Positions 1 through 64,000 of a stretch of DNA of 64,000 nucleotides are shown here, piece after piece. This stretch comes from Eledone cirrhosa. Taxonomy: Eukaryota. Within the stretch, counting starts at the first letter, position 1. Each line of letters starts with the position of its first letter. Made by a program: the position numbers and the translations under genes. Under the pieces are notes generated by a model, which saw only the letters and a program-made list of their open reading frames with translations, made no database searches and was not told the origin of the DNA. Location of the stretch: positions 23,388 through 87,387 of the forward strand of contig CAXHJY010001289.1 of the NCBI GenBank assembly GCA_964016885.1, in the 5' to 3' direction.

Positions 1-165
1 GTGAAAACTCGGTACATCTACATATGTACACGTGTGTGTATTCATATGCATACTAGTATTTCAGTATACATATGTGGATGTACATTTTTAACTTAATTGT
101 TTAAGCGTCAGTCATACAAAAGTGAGTTACAAACGAAACGAAATTTAATTTCGTTTCGTTATTTG

Positions 166-171
<6 letters not shown>
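1..171 (+). mobile_element. Partial copy of the 467-nt hammerhead-bearing unit (inverted relative to 2512-2684), ending in (TA)n
   Basis: 1-171 is the near reverse complement of 2512-2684 and includes the palindrome aacgaaacgaaatttaatttcgtttcgtt. Confidence 0.8.
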
Positions 172-202
<31 letters not shown>

Positions 203-231
203 TTATATATATATATATATATATATATAAG

Positions 232-262
<31 letters not shown>

Positions 263-283
263 GTATATATATATATGTATATA

Positions 284-346
<63 letters not shown>

Positions 347-353
347 GTATATA

Positions 354-390
<37 letters not shown>

Positions 391-464
391 GTATATGTAT
401 ATATATACTTATATATATATATGTATAGATGTGAGAAAAACCACAGACCCTCCATCTCAACTCA

Positions 465-502
465 CCTTTTGAAAAGCAGAATAACTGCGAAACCGGTAAA
501 GG
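465..502 (+). ncRNA. Degenerate minimal type-I hammerhead ribozyme
   Basis: cctt-TTGAAAA-gcag aataa ctgc-GAAAC CG GTA-aagg. Helices I and II pair and helix III is palindromic (ACCGGT), but the CUGANGA box has two substitutions. Confidence 0.6.
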
Positions 503-652
503 AACCAAATAAATATATATATTTTTTAAAATAATAAGACTTCAGTTGCATTTTCGATTTCATCTCTTTTTCTTTATACTTTCACTCGTGTAGGACACCC
601 CGGTTATTTTTCATTTTGTAAAAAGAAACTCACTTTCTAATATATATATATG

Positions 653-718
<66 letters not shown>

Positions 719-846
719 TGTATATGTATATGCATATATATATATATATGTATATGTATATGTATATATATATATGTATATATATATATGTATACAGATA
801 TATATTTATATATATATATGTATATGTATATGCATATATATATATG

Positions 847-877
<31 letters not shown>

Positions 878-934
878 GTATATGTATATATATATATACA
901 TATGTATATATATATATGTATACATATATATATT

Positions 935-967
<33 letters not shown>

Positions 968-1055
968 TTATATATATATATATGTATACATATATATATA
1001 TATATGTATACATATATATATATATATATATGTATACATATATATATATATGTAT

Positions 1056-1190
1056 ATTAGAAAATATATAGCTTTCACCGTATTTTTAACTAAAGGAATC
1101 TTAGCTTGATAACGGGGTTTAGAACCCACAGATAAATGGAAAAAGATGAGTATTGACGTACATGGGAGTCGAACCCACATCTGTGGTTAT
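1056..1190 (-). repeat. ~130-bp interspersed repeat with a Pol III B-box-like motif; second copy at 4043-4177, partial inverted copy near 29275-29336
   Basis: Near-identical copies; minus strand reads GTGGGTTCGACTCCC; always embedded in (TA)n. Confidence 0.7.
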
Positions 1191-1225
1191 ATATGTATAT
1201 ATATATATGTATACATATATATATT

Positions 1226-1263
<38 letters not shown>

Positions 1264-1394
1264 GATAGATATATATATGTATATATATATATATATATAT
1301 ATGTATACATATATATATATATATATGTATACATATATATATATATATATATATACTGATATATATATATATATATATATCTGATATATATATG

Positions 1395-1434
<40 letters not shown>

Positions 1435-1441
1435 TATATGT

Positions 1442-1472
<31 letters not shown>

Positions 1473-1495
1473 CTGATATATATATGTATATATAT

Positions 1496-1562
<67 letters not shown>

Positions 1563-1722
1563 GATATATATATACATATGTATACATATATGTATATATA
1601 CTTATATATATATATATACTTATATATATATGTATACATATATATATATATATATACTTATATATATATATATATATATATATAATTATATATATAATTA
1701 TATTTATATATATATATATACT

Positions 1723-1803
<81 letters not shown>

Positions 1804-1816
1804 TTATATATATATA

Positions 1817-2494
1817 AAGAGGATGCTCTGAAACTCCCGTACTCCCTTCCCTCCTGGGAAACTCTCGTGGCATCTAAAAACATCAGAGGCTTGGGAGTAA
1901 CCGTGGACAGCAACATAAGCTGGGCCACGCATATAAGCAGCAAACTTGACATGGCCCGCAGAATGTGTTCCTGGATCCTCAGAACCTTCCAGTCGAGAGA
2001 TTCCCACACCATTATACTTCTCTTCTCTACTTTTGCCCGACCACACCTTGAATACTGTTGTCCACTGTGGTCTCCCCACACGAAACAAAGAATCATGAAA
2101 CTTGAAGCTCCTCAAAGGGCAGTCACGAAAAAGATAGATGGCATGTCAGACCTTGACTACTGGGGTCGACTAGAAAAGCTGAAACTTTACTCACTCCAAC
2201 GTCGCCGTGAGCGTTATATTATCTGCATGATGTGGAAAATGTTACATCATCACTGCCCAAATGATGTTGGCATCGCCTTCAAGATACACCCAAGGCTTGG
2301 GCCCCGTGCTATCCGTGCCATACAAAAATCTAAATCGCAACTCATAACAACAATACGGCACAATTATTTCACCTCAATTGGCCCTGCTCTCTTCAACATC
2401 AAACCAGGACACGTCAAAACAGAAACTGACCACACGAAATTCAAGAAGTCTTTGGACAAATTCCTCCAAGTAATCCTGGACAAACCACCCACAC
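1817..2494 (+). mobile_element. CR1-clade LINE ORF2 3' fragment
   Basis: [11 protein letters not shown]...[13 protein letters not shown]...[11 protein letters not shown] matches the CR1 post-RT region; cut at 2495 by the hammerhead unit. Confidence 0.8.
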
Positions 2495-3003
2495 CCGGTT
2501 CAGCGGAGACGATAAAAACAAATAACGAAACGAAATTAAATTTCGTTTCGTTTGTAACTCACTTTTGTATGACTGACGCTTAAACAATTAAGTTAAAAAT
2601 GTACATCTACATATGCATACTGAAATACTAGTATGCATATGAAGACACACACGTATACATATGTAGATGTAACAAGTCTTTCACTGGTTACTTTACTGTG
2701 AGTAACCCAGCTATTCTGTATGTAAACACACAGACAAACCGGTTTTTAGAGTCATACTGGTTTTCGAGGAAACACCTTTCCTCTATTCTCCAGAAAGCCA
2801 GACAAGGAATATTGAACTAGTTTCGTTGTTATTACAACTCATCAGCAATATTTACCTATCTACCGGCCTTTCTGGAGAATCGTAAAAGCACATATCGTTA
2901 TATGCTTTTTCTATGAAAATTAGTAGTGGGCAGACTAATTTACATAGAGTGTGAGTACGCACCGGTTCAGCGGAGATGATAAAAACAAATAACGAAACGA
3001 AAT
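2495..3003 (-). mobile_element. Non-coding 467-nt hammerhead unit with ~42-nt terminal redundancy (retrozyme-like)
   Basis: 2495-2536 recurs at 2962-3003 with 1 mismatch; contains a hammerhead at 2808-2852; no ORF. Confidence 0.7.
2808..2852 (-). ncRNA. Type-I hammerhead ribozyme, intact core
   Basis: Minus strand: aatattg-CTGATGA-gttgt aata acaac-GAAAC TA GTT-caatatt; outer helix attctccagaaag/ctttctggagaat. Confidence 0.88.
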
Positions 3004-4700
<1,697 letters not shown>

Positions 4701-4705
<5 letters not shown>

Positions 4706-5046
4706 CTTACATCGGCATGACCTCCAACAACTTTAAGACCCGTTGGTGTGCCCATACCCACTCCTTCAGAAGACCGGATAAATCAAATCAGACAACACTC
4801 GCCTCCTACGTTTGGGACCTCAAAAGGAACTCCACCCCCTTCAAGCTTAATTGGAAAATACTCCAGAAAGCGCGCTCTTACAACGGAGGACACAAGGGCT
4901 GCGACCTTTGTATTTCAGAGAGCTACGAAATGTTATTCGCCAAGGGCCCGCTACTGAACAAACTCTCTGAACATTGCCCGAACTGCATGCACAAGAACTT
5001 TGCCACATTCAAACACTTTAAGCCAGTGTTAGAGCCCGATGGCTAA
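4701..5046 (+). mobile_element. Penelope-like element, 5'-truncated GIY-YIG endonuclease remnant
   Basis: [17 protein letters not shown]...WKIL...CDLC..E...LLNK.SE..PNCMH; homologous to the C-terminus of 53023-54525. Confidence 0.85.
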
Positions 5047-5229
5047 AAACGACCTCCCCCTATTGGCCCCTATACCTCCTCCCACTCTACCCCCACCCCT
5101 CCTCAACCTGAAATACGGCCACTATGGTTATGTGAGTACCTCTTTCGTATCTACATTTTCTGCCTGTAGAGGTGTCTTTATGTGCCTGCGTATATGCGTA
5201 TATTTATTGAGTACCTATTTACTTGTATG

Positions 5230-5264
5230 TGTATATATTTGTTTGTTTTATGTGTGTGTGTGTA

Positions 5265-5323
<59 letters not shown>

Positions 5324-5419
5324 ATATATACATATGTATATATATATATGTTTGTGTGTATATGTGTTTTATGTGTGTATATTTATGTATGTATATGTAT
5401 GTATATGTTTGTGTATGTG

Positions 5420-5462
<43 letters not shown>

Positions 5463-5573
5463 ATGTATGTGTATGTATGTATGTATGTATGTGTATGTAT
5501 GTATGTATGTTTATGTATATGTATGTGTATGTGTGTATGTATGTGTGTATATGTATATATATGTGTATATGTA

Positions 5574-5604
<31 letters not shown>

Positions 5605-5683
5605 GTGTATATATATATATATATGTATATATGTATATGTATGTATGTGTGTATATATGTGTGTATATATGTATATGTATATG

Positions 5684-5746
<63 letters not shown>

Positions 5747-5761
5747 GTATGTGTGTGCGTG

Positions 5762-5814
<53 letters not shown>

Positions 5815-5833
5815 GTATATGTTGTGTGGGCAG

Positions 5834-5885
<52 letters not shown>

Positions 5886-6120
5886 ATTTGTATGTGTATA
5901 TATGTATATGTGTGTATGTGTGTGTGTGTATATGTATGTATATGTATGTGTGTGTATATATATTTATATATATGTGTGTATATGTATATATATATATATG
6001 TATGTGTATGTGTATATGTGTGTATATGTGTATATATATATATATAGATATATATATATATATATATGTGTGTATATATATGTATATATATGTATATGTA
6101 TGTGTATGTGTATGTGTGTG

Positions 6121-6151
<31 letters not shown>

Positions 6152-6160
6152 CTATATATG

Positions 6161-6193
<33 letters not shown>

Positions 6194-6447
6194 ATGTGTG
6201 TATATATATATATGTGTGTATATATATGTGTATATGTATGTGTCTGTGTATGTGTATGTGTGTATGTATGTATATATGTGTGTATGTGTGTGTATGTGTG
6301 TATATATATATATATATATATGTGTATATATATATATATGTGTGCGTGAGAGAGAGAGTGTGTATATATATTTTGTGTGTGGGTGTGTGTATGTGTGTAT
6401 GCGCGTGTGTGTATATATATATATGTATATGTATATATATATATATG

Positions 6448-6532
<85 letters not shown>

Positions 6533-6655
6533 ATATGTGTGTATGTATAGATATTTATACATATGTATACTCGTGTTTGTATGTATGAGTGTGAGTGTAT
6601 TTATTTGTGTATATATGTGTGTGTGTGTGTATGTATGTGTATGTGTGTGTGTATC

Positions 6656-6711
<56 letters not shown>

Positions 6712-6719
6712 TGTGTGTA

Positions 6720-6760
<41 letters not shown>

Positions 6761-6990
6761 TATATGTGTATGTATGTATGTATGTGTGTATGTATGTGTG
6801 TGTACATGAATATATATTTATATATATTTATATATTTTTATATATGTGTGTGTGTTTTTTTATGTGTGTATATGTGTTTGTGTGTGTGTTTATGGTTGCG
6901 CGTAAGTGTGTGAGTGAGTATGTGTTTTTTGTTTTTTTGTTTTTTTGTTTTTTTGTTTTTTTGTTTTTTTGTGAATGTGTCTGTTGATTT
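5230..6990. repeat. Mosaic (TG)/(TA)/(TATG) microsatellite, probably inside the PLE 3' region
   Basis: Lies between the GIY-YIG stop (5046) and the hammerhead pLTR (7438). Confidence 0.85.
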
Positions 6991-7437
6991 TTGGCATATA
7001 GTTGATTAGTTTAAGAGAAGTTCGAAGATAATTGTAAGATATGCACTCAGTATTTTGAATCTGTCTGCAGAATTCTCTAGACCTTTGTCACTTAGTAGAA
7101 CCTTAATGACTTTAGCTTTTAAAGAATCTCCCTTTTCTTTAATTCTATCGACCATGACTGACCCCCCACTGATTTTATAGACATCTGTTAGCTTAAGAGA
7201 AACTTATTGACGAGGAATGGTATGCCATCCGGAACCTGTTTATAGAATTCTGTCTGCCTTTGTTACTCTAAAAACATAAATAAATATAAATAAAAATAAA
7301 AATAAACTATAGCTTTGTAGAATTAGCTTTTAATGAATTCCCTTTTCTATCAACCAATGACCTGCACCCATCCCACTCCCCACCCTCTCCTACCACTTGT
7401 AGAGACCTATAAATACCATATTTATTTTTTGATACCC

Positions 7438-7488
7438 AGATTCCTGATGATTTCTAATGAATGAAACAGTTCTAGTCCTGTAGAATCT
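7438..7488 (+). ncRNA. Type-I hammerhead ribozyme in a PLE pseudo-LTR (family A)
   Basis: agattc-CTGATGA-tttc taat gaat-GAAACAG ttctagtc CTGTA-gaatct; helix I covaries with the 26608 copy (agcttc/gaagct). Confidence 0.88.
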
Positions 7489-7500
7489 CATCTATATTAA

Positions 7501-7570
<70 letters not shown>

Positions 7571-7699
7571 AGGGTTGTATTCTAATTCCGACTTAATAAC
7601 TGGAGGCCTGATATTAAACAAAGTATTTGAGAAACTACAATGATGCATATGCACTCATACACTAGTGTGTGCATGGGATCACGGTAACATGGTTTCTAA

Positions 7700-7842
7700 T
7701 TGTTCTTTCAATAGAGTAACATGTTCGACAATTTAGTGCAAATGTGACAGAGTATTCCACAGAATGATGCCCCTGTAACGCAATCTGCAGCGTTATTCAC
7801 CGTGACATAGTGCGACGAGGCGAGACATTTGAATTACAAGAA
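7700..7842 (+). mobile_element. Degenerate SINE 3' portion (related copies at ~39030-39140 and ~43935-44070)
   Basis: Shared gagtattc(c/t)ac...attca(c/g)cgtgaca...ttgaattaca motifs among copies; resemblance to octopus SINEs is from memory only. Confidence 0.4.
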
Positions 7843-8010
7843 TAGTCCCATTGTATTGTAGTTTAAGTCGCTAAGCATTCCAATGGCTCCATTAATTTAA
7901 TCCTCAAGGGCATTCATTATCACCCATTGTGTGATTAGGCCGGTTTTGTTAATTACGTGTACAATGCATTGTTGCCAGCAGCGTAGACTGGAGAAACGTG
8001 AAGTTATGAT

Positions 8011-8041
<31 letters not shown>

Positions 8042-8269
8042 CTCTCTCTATCAGTCGTGTGTCACTTCGCGGAGAAGTTTCCGTTAATTTATGTAAGGAA
8101 AAAACGTGAGTTTTTAGTTCAATTTTATATCATTGTGTAACTTGACCACCCGTCTGGACCTTCAGGTGGTGGGTCAACTCATTTTCGCCCCTTCAGGGGC
8201 GGAATATCCATTTAAAAAATTTTTCTCCATCGAATCTTGGAAAAAATATTGTAAAATTTTGATTACGTT

Positions 8270-10174
8270 ATGAACGCTGCGTCCAACGATAATGGTGGTG
8301 GAGAGGCGGTAAGACTACAAAGCTCGCAGTCAACAACGTCTTCTTCACTAGATACTATAGAGATGGAAAGACAAAATGAAAATAAAAAAACGAATTCACA
8401 TCCAAACAACACAAATGACACCAAACAGCTCAATGACAACAAAAATAACAGCAAAACCAATAATGATGATAAAAGCAACAATGATAACAACAACAAAGAA
8501 AAAAATAAAGACAACGCCAATAACACCAGCATCAAAGACAACAACAACACCAAGGAAAATACGGATGATACCAACATCGGTGACAACAAGAATAACAACA
8601 ATAATGACAACACCACCAATACGGATTCCACAAAGAAACCAAAAATCTCCTTTGCGGAGAAAGTTCAAAAGAAAGAACAATTGATATATCTCGACATAAC
8701 AAATGCTGAACACCTTTTAAAGGACGCTAAGAGATATGTCACCTTCGAAAAAAATGGTGCTTTCAGCATCAATTCTCCGGTAGAAATTCGCAAGGAAACT
8801 GCTCTCAAAACGATAGTTTTTAGGACAGTTTCCAATTCTACCCGAAAACCAGTCCAATTGTCACAGAAAGATATTGAACTGGTTTTCAAAGATTCAATGA
8901 ATGATATTGCATTCATTCAAAGAAGCAAACTTTTTGGGAGTATTTCGGTACTGATGAAGGATCAATTGACGGCCCAAAATTACTCTGTGTCGCCAATTGT
9001 ATCCAACCTGTACACCTTTTTCCCTACATACATGGGAAAAAGGACACAAAAGATCAGAATCACAAGTGTCACACCAAAGGTGAACATATGGTGGATACTG
9101 TGCGGCTTCATCAATTTTGATGAAGACAGAATACTGTCAGTAGGCAAGTCCCCCAGAGATGTATTCAATGGGACTAGCATTGAAGTTCTGGTGCAAATGA
9201 GCCCAGAGCGAATAGCTATGATCCCACAGCGTGTACTCCTGGACGGACTTACCTACATAAACCTTTCGGTTGAGGGTAGGCGGCCTTCATGTTACCATTG
9301 CTTTAGCAGGGGTCACCTGAGGGCTTCCTGTCCTAAACTAATGAACCAAAAAAAGGCTCTTCTGCCAACACCCATCAAAACAACACAACCACCAACACCA
9401 CCACTACAACAACAACACCAACACACAAAAATAACCACAACAAACACAGTCCCACCCAACCTCACTCCACCTAAAACCACTGCAAAATCACATACAGACA
9501 CAACAGCTCCCCAAGACATACCCCTCCCCAATCACACAGACGATACAACAGATGAGGCTATCTCGCCATCACCCAGTGAAGACGAGGGAGAACCCCATCG
9601 CTCGAAAAGAAAGAAAAGACATCACAAAAGCAAAAAACCAGCAAACACTACCACAAACATACAACCACCAACACAAACAACAAAAATATCACAAACAAAA
9701 CCCCCACCTCCTGAAAACAAAATACCTACAACAAAACGAAAGCACACACAAGAACTACAGACAAAAACAAACACAACACAAGAAAATTACACTTACACTT
9801 ACATAAACACTGAAAACAAAACACTAATGGAGACCATTACGAACGACCCTTCGGTTTTCACCGAAGGGAAAACTTTCGCCCACTCTATAAAAAATAGCAA
9901 AAAAATGAACCTAAAACTGATTAGGGTCCCTATACAAACTTATAGGTCCCTAAAAGAAACATTTGAGAAGGATGTGGGGAATTCCTGCGTGAAACCACTC
10001 AACCGCGTCCTTCTCAAATGCCTCCCCACCCCAGACACCCCCATTCCACCAGACCCCACCCCACCAAACATCTGCGTCCCCACCCCGCCGGAAACCACCA
10101 CCCATCCAGACAACCCCTCCAACACCCCCATGGAAATCGTGCGGCCTGGTCCCCAGGAGGCGAAGGGTGAGTGA
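8270..10174 (+). CDS. LINE ORF1p (gag-like, CCHC zinc knuckle)
   Basis: 634 aa; CYHCFSRGHLRASC fits CX2CX4HX4C; N/D-rich N-terminus and P/T-rich C-terminus. Confidence 0.9.
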   Translation: MNAASNDNGGGEAVRLQSSQSTTSSSLDTIEMERQNENKKTNSHPNNTNDTKQLNDNKNNSKTNNDDKSNNDNNNKEKNKDNANNTSIKDNNNTKENTDDTNIGDNKNNNNNDNTTNTDSTKKPKISFAEKVQKKEQLIYLDITNAEHLLKDAKRYVTFEKNGAFSINSPVEIRKETALKTIVFRTVSNSTRKPVQLSQKDIELVFKDSMNDIAFIQRSKLFGSISVLMKDQLTAQNYSVSPIVSNLYTFFPTYMGKRTQKIRITSVTPKVNIWWILCGFINFDEDRILSVGKSPRDVFNGTSIEVLVQMSPERIAMIPQRVLLDGLTYINLSVEGRRPSCYHCFSRGHLRASCPKLMNQKKALLPTPIKTTQPPTPPLQQQHQHTKITTTNTVPPNLTPPKTTAKSHTDTTAPQDIPLPNHTDDTTDEAISPSPSEDEGEPHRSKRKKRHHKSKKPANTTTNIQPPTQTTKISQTKPPPPENKIPTTKRKHTQELQTKTNTTQENYTYTYINTENKTLMETITNDPSVFTEGKTFAHSIKNSKKMNLKLIRVPIQTYRSLKETFEKDVGNSCVKPLNRVLLKCLPTPDTPIPPDPTPPNICVPTPPETTTHPDNPSNTPMEIVRPGPQEAKGE

Positions 10175-10207
10175 TCTCTTTTCCTCTTTTAACTTTTCAG
10201 CACCAAC

Positions 10208-13200
10208 ATGGCCAATATAAGAGTTGGATGTGTGAACGTACGCGGCCTGAGGATGCCCTGGAAACAGGGCAAACTCTTAAACGACCTCAGGTCGCACAGT
10301 TTGGATGTGGTAGCCATTTGCGAGTCCAGGATCCACGGCGAGCGACAGCTGGCCCCCATCTTCGATGACTTTGAGATCTACGCATCTCTCTGTCAACCGG
10401 GGGGTGGGGGCGGAGTTGCCGTTTTGCTGCGGAAACACCTGGGCCTCGTAACACAGACGGTACATCTGGACCCGGAGGGTCGACTGGTGGTCCTAGACGT
10501 TGACGGTAGTGAAGGTGGAGCGTTCAGGCTGGTGGCCGCATATGCCCCATCCGGGACACCGCGGCCAGACTTCTTCAAACGTCTAGAGACTTTTCTGGGA
10601 ACGTCCCGCTCCTTGCTTTTAGTGGGGGACTGGAATGGAATCCTAGATGCACGTTGGGACTATGTGGGAGCATGTCCCGATAAAGGGGGGTGTAACAGCC
10701 TCAAACAGTTAATCGACCGATTTGACCTGGCCGATAGATATCGACTAGATTTTCCGACTGCGCCACTGTGGACGTGGAGTAATCGTAGCGGAACATCTAG
10801 ATCGTACCTAGATAGGGTTCTAGTTAGAAATAAGGATAGGGACATGTTAAGCTGTCCACAAATGTTCATGGTTGCCTATTCAGATCACAAACTAGTGACC
10901 TGCATGGCCAACCTTGATAGAACCCATAGACAAGGACCCGGCTACTGGAAGCTGAACTTGTCGTTACCGACAAGCAAAGCCTACAGTAGACGGATTAGCA
11001 CTTTAGTTAAACAGCACTTGACAGGGGCCATTGTCAACAACAGATGGTGGTACTCTCTCAAGAGGGCAGTTAGATTAGACTCGATAGTTTTTAGTAAAGA
11101 ATTAGCGTTAGATAGAAATAGAACCGAGAAGGAACTGGTAGATAAAGTAGAAGAGGCTATTAGAAGTGGCAACGTAGCCAGCGTGCTAGCAACGAGAACG
11201 GCCTTGGACCAGTTCTTCGACGCAAAGCACGAGGGCTGCGTTGTCAGAAGCAAAATACGTGCTCTGGGAAACGAGGGAGCCAAAGCTGTTGGCTGGGCCC
11301 GAGTGACGGAGGCAAAAAGTGGCAACAAGTCCACGATTCGGTCTTTGAAGGACCAAAACGGACGCGTGATACGTGAGCCGAAGCAGATGTGTGCGGCTTT
11401 TCAGCGGCACTTTGCTCGGCTGTTCGGGGGGAGCGGCGCGCCGGGAGAGGCTATGGATTTCGGTCCATACCTCGACGGCCTACCGCGACTCTCGGACAGC
11501 GAGGCGAAGTTCTGCGAAAAGCCGATTTCAGCCACTGAGATAGGGGACGCGCTGAGCCAATGCGGCAAACGCAAATCTCCAGGTCTCGACGGTCTACCCT
11601 ACGAATTTTACGTAGCAATGCCGGACTTATTCTCCGGTCTCCTGGAAGCGGTCTACTGCAACTGGCAACAGAACGGGAGAATTCCCAATTCTGTAACCGG
11701 GGGCGTGGTCACACTAATCAGGAAGGACGAGAATAAGGGGGATGACATAGGCAACTTCCGGCCCATAACTCTGCTAAACACAGAGTTACAGATTTTGGCC
11801 AAGGTGTTGGCAAAGAGGCTGGCGCTTGTCGTCGAGAACCTGGTGGGAGAAGCGCAGACATGCGCGATCCCGACCAGGTCCATACACGACAACCTCCACC
11901 TCATGCGATACATCATAGAGAGGGTAGGGTGTAAACCCGGCTTCGGTGGGGCCCTGATCAACTTGGATCAGTCTAAGGCTTTCGATAGGGTTGACCATCG
12001 TTACCTGGATGCGGTGCTCGAGGCGGCAGGCTTCGGACCCGTGTTCAGGGGCTGGATTGCTGCAATGCACAACAGCAACATCTGCTCAAGGGTCAAGGTG
12101 AACGGTTACCTCTCGGAGCCGTTCCATATTACGCGATCCATTCGACAGGGATGCCCTCTCTCCTCCCTTCTGTACGTACTGACTCTCGAGCCACTACTGC
12201 GGAAGCTGGAGCTATTGCAGGGCATCCCTCTGGAACCGGGACTGCGGAAAGCGGCGTCGGCCTACGCCGACGACGTGACAGTAATGGTGTCGAGCGCCTC
12301 GCAAATCGAGGAAGTCGGCACCTTACTAAAGGAATACGAAAGTCTCACAGGAGCGAAGCTGAACCGGGACAAGTCCATCGGTTTGCAACTCGGATCGTGG
12401 AGAGGCAGACCGATGCCTTCCGATGGCGTCGTCGGACGCTGGACGGAAGGACCGGTAAAGCTGCTCGGGGTCTGGTTTGGTCCGGACCTCCAGGTGGAGA
12501 AGAACTGGAACGAAGTGACGGCCAAGGTGTTTGCACTCACCCAGAAGTGGGCCGAGTGCAAACTATCCTTGAAAGGTCGAGCGGAGGTGGCGAACAGTTT
12601 TATAGCGTCCGCCATCTACTACCGCTTGACCGTCGTGCCTTGTCCAGCCAAAACGCTCGCCAAAATGGAGCGCGCCCTCTTCCGATTCCTTTGGAAGAGG
12701 CGGGCTCCTTTGGTAAGAAGATCCATCTGCTGCCAACACCCTTCTAACGGAGGGCTGGGGATGCCGTGGTTGACGATGCGCAAACACGCGCTCAGGCTGC
12801 GGCATCTCTACGTATTCCTCACCGGACAACCGGTGTGGGCCCCGTTCGTGAGGCGAGCCTTCCCACGACTCGTCTCGCTGACCGAGCTGCAGTCCTGGGT
12901 CAAGCAGAGACCGAGGAAAATGGGCGACTGGCACATCGAATGTGCTCAGGCGCTCACAGCCCTCTGGCAGGCGGACCCGGCGATCAGTGGAGACTCCACT
13001 TCGTCATTCTATAGAGGGTTGGTCCGCAGCAAGTGCGACGACGCGCTCGGTGAAACTCTAGGCGTGGAGGAAGATGAACTGGCCAGTCTGTTCGGTAGGA
13101 CCTTCCGCCCGGGACCGATGGACAACTTCCAAAAGTCCCTGGCCTGGCAGTGCTACCGAGGAGCTCTACCAGTTCGAGACAAGCTCTACAGACATGGGCG

Positions 13201-13645
13201 CCCGGGCAGGGACCCTGCAAAAAAGATCTGTCCGAGGTGCGTGCGAGACGAAGAAACCGTCGCGCACGCATTCATACACTGCCCGGGCGTCACTGACCTG
13301 TGGGGCTATGTGGAACGACTATTGTCGCGGGTGGGACCAATCCAGTTGACCACCGAGTCCATTGTCATGATCAAACCGCCACCCTCCTTCAAAAACGAAG
13401 GAGAGGCGGTTTTCCTTTGTGTGATAGCTATGGCGAAAGAGGTTGTATGGTGGACAAGGTTGAAAGGGCTGAGGTCAGACACCTTTCTCTCCGGCCAACA
13501 ACTGATTCTTTTTTTCAAATACCACTTTGGAAGAAGAATCAGGATGGAGAGAGAGGTGCTGTACCCCAGCAAGTTTTATGAAAGGTGGGTGAAAGTGGCG
13601 AGAATGGCCCGAGTGAATGGGCCTTCTCTCTATATCAGCCTGTAG
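10208..13645 (+). CDS. LINE ORF2p: APE endonuclease + reverse transcriptase + zinc finger
   Basis: 1145 aa; NVRGL, YAP, GDWN, YLDR, SDH; PGLDG, FRPITLLN, DQSKAFDRVDH, RQGCPLS, YADD; CPRC..ETVAHAFIHC. Confidence 0.97.
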   Translation: MANIRVGCVNVRGLRMPWKQGKLLNDLRSHSLDVVAICESRIHGERQLAPIFDDFEIYASLCQPGGGGGVAVLLRKHLGLVTQTVHLDPEGRLVVLDVDGSEGGAFRLVAAYAPSGTPRPDFFKRLETFLGTSRSLLLVGDWNGILDARWDYVGACPDKGGCNSLKQLIDRFDLADRYRLDFPTAPLWTWSNRSGTSRSYLDRVLVRNKDRDMLSCPQMFMVAYSDHKLVTCMANLDRTHRQGPGYWKLNLSLPTSKAYSRRISTLVKQHLTGAIVNNRWWYSLKRAVRLDSIVFSKELALDRNRTEKELVDKVEEAIRSGNVASVLATRTALDQFFDAKHEGCVVRSKIRALGNEGAKAVGWARVTEAKSGNKSTIRSLKDQNGRVIREPKQMCAAFQRHFARLFGGSGAPGEAMDFGPYLDGLPRLSDSEAKFCEKPISATEIGDALSQCGKRKSPGLDGLPYEFYVAMPDLFSGLLEAVYCNWQQNGRIPNSVTGGVVTLIRKDENKGDDIGNFRPITLLNTELQILAKVLAKRLALVVENLVGEAQTCAIPTRSIHDNLHLMRYIIERVGCKPGFGGALINLDQSKAFDRVDHRYLDAVLEAAGFGPVFRGWIAAMHNSNICSRVKVNGYLSEPFHITRSIRQGCPLSSLLYVLTLEPLLRKLELLQGIPLEPGLRKAASAYADDVTVMVSSASQIEEVGTLLKEYESLTGAKLNRDKSIGLQLGSWRGRPMPSDGVVGRWTEGPVKLLGVWFGPDLQVEKNWNEVTAKVFALTQKWAECKLSLKGRAEVANSFIASAIYYRLTVVPCPAKTLAKMERALFRFLWKRRAPLVRRSICCQHPSNGGLGMPWLTMRKHALRLRHLYVFLTGQPVWAPFVRRAFPRLVSLTELQSWVKQRPRKMGDWHIECAQALTALWQADPAISGDSTSSFYRGLVRSKCDDALGETLGVEEDELASLFGRTFRPGPMDNFQKSLAWQCYRGALPVRDKLYRHGRPGRDPAKKICPRCVRDEETVAHAFIHCPGVTDLWGYVERLLSRVGPIQLTTESIVMIKPPPSFKNEGEAVFLCVIAMAKEVVWWTRLKGLRSDTFLSGQQLILFFKYHFGRRIRMEREVLYPSKFYERWVKVARMARVNGPSLYISL

Positions 13646-14121
13646 GTTGAGGAAAAGGAGGAGGAGAGGAAGGGAGTACAAGCTCTTCGTACTCCTGGAG
13701 ATGAGGGTTGCACATTTTTTTCGGGGGTCTGTGTTACCCATATAAACTGTCTCCCTCTATTGGGGAAAATCGACTAACTTTTAAATTCCATCTGTGATAA
13801 CATTTTACACGTTTTTATTGTATGTAAACTTCCCCCTTTGTATTTGTCCCCTTCTTTTGTGCCCCTGTGGCTAATAAAGAAATATATCTATCTATCTCAC
13901 TATCAGTCGTGTGTCACTTCGCGGAGAAGTTTCCGTTAATTTATGTAAGGAAAAAACGTGAGTTTTTAGTTCAATTTTATATCATTGTGTAACTTGACCA
14001 CCCGTCTGGACCTTCAGGTGGTGGGTCAACTCATTTTCGCCCCTACAGGGGCGGAATATCCATTTAAAAAATTTTTCTCCATCGAATCTTGGAAAAAATA
14101 TTGTAAAATTTTGATTACGTT

Positions 14122-16038
14122 ATGAACGCTGCGTCCAACGATAATGGTGGTGGAGAGGCGGTAAGACTACAAAGCTCGCAGTCAACAACGTCTTCTTCAC
14201 TAGATACTATAGAGATGGAAAGACAAAATGAAAATAAAAAAACGAATTCACATCCAAACAACACAAATGACACCAAACAGCTCAATGACAACAAAAATAA
14301 CAGCAAAACCAATAATGATGATAAAAGCAACAATGATAACAACAACAAAGAAAAAAATAAAGACAACGCCAATAACACCAGCATCAAAGACAACAACAAC
14401 ACCAAGGAAAATACGGATGATACCAACATCGGTGACAACAAGAATAACAACAAGAATAACAACAATAATGACAACACCACCAATACGGATTCCACAAAGA
14501 AACCAAAAATCTCCTTTGCGGAGAAAGTTCAAAAGAAAGAACAATTGATATATCTCGACATAACAAATGCTGAACACCTTTTAAAGGACGCTAAGAGATA
14601 TGTCACCTTCGAAAAAAATGGTGCTTTCAGCATCAATTCTCCGGTAGAAATTCGCAAGGAAACTGCTCTCAAAACGATAGTTTTTAGGACAGTTTCCAAT
14701 TCTACCCGAAAACCAGTCCAATTGTCACAGAAAGATATTGAACTGGTTTTCAAAGATTCAATGAATGATATTGCATTCATTCAAAGAAGCAAACTTTTTG
14801 GGAGTATTTCGGTACTGATGAAGGATCAATTGACGGCCCAAAATTACTCTGTGTCGCCAATTGTATCCAACCTGTACACCTTTTTCCCTACATACATGGG
14901 AAAAAGGACACAAAAGATCAGAATCACAAGTGTCACACCAAAGGTGAACATATGGTGGATACTGTGCGGCTTCATCAATTTTGATGAAGACAGAATACTG
15001 TCAGTAGGCAAGTCCCCCAGAGATGTATTCAATGGGACTAGCATTGAAGTTCTGGTGCAAATGAGCCCAGAGCGAATAGCTATGATCCCACAGCGTGTAC
15101 TCCTGGACGGACTTACCTACATAAACCTTTCGGTTGAGGGTAGGCGGCCTTCATGTTACCATTGCTTTAGCAGGGGTCACCTGAGGGCTTCCTGTCCTAA
15201 ACTAATGAACCAAAAAAAGGCTCTTCTGCCAACACCCATCAAAACAACACAACCACCAACACCACCACTACAACAACAACACCAACACACAAAAATAACC
15301 ACAACAAACACAGTCCCACCCAACCTCACTCCACCTAAAACCACTGCAAAATCACATACAGACACAACAGCTCCCCAAGACATACCCCTCCCCAATCACA
15401 CAGACGATACAACAGATGAGGCTATCTCGCCATCACCCAGTGAAGACGAGGGAGAACCCCATCGCTCGAAAAGAAAGAAAAGACATCACAAAAGCAAAAA
15501 ACCAGCAAACACTACCACAAACATACAACCACCAACACAAACAACAAAAATATCACAAACAAAACCCCCACCTCCTGAAAACAAAATACCTACAACAAAA
15601 CGAAAGCACACACAAGAACTACAGACAAAAACAAACACAACACAAGAAAATTACACTTACACTTACATAAACACTGAAAACAAAACACTAATGGAGACCA
15701 TTACGAACGACCCTTCGGTTTTCACCGAAGGGAAAACTTTCGCCCACTCTATAAAAAATAGCAAAAAAATGAACCTAAAACTGATTAGGGTCCCTATACA
15801 AACTTATAGGTCCCTAAAAGAAACATTTGAGAAGGATGTGGGGAATTCCTGCGTGAAACCACTCAACCGCGTCCTTCTCAAATGCCTCCCCACCCCAGAC
15901 ACCCCCATCCCACCAGACCCCACCCCACCAAACATCTGCGTCCCCACCCCGCCGGAAATCACCACCCATCCAGACAACCCCTCCAACACCCCCATGGAAA
16001 TCGTGCGGCCTGGTCCCCAGGAGGCGAAGGGTGAGTGA
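14122..16038 (+). CDS. LINE ORF1p
   Basis: 638 aa, same zinc knuckle as copy 1. Confidence 0.9.
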   Translation: MNAASNDNGGGEAVRLQSSQSTTSSSLDTIEMERQNENKKTNSHPNNTNDTKQLNDNKNNSKTNNDDKSNNDNNNKEKNKDNANNTSIKDNNNTKENTDDTNIGDNKNNNKNNNNNDNTTNTDSTKKPKISFAEKVQKKEQLIYLDITNAEHLLKDAKRYVTFEKNGAFSINSPVEIRKETALKTIVFRTVSNSTRKPVQLSQKDIELVFKDSMNDIAFIQRSKLFGSISVLMKDQLTAQNYSVSPIVSNLYTFFPTYMGKRTQKIRITSVTPKVNIWWILCGFINFDEDRILSVGKSPRDVFNGTSIEVLVQMSPERIAMIPQRVLLDGLTYINLSVEGRRPSCYHCFSRGHLRASCPKLMNQKKALLPTPIKTTQPPTPPLQQQHQHTKITTTNTVPPNLTPPKTTAKSHTDTTAPQDIPLPNHTDDTTDEAISPSPSEDEGEPHRSKRKKRHHKSKKPANTTTNIQPPTQTTKISQTKPPPPENKIPTTKRKHTQELQTKTNTTQENYTYTYINTENKTLMETITNDPSVFTEGKTFAHSIKNSKKMNLKLIRVPIQTYRSLKETFEKDVGNSCVKPLNRVLLKCLPTPDTPIPPDPTPPNICVPTPPEITTHPDNPSNTPMEIVRPGPQEAKGE

Positions 16039-16071
16039 TCTCTTTTCCTCTTTTAACTTTTCAGCACCAAC

Positions 16072-19000
16072 ATGGCCAATATAAGAGTTGGGTGTGTGAA
16101 TGTACGCGGCCTGGGGATGCCCTGGAAACAGGGCAAACTCTTAAACGACCTCAGGTCGCACAGTTTGGATGTGGTAGCCATTTGCGAGTCCAGGATCCAC
16201 GGCGAGCGACAGCTGGCCCCCATCTTCGATGACTTTGAGATCTACGCATCTCTCTGTCAACCGGGGGGTGGGGGCGGAGTTGCCGTTTTGCTGCGGAAAC
16301 ACCTGGGCCTCGTAACACAGACGGTACATCTGGACCCGGAGGGTCGACTGGTGGTCCTAGACGTTGACGGTAGTGAAGGTGGAGCGTTCAGGCTGGTGGC
16401 CGCATATGCCCCATCCGGGACACCGCGGCCAGACTTCTTCAAACGTCTAGAGACTTTTCTGGGAACGTGCCGCTCCTTGCTTTTAGTGGGGGACTGGAAT
16501 GGAATCCTAGATGCACGTTGGGACTATGTGGGAGCATGTCCCGATAAAGGGGGGTGTAACAGCCTCAAACAGTTAATCGACCGATTTGACCTGGCCGATA
16601 GATATCGACTAGATTTTCCGACTGCGCCACTGTGGACGTGGAGTAATCGTAGCGGAACATCTAGATCGTACCTAGATAGGGTTCTAGTTAGAAATAAGGA
16701 TAGGGACATGTTAAGCTGTCCACAAATGTTCATGGTTGCCTATTCAGATCACAAACTAGTGACCTGCATGGCCAACCTTGATAGAACCCATAGACAAGGA
16801 CCCGGCTACTGGAAGCTGAACTTGTCGTTACCGACAAGCAAAGCCTACAGTAGACGGATTAGCACTTTAGTTAAACAGCACTTGACAGGGGCCATTGTCA
16901 ACAACAGATGGTGGTACCCTCTCAAGAGGGCAGTTAGATTAGACTCGATAGTTTTTAGTAAAGAATTAGCGTTAGATAGAAATAGAACCGAGAAGGAACT
17001 GGTAGATAAAGTAGAAGAGGCTATTAGAAGTGGCAACGTAGCCAGCGTGCTAGCAACGAGAACGGCCTTGGACCAGTTCTTCGACGCAAAGCACGAGGGC
17101 TGCGTTGTCAGAAGCAAAATACGTGCTCTGGGAAACGAGGGAGCCAAAGCTGTTAGCTGGGCCCGAGTGACGGAGGCAAAAAGTGGCAACAAGTCCACGA
17201 TTCGGTCTTTGAAGGACCAAAACGGACGCGTGATACGTGAGCCGAAGCAGATGTGTGCGGCTTTTCAGCGGCACTTTGCTCGGCTGTTCGGGGGGAGCGG
17301 CGCGCCTGGAGAGGCTATGGATTTCGGTCCATACCTCGACGGCCTACCGCGACTCTCGGACAGCGAGGCGAAGTTCTGCGAAAAGCCGATTTCAGCCACT
17401 GAGATAGGGGACGCGCTGAGCCAATGCGGCAAACGCAAATCTCCAGGTCTCGACGGTCTACCCTACGAATTTTACGTAGCAATGCCGGACTTATTCTCCG
17501 GTCTCCTGGAAGCGGTCTACTGCAACTGGCAACAGAACGGGAGAATTCCCAGTTCTGTAACCGGGGGCGTGGTCACACTAATCAGGAAGGACGAGAATAA
17601 GGGGGATGACATAGGCAACTTCCGGCCCATAACTCTGCTAAACACAGAGTTACAGATTTTGGCCAAGGTGTTGGCAAAGAGGCTGGCGCTTGTCGTCGAG
17701 AACCTGGTGGGAGAAGCGCAGACATGCGCGATCCCGACCAGGTCCATACACGACAACCTCCACCTCATGCGATACATCATAGAGAGGGTAGGGTGTAAAC
17801 CCGGCTTCGGTGGGGCCCTGATCAACTTGGATCAGTCTAAGGCTTTCGATAGGGTTGACCATCGTTACCTGGATGCGGTGCTCGAGGCGGCAGGCTTCGG
17901 ACCCGTGTTCAGGGGCTGGATTGCTGCAATGCACAACAGCAACATCTGCTCAAGGGTCAAGGTGAACGGTTACCTCTCGGAGCCGTTCCATATTACGCGA
18001 TCCATTCGACAGGGATGCCCTCTCTCCTCCCTTCTGTACGTACTGACTCTCGAGCCACTACTGCGGAAGCTGGAGCTATTGCAGGGCATCCCTCTGGAAC
18101 CGGGACTGCGGAAAGCGGCGTCGGCCTACGCCGACGACGTAACAGTAATGGTGTCGAGCGCCTCGCAAATCGAGGAAGTCGGCACCTTACTAAAGGAATA
18201 CGAAAGTCTCACAGGAGCGAAGCTGAACCGGGACAAGTCCATCGGTTTGCAACTCGGATCGTGGAGAGGCAGACCGATGCCTTCCGATGGTGTCGTCGGA
18301 CGCTGGACGGAAGGACCGGTAAAGCTGCTCGGGGTCTGGTTTGGTCCGGACCTCCAGGTGGAGAAGAACTGGAACGAAGTGACGGCCAAGGTGTTTGCAC
18401 TCACCCAGAAGTGGGCCGAGTGCAAACTATCCTTGAAAGGTCGAGCGGAGGTGGCGAACACTTTTATAGCGTCCGCCATCTACTACCGCTTGACCGTCGT
18501 GCCTTGTCCAGCCAAAACACTCGCCAAAATGGAGCGCGCCCTCTTCCGATTCCTTTGGAAGAGGCGGGCTCCTTTGGTAAGAAGATCCATCTGCTGCCAA
18601 CACCCTTCTAACGGAGGGCTGGGGATGCCGTGGTTGACGATGCGCAAACACGCGCTCAGGCTGCGGCATCTCTACGTATTCCTCACCGGACAACCGGTGT
18701 GGGCCCCGTTCGTGAGGCGAGCCTTCCCACGACTCGTCTCACTGACCGAGCTGCAGTCCTGGGTCAAGCAGAGACCGAGGAAAATGGGCGACTGGCACAT
18801 CGAATGTGCTCAGGCGCTCACAGCCCTCTGGCAGGCGGACCCGGCGATCAGTGGAGACTCCACTTCGTCATTCTATAGAGGGTTGGTCCGCAGCAAGTGC
18901 GACGACGCGCTCGGTGAAACTCTAGGCGTGGAGGAAGATGAACTGGCCAGTCTGTTCGGTAGGACCTTCCGCCCGGGACCGATGGACAACTTCCAAAAGT

Positions 19001-19509
19001 CCCTGGCCTGGCAGTGCTACCGAGGAGCTCTACCAGTTCGAGACAAGCTCTACAGACATGGGCGCCCGGGCAGGGACCCTGCAAAAAAGATCTGTCCGAG
19101 GTGCGTGCGAGACGAAGAAACCGTCGCGCACGCATTCATACACTGCCCGGGCGTCACTGACCTGTGGGGCTATGTAGAACGACTATTGTCGCGGGTGGGA
19201 CCAATCCAGTTGACCACCGAGTCCATTGTCATGATCAAACCGCCACCCTCCTTCAAAAACGAAGGAGAGGCGGTTTTCCTTTGTGTGATAGCTATGGCGA
19301 AAGAGGTTGTATGGTGGACAAGGTTGAAAGGGCTGAGGTCAGACACCTTTCTCTCCGGCCAACAACTGATTCTTTTTTTCAAATACCACTTTGGAAGAAG
19401 AATCAGGATGGAGAGAGAGGTGCTGTACCCCAGCAAGTTTTATGAAAGGTGGGTGAAAGTGGCGAGAATGGCCCGAGTGAATGGGCCTTCTCTCTATATC
19501 AGCCTGTAG
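16072..19509 (+). CDS. LINE ORF2p (APE-RT-ZnF)
   Basis: 1145 aa, intact, about six residue differences from copy 1. Confidence 0.97.
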   Translation: MANIRVGCVNVRGLGMPWKQGKLLNDLRSHSLDVVAICESRIHGERQLAPIFDDFEIYASLCQPGGGGGVAVLLRKHLGLVTQTVHLDPEGRLVVLDVDGSEGGAFRLVAAYAPSGTPRPDFFKRLETFLGTCRSLLLVGDWNGILDARWDYVGACPDKGGCNSLKQLIDRFDLADRYRLDFPTAPLWTWSNRSGTSRSYLDRVLVRNKDRDMLSCPQMFMVAYSDHKLVTCMANLDRTHRQGPGYWKLNLSLPTSKAYSRRISTLVKQHLTGAIVNNRWWYPLKRAVRLDSIVFSKELALDRNRTEKELVDKVEEAIRSGNVASVLATRTALDQFFDAKHEGCVVRSKIRALGNEGAKAVSWARVTEAKSGNKSTIRSLKDQNGRVIREPKQMCAAFQRHFARLFGGSGAPGEAMDFGPYLDGLPRLSDSEAKFCEKPISATEIGDALSQCGKRKSPGLDGLPYEFYVAMPDLFSGLLEAVYCNWQQNGRIPSSVTGGVVTLIRKDENKGDDIGNFRPITLLNTELQILAKVLAKRLALVVENLVGEAQTCAIPTRSIHDNLHLMRYIIERVGCKPGFGGALINLDQSKAFDRVDHRYLDAVLEAAGFGPVFRGWIAAMHNSNICSRVKVNGYLSEPFHITRSIRQGCPLSSLLYVLTLEPLLRKLELLQGIPLEPGLRKAASAYADDVTVMVSSASQIEEVGTLLKEYESLTGAKLNRDKSIGLQLGSWRGRPMPSDGVVGRWTEGPVKLLGVWFGPDLQVEKNWNEVTAKVFALTQKWAECKLSLKGRAEVANTFIASAIYYRLTVVPCPAKTLAKMERALFRFLWKRRAPLVRRSICCQHPSNGGLGMPWLTMRKHALRLRHLYVFLTGQPVWAPFVRRAFPRLVSLTELQSWVKQRPRKMGDWHIECAQALTALWQADPAISGDSTSSFYRGLVRSKCDDALGETLGVEEDELASLFGRTFRPGPMDNFQKSLAWQCYRGALPVRDKLYRHGRPGRDPAKKICPRCVRDEETVAHAFIHCPGVTDLWGYVERLLSRVGPIQLTTESIVMIKPPPSFKNEGEAVFLCVIAMAKEVVWWTRLKGLRSDTFLSGQQLILFFKYHFGRRIRMEREVLYPSKFYERWVKVARMARVNGPSLYISL

Positions 19510-19748
19510 ATTGAGGAAAAGGAGGAGGAGAGGAAAGGAGTACAAGCTCTTCGTACTCCTGGAGATGAGGGTTGCACATTTTTTTCGGGGGTCTGTGTTA
19601 CCCATATAAACTGTCTCCCTCTATTGGGGAAAATCGACTAACTTTTAAATTCCATCTGTGATAACATTTTACACGTTTTTATTGTATGTAAACTTCCCCC
19701 TTTGTATTTGTCCCCTTCTTTTGTGCCCCTGTGGCTAATAAAGAAATA

Positions 19749-19795
<47 letters not shown>

Positions 19796-19797
<2 letters not shown>

Positions 19798-20640
19798 GGC
19801 ACACTGAGTGTGCCCAGGCGCTCACCGCCCTCTGGCAGGCGGATCCGGTTATCAGTGGAGACTCCACCGCAACATTCTATAGAGGGCTGGTACGCAGCAG
19901 GTGCGACGACGCCCTCGGAGAAGCCCTAGACATGGAGGAGGACGAACTGGCCAGCCTGTTCGGTAGGACATTCAGCCCGGGACCTATGGACAACTTCCAG
20001 AAGTCCCTGGCCTGGCAGTGCTACCGAGGGGCTTTACCCGTTCGAGAAAGGCTCTACAGACACGGGCGCCCGGGTAGGGACCCCGCCAAAAAGATCTGTC
20101 CCAGATGCGTGTGCGACGAGGAAACCGTTGCACACGCATTGGTACACTGCTCGGGCGTAGCCGATCTGTGGGGCTATGTCGAACAACTGCTGTCAAGGGT
20201 GGGACCGATCCGGTTGACCACCGAGTCTATTGTAATGATCAAGCCGCCTCCCCCCTTCAAAGATGAAGCAGAGGCGGTGTTTCTGTGCGTAATAGCCATG
20301 GCGAAAGAGGTTGTATGGTGGACGCGTCTGAAAGGACTGAGGTCAGGCACCTTTCTCTCTGGCCAACAACTGGTCCGTTTCTTCCGTTATCATTTCGGAA
20401 GAAGGATCAGGATGGAGAGAGAGGTGCTGCACCCCAGCCGTTTCTATGAAAGATGGGTGAAAGTTGCGAGAATGGCCCGTGTGAATGGGCCTTCACTCTA
20501 CATCAGACTATAGGTGAGGAAGATGAAAGACCAAGGGAGCACACCTTCTCTGTGCTCCTGAGGAGAAGGGTTGCACACTTTTTTCGGGGGTGTGTGCGAC
20601 CCCCCAAGGCGCCTCCTCTCTATTGAGGATTTTGTTATAA
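19796..20640 (+). mobile_element. 5'-truncated Tx1 copy 3 (diverged subfamily), 3'UTR incomplete
   Basis: ORF2 C-terminus WHTECAQAL...SLYIRL* directly after (ATCT)n; no AATAAA or tail before copy 4. Confidence 0.9.
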
Positions 20641-22289
20641 ATGAAAAAGACATCAACAATTCTACAGATACATCTACACATAAAATTTCCAACAACGATA
20701 ACATCATTATTAACAACAACATCACACAAAAAAAAGAAAATGTCTTTTGCTGACTCAGTCAACAAGAAACAAGATTTTATAAATCTTGATATCTCCAACG
20801 CAAGAGATATGCTCCAGCAAGGGAGAAAATTTGTAACTTTCGAAGAAAGAGGTGGGTTTAGAATTAACTCACCCCTTGAAATAAAGGAAGACACAAACCG
20901 CCGATCAGTCACTTTTAGGACTGTGTCAAATTCAAGAAAACCGACATTTGTTAATCAGTCAGATATAGAAGATTCTTTCAAGGAGATTCTAGGAAATGTC
21001 GATTTTCTTCAGCGAGGAAAACAGTACGGAAGTGTTTCCGTACTGTTTAAAAGCGAGACACTGGCCCAAAAAAGCTCTGTGACACCAATAGTGTCAAAAT
21101 CATACACCTTTTTCCCTACATACATGGGGAAAAGGACACGAAAGATAAAAATAAAAAAATATACCTCCAAGCATTAACATCTGGTGGATCTTGGCTGGCT
21201 TCGTAGAGCCAGAAACAGACATAATACTTTCGATACGAAAATCCATTCGACAAAGGTGGGCGGGCACAGATTTGGAGATTCTGTTGCAAATGAAACCGGA
21301 GAGAATCTCCAAAATACCCGAAAGAGTCGTTATTGATAATAACAACAAAATAAACATTTCGGTAGAAGGAAGAAAATTTCACTGCTTTTGCTGTGGTAGC
21401 ACATCTCACCTAAAAGCCTCTTGTCCACAAACACACAACAGCAACATCATAAAAAAAACGCTATTACCAACACCAACACCAAAACAACCACCACCACCAC
21501 CACAAGTACAACGACAGACGAAACGAGCAACCACACCAAAACAAACAGACACTCAACCAACAACAACAGAAAAAACAGAGACAACACCCCTGAAGAACAC
21601 ATCCCCACTCCATCCCACTCCATCAAACACTACCACAAACACACATACCGAAACACCACCACCACCACACAACATACCCTTACCCCACACACCTGACGAT
21701 GATTATTCATCGACGCATGAAGCTGCTTCTCCTTCTTTAAGTGAAGAAGAGGGAGAACCGCGGAAATCCAAAAAACAAAAAAAGAGACACCACAAAACCC
21801 CCAAAACTCCAATCACCAACACCAACACACAACCACAGACACAAACAACAACACAAACAACACCACAGTCAAACACCCTCCTATCAGCAAAACCAGCACC
21901 AACACCACCCCAAACACAAAGCACCCACCATAAAAAGAAAACTCCCGGATGAACAACAAACTAAAACAATACAACAAAAACACAAACAACAATACGCATA
22001 CATCAACACAAACAACAAGAGTTTGATGGAGGTCATCTCCCAAAACCCCAAGGTGGAGACGGAGGGCAAAACTTTCGTCAAGGCAGAATCGTCTCCACAC
22101 CTTAAACTTATAAGGGTTTCTATGGAAACATATAAAGACCTGAAAATTAAATTTCCACAGGACGTGGGCAACCCCTGCCACAAACCCATCAACCGCGTCC
22201 TGTTGAAAGGTTTCCCCACCCCACTCAACACCCCATCCAGCACCCAAATGGAGATTGAACAACCCGATCTCCAGGAAACGAAAAGGTAA
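20641..22289 (+). pseudogene. ORF1 of copy 4, split over three ORF segments
   Basis: YTFFPTYMGKRT and CFCCGSTSHLKASC; frameshifts near 21165 and 21945. Confidence 0.85.
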
Positions 22290-22330
22290 GTGCACCTTTC
22301 GTCCTTTTTCTCCAACTTTTCTTCACCAAC

Positions 22331-25300
22331 ATGGCTGGTTTACGTGTTGGAACCGTGAATGTGCGTGGCCTAGGGATGCCCTGGAAACAGGGCCAACTTT
22401 TAAACGACCTTAGGTCACACAGTATGGATGTGATAGCCATCACCGAGTCCAGAATCCACAACAGGCAGCAACTAACCCCCATCTTCGACGACTTTGAGAT
22501 CTACGCATCTCTCTGTCAGCCAGGAGGTGGAGGTGGAGTGGCTGTTATGTTTCGGAAGAACCTGGACGTCGGAGTACAGCAAGTACACTTGGACCCGGAG
22601 GGTAGACTGGTAGTCCTAGACGTGAACAGTATCGGAGGTGGAGCCTTCAGACTGGTGGCCGTTTATGCCCCGACCGGGCAATCGCAATCACGGCCAGACT
22701 TCTTTAAGCATCTAGAGTCTTTTCTGGGAACGTCTCGCTCCTTACTTTTAGTGGGGGACTGGAATGGTATCCTAGATGCACGATGGGACTATGTGAGAGC
22801 ATGTCCCATGACCATGCGGGGTGCAACAGTCTCAAAACTTTAATCGGCCAATTCCAACTGGCCGATAGGTATCGACTGGATTTCCCGACTGCACCACAGT
22901 GGACGTGGGTAAACCGTAGTGGGACATCTAGATCGTATTTAGATAGGTTCTTCATTAGAGAAAGGGACAAGGATATGTTAAGCTGTACACGAATGCACAT
23001 GGTTGCCTATTCAGATCACAAGTTAGTCGTCTGCTTAGTCAACCGTGATAGAATACATAAACAGGGTCCCGGATACTGGAAGCTGAACGTGTCGTTGCCG
23101 GCACGTAAAGCTTACAGTGAACGGATAAGTAAACTAGTCAAGCAACAGTTTACGGGAGCCATCGTCAACAATAGATGGTGGTACTCTCTCAAGAAATCAA
23201 TTAGAATAGAATCGATAGGTTATAGCAGAGAGTTAGCCTTAGAGAAAAACAGAATAGAAAGAGAACTAGTAGCCAAGGTAGAGGAGGCACTTAGAAGTGG
23301 CAACGCGGCTAGAGTGTTAGCGTCGAGAACGGCACTGGACCAGTTCTTCGATGCGAAACACGAAGGCTGCGTGGTCAGAAGCAAAACACGTGTTCTAGGA
23401 AACGAAGGAGCGAAAGCTGTCAGCTGGGCCCGAGTGGCGGAGGCAAAAATTGGCAACAAGTCCACGATTCGGTCTTTGAAAGACCAAAACGGACGCGTGC
23501 TACTTGACCCCAAGCAAATGTGCGCGGCCTTTCAGCCGCACTTTGCGCGACTGTTTGAGCAGAACGACGGTGAGCCGAACGGGGCAATGGACTTTAGTTC
23601 ATACCTCGACGGCCTGCCGCGTCTCTCGAACACGGACGCCGAGTTCTGCGAAAGACCGATCACGGACACTGAGATACGGGACGCTCTGGGCCGCTGCGGG
23701 AAACGCAAGTCACCCGGTCTAGATGGTCTACCCTACGAATTTTACATAGGCATGCGGGACTTGTTCTCTGGCGTCCTCGAAGCCGTCTACTGCAATTGGC
23801 AGCAGAACGGGAGAATTCCCAGTTCTGCAGGCAAGGGCGTAGTAACGCTGATCAGGAAAGACGAGAACAAGGGGGACGAAATTAACAACTTCAGGCCCAT
23901 AACTCTGCTCAACACAGAGTTAAAGATTTTGGCCAAGGTGCTAGCGACGAGGTTGGCGCTTGTCGAGAACCTGGTAGGGAAAGCGCAAACGTGTGCAATC
24001 CCGACCAGGTCCATACACGACAACCTCCACCTCATGCGATACATCATAGAGAGGGTGGGTAGTAAACCCGGCTTCGGTGGGGCTCTGATCAACTTGGATC
24101 AGTCTAAGGCATTCGATAGGGTCGACCATCGATACTTGGAAGCGGTTCTCAAGGCGGCCGGTTTCGGTCCCGTGTTCAGAGGATGGATCGAGGCGATGCA
24201 CACCAGCATCTGCTCGAGGGTCAAGGTGAACGGCTACCTATCGGAGCCGTTCGCAATCACGCGTTCCATTCGACAGGGATGCCCTCTCTCCTCCATTCTG
24301 TATGTATTGACTCTAGAGCCACTACTGCGGAAATTGGAGCTGTTGCAGGGCATCCCCTAGAACCGGGACTGCGCAAAGCGGCGTCGGCTTATGCCGACGA
24401 CGTGACAGTAATGGTGTCGAGCACCTCGGAAATCGGGGTGATCGGCAACATACTGAAAGAATACGAAACGCTGACGGGAGCAAAACTAAATCCAGACAAG
24501 TCTGTCGGTTTGCAACTCGGTACGTGGAGAGGCAAACCGATGACATCCGACAGCGTCGTTGGACGCTGGACGGACGGACTGGTGAAATTGCTCGGGGTCT
24601 GGTTCGGTCCAGACCTCCAGGTGGAGAAAAACTGGAACGAGGTCACGGCCAAGGTGTTTGCACTCACTCAGAAGTGGGCAGAGTGCAAACTGTCCTTGAA
24701 AGGTCGAGCGGAGGTGGCGAACACTTTCATAGCGTCCGTCATCTACTACCGCTTGACTGTCGTGCCTTGTCCCCGTGAACACCTCGCCAAGATGGAACGC
24801 ATGCTCTTCCAGTTTCTGTGGAAGAAGCAGGCTCCGCTGGTGAGGAGATCCGTCTGCTGTCAGCACCCTTCCAACGAAGGGCTGGGAATGCCGTGGCTGA
24901 TGATGCGCAAACATGCGCTGAGGCTGCGGCATCTCCAGGTATTCCTCACCGACCCCCAACCGGTGTGGGCACCGTTTGTGAGACAGGCTTTCCCACAGCT
25001 CGTCTCGCTAACGGAGCTGCAGTCCTGGGTGAAGAAAAGACCGAAAACGATGGCCGCCTGGCACATTGAATGCGCTCAGGCGCTCACAGTCCTCTGGCAA
25101 GCGGGCGCAGCAATCAGTGGAGACTCCACTTCGACATTCTATAGAGGGATTGTACGTTACAAGGGCGACGACGTGCTCGGAGAGACTCTGGGCGTCGAAG
25201 TCGATGAGCTCACCAGTATGTTTGGTAGGACTTTCCGCCCGGGACCTATGGACAACTTCCAGAGGTCCCTGGCCTGGCAGTGCTACCGAGGAGCTCTACC

Positions 25301-25774
25301 GGTTCGTGACAAGATCTACAGGCACGGACGCCCTGGCAGGGATCCTGCCAAGAGGACGTGTCCAAGATGTGCGCAGGACATTGAAACAGTTCTGCACGCA
25401 ATTGTACACTGCCCGGGCGTAAGCGACCTGTGGAACTATGCAGAACAACTGCTGTCGCGTATGGGACAAATACAGTTGACTGCCGAGTCCATAGTAAGGA
25501 TCAAACCGCCAGACTCTTTCAAAAACGAAAGAGAGGCGGTTTTCCTCTGTACGGTGGCTATGGTGAAAGAAGTTATATGGTGGACGAGGTTGAGAGGACT
25601 GAGGACAGATGCCTTTCTCTCCGGACAACAATTGATTCCCTTCTTTAAGTATCACTTTAGAAGGAGAATCAGTTGGAGAGAGAGGCACTACACCCCAGTA
25701 AATTTACTGAAAGGTGGGTGAATGAAGCGCAAATGGCCCGAGTGATTGGGCCTTCTCTGTTTATAAGCCTGTAG
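22331..25774 (+). pseudogene. ORF2 of copy 4, frameshifted
   Basis: Colinear with the 1145-aa ORF2; frameshifts near 22805, 24355 and 25670. Confidence 0.9.
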
Positions 25775-26006
25775 GTTGAGGAATGGAGCAAAAGGAAGAA
25801 AGGAGCACTTGCACAACACGCTCCTTGAGTTGAGGGTTGTTCTATTGACGGGGTATTAAACAACCCATTTGTGGCGCCTCCCCCCTATTGGGGATTTCGA
25901 TTGTTGAAATTGTTTGTTTTTATATTTTTTACACGACTGTATGTAAAATCCCCGGCATGTTTTGTATTGTCCCCTTTCTTGTTGCGCCCTTGTGGCTAAT
26001 AAAGAA

Positions 26007-26060
<54 letters not shown>

Positions 26061-26083
26061 ATATATATATATATATATATATA

Positions 26084-26131
<48 letters not shown>

Positions 26132-26185
26132 TTTACATATCTATATATATATATAATATATATATGTGTATATATATATATTATA

Positions 26186-26248
<63 letters not shown>

Positions 26249-26310
26249 CCTTGACGGAACTAGCATGTATTTTAACTGCTAGGACCGGTTGCAACTCCAT
26301 ATATATATAT

Positions 26311-26487
26311 ATAAGAAAAGAGTCAGGATGCCGACGGCTGAGGTCCGGCTGTTTCGACAGTTAGATATGTACTGTTCAGATCGACCTCGGAGCTCACACG
26401 TCGGTGGCCTGACTCTTTTCTTATTACCCTAAGTATTGAGTACTCTGGTGCGTTATGGTCCCCGTGGTATCTTACCACCCCCCTTTG

Positions 26488-26492
<5 letters not shown>
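26311..26492 (+). mobile_element. PLE-type terminus (family B-related) with inverted duplication
   Basis: Arms ataagaaaagagtcagg/cctgactcttttcttat; tail ccctaagtattgagtactctggtgcgttatggtc shared with 29190, 30860 and 33297. Confidence 0.7.
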
Positions 26493-26520
<28 letters not shown>

Positions 26521-26607
26521 CGTAGGTCCCGGGTTGAGTCGGGGATAACCACAGTAAGTAAGGTACTCAATGCATGGCAGAGTAAATTTTTTTTATTTTA
26601 TAGAAGG

Positions 26608-26658
26608 AGCTTCTACAGGACTAGTACTGTTTCATTCAGATGAAATCTTCAGGAAGCT
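26608..26658 (-). ncRNA. Type-I hammerhead ribozyme (family A)
   Basis: Minus strand: agcttc-CTGAAGA-tttc atct gaat-GAAACAG tactagtc CTGTA-gaagct. Confidence 0.88.
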
Positions 26659-27199
26659 GGGTGTCATATTAAGTTCTGGTATTTATACATTTAGGTAGTG
26701 GTAAGGGAGGGGTGGTGGATGGGGGGTGGGGGGGATGGTATTTAGATACATAGGACCACAAGAGGATTGGTTAACATTGGTAGCAGACAGAAAAGTCTAT
26801 CAGGGCAGTAGGTGCGGTGTGGGGTGGCTGAACTTGCCTGTAGAACAATAGCGCAGAGGGTAGAGCCGGTCAAGCGTTGAAGGTGAAATCTACACGGCAA
26901 ATTCTAAGGAATGTGTATGAAAGTATGCCAGGGAAGGTAGGCGAAAAAAGATTTCTTTAGAAAATGGAGTAGGGACTTTTTAGAAAAGGTAAATCAAATG
27001 AGATTAGGAGACAAAAAAAAAATATAATAAAGAAGAATATAAAAAAATGAGAGACAGATATATCAGAATGTAAAGTTGGAAAGTGAGAGGTGAAATAAAA
27101 CAAAAACTAAGGAGTCTAACACATCTGCTACATTTAGTTGATGCTGCTTTTTCGGCCAATTCTGTAGATTGGGTTGCTACATGAGTATTATTGAAAGTA

Positions 27200-28271
27200 G
27201 TACAGACCGTCTCCGTAAACAACTTATCAACTTTTTTCCGGGACTGGTGTTTTAAAATCACCCTACAAACGTCCCTAACCCGAGTAAATTTCCTGGACGT
27301 TACCCTCAACCTCGAAAATGATCTGTACTACTCATAGAGGAAACCAAACTTCAACCTGCACTACATCCACCGCCGCTCTAACCATCCTAGAAACATCACC
27401 AACAATCTGGTTAAAAACATCTCCCTCCGCATATCTCGTTTGTCACCTAATGAGCAGATATTCGACGAACATGCCCCTCATTACAACCAGGCCCCTAAGC
27501 GGTGTGGCTTCCGGGAAGAAATATCCTTTTATCCAGCTTCCCTTAGCGGAACCAGCAGGCGACCACGCCGCTCACGCCACGTAACGTGGTTCAATCCTCC
27601 CCCACAATGCCGAGGTGGCAACACCAATCGGGAAACTCTTCAATAGGCTCCTCGAAAAAGACTTTCCACCACAAAACCGCTACACAACATAATCAACTAA
27701 AACACTATCAAGCTATCCTACAGCACCACACGTAACTTCGTACAAAACAACGTCTCCTCAAACAACAAAAAACTCAACCCCTATGGAAGAAACAACCTAA
27801 ATATTAGTGGAGAACCGACCAGCAGGTGTAACTGCCCTGATAGATCTTCGAGCCCCCTCAACAACAGATGCCGAGAACGTAACGTGATCTACCAGTGCAA
27901 CGTGAGGATGGACACCTCCAACAAAGCTTATATAGTATTAACCGCTTGTTACTTTAAGACCCAACACCGACATACAACACCAACATACGTTCCGAAACAC
28001 GGTCCGGCGACATGCCAACACACTTTCGGGCCATATCTGGGCCCTCCAAGATAATAATATAACTTACCATCTTACTTGGAGCTTACTGTCCAGAGCTAAC
28101 TCTTACACGGCAGGATGCCGTCCATGTAACTTATGCTCGGAGGAAACATTACAAATGCTGTTTACGAAGGATCAACTCTTAAACAGAAAATATGAACTGG
28201 TAACTGCATGCAAACACAGATTGCGGAAGACTTACCTCGCCCTCAAACCCCCTAACGATCCGGGTGGGTAG
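27200..28271 (+). pseudogene. Disrupted PLE RT-thumb + GIY-YIG ORF
   Basis: VNFLDVTLNL, YIHRRSNHP, VTWFNPP, RCNC, NVIYQC, CNLCSEE, ACKH, with stops and frameshifts. Confidence 0.85.
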
Positions 28272-29059
28272 ACGAGAGCTGAAACACCCACTTGCCGATA
28301 AATATGGGGAAAACCACAAATTATATAGGTAGATGTACCCCTTTTCTTTTCCTCTATGTTTTCTTCTTCACTTTGTCTCCGCCTATCACTTCTTTCCACC
28401 ACCGGACTTCTTCCTCGTTCGTTCCTTTGTTTTTTTTTCCTCCCTTTTCGCCTACCCGACGCAGCCCATCGGACCTCTTTAGCCTCAGTACCCCCACCCC
28501 AGTATCTTACAGATAGCATTCGCTGATTACGCTATACTAACTAATCATAGCAGCTGTGTTCGACCCCAGAGATGTGGTATTAATTTTTAATACACAATTT
28601 TAATTTTCAATAATTCTCATGTAGCAACCCAATCTATAGCATTGGCCGAAAAAGCAGCACCAACTAAATATAGCAGATGTGTTAGACGCCTTAGTTTTTG
28701 TTTTATTTCACCTCTCACTTTCCAACTGATATATATGTCTCCCATTTTATATATTCTTTTTTATTATATTTACTCTTTTTGCCCTAATCTCATTCATTTT
28801 ACCTTTTCTATAAAGTCCCTCCTCCATTTCTAAAGAAACCTTTTTCCCCTACCTCCCTGGCCTACTTTCATAAACATTCCTTAGAATTTGCCGCATAGAT
28901 TTCACCTTCAACGCTTGACCGGCTCTACCCACTCCCCTATTGTTCTAAAGGCAAGTTCAGCCACCCCACACCGCACCTACTGCCATGATAGATTTTCTGT
29001 GTCTGCTACAAATGTTAACCAATCCTATTGACAAATACAATCTTCCCATATAAAGAAGT

Positions 29060-29252
29060 ACCCCTTGAAAGTTTCGGCTATTTATTTACCAGACTAAAAA
29101 AACTCATACTTTAGTCCAGATATTGCCGTCAAAACGGCTTGAGCTCAGCCGTCGGGGTCATACGTTCTCCTATTTCCCACTCTACTGCCCTAAGTATTCA
29201 GTACTCTGGTGCGGCATGATCCATCTGGTTCCGTACCACAACTCCTTCGTTA
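29060..29252 (+). mobile_element. Family B terminus with a degenerate long-helix-II hammerhead (29060-29158)
   Basis: acccc-TTGAAAG-..cggc..gactaaa..tttagtc..gccg-tcAAAACGGC ttgagctca GCCGTC-ggggt; other copies have GAAAC. Confidence 0.6.
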
Positions 29253-29371
29253 TATATATATATATTATTAAGCTAAAATTATCAGGCTAAATTCACTTTA
29301 GTCAAAAATACGGTAAAAACTATTCTATTTTCTAATTTCAAACCTGCTCACTGTTTCAAAACATACTTACT

Positions 29372-30114
<743 letters not shown>

Positions 30115-30144
30115 AGTGGTTACACAACAGTTAGTTCACCATAG

Positions 30145-30182
30145 CGAGAACAATTGTTTCACCTTAGCGGATCCTCAGCTCG
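30145..30182 (-). ncRNA. Minimal type-I hammerhead inside a 65-bp-arm inverted repeat (30114-30251)
   Basis: Minus strand: cgag-CTGAGGA-tcc gctaa ggt-GAAAC AATT GTT-ctcg; the plus arm repeats the core without the 5' helix I strand. Confidence 0.8.
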
Positions 30183-30379
30183 TAATCTGAGGATCCGCTA
30201 AGGTGAAACAATTGTTCTCGGTATGGTGAACTAACTGTTGGGTAACCACTTCTACCTAACTCGTCCCATGGACTGAGCGCTCTACCACTACGGATATTAC
30301 CTTCCAGTGTTCTACCACTATATATATATATCTAAGGCGGGTAAAATTCCCGAGATCCATGGACGAGTTCTTTCCATGG

Positions 30380-30580
30380 ACGAGTTCTTTCTCTGTCCCT
30401 CATTATCGCTGGCATGTCCTGCGTCTCCAACAGACCAGTGTCTGTCCTTAGGGCATCAACATACGTTAACCTTGGTCTTCCTCTTCTAGTGTCTCCATGT
30501 AGGGAGCATCCCAAAGTCAGCTCAAAATTGACACAGAGGAGACTGAGGTTAGCTGGACATGCTCACCAACATCCAGAGTT

Positions 30581-30583
<3 letters not shown>
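30380..30583 (-). mobile_element. RTE-type LINE 3' fragment with 5' inversion
   Basis: Minus strand HGDTRRGRPRLTYVDAL; plus strand QRRLRLAGHAHQHPEL. Confidence 0.7.
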
Positions 30584-30626
<43 letters not shown>

Positions 30627-30711
30627 GAAAAATTGAACAGGGACAGAACAGAGAGGCAGTACAATAAATGTTTATTAAATTCACGCTCAGGAGAGTGGGG
30701 GGTAGGTGGGG

Positions 30712-30745
30712 GACGACGTTTCGGTCATAAGCCCTTCTTCAGGTG
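30712..30745 (-). ncRNA. Minimal hammerhead core, weak helix I
   Basis: Minus strand: cac-CTGAAGA-aggg cttatga cc-GAAACGTC-gtc. Confidence 0.6.
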
Positions 30746-30796
30746 AGAAGTGTGTGGGAACAGAGTTAAAGGTTTGTAGGGGAGTGGTGGAGAGAC

Positions 30797-30830
<34 letters not shown>

Positions 30831-30834
30831 ATAT

Positions 30835-31038
30835 ATAACGAAGGAAATGTGGTAAGGAACCAGGTGGACCATAACGCACCAAAGTACTCAATACTTAGGG
30901 TAGTAGAGTGGGTAATTGGAACGAGTAGGACCTCGACGGCTGAGCTTAAGCCGTTTCGACGGCTAATTCTGGACTAAATTTTAGTCCAGAATTAGCCGTC
31001 GAAACGGCTTGAGCTCAGTAGTCGAGGTTCTACTCGTT

Positions 31039-31041
<3 letters not shown>
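30835..31041 (-). mobile_element. Family B terminus with inverted duplication centred near 30979
   Basis: Arms 30918-30978 and 30980-31040 each carry GAAACGGC-tt(a/g)agctca-G..GTC. Confidence 0.8.
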
Positions 31042-31111
<70 letters not shown>

Positions 31112-31510
31112 ACATATACATATATTACATATATTCATGTGTATGTGGAGAGGTGTTTACCAGCTTCGTGCGCGTACATCTGTGACTCAGTCTATCTCCG
31201 ATTGATGGAATCGAAAATACGAATTCTGAAATTCTGATAGTTTTCACTGACTCGTTAATGACGAATTTGAAGCTGAACAAAAAAGAGGCTAATTATTAGT
31301 TTTAACTTTCAGTTGTCTCCTTCGTAAAACGAAGAATTCCTCAATTATTTAATTAAATGCTGTCTATACGTCTTTTCAAACAAAGGACCATATACATAAA
31401 ATATATATATATATGTGTGGTGTGCATGTGTGTGTGTGTGTGGTGGTGTGTGTGTGTGTATGTGTGTGTATGTGTGTATTAGTGTATGTGTGTTTGTGTA
31501 TTTGGATGTG

Positions 31511-31549
<39 letters not shown>

Positions 31550-31677
31550 CCTAGTATGTTTATATATCAGTAACAGGCTACAATAATGGCCATTAATTAG
31601 ATAAAATTAGAGAAAGGAGGAAATTCGAAAATAATTATGCTTTCTCGCTCCTTGCAAAAGAGAAATTATATATATAT

Positions 31678-31725
<48 letters not shown>

Positions 31726-32137
31726 TGTAATAATATATGGTGTAAAAATATATAAAATACATATTGACTTTGTATTTGATTAAGTATATATGTATATATG
31801 TATACTTTACAAATATATTCAAACAATCGTCTCTTTATTCCACGCAGCGAATATTTAGTTTGGAGTATTTTCGTTCTCAGTAAATATAGGCTATTTAATT
31901 AGGCAGAAGCTTCATTCTTGTTTGCACGTTGTTAATTTCACATTTCCATGGCTATTATTTCGTGAAAAGCAATTTATTTCATTAGACAACTGTAATTCAT
32001 TATAGAAAGTGTACATATATATATTTTCTGTCATTCCTACGAAATTACATGTTTTTCGTCTATTGAAAATGTATTATACTAGTGTATATAAATATGGATA
32101 TAAGCGTGTGATATATATATAAATTTATATATATGTA

Positions 32138-32524
<387 letters not shown>

Positions 32525-32565
32525 TTGCAAAAGACAGTGGTTAAATATAGGAGTGATTAGGATTT

Positions 32566-32619
<54 letters not shown>

Positions 32620-32950
32620 GGGGCAAAGAGGAGAGAGAAAGAGAGACAGAGAGAGTGAGAAAAGGGGGATGGCAGGGGAAAAATATGTATTTTCTAATGT
32701 GTAAAGGAACGAAACTCTATTTCTTGATACACTCATATTTTTTAGACGGGAATTATATAAGTATTAATATAATACTGCTTTATACTCTAAAGTTTGATTT
32801 TTAATTGAAGGTATAGGATCACTTATCTATTGTTTCCGGTTAGATATATAATTCATAGATATTGTATTTTATATAAAGATTCCAAACTATACTGACGATA
32901 TCATTTTTATAATTTGACTGATCTCATAAAACATACATATGCATATATAT

Positions 32951-33130
32951 TTAATATAGAAATGGCTTCTACAGGACTAGAACTGTTTCATTCAGGGGAA
33001 ACCATCATGATTTCCTCCGAATGAAGCAGTTCTAGTCCTGTAGAAGCCATTTGTATATTAAATTACTTTTACTCTGCTATGTATTGAGTACCTTACTTAC
33101 TGTGGTTATCCCCGATTTAACCCGGTATCT
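32951..33130 (+). mobile_element. Family A pLTR terminus with inverted half-hammerheads
   Basis: Arms 32951-33001 and 33010-33061; 33070-33125 matches the reverse complement of 26529-26586. Confidence 0.8.
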
Positions 33131-33159
33131 ATATATATATATATATATATATAAATAGT

Positions 33160-33358
33160 AGAAAGTATGAACCTGACGGCAGAGCTCAAGCCGTGTCGAC
33201 GGCTATTTCAGTCCAGAAAGAGCCATCGAAACGGCTTGAGCTCTGCCGTCGGGGTCATACGTCGTACGTACTTTATCCTATTACCCACTCTACTACCCTA
33301 AGTATTGAGTACTCTGGTGCGTTATGGTCCATCTGGTTCCTTACCACAACTCCTTCGG

Positions 33359-33360
<2 letters not shown>
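33160..33360 (+). mobile_element. Family B terminus with inverted half-hammerhead
   Basis: GAAACGGC ttgagctct GCCGTC ggggtc plus upstream inverted copy and shared family B tail. Confidence 0.8.
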
Positions 33361-33397
<37 letters not shown>

Positions 33398-33839
33398 ATA
33401 TATATACATACTTACATGCATGCATACTCACATACGGGCATACACACACATACATACATACACACATACATACGCACACACAAACATACATACATTCAAA
33501 CATACATACATACCTACATACCTACATACATACACACACATACATGCATACATACATATCTACATAGATAAATACATATATACATACATTCATGATGCCA
33601 GTCACTCTGTGAACGGGCGTGGCTATCAAACTACATTAGCTTCTGGTCAAGTGGTGACTTACAATGTTTTGCACAGCCGTGTAATGTTCTCAATGTAAAA
33701 GTTTGGCCTCCTGATGACATTGTGCACTTTCATGAGCCTTTTCAGGTCGCCAGCAGATCTGCATACTTTGTCATAGTTTATGCATATCTAATTGTAGTTC
33801 CGGTTATGGCAATTTGGTAATCGGCAGGGGTTCTATATT

Positions 33840-35165
33840 CATGCAAATATGACATTTCTTACCAGCCTCGCTAAATTTAATATTCCAGACATCACTACTT
33901 TATTGAGGTAAATCGAAACAAGACCCTTTGTGATATCTCTTTTAATGTTCTCATGTTGTACCCGATATGTCTCGAAAACAATTTTACCTTCACAGACCAT
34001 CTTTCTCCATCTACCTCGAGCAAACGCTTCAGATTCCCATGATGCTAGTTCGTCGTATAAGAGAGTTCTTATAACTCTTCCTGGGCTTTTGAGGTGCTCG
34101 CTCTCCACTGGCCATTTCTCCATACAGCATCCATTTGGGAGGCCAGCTGTTATACATGTGCACCATCTGACTACACTATCTCAGCATGTTTTTAAAACCA
34201 GAGATCGATGCTTTCACAAGAAACTCGATGTCACTCATTTGTTTTCTCTCCAGTCAATTCCAGCAATCCATCTGAAACTGATTTCCTGAAACCTTCCAAG
34301 ATGTTTGTAGTTATAGTGATGCCTGTAAGTTACAAATGTTTCACATGCATGCAGAGATGATGTGAAAACACATGCATTGTACACTTTTAATTCCGTCTGA
34401 AGTAAGGTCCTATGTTGTGACCGTAAACACGCCTCAAGCTTTCCAAAACATGACTTTCTCTGAATCCTGGATTTAATTCATCATTCAGGCTACAAGACAT
34501 GGTCACGATGTTTCGAATGTAAACAGAATGTTCTACTAAAACATACACAAACATATTAGCCTCTCTATATTGTTTTTAAGGCGCAAATTGCAGTATGAAC
34601 ACGGTTTTCTTGAGACGTATTGTCAGCTCCAAGGCTCTGTAAACCTTCTCAAGAGCATCCATTAGGTGTTGCATAGCCTACTATGTGTGAGTCACAATGC
34701 CACATCGCTCGACATAGAATAAATCCCTCACCAATATCAAAAACACATTTGTCTGCCTTAAAAGGTCTGATATTGAAGATATTTCTAGTTGTTTGATAGC
34801 GGGAATAAACACCATATTCACAGTCCCTGAAAACCAGTTGAAATACAATTACGAAGTACAATGCAAAGAGTGAACGACCAAGAATATCTCTTTGCTTCAC
34901 TCCATTTCTGAAATTTCTGAGTTCAAATAATTTCCACCGATATCTATACTGTCATAAAATCCTTTCAAAATACTTCAGGGCGACCAAGGGTCCCACATTT
35001 CTCCACATAACTCCTCTTTTCACCGTGTCAAAATCCTTAGTGAGAGCAACAAAGATTTGGTACAAATCTGTACATTGTTCTAAGCACTTCTTTTGCAATT
35101 TGCGTAAGCAACCGAGCCAACAAAACCTTCGCAACCATAGAGAGCAAAGGTATGCCTCGATAGAC
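33840..35165 (-). mobile_element. Degenerate RTE (BovB-like) LINE
   Basis: YRGIPLLSMVAKVLLARLL, LQKKCLEQ..LYQIFVALTKDFDTV, GVKQRDIL..SLFALYF; many disruptions. Confidence 0.75.
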
Positions 35166-35239
35166 AGACGTAAACATATAAATACATATATACATATATA
35201 TATCCACACACCCACACACACACATATATATATATGTAT

Positions 35240-36357
35240 TATTGAGCACTTTTATTCGATATGTGTATTTCCACATTTTTTCGAATAGTTTTCGCGGATG
35301 TAGAGGTTATCTCCCTTGCCGAATTCCATGTGCGTATTTTGCCTGGGTCTTAGCCATCTTATCCGTTCGGACGAAAGCTCGTTGAAGAAGTAAATTTCCA
35401 GTCCGCTGAATTCTAGAAGTCTTATATATTTATATGTGAGCTGATAGAGTACAGTTTAAGGATTTACAGAAACCCAAGAACCTAGATTTAACACCTTTCT
35501 AGTGGGTCCGGGTATGATTTTACATTCATTTAAATTTATTAATTTATTGATATTTTTTATCTGATTGTCCTGAATCTTCTGTTATCGATTTTTTATCGTG
35601 CGGTTGATTTTAGACTTGTTCTATGTGTGACGGTATTTTAACGATAGTTATAGCTCTGATTTATCTGAATTATTGAGCCCTCTGCCGCTCATTTCGAATT
35701 TTGTTTATCGTGAACTCGTGCGCCGATTTTTCGATACTCGATCATTCTAATATTTTTAGCTCTGGACATAGCTATCCACCAGTTAATTTTATTGTTGATT
35801 TTTTGTCGATTCTATTGAGTGATGAATAGCTCCTGTTTTATTTTAACATGTCTATTGAGCACTTTTATTCGATATGTGTATTTCCACATTTTTTCGAATA
35901 GTTTTTGCGGATGTAGAGGTTATCTCCCTTGCCGAATTCCATGTGCATATTTTGCCTGGGTCTTAGCCATCTTATCCGTTCGGACGAAAGCTCGTTGAAG
36001 AAGTAAATTTCCAGTCCGCTGAATTCTAGAAGTCTTATATATTTATATGTGAGCTGATAGAGTACAGTTTAAGGATTTACAGAAACCCAAGAAGCTAGAT
36101 TTAACACCTTTCTAGTGGGTCCAGGTATGATTTTACATTCATTTAAATTTATTAATTTATTGATATTTTTTATCTGATTGTCCCGAATCTTCTGTTATCG
36201 ATTTTTTACCGTGCGGTTGATTTTAGACTTGTTCTATGTGTGACGGTATTTTAACGATAGTTATAGCTCTGATTTATCTGAATTATTGAGCCCTCTGCCG
36301 CTCATTTCGAATTTTGTTTATCGTGAACTCGTGCGCCGATTTTTCGATACTCGATCA

Positions 36358-36366
<9 letters not shown>
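35240..36366. repeat. Tandem duplication, 613-bp unit (about 1.8 copies, near-identical)
   Basis: tattgagcacttttattcg starts at 35240 and 35853; bounded by (TA)-type repeats. Confidence 0.92.
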
Positions 36367-36412
<46 letters not shown>

Positions 36413-36549
36413 GATATATATAAAGTATATATTTAAATAAATGTATATATATGTATATATGTGTGTATGTATGTGTGTGTGTTTGTGTATTAGTGTATTA
36501 TTCAGAATTTATGATAATAATATATTTTAAATTTATTAACGTCATTAAT

Positions 36550-36670
36550 TTAGCATGGTAAAACATTTCACTTCGCAATCGTTAGGTCCCAGGCTCGATC
36601 TCTCTACATGGCATCTTAGACAAGTGTCATTTATCATACTCGTGTGTTTATCCATGCTTTGTAAGTAAAA
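36550..36670 (+). mobile_element. Degenerate tRNA-derived SINE head (similar relics at ~42475-42595 +, ~44095-44237 -, ~39460-39600 -)
   Basis: A-box-like tagcatggtaa and B-box-like ggctcgatctc, then tagacaagtgtc. Confidence 0.4.
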
Positions 36671-39204
36671 CAGGATGGACTGCATCTCTTTGTGAGACCG
36701 TCGGATGGATTGTACTTGTAATTCAAAAGTCAACATTATTACGCTCAATACCCTGCAATGCAACATATATTCCATTAATAAAAAAAGAATTGTAATGCTC
36801 ATTGTTGAGAGTGAGGCGTGTTCATTTCATTCCATTAATCTGTCAGGAAAATTTAGCTCTAGTATTTATTAACACATTTCTTATAACATATATCTTTATG
36901 CCAGTTGTAGCCATATGTGATTTCATATTTTAAAATGTGTGTCTGGTTTTATTTATCATAGTTTATGTATCATGTGACAATGTATCTCGAGTATGTAATG
37001 GGGAATCTTTCATATAACTATACCTTAGCCTTCATATATTAAATTACTAAACATCTTTTGAGAAATATTTTCTTCGATTGGAATTCTTTACGAAAAATAT
37101 ATTCCCTAAATATATGTCTCTCTAATGAGGTATATTCAGGCTATTGTATTTAATAGTTAGGCGTAATACTAAAATATATAAGAGAGGAAAATAATACTAT
37201 TATATCTTTACCATGCGCCATCATTGAAATGGAAAGCATTTGTCTAATATTTGGTGAATTGAAAAGAAGAAATGGTTTCTCGAAGGTAGAGATATAGAGA
37301 TAAACAGAAGAGAGAGGGAGAGAGAGAGACGTAAAACAGCAGATTGTTATACATTTCTATCAGTCAAATAATATTCTGATGAGAATATCCCATCGAAAGT
37401 ATAGGATCTCCGTCAATTCCAGCGACGTTTACAGTTTGCTAGTGAACGTAACGTGCAAATAATCGACTATTTTATAGATAGGTGCAACTAAAGTGGAGTG
37501 GAGCAAGGTGAAATAGATATTTTGCTCAAGTACATGGGCTAACCTGTCTTTGAACCGAACTTTTACGATCTCAACCACATCAAAGAAATATTCCACAGAA
37601 AAATTATTGAACGTATCATATAAATAGGTTTTCGTCAGTAAGTGTTGGTTTTATTGGCTTGGTGAATTCGTTACGTCGTTAGAACGTCGCGGAAAGTTTC
37701 GTGTTATTTTCCTGACTCACACTCTCCTCATTCATCTACTGTTTTTCTCGCTCACTTTCCCACGCTCCCCCTTTTTTCCCCCTTTTCCCCGCTTTACCTC
37801 TTCTTCAAGCTATTATTTCTCCTCTCTCTTCTTCCACTTTCCCAATATTTCACACTCGTTCCTCCGCATCTTCTCTTTGTTCTCCTTGCTCGGGTTGCTC
37901 ACTGAGCTCTCTATACACACTATCCCCTCCTGCTCAACTTGCTCTCATCTTTGCTCTCCTTTCTCTCTTTTCCCTCCTTGCTCAATTTGTTTTCCTTTCT
38001 CTCCTTGCTCTCGTAGCTCCCTTTGCTCTTCTTACTTTCTCTCTCTTTTTGCGAGAAAGTAATAAGTGCTAGGAGTGTCTTGAGCAGATCAAAAAGAGAT
38101 AGGAGAGCAAGGAATGCATCGCAAGCAAGGAGGAGAACAAAGAGAGCTAGGACTGTAAGGAGAGAAGGGAGAGCCTGGAAAATAAGTATAGCAGGGAATA
38201 TTAGGAGAGGTAGAAAGCAGAGCAAGGAGAATTGACAGAGCAAAGAGAGTAATGACCTCAACACTGAGAGCAAGCGGAGCATGTCTCTATCTTTGCGAAA
38301 CCTCGTTCAAGACCATTATGCTTTAAATGCTTCTGTGATCAATAATTAAAATACCAATCTATTTCTGACATCGATCCGGCCATCTCCCTCTCTTTCTCTG
38401 TTCTGATTTTATTTCTCTGGAAGAAGTAGGTTGTATTTAGGCGTGGGACGAATAGTGTCCACCGTTTTTATACGCTCAAAACAGTGCCCCTGAATTAAAG
38501 GCCAATGTATACCCTGCAACTGAAAAACCGATGAATGTAATGCGTGGTATGTTATTTACATGCAGTAGTTTAAGTTAAATGTTAAATCTATATAAAATAT
38601 AAATGCTGCCGAGAACTGAACTCCTTATTCTGGTTGTAATTGTGGTTTTTGTCCACATAATCATATGAATGGTTTTGTAAAGGACTATTCTCTCTGCGTC
38701 TGAAACCAAAGTGGTCTACACAAATTGGAACGTTAATTGCCTCCGTGTAATTGTTATTTATCCATAGATGCTATTATGGATATCTGAATTCATGGAAAAT
38801 GCAAGTTGTCACGAGCTCGACGTTCATATAAACACTGCACATAACTATAGAGGAGATGATTTCAGGAGGCCGTTTCACAGATAGACTGTATATAAGGAAT
38901 GTAATCAGCGTAATTTACTTGAAACACATGCATAATATACTCAGAAACTTGACATATTGAAATAATGTTTAGAAGGAAGTGGATTGGACTGCCATCAATT
39001 TCGACGATATGTGTTCCAATTGACGATATGTGCGCCAGGCGACATTCTGCTAATGAAGTAAACGTCTAGGTGATTGAGCATTATACAAACGCGTGTATTC
39101 TTAATGTAATCATGAGGTAGATTCAGCGTGACAGAATGTATGTTGAATTGTATCATGTATTATAACTGTTTCTACATTTGGACCAAGGCTAGCAATTATC
39201 CCAA

Positions 39205-39350
39205 TGCATTACTGGAGCTTTATTTGATCAACCCCATAAAGATGAAAGGCAAAATTAACCTCAGCAGGGTTTGAACGTAGAAGGGCATAACTCTATGCTG
39301 CAAAGCATAGTGCCTGACACTCTGCCGATACGCTCTGTCAATCCACTGCC
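39205..39350 (-). mobile_element. Degenerate SINE (Nin-domain-like)
   Basis: tcaaccccataaagatgaaaggcaaaattaacctcagcagggtttgaac resembles a mollusc SINE central domain and B box (from memory). Confidence 0.5.
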
Positions 39351-40479
39351 CTCACCATGTGTTATAATGTAAGCTGATGAGAATTCCACAGATACCCACA
39401 TCTTTAATTTAATTCTTTCTTTCAGCGACATAGCTCGACCTACAAATTACATGTACCGCATCAAATGGGCTTTGAAACGGTTTCCATCTAATCAGTTTCA
39501 TTCATAAATTTGGGTTGTTCCGAGGAGATGTTGGATAAATGATATGTCAACAAGATATCACAGAGTTGGCTCGAAACCACAATTGCGAATCTAATTTCTT
39601 AATAATTTGTTTATGCTTTGTTTATATTTATAACAAATAGCGAGATATTTAAGGAAACTAATCCAAAAGTGTATGTGATACGTAAGATGAAGTGTAGATG
39701 AGATAGATCATTGCAAGCATGAAGGAGCGAAACAGAATCCTCTCCTCCCGCATGAATGAGCCCTTCAAATTGGACTAAATATTTCAGCACATATTCTTTG
39801 CAATCCTACAGGGTAAAGACCTTTCAATAATGTACATCAGCAGAGATTTTCTACTTCAGAAAGACAGAACCAGTGAATGAAAGAAGATAACAGACTTTCA
39901 TTGGTTGATTCATTCTCTCATCTTTAGACACTTCATACATAGCAATATATTGAAATATTTTCTCATATATATAAACATAAATTGGTATGTTATTTAAAAG
40001 ACTGTAGTTATTAATGTTAATTGGTAACGGAGTAGAATGTGACAAAGCAATAAACATTCAAGGATAATAAAGAATAAAATATACTTCCGACACGCCAAAT
40101 AATCTATCCTGTATTACATAACACAATCAACAAAATACCGATGCACACATCATTATTAACCGGAAGATACAACTATTACAAACCCGAACAACGAAAAACG
40201 TACACAAAATGCACAATACATTCAAAGAAAATTGTTTAAATCTTCTTTTTTTTAAATACTATTTAGCAGTGCTAAATTAGCAACAGTCAAAAAATGTTGT
40301 CACTCTCACTGCAAAACTTGCCTGAGACCTAATTGAAGATACGCGGCATGAATTTAAATAAAGACAAATATTTATTCTAGACATTCTTTTTACACAATCG
40401 TCAAAAACATAATATATTCTGTTAAACATAACGTTTATCATGTTCATCTGGCGGCCTCAGCCGTAATCAACTCAACAAT

Positions 40480-41650
40480 TATTACTGACTGCTTGTGGTC
40501 TCCAAAGCACTAGTGGGCATATAGCAGCAGAGGTGGTACGATGACAGTCACCAGCAAATCTCATTCTCCTTTTACGTACAACGAAAGATATGCAGACCGG
40601 CATATATTTCTTTCAAAGTCAGATGTCTTCAGTTTATGTTCTGAATGCGTCGAATGCGAGTGTAGGTGCCATCAAGGCGTTTTTGTTTGGGTGAAAGCGT
40701 CCACATTTCACTTCCCTATATTAAGATTAGTTGAATTGTTACTTGGGAGAGTGATTTTGGTGTGTTTGGAAAGATTTGAGCGCCAAACTCGAGTCATCTT
40801 GTTTTAAGCAGAACATGCTTGGGCTTTTCTGGTGGAAAAATCCTACACAGTTTCCAAGATCCAGGGTCCAAGATACTTAAAATACTCGACTTGCTTGATA
40901 TCACTGCTGTTAATTGCTTCGATCTTGTTAACTGTACTGTTTGATATGTACTATGTTTTACACTCGTTGAGATGAAAACCAACATGGGTGGCTGCTTCCT
41001 GGAGAGATGTCAAAGTTTGTTATGCATTTCCTAGGCAATCTGCAAGAAGCGCAATGTCATCCGCAAAACTAAGTTCAGTGAGATGTATAGCGGGGTGCCT
41101 AGAGCTCATGCAGAGTTTGATGGTTATACTTTTGTTATTGATTTTGTCGATTGAGAGTCTCAGATTGTAGTCTAGGGTGATGATAAAGAGAAATTGACCA
41201 AGTGTGTCACCCTCCAGCACTCCCGCTGAGATGTCAAATGACTCTGTTGGACCATAAGGGATGATTATAATGGCACTTGTGTTGCAATACAGAGCCCTAA
41301 TTGTTTCCACAAGTCTTGATGGGATGCCATATAAGGGTACAACTTCAAACAGAATGTCTCTGTTTATGCTGTCAAAGGCTTTCTAAAGTCAACAAACACT
41401 AGAGTCATTTGTCTGTTGGAGTTTCTCATCTCTTCCGCTCCTCATTTCAGGGATGAAATCTGTGTAAGTGTAGATATACCACTCCTAAAAAACATTTTTT
41501 CTTGTTACGAAGGTTCCGATCAACATATGGAACTATGCGGTTGAGGATTAACTTGTAGATCTTGGCAGCAATGGGCAAAAGTGGAATTCCCCGGTATTTT
41601 TTTTTGGGGGGGGGGGGGGGATAAGAGGTCACCTTTCTTTGGGAAATAAA
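40480..41650 (-). mobile_element. Degenerate RTE-type LINE RT region
   Basis: YRGIPLLPIAAKIYKLILNRI, GVLEGDTLGQFLFIITLDY, SFADDIALL. Confidence 0.8.
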
Positions 41651-41979
41651 ATATGCCTCGACAATAATATAAAATGATGGTGTATTAGTGTAAATCTTCT
41701 TATAGCCTCATATGCCTCAAAGACTAATCTTTTATTGCGGTATAGAATGAAAGAGGGAGAAGGGAAGACTGGAAGCTTCAAAGAGAGAATAAAAGGAAGG
41801 CAGTAGAGTGTAATATGACGTGGGGAATGTTAGATGGGAGAGACAGCAGGTGTTGTTAAGCAGCAATCAGCATATATATACATATATAAAAATAACGCTT
41901 GTATAAGGTGTTTGCGATGCTCCCTAACAGGTGTGTACACGTTGTTTAAGATGTTGCGTTTAAGGCAGTGAATAGTGTA

Positions 41980-42031
<52 letters not shown>

Positions 42032-42352
42032 CTCATACACAATCTATATTACCTTTAATGGATTTAGTATAGGACAATCTAATATTTAGGAAACACTAAT
42101 GAACTATGACCCACTTTTCTCTCACTTCATTTAATAATCATTCTTTCCTCTCTCCTAATTCGCTTCATTTCACTTATTTTGTGAAGTTGTGTGAAACATT
42201 GTGATATAGTTTACTTGTTTATCCTATTTGTCTTAGACTAAATTTGATAGAGATAGACACAGCCATCTCCACACCACCGGGATGTATAAAACATAATTGA
42301 CTTCGGGGATTTGATATAAAATATATATCTGTCCTACCCTCTCTCTCCTCTC

Positions 42353-42409
<57 letters not shown>

Positions 42410-42638
42410 CTGTATGTGTGTGTGTGTACGTTTCTGTGTGTGAGTGTGCATGTTTGTGTATGCACACACGTAGACATGGCTGTACGGTTAAGAATGTCCA
42501 TCTTCAACTATGCGGATACGTATGAACCCTAAAGGGCGTTCGATCTTGTGTAATCGTCTACTACTATAGTCTCTGAACCTTGGCGGAAGCCCATCCTCCA
42601 CACGCACACGCACGTAAATTCGCACGCACAAACACACG

Positions 42639-42724
<86 letters not shown>

Positions 42725-44999
42725 AGCAAGCAGGAGCAGTAGAATTAGCTACTGAAACAGTGGCAAAGAAACGAAATATAATAGGACACACTCGTCGGTT
42801 CAAGCTATAGGCTTTTACATTGTTGATATTACCTGCCAATCACAACTGTTTGCGGACGATCAACGTTAAATATTTTGTTTTACTTCAGAACACAACGAAC
42901 TGACCCTTCATGGTGTCATATCCCCGATATTATATACACTAGGTCACGTTTTTCTAGTTGTGCCAGCACCATTAATAGTGTGCTTCCTCTGCAAAAAACA
43001 AAGAAATAATAATAATAATGTTATACATTTTGGACAATCAACTCTTCTAATCTATAGCATTAGCAAGCTTACGTTAGTATGTAGGACGTAATTATTGGTG
43101 TGTATATGATATACTATATATATAACATTAGAATCATTATATATCTAAATGATCTCATAATTATATTGCATTAGCAACCAAATCAATCTAAATGACGGAA
43201 GTGTGTATGATGGAATTTCAGATGTGGGTATGATATAGTAAATATATAGCTTTAGGACCATTATATATCTAAATGATCTAGCAAATATATAGCATTAGCT
43301 ATATGACGTAAGCGTATATGACTGGTGTGGATATAATCCAATAAATCTCCAGCATTTATGAATCAGTCAGTTAGTCGCAAAATAATCATTGTGAAATAAA
43401 GTAATTTACTCAAGTCATAAAACAACGTGTATTCCAGGAATCGAACACACGACTATGGCAAGGTGAAACAGCAATCGGCATCAGAAATAATGTTATTTCC
43501 ATAAAAAAACAAATCTGCTATTAGATTTTGGACAACTAACATATCTAATATAAAGCAGTAGCCATAATAAATATCCCAAATGACATGTTTTAAGGTGGTG
43601 AATAAATAAGTAAAGAATGTATTTATATGGTGAATTCTTCTATAAGCAGAACCTCGTTCATATCAATAAAATATGTTCCCAAAACAAAGTATAGAAATGT
43701 CGTATTAGTAAAGAGCACAAGTGGAAGGAGAATAAGCTTGACATCAGTTTCCATGACAACATAGAAAACCATGGTGAATGATTGACATAGCAATGCCGAA
43801 ATGAAATGCTAAAACCTACAAAAATTGTACAATAAAAGCTACAAATATCACACTGATATTACGGTATTGTATATAAAATAGAAAACAATTTATGGAATGG
43901 ATCTCTGTCAGTTTTCACGATGAGTGTTTTAGTGGTTCGATCAACGGGACTGACTCTTCATGAAATTAATGAGTAAGTAGCTGAGTATTCTACTGACTCG
44001 TGTAAACTTGGGTAATTCTCCGTTAGATAAGGCGTGACTGAGTTATAAAGCTGCTCCATTGAATTACAGGTTCAATCTATTCGACAGACTTCCAAACAGT
44101 CTTAAGCTTCTCAATTTCACTCACATGGCTTGGGTCGACCTGAGGCTTGGTAATTGACACATTTCTAAGATACTACGCAGTGGAGTGTACTCTGGACTAA
44201 ATGTTTGCAGCGTGAACACTTTAACAATTCAGCCATACTGAGTCAACAGACAACGTTTACTGGAGTAAAGTGTAGTATATAAACATCCATTTCTATTAAA
44301 GTTGATGTTTCTGTAGTGTAAAATGTCTGACGTGATATAAAGTTGCTAGTAGAGAAATAAATAAAGAGAGCGAGAGAGAAATACAAGAGGAATAGAGTGA
44401 GGGAAACCAGGTTGAAAGAGTGTACGTTTGTGGGGGAGAGAGTTTATGGTGTTGTGGTGTGTGTGGTTATATCATGTTGCTCTCGTTATAGAAAGATGGT
44501 AAGTGTGTGCCTTTGTATGAGATAGGTAATGATGTTGTTGGTGGTGTTGTCCCTATGTCTTTATAGTAAGGCTGCCTGGGTGCGTAACCAATTTCTTTAA
44601 CAAAGCATGGATCGAGAAATTGCTATAGTAAATTCAACTTGCTTAAGATGTAAGGTACTCAGGATTGAAGCCTATACCAAATTATTGCAAAGCGAACTTT
44701 CCAATAACGTATGGTTGCTGTTAATCCACAATTGACAATGTCATGTGGATGTCTAGATATGATGAGTAATGTATCTATTTAACAAATTCATTCTTGCAAC
44801 ATTACGTGCAGGTATTTGTTCGGTTGTACATAGTTTAAAAGATCACTTTCATTCAAACTAAGTTTCCTCGTGGGATGGAAAGAAAATAAAGAAGAGATAC
44901 TTTACATGAAGTGGATAGGGGAAGAGAGGCGTTATTTGGAGAGAGAGGAGAAAAGAAGAAAGAGGGGTGCAAAAAGGGAGCATAGGTAACTGGCGATTT

Positions 45000-47900
45000 A
45001 GAATAATTATAATGGTTTGTTTATTATTCTCACAGGACTGATATAAAGAAAACATTAAATAGGACGAGAACAATGCAATGTTTGTTGTGTGTAAAATATG
45101 GTGTTAACACGAAAAACAACAGTGATATATAAAAACAGGCAAAATAATATTCTTCAATATGACGAACGACAGCCAATAGTCACTCGTGGAGAAAGCCCAC
45201 AGAGAGCCGTTACGCTCAGCGCTACGGTAAAACCCCTTCATAGTTTTCCTCCACCCATCTAAAGGTGCATACGTTGGGCAGGACAATTCAATTGGACTAT
45301 GATCGGCACTCTCGTCTATCTTTCAAGAAACTTGTTGGAAGACAGCAATTCCCTCTCCATCTAGATTTTCATCTTCCCTTGTACCTTGAAAAAACTGACC
45401 ACGTTCACCATAGCCATGAAGTAGATAAAAAGAACCTGTCCTTCCTAATGTAAGGAAGATAGCGAGCCTACCATAACAATGTCCCACCTGCAGTAGAAAT
45501 CCCCAGAAATAACCAATATTCCTGGAATAAACGAATGCGTGTAGGACGGTTTCTTTACCTTGTGTGTCTCTCTGGTCGTCTCATCTGACAGTATTTCCGA
45601 GCCTGTAGAGATTATTTTTGAACCTACAATGCCCTTTGTTTAGCAATGTTAGGCCAAGGATTTCTGGAAGATATCCATGGCTCTCAGCTTAAATTTCTCT
45701 AGAAGAGAGAGGTTTGATAGTCATCTTCGACACTTATAGTCTTCATAAGAAAGTCAATGCTTTTCCAGGTGCTTAACCAATTTAGAGCCTCCAACTTGAT
45801 TTAATTGAAGAATGTCAGCGCATAAAAACATTTTATTTGCCAAGCAGTACCTCTTGCTCTTTGCTTGATCCAAGACTGCTAAGGAAACATGACGCTAGTG
45901 TTCACCGTCAAGGAATCACTGGAGATGTCATTGCCTCAGTATTTGCATGGATCGCTTCATTTCTATAAAGAAAAACGAAATAGTAGGAGCACCATTGGGT
46001 AGAGACGTGGACTAGGACAAACCCTGACAGTACGTCGGTAGATGATGACAAAGTTGATGTGTGAATTCGACCCCTCCATCTGAAATTCCAGATTTCGCTT
46101 CATCTTGGCCCATTTCTGTGTGAGAGAGTCCACTCTTTTTGATGATTCGACCCAATAATTGTTCATCTGGATGTCTGTAAGATACATGTCTCAGATCAAT
46201 TTAAGTGATTCGTTCATCCAGCGTCCGACATCGCTGTGGACGGCTGAGACTTACGCATACACCTGCCGAGTCGCAAGCTCTCCGACGTTTCCTGGTTAAT
46301 TTATTCACTCGTCACCGCCATTTAATTATTTAGAGTAGTGTTGATCACCTCGATATGCTCGGATCTTTACATCAATAAGGCGACATCGTTAGCATATTTC
46401 GACACGGGTCTCCCGCAACTTATTTCATCTGGGATACCTTTTAACTTCTCCAATTTGTGCAGCAGTGGCTAAAGTCAGTATAGAGAACAGTGAAAAATGG
46501 AACAAAGGGAGGATCAAGTAGATGATATTGAAAGGTTCTGATAGGGGACCGTTATTTCTGACCACCAAGCAATATGTTCCTTTACATTGCAGTAATCCAT
46601 TCACTGAAATCAAGTCTGAAACCGGATGCCATGAGGAAAGCCACCTTGTACCGTTGACCTAAGTATATATTTTGCTTCTGGGCGGGCTTATCCCTACCAA
46701 GTTCATTTCTGGTTATAGGAAGATGGTACCTATCATTAGATGTACATCTTGTCGAAACAACACACCGATTCTGTTTCCAGATACCGAACAACTGGTAGAT
46801 GTGCACACCCGATAGCAAACCAAACTGGAGGTGAAGTCTCATAACACATACATTTTGATATAATTGTTAAAAACCACCACTCTACAGGCACCACTTTCAC
46901 TATTGCCCAAGTCCAGGACCACCAATTTACCCTCTGGTTTCCGGAAGATTGACCTTACCTTGAGATCCAAGAATTTCCTAAAAAGCACTGCCATCCCACT
47001 TCCCATTCCCGGCCGAATAAAAGATGCGAACATCTGATATCTGATATTTGTTCGGTAATCCTGGTCTGGCTGACGGCATTTACATCTCTATATAGTGGTC
47101 TGAGGTCGTTCAAATGGTGGCCCTGCGTCCAGGATGATACCATCATAATATTTAGATGGCCATGTTGGCAGGGTATATCCAAGAGTAAATGTTTACTTAT
47201 CCCTCAGGGGCTTGTGGAGGTCAGGTTGTTCAACCTGCATGGCTGGTGGGGTTCTCGCTGCGAACCTTTTTAAAGTGTAGATATGGGTTCCACATTGGGG
47301 GTTCCCACGTCCCAAGGGAAGTTCTCTCTAATCCCATTGTAGGAGTCGAACTTCACTGGCGTACGAAATGTGACCGTTCCAAATATCTCCTCCTGCTTTT
47401 CTATTTCTTGCCGTAGTGTTATCAGGGTCATCAAATTCTTGCTGGCCCTTCCAACTAGCACGAGGTTGTGCGTCTTGTTTTGTTGGGAGATTGTGATGGT
47501 AGTATTGGTGTTATTGTGGAAGTGTATCTTGTGACCGTGGTGTATGCGGTTTCAGTTATTTGTGTGTATTTTCGTGACGAGAAGAAATTGGAGAGATTTC
47601 ATCATTAACCCTCAGGGTGGCCAAATTTGGTCATGGTTTTTCCACTGGTGTTGCTGCTGTGTTGTTGCCGGTTCGTGCCTGTCCTGTTGTTCGTTGTTGT
47701 CCCGGCCCCGGCGTCATCAGCAGTGGAGAAAATTCGATTCCTTGCATTTTTCAGCTGAGGGCAAAGTACTCGCAAGTGACTTTTTTCTCCGCAGACGAAA
47801 CAATGCGGCCCTCTGCCTTGAAACATTATTTGCAGTACCGTCCCGTTTTGGAGACATGTGGTCCGAGAATTTTTCTATAGGTCTTTAGGCCTGATTTGGT

Positions 47901-49035
47901 GACATATCTTCAAATTAATCCCGTACCAGTCCTCCCTGGCTGTTCTAAAACTGCTATCGGGATGACATCTGTCCCCTATACAACCACGCATCCCAGAAGC
48001 TACCGCAAGTCTATTCTTGATAGAATACTTGGAATGCAGACGCTAATTGTTCTTCTCCCTATGTGTGAAGTGTACGTGATGAACCTTCTGGTTATGCAAG
48101 GGGTCACTGAATGTTTCACAGCGAGGGCATCTGACATAAACAGTACCGGAAAAGTTGCCGTATTATCTGTCCCTCGCTTTGATTTCTGCCTGGGGAGCGA
48201 TGGTCGCTTTTTTGTCTCCAATGAAATTCATCTAAAGACCACAGTTCTCCCTTCTACTACTTCTAAGGCTTCTGTCATGACGGTTAATTTAGCCTAGGTT
48301 TTCTCTTGTTTAATGAGTTTCCATCCCAGAGCTAACATTCTCTTTATCTGACGAACGCACATGCTAAAGCATGACCTTTTTAACTGCTACAGCAGCGAAA
48401 TAATTCTTTTTATCTGCATTGATGTTGCCGGTACTGTTTCTAGTCACATTACTGTTGGTGATGTTGATGATATTGATGCAGTTCACATTGTGGTTGGTGA
48501 TGCTTTGATGCTTTCACTTTGATGCTTTTGTTGTTGGTGTTGTTTATGTCGCTGTCGGTGTCTGTGTTGTTCTTGGTGCAGTTGTTATTGTTGTTTCCTT
48601 TGTCGCAGTTGGTGTTGATATTGTTGTATATTATGTCTTTGTTGTTGGTAGAGCAGTTGGTGCTGTTGGTGATGTTGTTGAGGTAATGCTAACTTAACTT
48701 TTGCATGTTGTGTTTGAAATTAATTTTTCTGTCTCCATATTTGTTCTTGCATTGTCTCCACATTTGCGTCGCTATCCCGAGACGGCAGACATAATGTTAG
48801 GGGTGAGGGGTGGGGTTCAGGTCTCGTCCATTTTTCTTTGGAGGAAAATAAATACATTTCAAATAAATAGGCTCAGAGGCCCAAATATTATCTGGTCACC
48901 TTTTCACAGGGTAAAGACGGGTGTCTTATGACACCTTTGTTACAAAATATACAACAATTAGTTAAATGCAAACACTTGAAAATTAACCAACTCACGAGTC
49001 TCAGAAAAACACGTCGTCACAGTCCGACAAGCAGT
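45000..49035 (-). mobile_element. Old, decayed Tx1-clade element related to the array family
   Basis: ORF1 knuckle CFVCGEKSHLRVLC and TYTSHIGRRT; ORF2 start ccaacATGGC at 47163, HLNDLR, GMAVLFRK, PEGKLVVLD, LTQKWA. Confidence 0.8.
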
Positions 49036-49991
49036 AATGAAAAAATAATAATATTGATAATAATAATAAAGAAAACAGAATTCAAAATTTGATCGTGATA
49101 TATTTTGCTTAATGACATTTGCCAGGAAGACAATTTAGTGGTTACTGAAATATGCATTGAATGTGCAATGAATGTGCAACAGTGTTTCCGGTCTTTACAA
49201 TTGTCAACATAAAATCAGGGCGTAATTCTATCCTCGCTGAAATTCGTTCTAAAGTACGTCATTCAGCTGAGAGAGATTTCACAATGACCCCGTTAGTACG
49301 TGGACATACACAGATACACCCACACAAACACACGCCCACACACACGAACAAACAAATAAACAAATAAATTTTATTTTTTCTGTGTATTTTTTTTCTCTCT
49401 CCAATCTTCTTACGTTGTCTATATCTTCTGGACAATCAGCCAGTAAGGGAATATTAAATGTATGTAGCTTTTTCTATTTGTAGAGTTTGTGGTAAAAACT
49501 ACCTTTCCGAAGCTGGAATTCAATCTCGCATAAGAACACAAATTAGTGTACTTTCTACGGACTACAGTACATTGGAACCAGTTCACACTTATCGTGTCAC
49601 ATATGCAACAAGATCTACAAACCTCAAGGATGATTAAAGAGATATTTCAAAATTCATCTAGATCAGACACCAAGCTGCGCTGAAACTAAAGTACAATCTA
49701 TGTGGATTCTTATTAAAAGTACGGCTGGTGTTAAATGCCACATAAGCTCTCTTGCCAGAACTTAGCATCATGTGCACTGAAGAGGTCTATCTTTGTATTG
49801 AGCAGAATAGAAATATATATATATATATATATGTGTGTGTGGGGGGGGGGGGTGAGAGGGTGTGTGAGTGCGTGTCTGTTAGTGTGTGTGTGTATGTGTA
49901 CAAAATCAAGTTTAAGATACTCAACACACATACAAGTTGCAGTAAAATCGGAAATTCAATATTCCTCTGATTCCAGTGTTCTCTCTCTCTC

Positions 49992-50071
<80 letters not shown>

Positions 50072-50075
50072 CTCT

Positions 50076-50115
<40 letters not shown>

Positions 50116-50205
50116 AACAGAAGTAACAAAACAATTAGTAGAGTATGTGGAAGGTTTATAATAAGTTAACGCTTGAAACAGCAGGGTCAGGCTGCTGTTG
50201 TTAGA

Positions 50206-50256
<51 letters not shown>

Positions 50257-50336
50257 CATAAGGGATATTTAATTTTTTGGTAATATATATATATGTTTAT
50301 AGCTGATTCGAAGCACTCGACAGCTGTCTGGATTAT

Positions 50337-50642
50337 AATATCAATGATATTAAATAAATGGGAACTATATTTATAAAACCATATTTATTCTATTATATAT
50401 ATTTCAAGGTTACCAACACTTTGGTACGCACTCATCAGTCAAAATAAAAAGTTTGTATTATAAATGAAAAGCTTGAACCGCTAAGAACTTCTTCCTGGAT
50501 ATGTCAATATTTATAAAACAAACTTTGTATTTTGTTTGATGAGCGCGTACCAAAGTTTTGGTACCCTTGAAATATATATAATAGAATAAGTATGGTATAG
50601 TTTTATAAATATAGTTTCCATTTAGTTAATATCATTGATATA
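50337..50642. mobile_element. Inverted repeat (~130-bp arms) with candidate hammerheads at 50386-50446 (-) and 50528-50588 (+)
   Basis: tattttg(a/t)-(C/T)TGATGA-g..gtaccaa..ttggta..-GAAA TATATA TA-atagaata. Confidence 0.6.
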
Positions 50643-50654
50643 TATATATAAACT

Positions 50655-51138
50655 GAAAAAAATTAAACGAAATTTCATTTCCCTCTCTTAGTACGGCTGT
50701 TACTTAAATATAAGTATATACACGTACATACATATATGTATACAGACGTATAGTAGTATATATATATATATATACATACATGCACACATATATATATATG
50801 TACGTATGGATACATATATTATGCATATTAACTCAGCCGTTAATTTGCATAAGTTAAGTATATACGTTCAACAATCTGGCAGGAAGGTATACGTTGTTGA
50901 CGATAGCTAATAAGCTTGAAACTAGTACAGCGTTCCTTTGTCAGTGTTGAACAAACGAGCAACGATGGTTGCTAGACACTACGGCTTAATATGGGATGTT
51001 TGTTTACAAACACACCGAGCATTATAATAAATGTTCGGTGAATCCATACGTACATATATATATATGTGTGCATGTATGTATATATATATATACATACTAC
51101 TGTACGTCTGTATACATATATGTATGTACGTGTACATA

Positions 51139-51145
<7 letters not shown>
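50655..51145 (+). mobile_element. Partial 428-nt hammerhead unit (family D) with inverted left segment
   Basis: 50832-51143 is homologous to 62431-62750; 50655-50810 is an inverted copy of the unit's 3' part. Confidence 0.8.
50891..50933 (+). ncRNA. Type-I hammerhead (C3U variant)
   Basis: acgttg-TTGACGA-tagc taataa gctt-GAAAC TA GTA-cagcgt. Confidence 0.75.
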
Positions 51146-51183
<38 letters not shown>

Positions 51184-51485
51184 TTACGAAATTGTTGAAA
51201 TTATGAGGGTGCATACACACTTCTAGAATAATTGTCTGTTGGACTGTAATGATAGGTTGGTATATCTGCTGGTCATCATCATTATATTCATCATCAACAT
51301 CCTCGACTTCATCGCTTTCTTAATTTCTTCATCATTATCTCTGCTATTAATTCAAGGAAAACCTATACTACGTCTGCAAGGGGAAGATAATTATTTAAAA
51401 TCCAAAGCAAATAGTTCCTACACATTCAACCGCACAAACACAAACACACACACACAAACACACACGCACAAACACAAACGCACAA

Positions 51486-51564
<79 letters not shown>

Positions 51565-52050
51565 ATATACATATATATATGCATATATGTATATATATAC
51601 TTTCACACACACACACATATATATTCGTATGGGTGTGTGTCCACATCTGTCAGGAAGTTAAGATTCAATAGATATTAAAAATAACAAGAAATACAATAAG
51701 GACAATTATCTGCCTGCAGGCACAGACAAGAACTAATGAAGAACTAAAACAAAGACAATATTATATTCATATTCAACACATCGATCATCAATAGTACCAT
51801 TTTGACAAATTGACAATATCTTACCCAAGTATCATATCTTATTCATTATTTTTTTTGTTCATATTTTTCTAGTCCGTCACTTAATTAACTTGTGTAGATG
51901 GGAACTTCATTTTATAGCCTGTAACTCTTAGTGTGGATACTAATGAAACTTCACCACACAAAAGCCTCCGAACAAACAAACAATACAATAAAACGACAGC
52001 GATACAAGAAAATACAATACATTGACAAAGATACAAACCGTTGTTTGGTG

Positions 52051-52174
52051 ATACTACTACTACTACTACTACTACTACTGCCACTACTACTACTACTGCT
52101 GCTGCTGCTACTACTACTACTATTACTACTACTGCTACTACTACTACTACTGCCACTACTACTACTACTACTAA

Positions 52175-52208
<34 letters not shown>

Positions 52209-52270
52209 ACTACTACTACTACTACTACTGCTGCTACTACCACATCTATATTAATATCGCTACTACTACT
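52051..52270. repeat. (CTA)n/(CTG)n trinucleotide microsatellite
   Basis: Direct inspection. Confidence 0.95.
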
Positions 52271-52550
52271 ATCAATATCATGTATGTATGAATATATGCA
52301 TGCAGGGATAAATATCTATCGACATCGATCTATATATATTGTTATACTTGGGGAGGGTTATATGGTTATAATATTGCCAGAAATAATAATAAGATGCACT
52401 CACTTTTTGGATGGGATTGGTCTTCGCTTATGTATATTTTATATCCCCATAGAAAATATAACTGGCAATGGCAATACATGTTTATCATTGATTGATCAAC
52501 GGATAAAAATACAGATATATATATATATAAACACACACACGCACACACAT

Positions 52551-52667
<117 letters not shown>

Positions 52668-52712
52668 TAAACAAATAATGAACAAACAATTCCTTATATT
52701 AAACAAAAAAAG

Positions 52713-52867
52713 TTCACTATTTAACGATCGTTTCTAGGGCATATATGTGCTATAATTGGTATGCATATTTAACAGATCTATGTACAAAATTATACAAAAT
52801 TATACAAATTATCAAGATTAAATATACATACCTAACTCATATATACGCCGTCTTCAGAAATAATGAA
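52713..52867 (-). ncRNA. Long-helix-II hammerhead (inverted copy)
   Basis: Reverse complement of 57748-57902. Confidence 0.75.
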
Positions 52868-52875
52868 GTATATTC

Positions 52876-54525
52876 CTGAACAAAGCATTAATATTTGCTA
52901 AAAATAGATCTAATTTAACTTCGGATGACATTAACATTATTACACATGCTAGACAAACACTTATTGAATTTCAGAATGAATACTGGACCAGAAACACTTA
53001 TAGTAATCTTTTTGATATTACTATGGGTTCAAGCGATTCTGCCCAAATTACTGATCTTGTGGGCCTCTTTCTCCTTTTCAACATAAATGCCTCTTTTCCC
53101 CACCTCAAAGGTGGTTTATATCGTGATGACTGTCTTCTTCTTTCTAACAACCTTAGCCTTTCAGAAATCGAAAAAAACAAAAAGCATATTAGAACTTTCC
53201 TTAAGGACTATTATAATCTTAATATTACTTTTGAAAAAACAAGTAAAGTAGTAAATTTCCTAGATATAACTTTAGATTTAGCTACGGGTATATACCAACC
53301 TTACCATAAACCTAACCAAAACTTACATTACATACACTCACAATCTAATCACCCTAAATCTATCCTTAAAAACCTTGCATATAATATATCACTTAGAATT
53401 TCTAACCTTTCTTCTAACCAAGATGTATTTGATAAAAATGCGACCTTTTATAATGAAGCTCTAGATAGAAGTGGCCACAAAAATAGATTAGAGTATATAA
53501 CTTCTACTAAAAATACTGAAAACATACAGCATAATATTACCAACAAACACCAAATGAAAGGTACACACCTAAATGCCACCCACAGTATACCCCAAAATAC
53601 TAAATCTTCTAATATAAAGTATAGTAACCCTCAAAAAACTACTCATCATAAGACTATAATAAATATTAATAATAAAACTCCTAATAAAAAAGATAAAACA
53701 CCTAAATCTACAAATATAACTAAAAATAGTTGTGGTGAGATCATTAACATTATTCCTCCTAGTAAAAATCATGATACAACATATAAAAATAATAAAAATA
53801 ATAAACAACATAGAAACCGTAATAGACGAGTTACTTGGTATAATGCTCCTTTTAATTTACAAGTTAAGGATAATATTGCTAAAAAATTTTTTTATATCCT
53901 TGAGAAAAACTTCCCGCCAAACCACAAATACCATCAAATCTTAAATAGGTCTACAGTTAAATTCTCATATTCTACAACAAATAACATAAAACAAAATATA
54001 AGTGCATATAATGCATATAAATGTAAGAAAACTATAAGTATACCACCAGTACATCAAATTAACAATAATATCTCCTCAAATACAGAATTAACGAAAGGAT
54101 GTAACTGTAGAAACAAAACAAACTGCCCATTAAAAGGGAATTGTCTTGTTAACAACATAGTCTATAAATGTAATGTTAAAACTAAAGATTCTATTTGCTC
54201 ATATATAGGAGCTACCTCTAACAATTTTAAGACAAGGTATAATACCCACAAACATAGCTTTAAAAATGCTGCACTGGCTAATACAACATCTCTAGCAGAA
54301 AAAATCAATAGTTATAAAAATAAAAATATAAAATATGATTTGACCTGGAGTGTGCTCAAAAGAGCCACCCCTTATCAAAATAATAGAAAGGAATGTAGAT
54401 TATGTTCCCAAGAACTATTTGAAATAATGAAGTCTAGGGATATCTTATTAAATAAAAGACAGGAATTAATTATATCGTGTAATCATAAACTAAAAAAAAC
54501 ATTTAAATATTATAAACCTAATTAA
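52876..54525 (+). CDS. PLE reverse transcriptase (C-terminal half) + GIY-YIG endonuclease, 5'-truncated
   Basis: Frame is open from the inversion junction: FDITMGSSDSA, LYRDD, VNFLDITL, SNHP, VTWYNAPF, CNCRNKTNCPLKGNC, NIVY..SYIG, CRLC..SCNH. Confidence 0.92.
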   Translation: MNKALIFAKNRSNLTSDDINIITHARQTLIEFQNEYWTRNTYSNLFDITMGSSDSAQITDLVGLFLLFNINASFPHLKGGLYRDDCLLLSNNLSLSEIEKNKKHIRTFLKDYYNLNITFEKTSKVVNFLDITLDLATGIYQPYHKPNQNLHYIHSQSNHPKSILKNLAYNISLRISNLSSNQDVFDKNATFYNEALDRSGHKNRLEYITSTKNTENIQHNITNKHQMKGTHLNATHSIPQNTKSSNIKYSNPQKTTHHKTIININNKTPNKKDKTPKSTNITKNSCGEIINIIPPSKNHDTTYKNNKNNKQHRNRNRRVTWYNAPFNLQVKDNIAKKFFYILEKNFPPNHKYHQILNRSTVKFSYSTTNNIKQNISAYNAYKCKKTISIPPVHQINNNISSNTELTKGCNCRNKTNCPLKGNCLVNNIVYKCNVKTKDSICSYIGATSNNFKTRYNTHKHSFKNAALANTTSLAEKINSYKNKNIKYDLTWSVLKRATPYQNNRKECRLCSQELFEIMKSRDILLNKRQELIISCNHKLKKTFKYYKPN

Positions 54526-55034
54526 TAACATTATTCTAGAATTTAATTTAATTTAAATGTTAGTTAACCTATAAATTTAATTTAATTAATATTTTATTAC
54601 AGATGAGAAAATATTATGTAATCATTAATTTTGAAAAACCTTTAAATATTACTAATATATATTCAGTATTTTAATTTATAGATTAATTTTAACTTATTTT
54701 AACCTTTTATTATAATTTTTTAATTTAGTTTAACCTTTTATTATAAAATTTTTTTTATTATAATTCTTTTACAGATAAAATATAACAAAATAATATCATG
54801 TATCCTATGACGGAGAAAGAATTTTTAGTATTATTGACCTAATTAATATACATTTTGGAAATATATTTATTATTTGGTTTTAGCTTTAATCAACCTAAAA
54901 CTTTAATTTTAATTTTAATTTGCTTAAAATTAGTATCCTTGTACAGACGAATTGCAGAATTTCATGTAATCATAGAATGGGAGGTGTTTTTGGATATATA
55001 CCTAGTTAATATATTCTGTGCAAATTTTTTGAAA

Positions 55035-56337
55035 AAGATATGTATATCTATATGTATATGTATATGTGTGTATTGTATGTGTATCTGTATGTATATTTAT
55101 GTGACTATATATGTATGTATGTGTGTATATATATGTATATATATATATATATATGTGTATGTATATGTATATGTATGTGTATGTGTATGTATATGTATGT
55201 GTATGCGTATTAATTTTGATTTTTATTTGCATATAATTATATTATGCTATTGATGAAATACAATATCTGCTTTATGTATTGTATACCTAATTAACATATA
55301 CTAATTAACATATACTATTGAAATAAATATATAATTTTTAACTTAGTTTACATATAATTTATATGCTACTACCGATGTAATACTTTATTTTATTTTTATT
55401 TGGGTTTCTTTTCCCTATTATTAACTTTAATTTAGTTATAATGTAATTAATAATCTACTACTGTTTGACTTCATAATTCTGCTTTAAATATTATAAACCT
55501 AACTAATTTACACCTTGGAAATCAATATGTTGACTATCTTTGGTTTAGTTGACATATGATTAATGGTATACTTTTTTATTTTGTGATGCATAGATTTCGT
55601 ATTTCCTAGCATTGAAAATATGTAAGAACATACATTGAATTAAGATATGGAAAATATTATAAGTTTCTTGAAACATATATTTACTTTGATCCCCTTCTCC
55701 AAACCCCCCCCTTTCCCCCATACTATTATCATCTGTTTTTGTAAGTGTATATGTATGAATATATGGGTAGATGGGTGTCTATATAGTTTTTTTGGTATTT
55801 ATTTCTAGATATAAAAATACATATATGAGCATGTAAATATGAATGTAAGATTGAGTGTGTATATATGATTGTACATACATATGTATGTATATGTATGTAT
55901 ATATATGTATTATATATGTACGTGTATGTGAATGTGTGGTATATATATGTGTAGGTATATGTATATATGTGTGCGTATGTGTATGCTTGTATATAGGAAT
56001 ATATATGTGTGTATATATGTATATATGTATATGCGTGTTTGCATGTATGTGTATATGGGTTCTGTATATATTTGTATGTCTCTCTATTTATATGTTTATC
56101 TTCGTATCTATGTGATATATGTGTGTGTGTGTGCATGTATGCATATGTATGTGTTTGTGTGTGTTTGTATGTGTGTGGTTATATATATGTATGTATTTGC
56201 GCACACTCACATACACATATATATATATATATATATATATATGTGAGTGTGTATGTGTGTCTGTATGTGTGTGCGTGTGTATATATGTGTATATATATAT
56301 ATATGTGTATGTATGTGTATGTGTGTGTATATAGATA

Positions 56338-56374
<37 letters not shown>

Positions 56375-56513
56375 ATATAGGTGTCTATGTGTGAATATAT
56401 GTCTTTATTCGTATGTGTGTATTTATATATGTTTATATTTAGGTGTATGTATGTATGTGTATGTATGTATGTATATGTATGTGTATGTATGTATATGTGT
56501 ATATGTGTGTATA

Positions 56514-56544
<31 letters not shown>

Positions 56545-56767
56545 TATTCTTTATTATTATTGTAATATAACTTATGTGTATATGTGTATAAGTGAGGTTG
56601 TGTATGTATATATACTACGTGTATATATAAGGGTAATGAAATGTATATATATATATATATATATATATATGTGCATGTCTGTATTTTATGTGTGTGTGTA
56701 TATATATATATATGTGTATGTGTGTATATGTGTATGTATATATGCATATATGTGTACGTGTGTGTAT

Positions 56768-56819
<52 letters not shown>

Positions 56820-56929
56820 GGATGTTTGTATGTGTTTTCATGGTGGTATGAGTGTGTGATATATATGTTTATGTATAAGTATATGTATGTGTATGTATAT
56901 ATATATGAGTCTATGTGTGTGTGTGTATA

Positions 56930-56980
<51 letters not shown>

Positions 56981-57170
56981 ATGTGTGTATGTGTTGCGCG
57001 TGTGTGTGTCCGTATTTTTATCTTTTTATATGTGTATGTGTATGTTCGTGTAAATGTATGTGTGTGTATGACAGTATAGGTATGTGTGTATGTATGTATG
57101 TGTAGATATCTCTATGTGCGCGTACATGTACGTATGTGTATGTATATCTGTATGCGTATGTACATTATAT
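55035..57170. repeat. Mosaic (TG)/(TA) microsatellite within the PLE 3' region
   Basis: Lies between the ORF stop and the pLTR. Confidence 0.85.
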
Positions 57171-57747
57171 TATGTAATATATTTTATTGTTTTTATTTTT
57201 TTATTTTTCATAATTTATAGATACATTTATATTAGGCTGTCTGGTCTGACAACCTAATACTGACCCCTCCCCCCCCCTCCCACCTAATTTCTGTATCTTG
57301 ATCTTGAAATGTGTGTACCAGTGTGTTTATGTGAGTGACTTAATTTCTATTTGCTTATGATTTTATATCCACATATATAAATGTGAGTGAGGGGTGTGTG
57401 TGTGTTTGTGTGTTCGTGGTTATGTGTATATTTATATATATACGCACATGTATGTGTGATTATACTGATATGTGTGAGTATGAAAAAAATATATTTATAT
57501 GCTTGACTACATAAGTATCATTGCGTATCTTATCAGCGCATTAAGCTTACAGAGATATTAACCTTGAAATTTTTTATTTGCATCCATCTTTTTAGTATGC
57601 ACATACATATTTTACACACATTATTGTAAAATGTGTGTAGGGTTTTACATGTATATACACACACCAAACTGCTTTTTAACCCTTTGTGTTTTCATTGGTC
57701 AATTTTGAACTGATATTTTGAATTGTTGTTATTATCAATAAATATAC

Positions 57748-57902
57748 TTCATTATTTCTGAAGACGGCGTATATATGAGTTAGGTATGTATATTTAATCT
57801 TGATAATTTGTATAATTTTGTATAATTTTGTACATAGATCTGTTAAATATGCATACCAATTATAGCACATATATGCCCTAGAAACGATCGTTAAATAGTG
57901 AA
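57748..57902 (+). ncRNA. Type-I hammerhead with a 116-nt helix II domain
   Basis: ttcattattt-CTGAAGA-[57765-57880 hairpin]-GAAAC GATC GTT-aaatagtgaa. Confidence 0.78.
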
Positions 57903-58090
57903 CTTTTTTTGTTTAATATAAGGAATTGTTTGTTCATTATTTGTTTAATATTTTATCTTGACTCTGTATACCGTTTATCTTTCACCGAAATTGGATTTTC
58001 ATTACATCTCTTCTTTCCATGATATCCGGAATACATTGAGTTCTTCATACGGATTGGATACTACCGTAAACTCTTGGTAGATTTATCTAC

Positions 58091-58124
<34 letters not shown>

Positions 58125-58443
58125 AGACTGAATAATATATATATATATAGACTGAATAAAAAATGGCGTAGGCATACAACACAACAGGAGGAACAATGAA
58201 TATAACACCACTGACGATGTTGCAGATGTGCAACGAAAGATTTATGTAAATTATGTAAACTATATATATATATATGTGTTTGTGTCTATATTGTATCTGT
58301 CTTATTTTTGACCGCCGGTCAGTCAATGGCAACATTCAGGACCGAGTAAGTTAGATCGCAGATATAATAAAAGAAAGCGAGAAGCGAAAACCAACCAAAC
58401 AGTGAGTGTGTTCTGTTATTAATTCTGGCAATATTACGCAAAT

Positions 58444-58785
<342 letters not shown>

Positions 58786-58999
58786 CTAGAAGTAGCTTGA
58801 CACATATATATATAAAATAAACACATGAAACAATCTCAGGGAATAGTTTGTAAAATGTTTAAGCAAACATAGCTAGGTAGCTAACTAACTAAATTAAAGT
58901 TTAATTAGAACTTCAAATATAGATATATTTTAAAATGATTAATCTCCTTTGTATATATCTCTTTAAATAAAAAATATATTTCACCACTAACCAGTAAAT

Positions 59000-59044
<45 letters not shown>

Positions 59045-59191
59045 TATTTTCCGTAGTGTTGTAATATAAATATTACACACAGTAGATGGACAGCTCACGT
59101 AGAGTTTGCTCGACGGTTCCAGTTGTAGTTCCAAAAGTAATCCGGAGAAAAATAGAAGGATTTAAATGGATACAGTTTAGTTAAAAGGAAT

Positions 59192-59312
59192 TTATTGACA
59201 CCTGTTTCTATAACAGTTACATAACCGGAAAACAGCTGCTATCTACAAAGTATTAGTTATGCAGACATTCAATATTTCAATGTTATTATCAACTGTCATT
59301 TCATCGGAATAA
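59192..59312 (-). ncRNA. Candidate long-helix-II hammerhead (U4C core variant)
   Basis: Minus strand: ttatt-CCGATGA-a atgacagtt...aactgttat a-GAAAC AGGT GTC-aataa; lies downstream of the minus-strand PLE ORF. Confidence 0.65.
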
Positions 59313-59833
59313 TTTTACTGAGGACCTGTTTGTTTTTTATAGAGAATATTAGGGGGGAGGGGTGAAGTTGTTAGAAGAATAGTTGAGGGAGTGTTTTTTT
59401 GATAGCAGTGAGAACTTTTGGTGGCAGCAGGTAATTAGATTCCCATCTGTTGTTTTGACATTTTTATAGAATATATTATTGGTTATTTTTCTAAATCTAT
59501 AGAAGGATTAGTGATAGTATAGATATGCGTGGTTGGTTTTGTGTTTGCACTTAATTAACATTCATACTTAAATTTTTCTTTCAAGTGTACGTATCTTTTC
59601 GCCCACGCATTCACACACAAACATATATGCACACCTCTACAAAATACATATACTCACATTCACATACTTACATGCTCATACTTACATACATATACACATG
59701 CATACACATATATATACACACATATATACATGTACATACATACGCGTTCATGTGTATACATTTTCATACTCAACTTATCTTTATATACACACGTATAGAC
59801 ACACACATATATACATACATACATACTCCAGTC

Positions 59834-59865
<32 letters not shown>

Positions 59866-60143
59866 AGCACTTTAATACATGAATACACTTACATCTAACT
59901 ATACACATAAAACATATATATATATTTACATATTTATATACATTTTCACATATATATACATACTTATGGTCGCTTTTAGACACATTCATTATAGCATATT
60001 TGCACCTATTCTCATCAGCATATCTTTCCATTATTAGTGTGGTAATTTAAGGTTATTAATATACATATATATGTTGAGAAGAGATTGTTTTTATATTTTT
60101 CTAACTAGATTGAGGTTTATATAGTTGGGGGGATGTCCCTCTT

Positions 60144-60990
60144 TTATGTATTATTCAGCTTGTAGTGGGAAAAAAGGGTTTTAGTTCGGTGACAGCAGAA
60201 TAATGTTCGTTCAATTCTGTTATTCAGCAATTTCTTCTTGTGTGTGATTATGTAATAAATCTCAAGATTACACAATTTGCAGAAATTTTGGCTCCTGGAA
60301 AAGCTTTGGGTTTTAGCTAATTTCTCCCATTTTAGGGTAAACTTTTGATCGCTATCCCTGAGCGTCCAAGCTTTTTCTGCTAAAGTTGTTACATTTCTTT
60401 GGCTCTGGTGTTTTATTGAGTAAGAATGCCTATATAATCGAGATTTAAACGATGTTGCCGTTGATCCCACGTAATACCACTCGTTGCCTCCGGATTTAAT
60501 GGTACAATTATAAATAATTTTTTTTTCCAGGCAGTTATTGCCGAGGGGGCAGTTGTCAGAATAGGTGCAGTTACAGTTGTGTACGTTGGGTTTTCTCTGG
60601 AGTAGTATTGCGGACGAACTTAGGTGTGGTTTATTTATGTTCTGTAGTGTATTGTCTACTGTTTTTTTTGTGTTCTTTGTACTTAAGTTTTTAGTGTTTT
60701 CGTTTAACCTTCTAGTATTGATCTTTTTTATGTGTTGTTCAAGGTTTAACGCTGTAGAGTATGACAGTCTTATAGTGGTAGGGTTTAGGATTTTGTGGTA
60801 TTTGTGTGATGTAGGAAAATGTCTCTTAATTATTTTAAAGAAGAGTACTGGTAAATTTGTACTAATGGAACTATTGTATTCGGGGTTATACCATAAGTAC
60901 TCTTTGCATAGGTAAGTATATATTACCCGTATGTTTTGTGAAGGTATGTATACCTTCTCGTACGTATATTTGACTGTTATAGCGTATAAT
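60144..60990 (-). mobile_element. PLE linker + GIY-YIG coding fragment
   Basis: Frame extends upstream of the listed ORF: YLWYNPEY..HKYHKILN..LSYS..CNCTYSDNCPLGNNC..IIY..YYVG..CKLC..CCH. Confidence 0.85.
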
Positions 60991-61414
60991 CTTTACATAT
61001 TCTGGTATTTAGGGTTTGGCTATGTGTATACGGGAGTTTTGCGTCCGCGTGAGTGTGCAGGTTCGTACGTATGGTGGGTGTGTGTATATGTGTACTTCTT
61101 GTTTTAGTTGACTTACGTCTCCGAACATTCGTGTATTTATATGTAGGTATGCGTGTGCGCTTGTTATATACGTATTTATTTACTTATATACGTTTATATA
61201 ATTATTTATTTATTTGTACACAAGCATACACACACACACACATATTTATATGTGCGTGGTTTTGTATACCCATGGTAAGGTTTTGCGTATGCTTGTGTAT
61301 GTACGTATCTGTTTGCGTGTATGTATTTATTTGTTTCTATTATCTCTGTATTGTATTTATTTACTTTGTTCTTAACTCTGTAGCGGAGATTCATTTGGTC
61401 TCCTAGTTAGAATT

Positions 61415-61670
61415 TTAGTCTACGATTTCTGCTATACCATTTACGTGGTTTTGTCTTTGCGTGCTATTGTTCTCCACGGTCCACATATGACTTATTATCT
61501 TCGTTTTTTCGTTCATTGCCAGAGAACGTCTCTATGCATCACCTAAGAGAACATTAGTCTACGACTTCTTTTATATCATAAAAGTGGTTTTGTCTTTGCG
61601 CATAATTGTTTTTCACCGCTCCTATTAATGACGTATTATTCGTTTTTTCCCGTTCTTTGCCAGCGAACGA
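61415..61670. repeat. Diverged ~140-bp tandem duplication
   Basis: ttagtctacga...gtggttttgtctttgcg...ttgccag occurs twice. Confidence 0.75.
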
Positions 61671-61760
61671 AACCACGAACCAAAGTATCGTCTTCCTGTC
61701 TTCCTCCGGTTGCAACGTTTTTTGAAATATCCAGTTCTGCGTTTACAGATTGACTTTGTT

Positions 61761-61811
61761 GGTTTCAGAAGATCCCGTTAAGGGTGAAAGCAGCGATTCT
61801 TTGCTTAAACT
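61761..61811 (+). ncRNA. Candidate hammerhead (U4A variant)
   Basis: ggttt-CAGAAGA-tccc gttaa gggt-GAAAGCAG cgattct TTGCTT-aaact; outer helix acagattga/ttaatctgt. Confidence 0.6.
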
Positions 61812-61941
61812 TTAATCTGTTATTTTAATAAATATTTGCTCTACGGTTCTTATATATTTGATATATATTTTCCTTATCGAGCCCTCTTTGGATTTTAGTC
61901 TTCAATTTTATTATTATTACTATATATATATATATATATAA

Positions 61942-62100
<159 letters not shown>

Positions 62101-62182
62101 CATATATAAATATATATATATATATATATGTATATAAGTATGTATACCTACATATATATATATGTTTATATATATATGTTTA

Positions 62183-62226
<44 letters not shown>

Positions 62227-62254
62227 AGTATGTATACCTACATATATATATATG

Positions 62255-62807
62255 TATATAAGTATGTATATCTACATATATATATATGTATAAGGACGTA
62301 CAGAAGTAAGTATATATATATATACATGCATGCACACATATATATATGTACGTATGGATTCACCGAACATTTCCGTTTATCGTTTTCGGTACCCCGGCCG
62401 ATTAACTCACTCGATATGCAAATTAGGCTGCTCAGCCGTTAATATGCATAAGGAAAGTACATACATTCAGACGTTCAATCATCTGGCAGGAAGGTATACG
62501 TTGCTGACGTTAGCTAATAAGCTTGAAACTAGTACTGCGTTCCTTTGTCAGTGTTGAACAAACGAGCAACGATGGTTGCTGGACACTACGGCTTAATTCG
62601 GGATGTTTGATTACAAACACACCGGGCATTATAATAAATGTTCGGTGAATCCATACGTACATATATATATGTGTGCATCTATGTATATATATATATACAT
62701 ACTATTGTACGTCTGTATGGATATATGTATGTACGTATACATACTTATATTTAAGTAACAGCCGTACTAATAGTGAGAAATGAAATTTCGTTTCATTTTT
62801 CCGTTTA

Positions 62808-62808
<1 letters not shown>
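62255..62808 (+). mobile_element. Complete 428-nt hammerhead unit (62371-62798) with terminal redundancy and inverted left segment
   Basis: tttccgtttat at 62370 and 62798; hammerhead at 62498-62540; no genuine ORF. Confidence 0.7.
62498..62540 (+). ncRNA. Type-I hammerhead (A9U variant)
   Basis: acgttg-CTGACGT-tagc taataa gctt-GAAAC TA GTA-ctgcgt; consensus with the 50891 copy is canonical CUGACGA. Confidence 0.72.
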
Positions 62809-62887
<79 letters not shown>

Positions 62888-62911
62888 TATATATATATAT
62901 ATATATGTTTA

Positions 62912-62957
<46 letters not shown>

Positions 62958-63235
62958 TATATATATATATATATATGTTTATATATATATATGTTTATAT
63001 ATATATATATGTATATGTATATATATATATGTTTATATATATATATATGTTTATGTATATATATATGTTTATATATATATATATATGTATATATATGTTT
63101 ATATATATATATATATATATATGTACATATATGTTTATATATATATATGTTTATATATATATATATATGTTTATATATATATGTTTATATATATATGTTT
63201 ATATATATATATGTGTTTATATATATATATATGTT

Positions 63236-63266
<31 letters not shown>

Positions 63267-63453
63267 GTTTATATATATATGTATATAATTGTTTATATAT
63301 ATATACTTATATATATATGTATATATATGTTTATATTTATATATATATATATATTTATATATATGTTTATATATATATGTATATATATATATGTTTATAT
63401 ATATATGTATATATTTGTTTATATATGTTTATATATATATATATATATTTGTT

Positions 63454-63489
<36 letters not shown>

Positions 63490-63520
63490 TTTGTTTATAT
63501 ATATATATATAAATATATAT

Positions 63521-64000
63521 GTAGATAAATCTACCAAGAGTTTACGGTAGTGTCCAATCCGTATGAAGAACTCAATGTAATCCGGATATCATGGAAAGAA
63601 GAGATGCAATGAAAAATCACTTTCGGTGAAAGATAAACGGAAAACAGAGTCAAGATAAAATATTAAAAAAAATAATGAATAAAACAATGAAACAGTTCTT
63701 TATATTAAACAAAAAAAGTTCATTATTTAACGATCGTTTCTAGGATATATATGTGTTAGAATTGGCATGCATATTCAACAGATCTATGTATAAAATTATA
63801 CAAAATTATACAAACTATCAAAATTAAATATACATACCAAACACATATATATGCCGTCTTCAGAAATAATTATTTCTGAAGACGGCATATATATGTGTTT
63901 GGTATGTATATTTAATTTTGATAGTTTGTATAATTTTGTACATAGATCTGTTGAATATGCATGCCAATTCTAACACATATATATCCTAGAAACGATCGTT
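63521..64000 (-). mobile_element. Diverged copy of the 57741-58090 pLTR with palindromic inversion; long-helix-II hammerheads at 63719-63870 (-) and 63870-64000 (+)
   Basis: Palindrome centre aaataa|ttattt at 63869/63870; same core motifs. Confidence 0.85.

Follow-up and report, generated by a model that had tools for sequence, protein, structure and literature searches.

A 428-nt non-coding repeat family carrying a hammerhead motif and showing Penelope-type insertion anatomy in the genome of Eledone cirrhosa

Introduction

What kind of element is a short, hammerhead-bearing sequence that begins and ends with the same 11 nucleotides and lies between two runs of (TA)n, and how did it get there? 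The question is posed by positions 62255–62808 of a 64,000-nt stretch of DNA from Eledone cirrhosa (GenBank assembly GCA_964016885.1, contig CAXHJY010001289.1, positions 23,388 to 87,387 of the forward strand), which we refer to throughout as the window. An earlier note, made from the letters of the window, had read the segment as one copy in a diversified family of non-autonomous, ribozyme-processed circular retroelements that parasitise (TA)n-targeting Penelope-like elements (PLEs).

Elements of this general kind have been published under the name of non-LTR retrozymes (PMC7229834; bioRxiv 10.64898/2026.07.22.740005). Circular RNAs have been demonstrated for the retrozymes of coral, mussel and axolotl, and PLEs have been proposed as retrozyme helpers (Cervera and de la Pena 2020, PMC7229834); a proposal that more-than-unit copies are made on circular templates dates from 2014 (PMC4209133). 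A recent preprint describes units of 51–972 bp, with monomers dispersed and multimers clustered (Li, Clavereau and Pollet 2026, 10.64898/2026.07.22.740005), and non-autonomous head-to-tail Chlamys elements have been described among PLEs (Craig et al. 2021, PMC8557442; Arkhipova et al. 2013, PMC3846280). Still debated in the cited papers are the mobiliser of animal retrozymes and the way in which the tandem, inverted and tailed insertions of PLEs arise.

Materials and Methods

Positions are those of the window. The repeat family represented by the segment was named D, with a period of 428 nt numbered u1–u428 from 62370, and the related family of 467-nt units was named E. Insertion ends of D were mapped in a sample consisting of the first 100 sites, in position order, of the motif just 3′ of the ribozyme cut, within the first 41 Mb of the contig that we label C1; this took in 77 segments at 64 loci. 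Rfam models were run on the entire window, where microsatellite matches to microRNA models dominated, as microsatellites also did in a repeat search of the window.

Results

The segment consists of an inverted arm followed by a direct arm, bounded on both sides by (TA)n, with the two arms overlapping by 3 nt:

61921..62255: (TA)n target, left flank
62256..62372, minus strand: inverted left arm of D copy 1 (u267–u381), its outer end running from site A into (TA)n
62370..62808, plus strand: direct arm of D copy 1, starting at u1 and passing once round the unit to u11 (439 nt, 1.03 units), its 3′ end running from site B into (TA)n
62498..62540, plus strand: type I hammerhead of copy 1, core starting at 62504
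62750..62753, plus strand: site A (u381–384), one of two fixed 3′ ends, predicted to lie within a small hairpin
62776..62808, plus strand: predicted hairpin kept in both families, then site B (after TTTAT, u11)
62809..63520: (TA)n target, right flank

As the earlier note had stated, the same 11 nt, TTTCCGTTTAT, stand at 62370 and 62798, making the direct piece 428 + 11 nt. In the hammerhead, helix I is formed by 62498–62503 and 62535–62540, GAAAC-UA-GUA occupies 62525–62534 and the predicted cut falls after 62534 (u165/166). This copy carries two defects—the A at position 9 is replaced by U (62510) and helix I has a mismatch at 62536—and contigs from two runs of unknown kind, aligned with 62370–62645, confirmed that this copy departs from the family at both places. 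Rfam returned no hammerhead match for copy 1. Copy 1 is a mutated member of a repeat family that is non-coding, has a 428-nt unit bearing a hammerhead and numbers thousands of copies.

The window holds a second D copy and two of family E:

50648..50814, minus strand: inverted arm of D copy 2 (u277–u11), its outer end running from site B into (TA)n
50820..51148, plus strand: direct arm of D copy 2 (u46–u384, less than one unit), its 3′ end at site A
2495..3003, minus strand: E copy, a 467-nt unit plus 42 nt, with an intact hammerhead at 2792–2863
1..172, plus strand: partial copy of E whose end, at the site B homologue, runs into (TA)n

Both D copies thus have the inverted left arm and (TA)n flanks that had been reported for them, and each has its two outer ends at different sites, A and B. 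The direct piece of copy 2 spans u46–u384 only and lacks the 11-nt redundancy, which is not a feature of the unit itself. Since its hammerhead carries C3 changed to U, and copy 1 has lost A9, whereas the core is intact in 70 of 100 sampled D motifs, both window copies are, to judge from these substitutions, probably dead. The E copy at 2495–3003 scores 39.1 bits with the Rfam model HH9 (gathering score 52), and its 3′ end, at neither site A nor site B, adjoins a LINE fragment in antisense orientation at 2495. The family includes tandem arrays in which at least two successive units each have a complete hammerhead; the window copies are not among them.

Other repeats were seen in the window. Short elements, either palindromic or repeated, that carry CUGANGA...GAAA motifs lie at 50334–50646, 30111–30254, 32949–33063, 7408–7496 and 30797–31072; they are probably stubs derived from other Penelope-like families. 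L1/Tx1-like LINEs, arranged head to tail and encoding RVT_1, endonuclease and zf-RVT domains, fill 8030–26058, with two intact 1150-aa frames that are 99% alike, followed by diverged copies; and 514 bp within 35240–36366 are directly duplicated at 99% identity.

The claim that the two families are homologous was borne out. D and E are colinear round the entire unit, with a global alignment score of 285.5 against 105 ± 10 for shuffled sequences (maximum 134, n = 200), and a local alignment score of 60 was reached by none of 300 shuffles. The sequence across the end-to-start join of D is contiguous in E, on the minus strand at 2536–2495, as had been noted, and both families carry GAAAC-UA-GUH. 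Their hammerheads share the same core while 5 of 15 base pairs are changed on both sides, and 95% of cells are paired compared with 33–49% in slid controls, a comparison of ten related rows that does not yield a probability.

An exact pattern for the D/E hammerhead matched 19,404 times in the 3.0-Gb genome (reversed control, 0) and a D-only motif 13,094 times; A stands at position 9 in 91 of 100 sampled D motifs. A pattern with a shorter helix II gave 112 matches, and those inspected were variants of D or E, belonged to an unrelated family of hammerhead-like sequences or were unclear. An intact D copy scored 19.7 bits in Rfam (E-value 0.008), under the gathering score of 52. In D the first pair of helix II is a U-U mismatch and helix III consists of a 2-bp palindrome, so that the monomer may cut poorly; a U-U at the base of helix II is also found in axolotl HHR_Amex2 (PMC7229834).

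Neither unit codes for protein: the longest ATG-initiated frame is 22–60 aa, no reverse transcriptase or GIY-YIG endonuclease reading frame was found within the D/E unit, and the GC content is 35–38%. Five of five natural cut-to-cut monomers were strongly self-paired when folded as circles (z from −8.4 to −12.5, 30 shuffles each). The predicted circular folds of D and E have a similar order of hairpins and leave the hammerhead free to form, and a predicted helix between u400–406 and u36–42 bridges the u428/u1 join. Units multimerise with a period of 420–470, and there are several subfamilies of D and E.

On the features examined, D and E are non-LTR retrozymes, with self-cleavage and an RNA circle predicted from sequence. 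Metazoan non-LTR retrozymes are likewise short, non-coding, tandem or dispersed repeats of low GC content, with a canonical type I hammerhead and a highly paired predicted circle in which the ribozyme is free to fold (PMC7229834). They differ in that their units measure 150–450 bp (PMC7229834), so that D (428 nt) and E (467 nt) lie at or above the range, and in that D/E occur mostly as dispersed insertions of 0.5–2 units.

The 3′ ends of D proved to be fixed. Among the 77 mapped segments, 38 ended at site A (u376–389), 27 at site B (u3–12) and 12 elsewhere, part of the last being alignment slips near B. The two sites are 55 nt apart and the two end classes together occupy 24 of 428 positions; 53 of the 65 segments that end at A or B enter a TA run. 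In E, 36 of 40 segments ended at sites homologous to A and B. The 5′ ends of D, by contrast, were scattered round the circle, and only 2 of 77 fell at u160–172, although the sampling motif sits just 3′ of the cut. No LTR appeared in the end maps of D or E, and the (TA)n flanks mask any target-site duplication.

End mapping excluded the 11-nt redundancy as a unit boundary or target duplication. With 3′ ends fixed and 5′ ends scattered, it amounts in copy 1 to a fixed 3′ end (u11) combined with a chance 5′ truncation (u1). The join itself, whose recurrence in other copies had been proposed as a test, is internal to the template: it was crossed by at least 12 nt in 53 of 77 segments, and exact join-spanning sequences matched 5,062 times in the genome (control, 0). 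The ribozyme cut site was crossed by 75 of the 77 segments and at least twice by 20, and 47 segments were longer than one unit.

Inverted insertions repeat the arrangement of the window copies. We found 74 in 135 D loci. In 44 of them each outer end could be assigned to A or B; the other 30 had an unassigned end. Of the 44, 41 paired A with B, two A with A and one B with B (binomial p = 8e-10, one A+B pair being a local duplicate). Family E gave 13 inverted insertions, with A+B in 10 of 10 assignable cases. This use of opposite sites by the two arms suggests twin priming by a Penelope-type dimer. Overlap at the inverted junctions ranged from −19 to +33 nt in 66 cases.

In D/E, a partial tandem, an inverted 5′-truncated arm, two alternative 3′ ends delimiting a “tail” and an AT-rich target together constitute Penelope-like insertion anatomy. 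PLEs in general, including the Hydra clade, likewise have (TA)n targets, partial tandems, hammerheads, an inverted 5′-truncated arm and a tail that is described, in qualitative terms, as often present at one end only (Craig et al. 2021, PMC8557442; Arkhipova et al. 2013, PMC3846280). D/E differ from them in lacking an ORF and in the length of the tail, 55 and ~70 nt against 30–40 in PLEs (PMC8557442, PMC3846280). A parallel is Poseidon of the green anole (Frangieh et al. 2024, PMC11167929), which also has two adjacent internal starts of reverse transcription that define a tail, an AT-rich target of which both strands are cut and extended, and a predicted dimer. Its starts are described there as not homologous to the target and as showing no strand difference in vitro, whereas both sites of D/E carry TA-like matches to it and the two arms almost always use opposite ones.

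Dispersed copies bear the marks of target-primed reverse transcription in their fixed 3′ ends, their random loss of 5′ sequence, their inverted arms and their (TA)n targets, and these features make it very improbable that D is satellite DNA spread by recombination at the DNA level with the hammerhead as a passenger. Arrays do grow at the DNA level, as that explanation would have it; even so, an E array of 31 units on contig C1 (5.738–5.753 Mb, two sampled loci) keeps canonical ends and an inverted arm, and a 15-unit array has canonical ends too. That D is a self-propagating, non-autonomous Penelope-type element we regard as very likely. In these respects—non-autonomous, hammerhead-bearing, diversified, (TA)n-targeted and with Penelope-type insertion anatomy—the genome-wide end mapping agrees with the earlier note.

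Two elements in the window are candidate helpers:

52659..58091, plus strand: PLE-1, a Hydra-type PLE, 5′-truncated, with an inverted left arm; a hammerhead of its own lies at 57758
60144..60992, minus strand: PLE-2, a second Hydra-type element, 3′ part of the ORF

We placed both by motifs: they share with the Hydra clade a C-terminal GIY-YIG domain and RWK-like, DKT, CxCx5C linker, CxxC and CxH motifs, together with a hammerhead and a (TA)n target (PMC8557442). Pfam gave no match to the truncated Penelope frames of the window, and intact frames of 830 aa (PLE-1) and 785 aa (PLE-2) occur at many places in the genome. Like D/E, each has two 3′ ends flanked by (TA)n, which lie 137 nt apart in PLE-1 and 118 nt apart in PLE-2. 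PLE-1 forms tandem units of ~6.1–6.4 kb with a microsatellite-rich 3′ UTR and a hammerhead whose helix II is ~110 nt; at ~6.1 kb its unit is longer than the <3 kb given for the Hydra clade (PMC8557442). The family is very young, since 150 of 150 scored matches were identical over the 147-aa endonuclease part (four sampled loci). PLE-2, at three sampled loci, has a ~3.6-kb unit with a long-helix-II hammerhead upstream of the start codon. In both the very long helix II contrasts with the short one of D/E. An inverted-repeat copy of the PLE-1 terminal region lies at 63520–64000, in the same (TA)n run as copy 1. Further Penelope-like pieces, with 40–65% identity to PLE-1 or PLE-2, were seen at 27224–28250 and 4714–5025 of the window and at four other sampled loci; one of these families could be the helper or parent of D/E.

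Comparison of D/E with the PLE-1 and PLE-2 loci by blastn, local alignment and a D+E profile gave simple-repeat matches or nested D copies only, and at 20 of 20 loci chosen for running past site B the sequence carried on as D, never into a reading frame. A Penelope-type helper is thus inferred from insertion anatomy. The same 20 loci weigh against the idea that the copies arose as stubs of, or by deletion from, the terminal repeat (pLTR) of an undiscovered autonomous PLE and are not self-propagating, as do the multimerisation of units (period 420–470) with no frame above 60 aa and the succession of several non-coding subfamilies. That idea, which we consider improbable, draws on the order of hammerhead, site A and site B, which matches the layout of a pLTR; on 58,000–65,000 first-look Penelope endonuclease candidates in the genome, which imply many unsampled families; and on the report that retrozymes are derived from pLTRs (bioRxiv 10.64898/2026.07.22.740005). 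We judge it likely that D/E originated from a pLTR and not likely that they now depend on a parent copy.

Whether the template was a circle is a separate matter. Lap-to-lap divergence within 42 A+B insertions was 3.4% (110/3269), equal to the arm-to-arm divergence of 3.4% (199/5886), with gap-adjacent columns removed; without that filter and without the restriction to A+B insertions, the figures were 5.6% for laps and 3.8% for arms. A test for private variants found 149 single against 9 shared alleles, and successive laps of any short insertion clearly shared none. One inverted insertion of 7.5 + 2.4 units had 1.3 differences per unit.

An E satellite array on contig C5 (87.618–87.670 Mb, three sampled loci) has at least 42 units with a mean of 4.5 differences per unit, and a D array of 20 units was found; some of our locus samples, including one behind these long-array figures, were biased towards close matches. 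Strict ABAB patterns of variants occurred in three arrays, where they may reflect either a dimer duplicated at the DNA level or a dimeric template that was copied, and patterns of 3–4 units occurred in a 31-mer. Because their variants are shared and periodic, long arrays were ruled out as single rolling-circle products; they appear to have grown by duplication and could supply linear multimers as templates.

Such multimers are the basis of the principal alternative, in which D is the same non-autonomous, Penelope-mobilised element and its templates are linear multimeric transcripts of uniform arrays, or jumps between cleaved monomers. The hammerhead would then merely trim long transcripts or act with the protein, and circles would have no role. 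We think this possible, at roughly half the weight of the circular reading. Long, nearly uniform arrays do exist (the E array of at least 42 units and the D 20-mer), and linear multimers from them also fit the read-through of the cut site and the likeness of laps. Read-through needs no circle, since uncleaved RNA is the main template of the anole element in vitro, where hammerhead cleavage is dispensable (PMC11167929). Linear templates predict every genomic result equally well, strong conservation of the ribozyme excepted. That exception counts against them—the hammerhead is canonical and conserved across several subfamilies and both families—as does the need for a very young, uniform source in each subfamily if laps are to be as similar as arms; related animal retrozymes, moreover, build up as circles (PMC7229834).

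The earlier note had argued for circularity from continuity across the end-to-start junction. That argument is weak, because any tandem template gives the same continuity and because the u428/u1 join differs from the cut at u165/166. Its conclusion fares better than its reasoning: read-through of the cut site and the likeness of successive laps make a circular template likely.

Discussion

Our preferred reading, to which we give a probability of about 0.6, is that D is a non-LTR retrozyme copied by a Hydra-type Penelope-like enzyme from a predicted circular RNA. In the mechanism we propose, copies bearing at least two intact hammerheads would be transcribed, ribozyme cleavage at u165/166 would release monomers and each monomer would be ligated into a circle. 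A Penelope-type protein would nick (TA)n and reverse transcription would begin inside the RNA at A or B, aided by a match of a few bases to TA; copying round the circle over a variable distance would then give insertions of 0.5 to several laps. In inverted insertions, priming would take place at A for one target strand and at B for the other, as by a protein dimer, and duplication at the DNA level would turn some insertions into satellite arrays.

Others have come to the same conclusion about the class: Li, Clavereau and Pollet (2026, 10.64898/2026.07.22.740005) regard retrozymes as non-autonomous Penelope derivatives. Their case, in the available text of the preprint, is built on co-occurrence in vertebrates and homology to pLTRs and leaves the mechanism open, whereas ours is built on insertion anatomy, with no pLTR parent found in the comparisons with PLE-1 and PLE-2. 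The available text of PMC7229834 reports RNA circles and no mapping of ends; for D/E the ends are mapped and the elements are known from genomic DNA alone. A search of mostly open literature, with Repbase and Dfam outside its range, found no published description of families D and E or of the count of one site per end. What D and E add is the mapped Penelope-type anatomy of a retrozyme, the conservation of start sites between two diverged families and the near-strict use of one site per end.

A more far-reaching interpretation, which we offer only tentatively, is that D and E are an ancient, structurally conserved pair of circular RNA parasites and that a reverse transcriptase dimer on one circle primes two strands from two fixed sites. 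If so, each inverted insertion, with one A end and one B end, would be a direct record of the Penelope mechanism; units of 430–470 nt would be minimal substrates, and carriers, of Hydra-type target-primed integration; and the role of the hammerhead in Penelope-type elements would be settled. With more than 19,000 motifs, a short template, two fixed starts and intact candidate helpers in one genome, both the mobiliser of animal retrozymes and the origin of tandem, inverted and tailed insertions become testable in vitro, and the value of D and E lies mainly in the clean test system that they offer for the Penelope mechanism.
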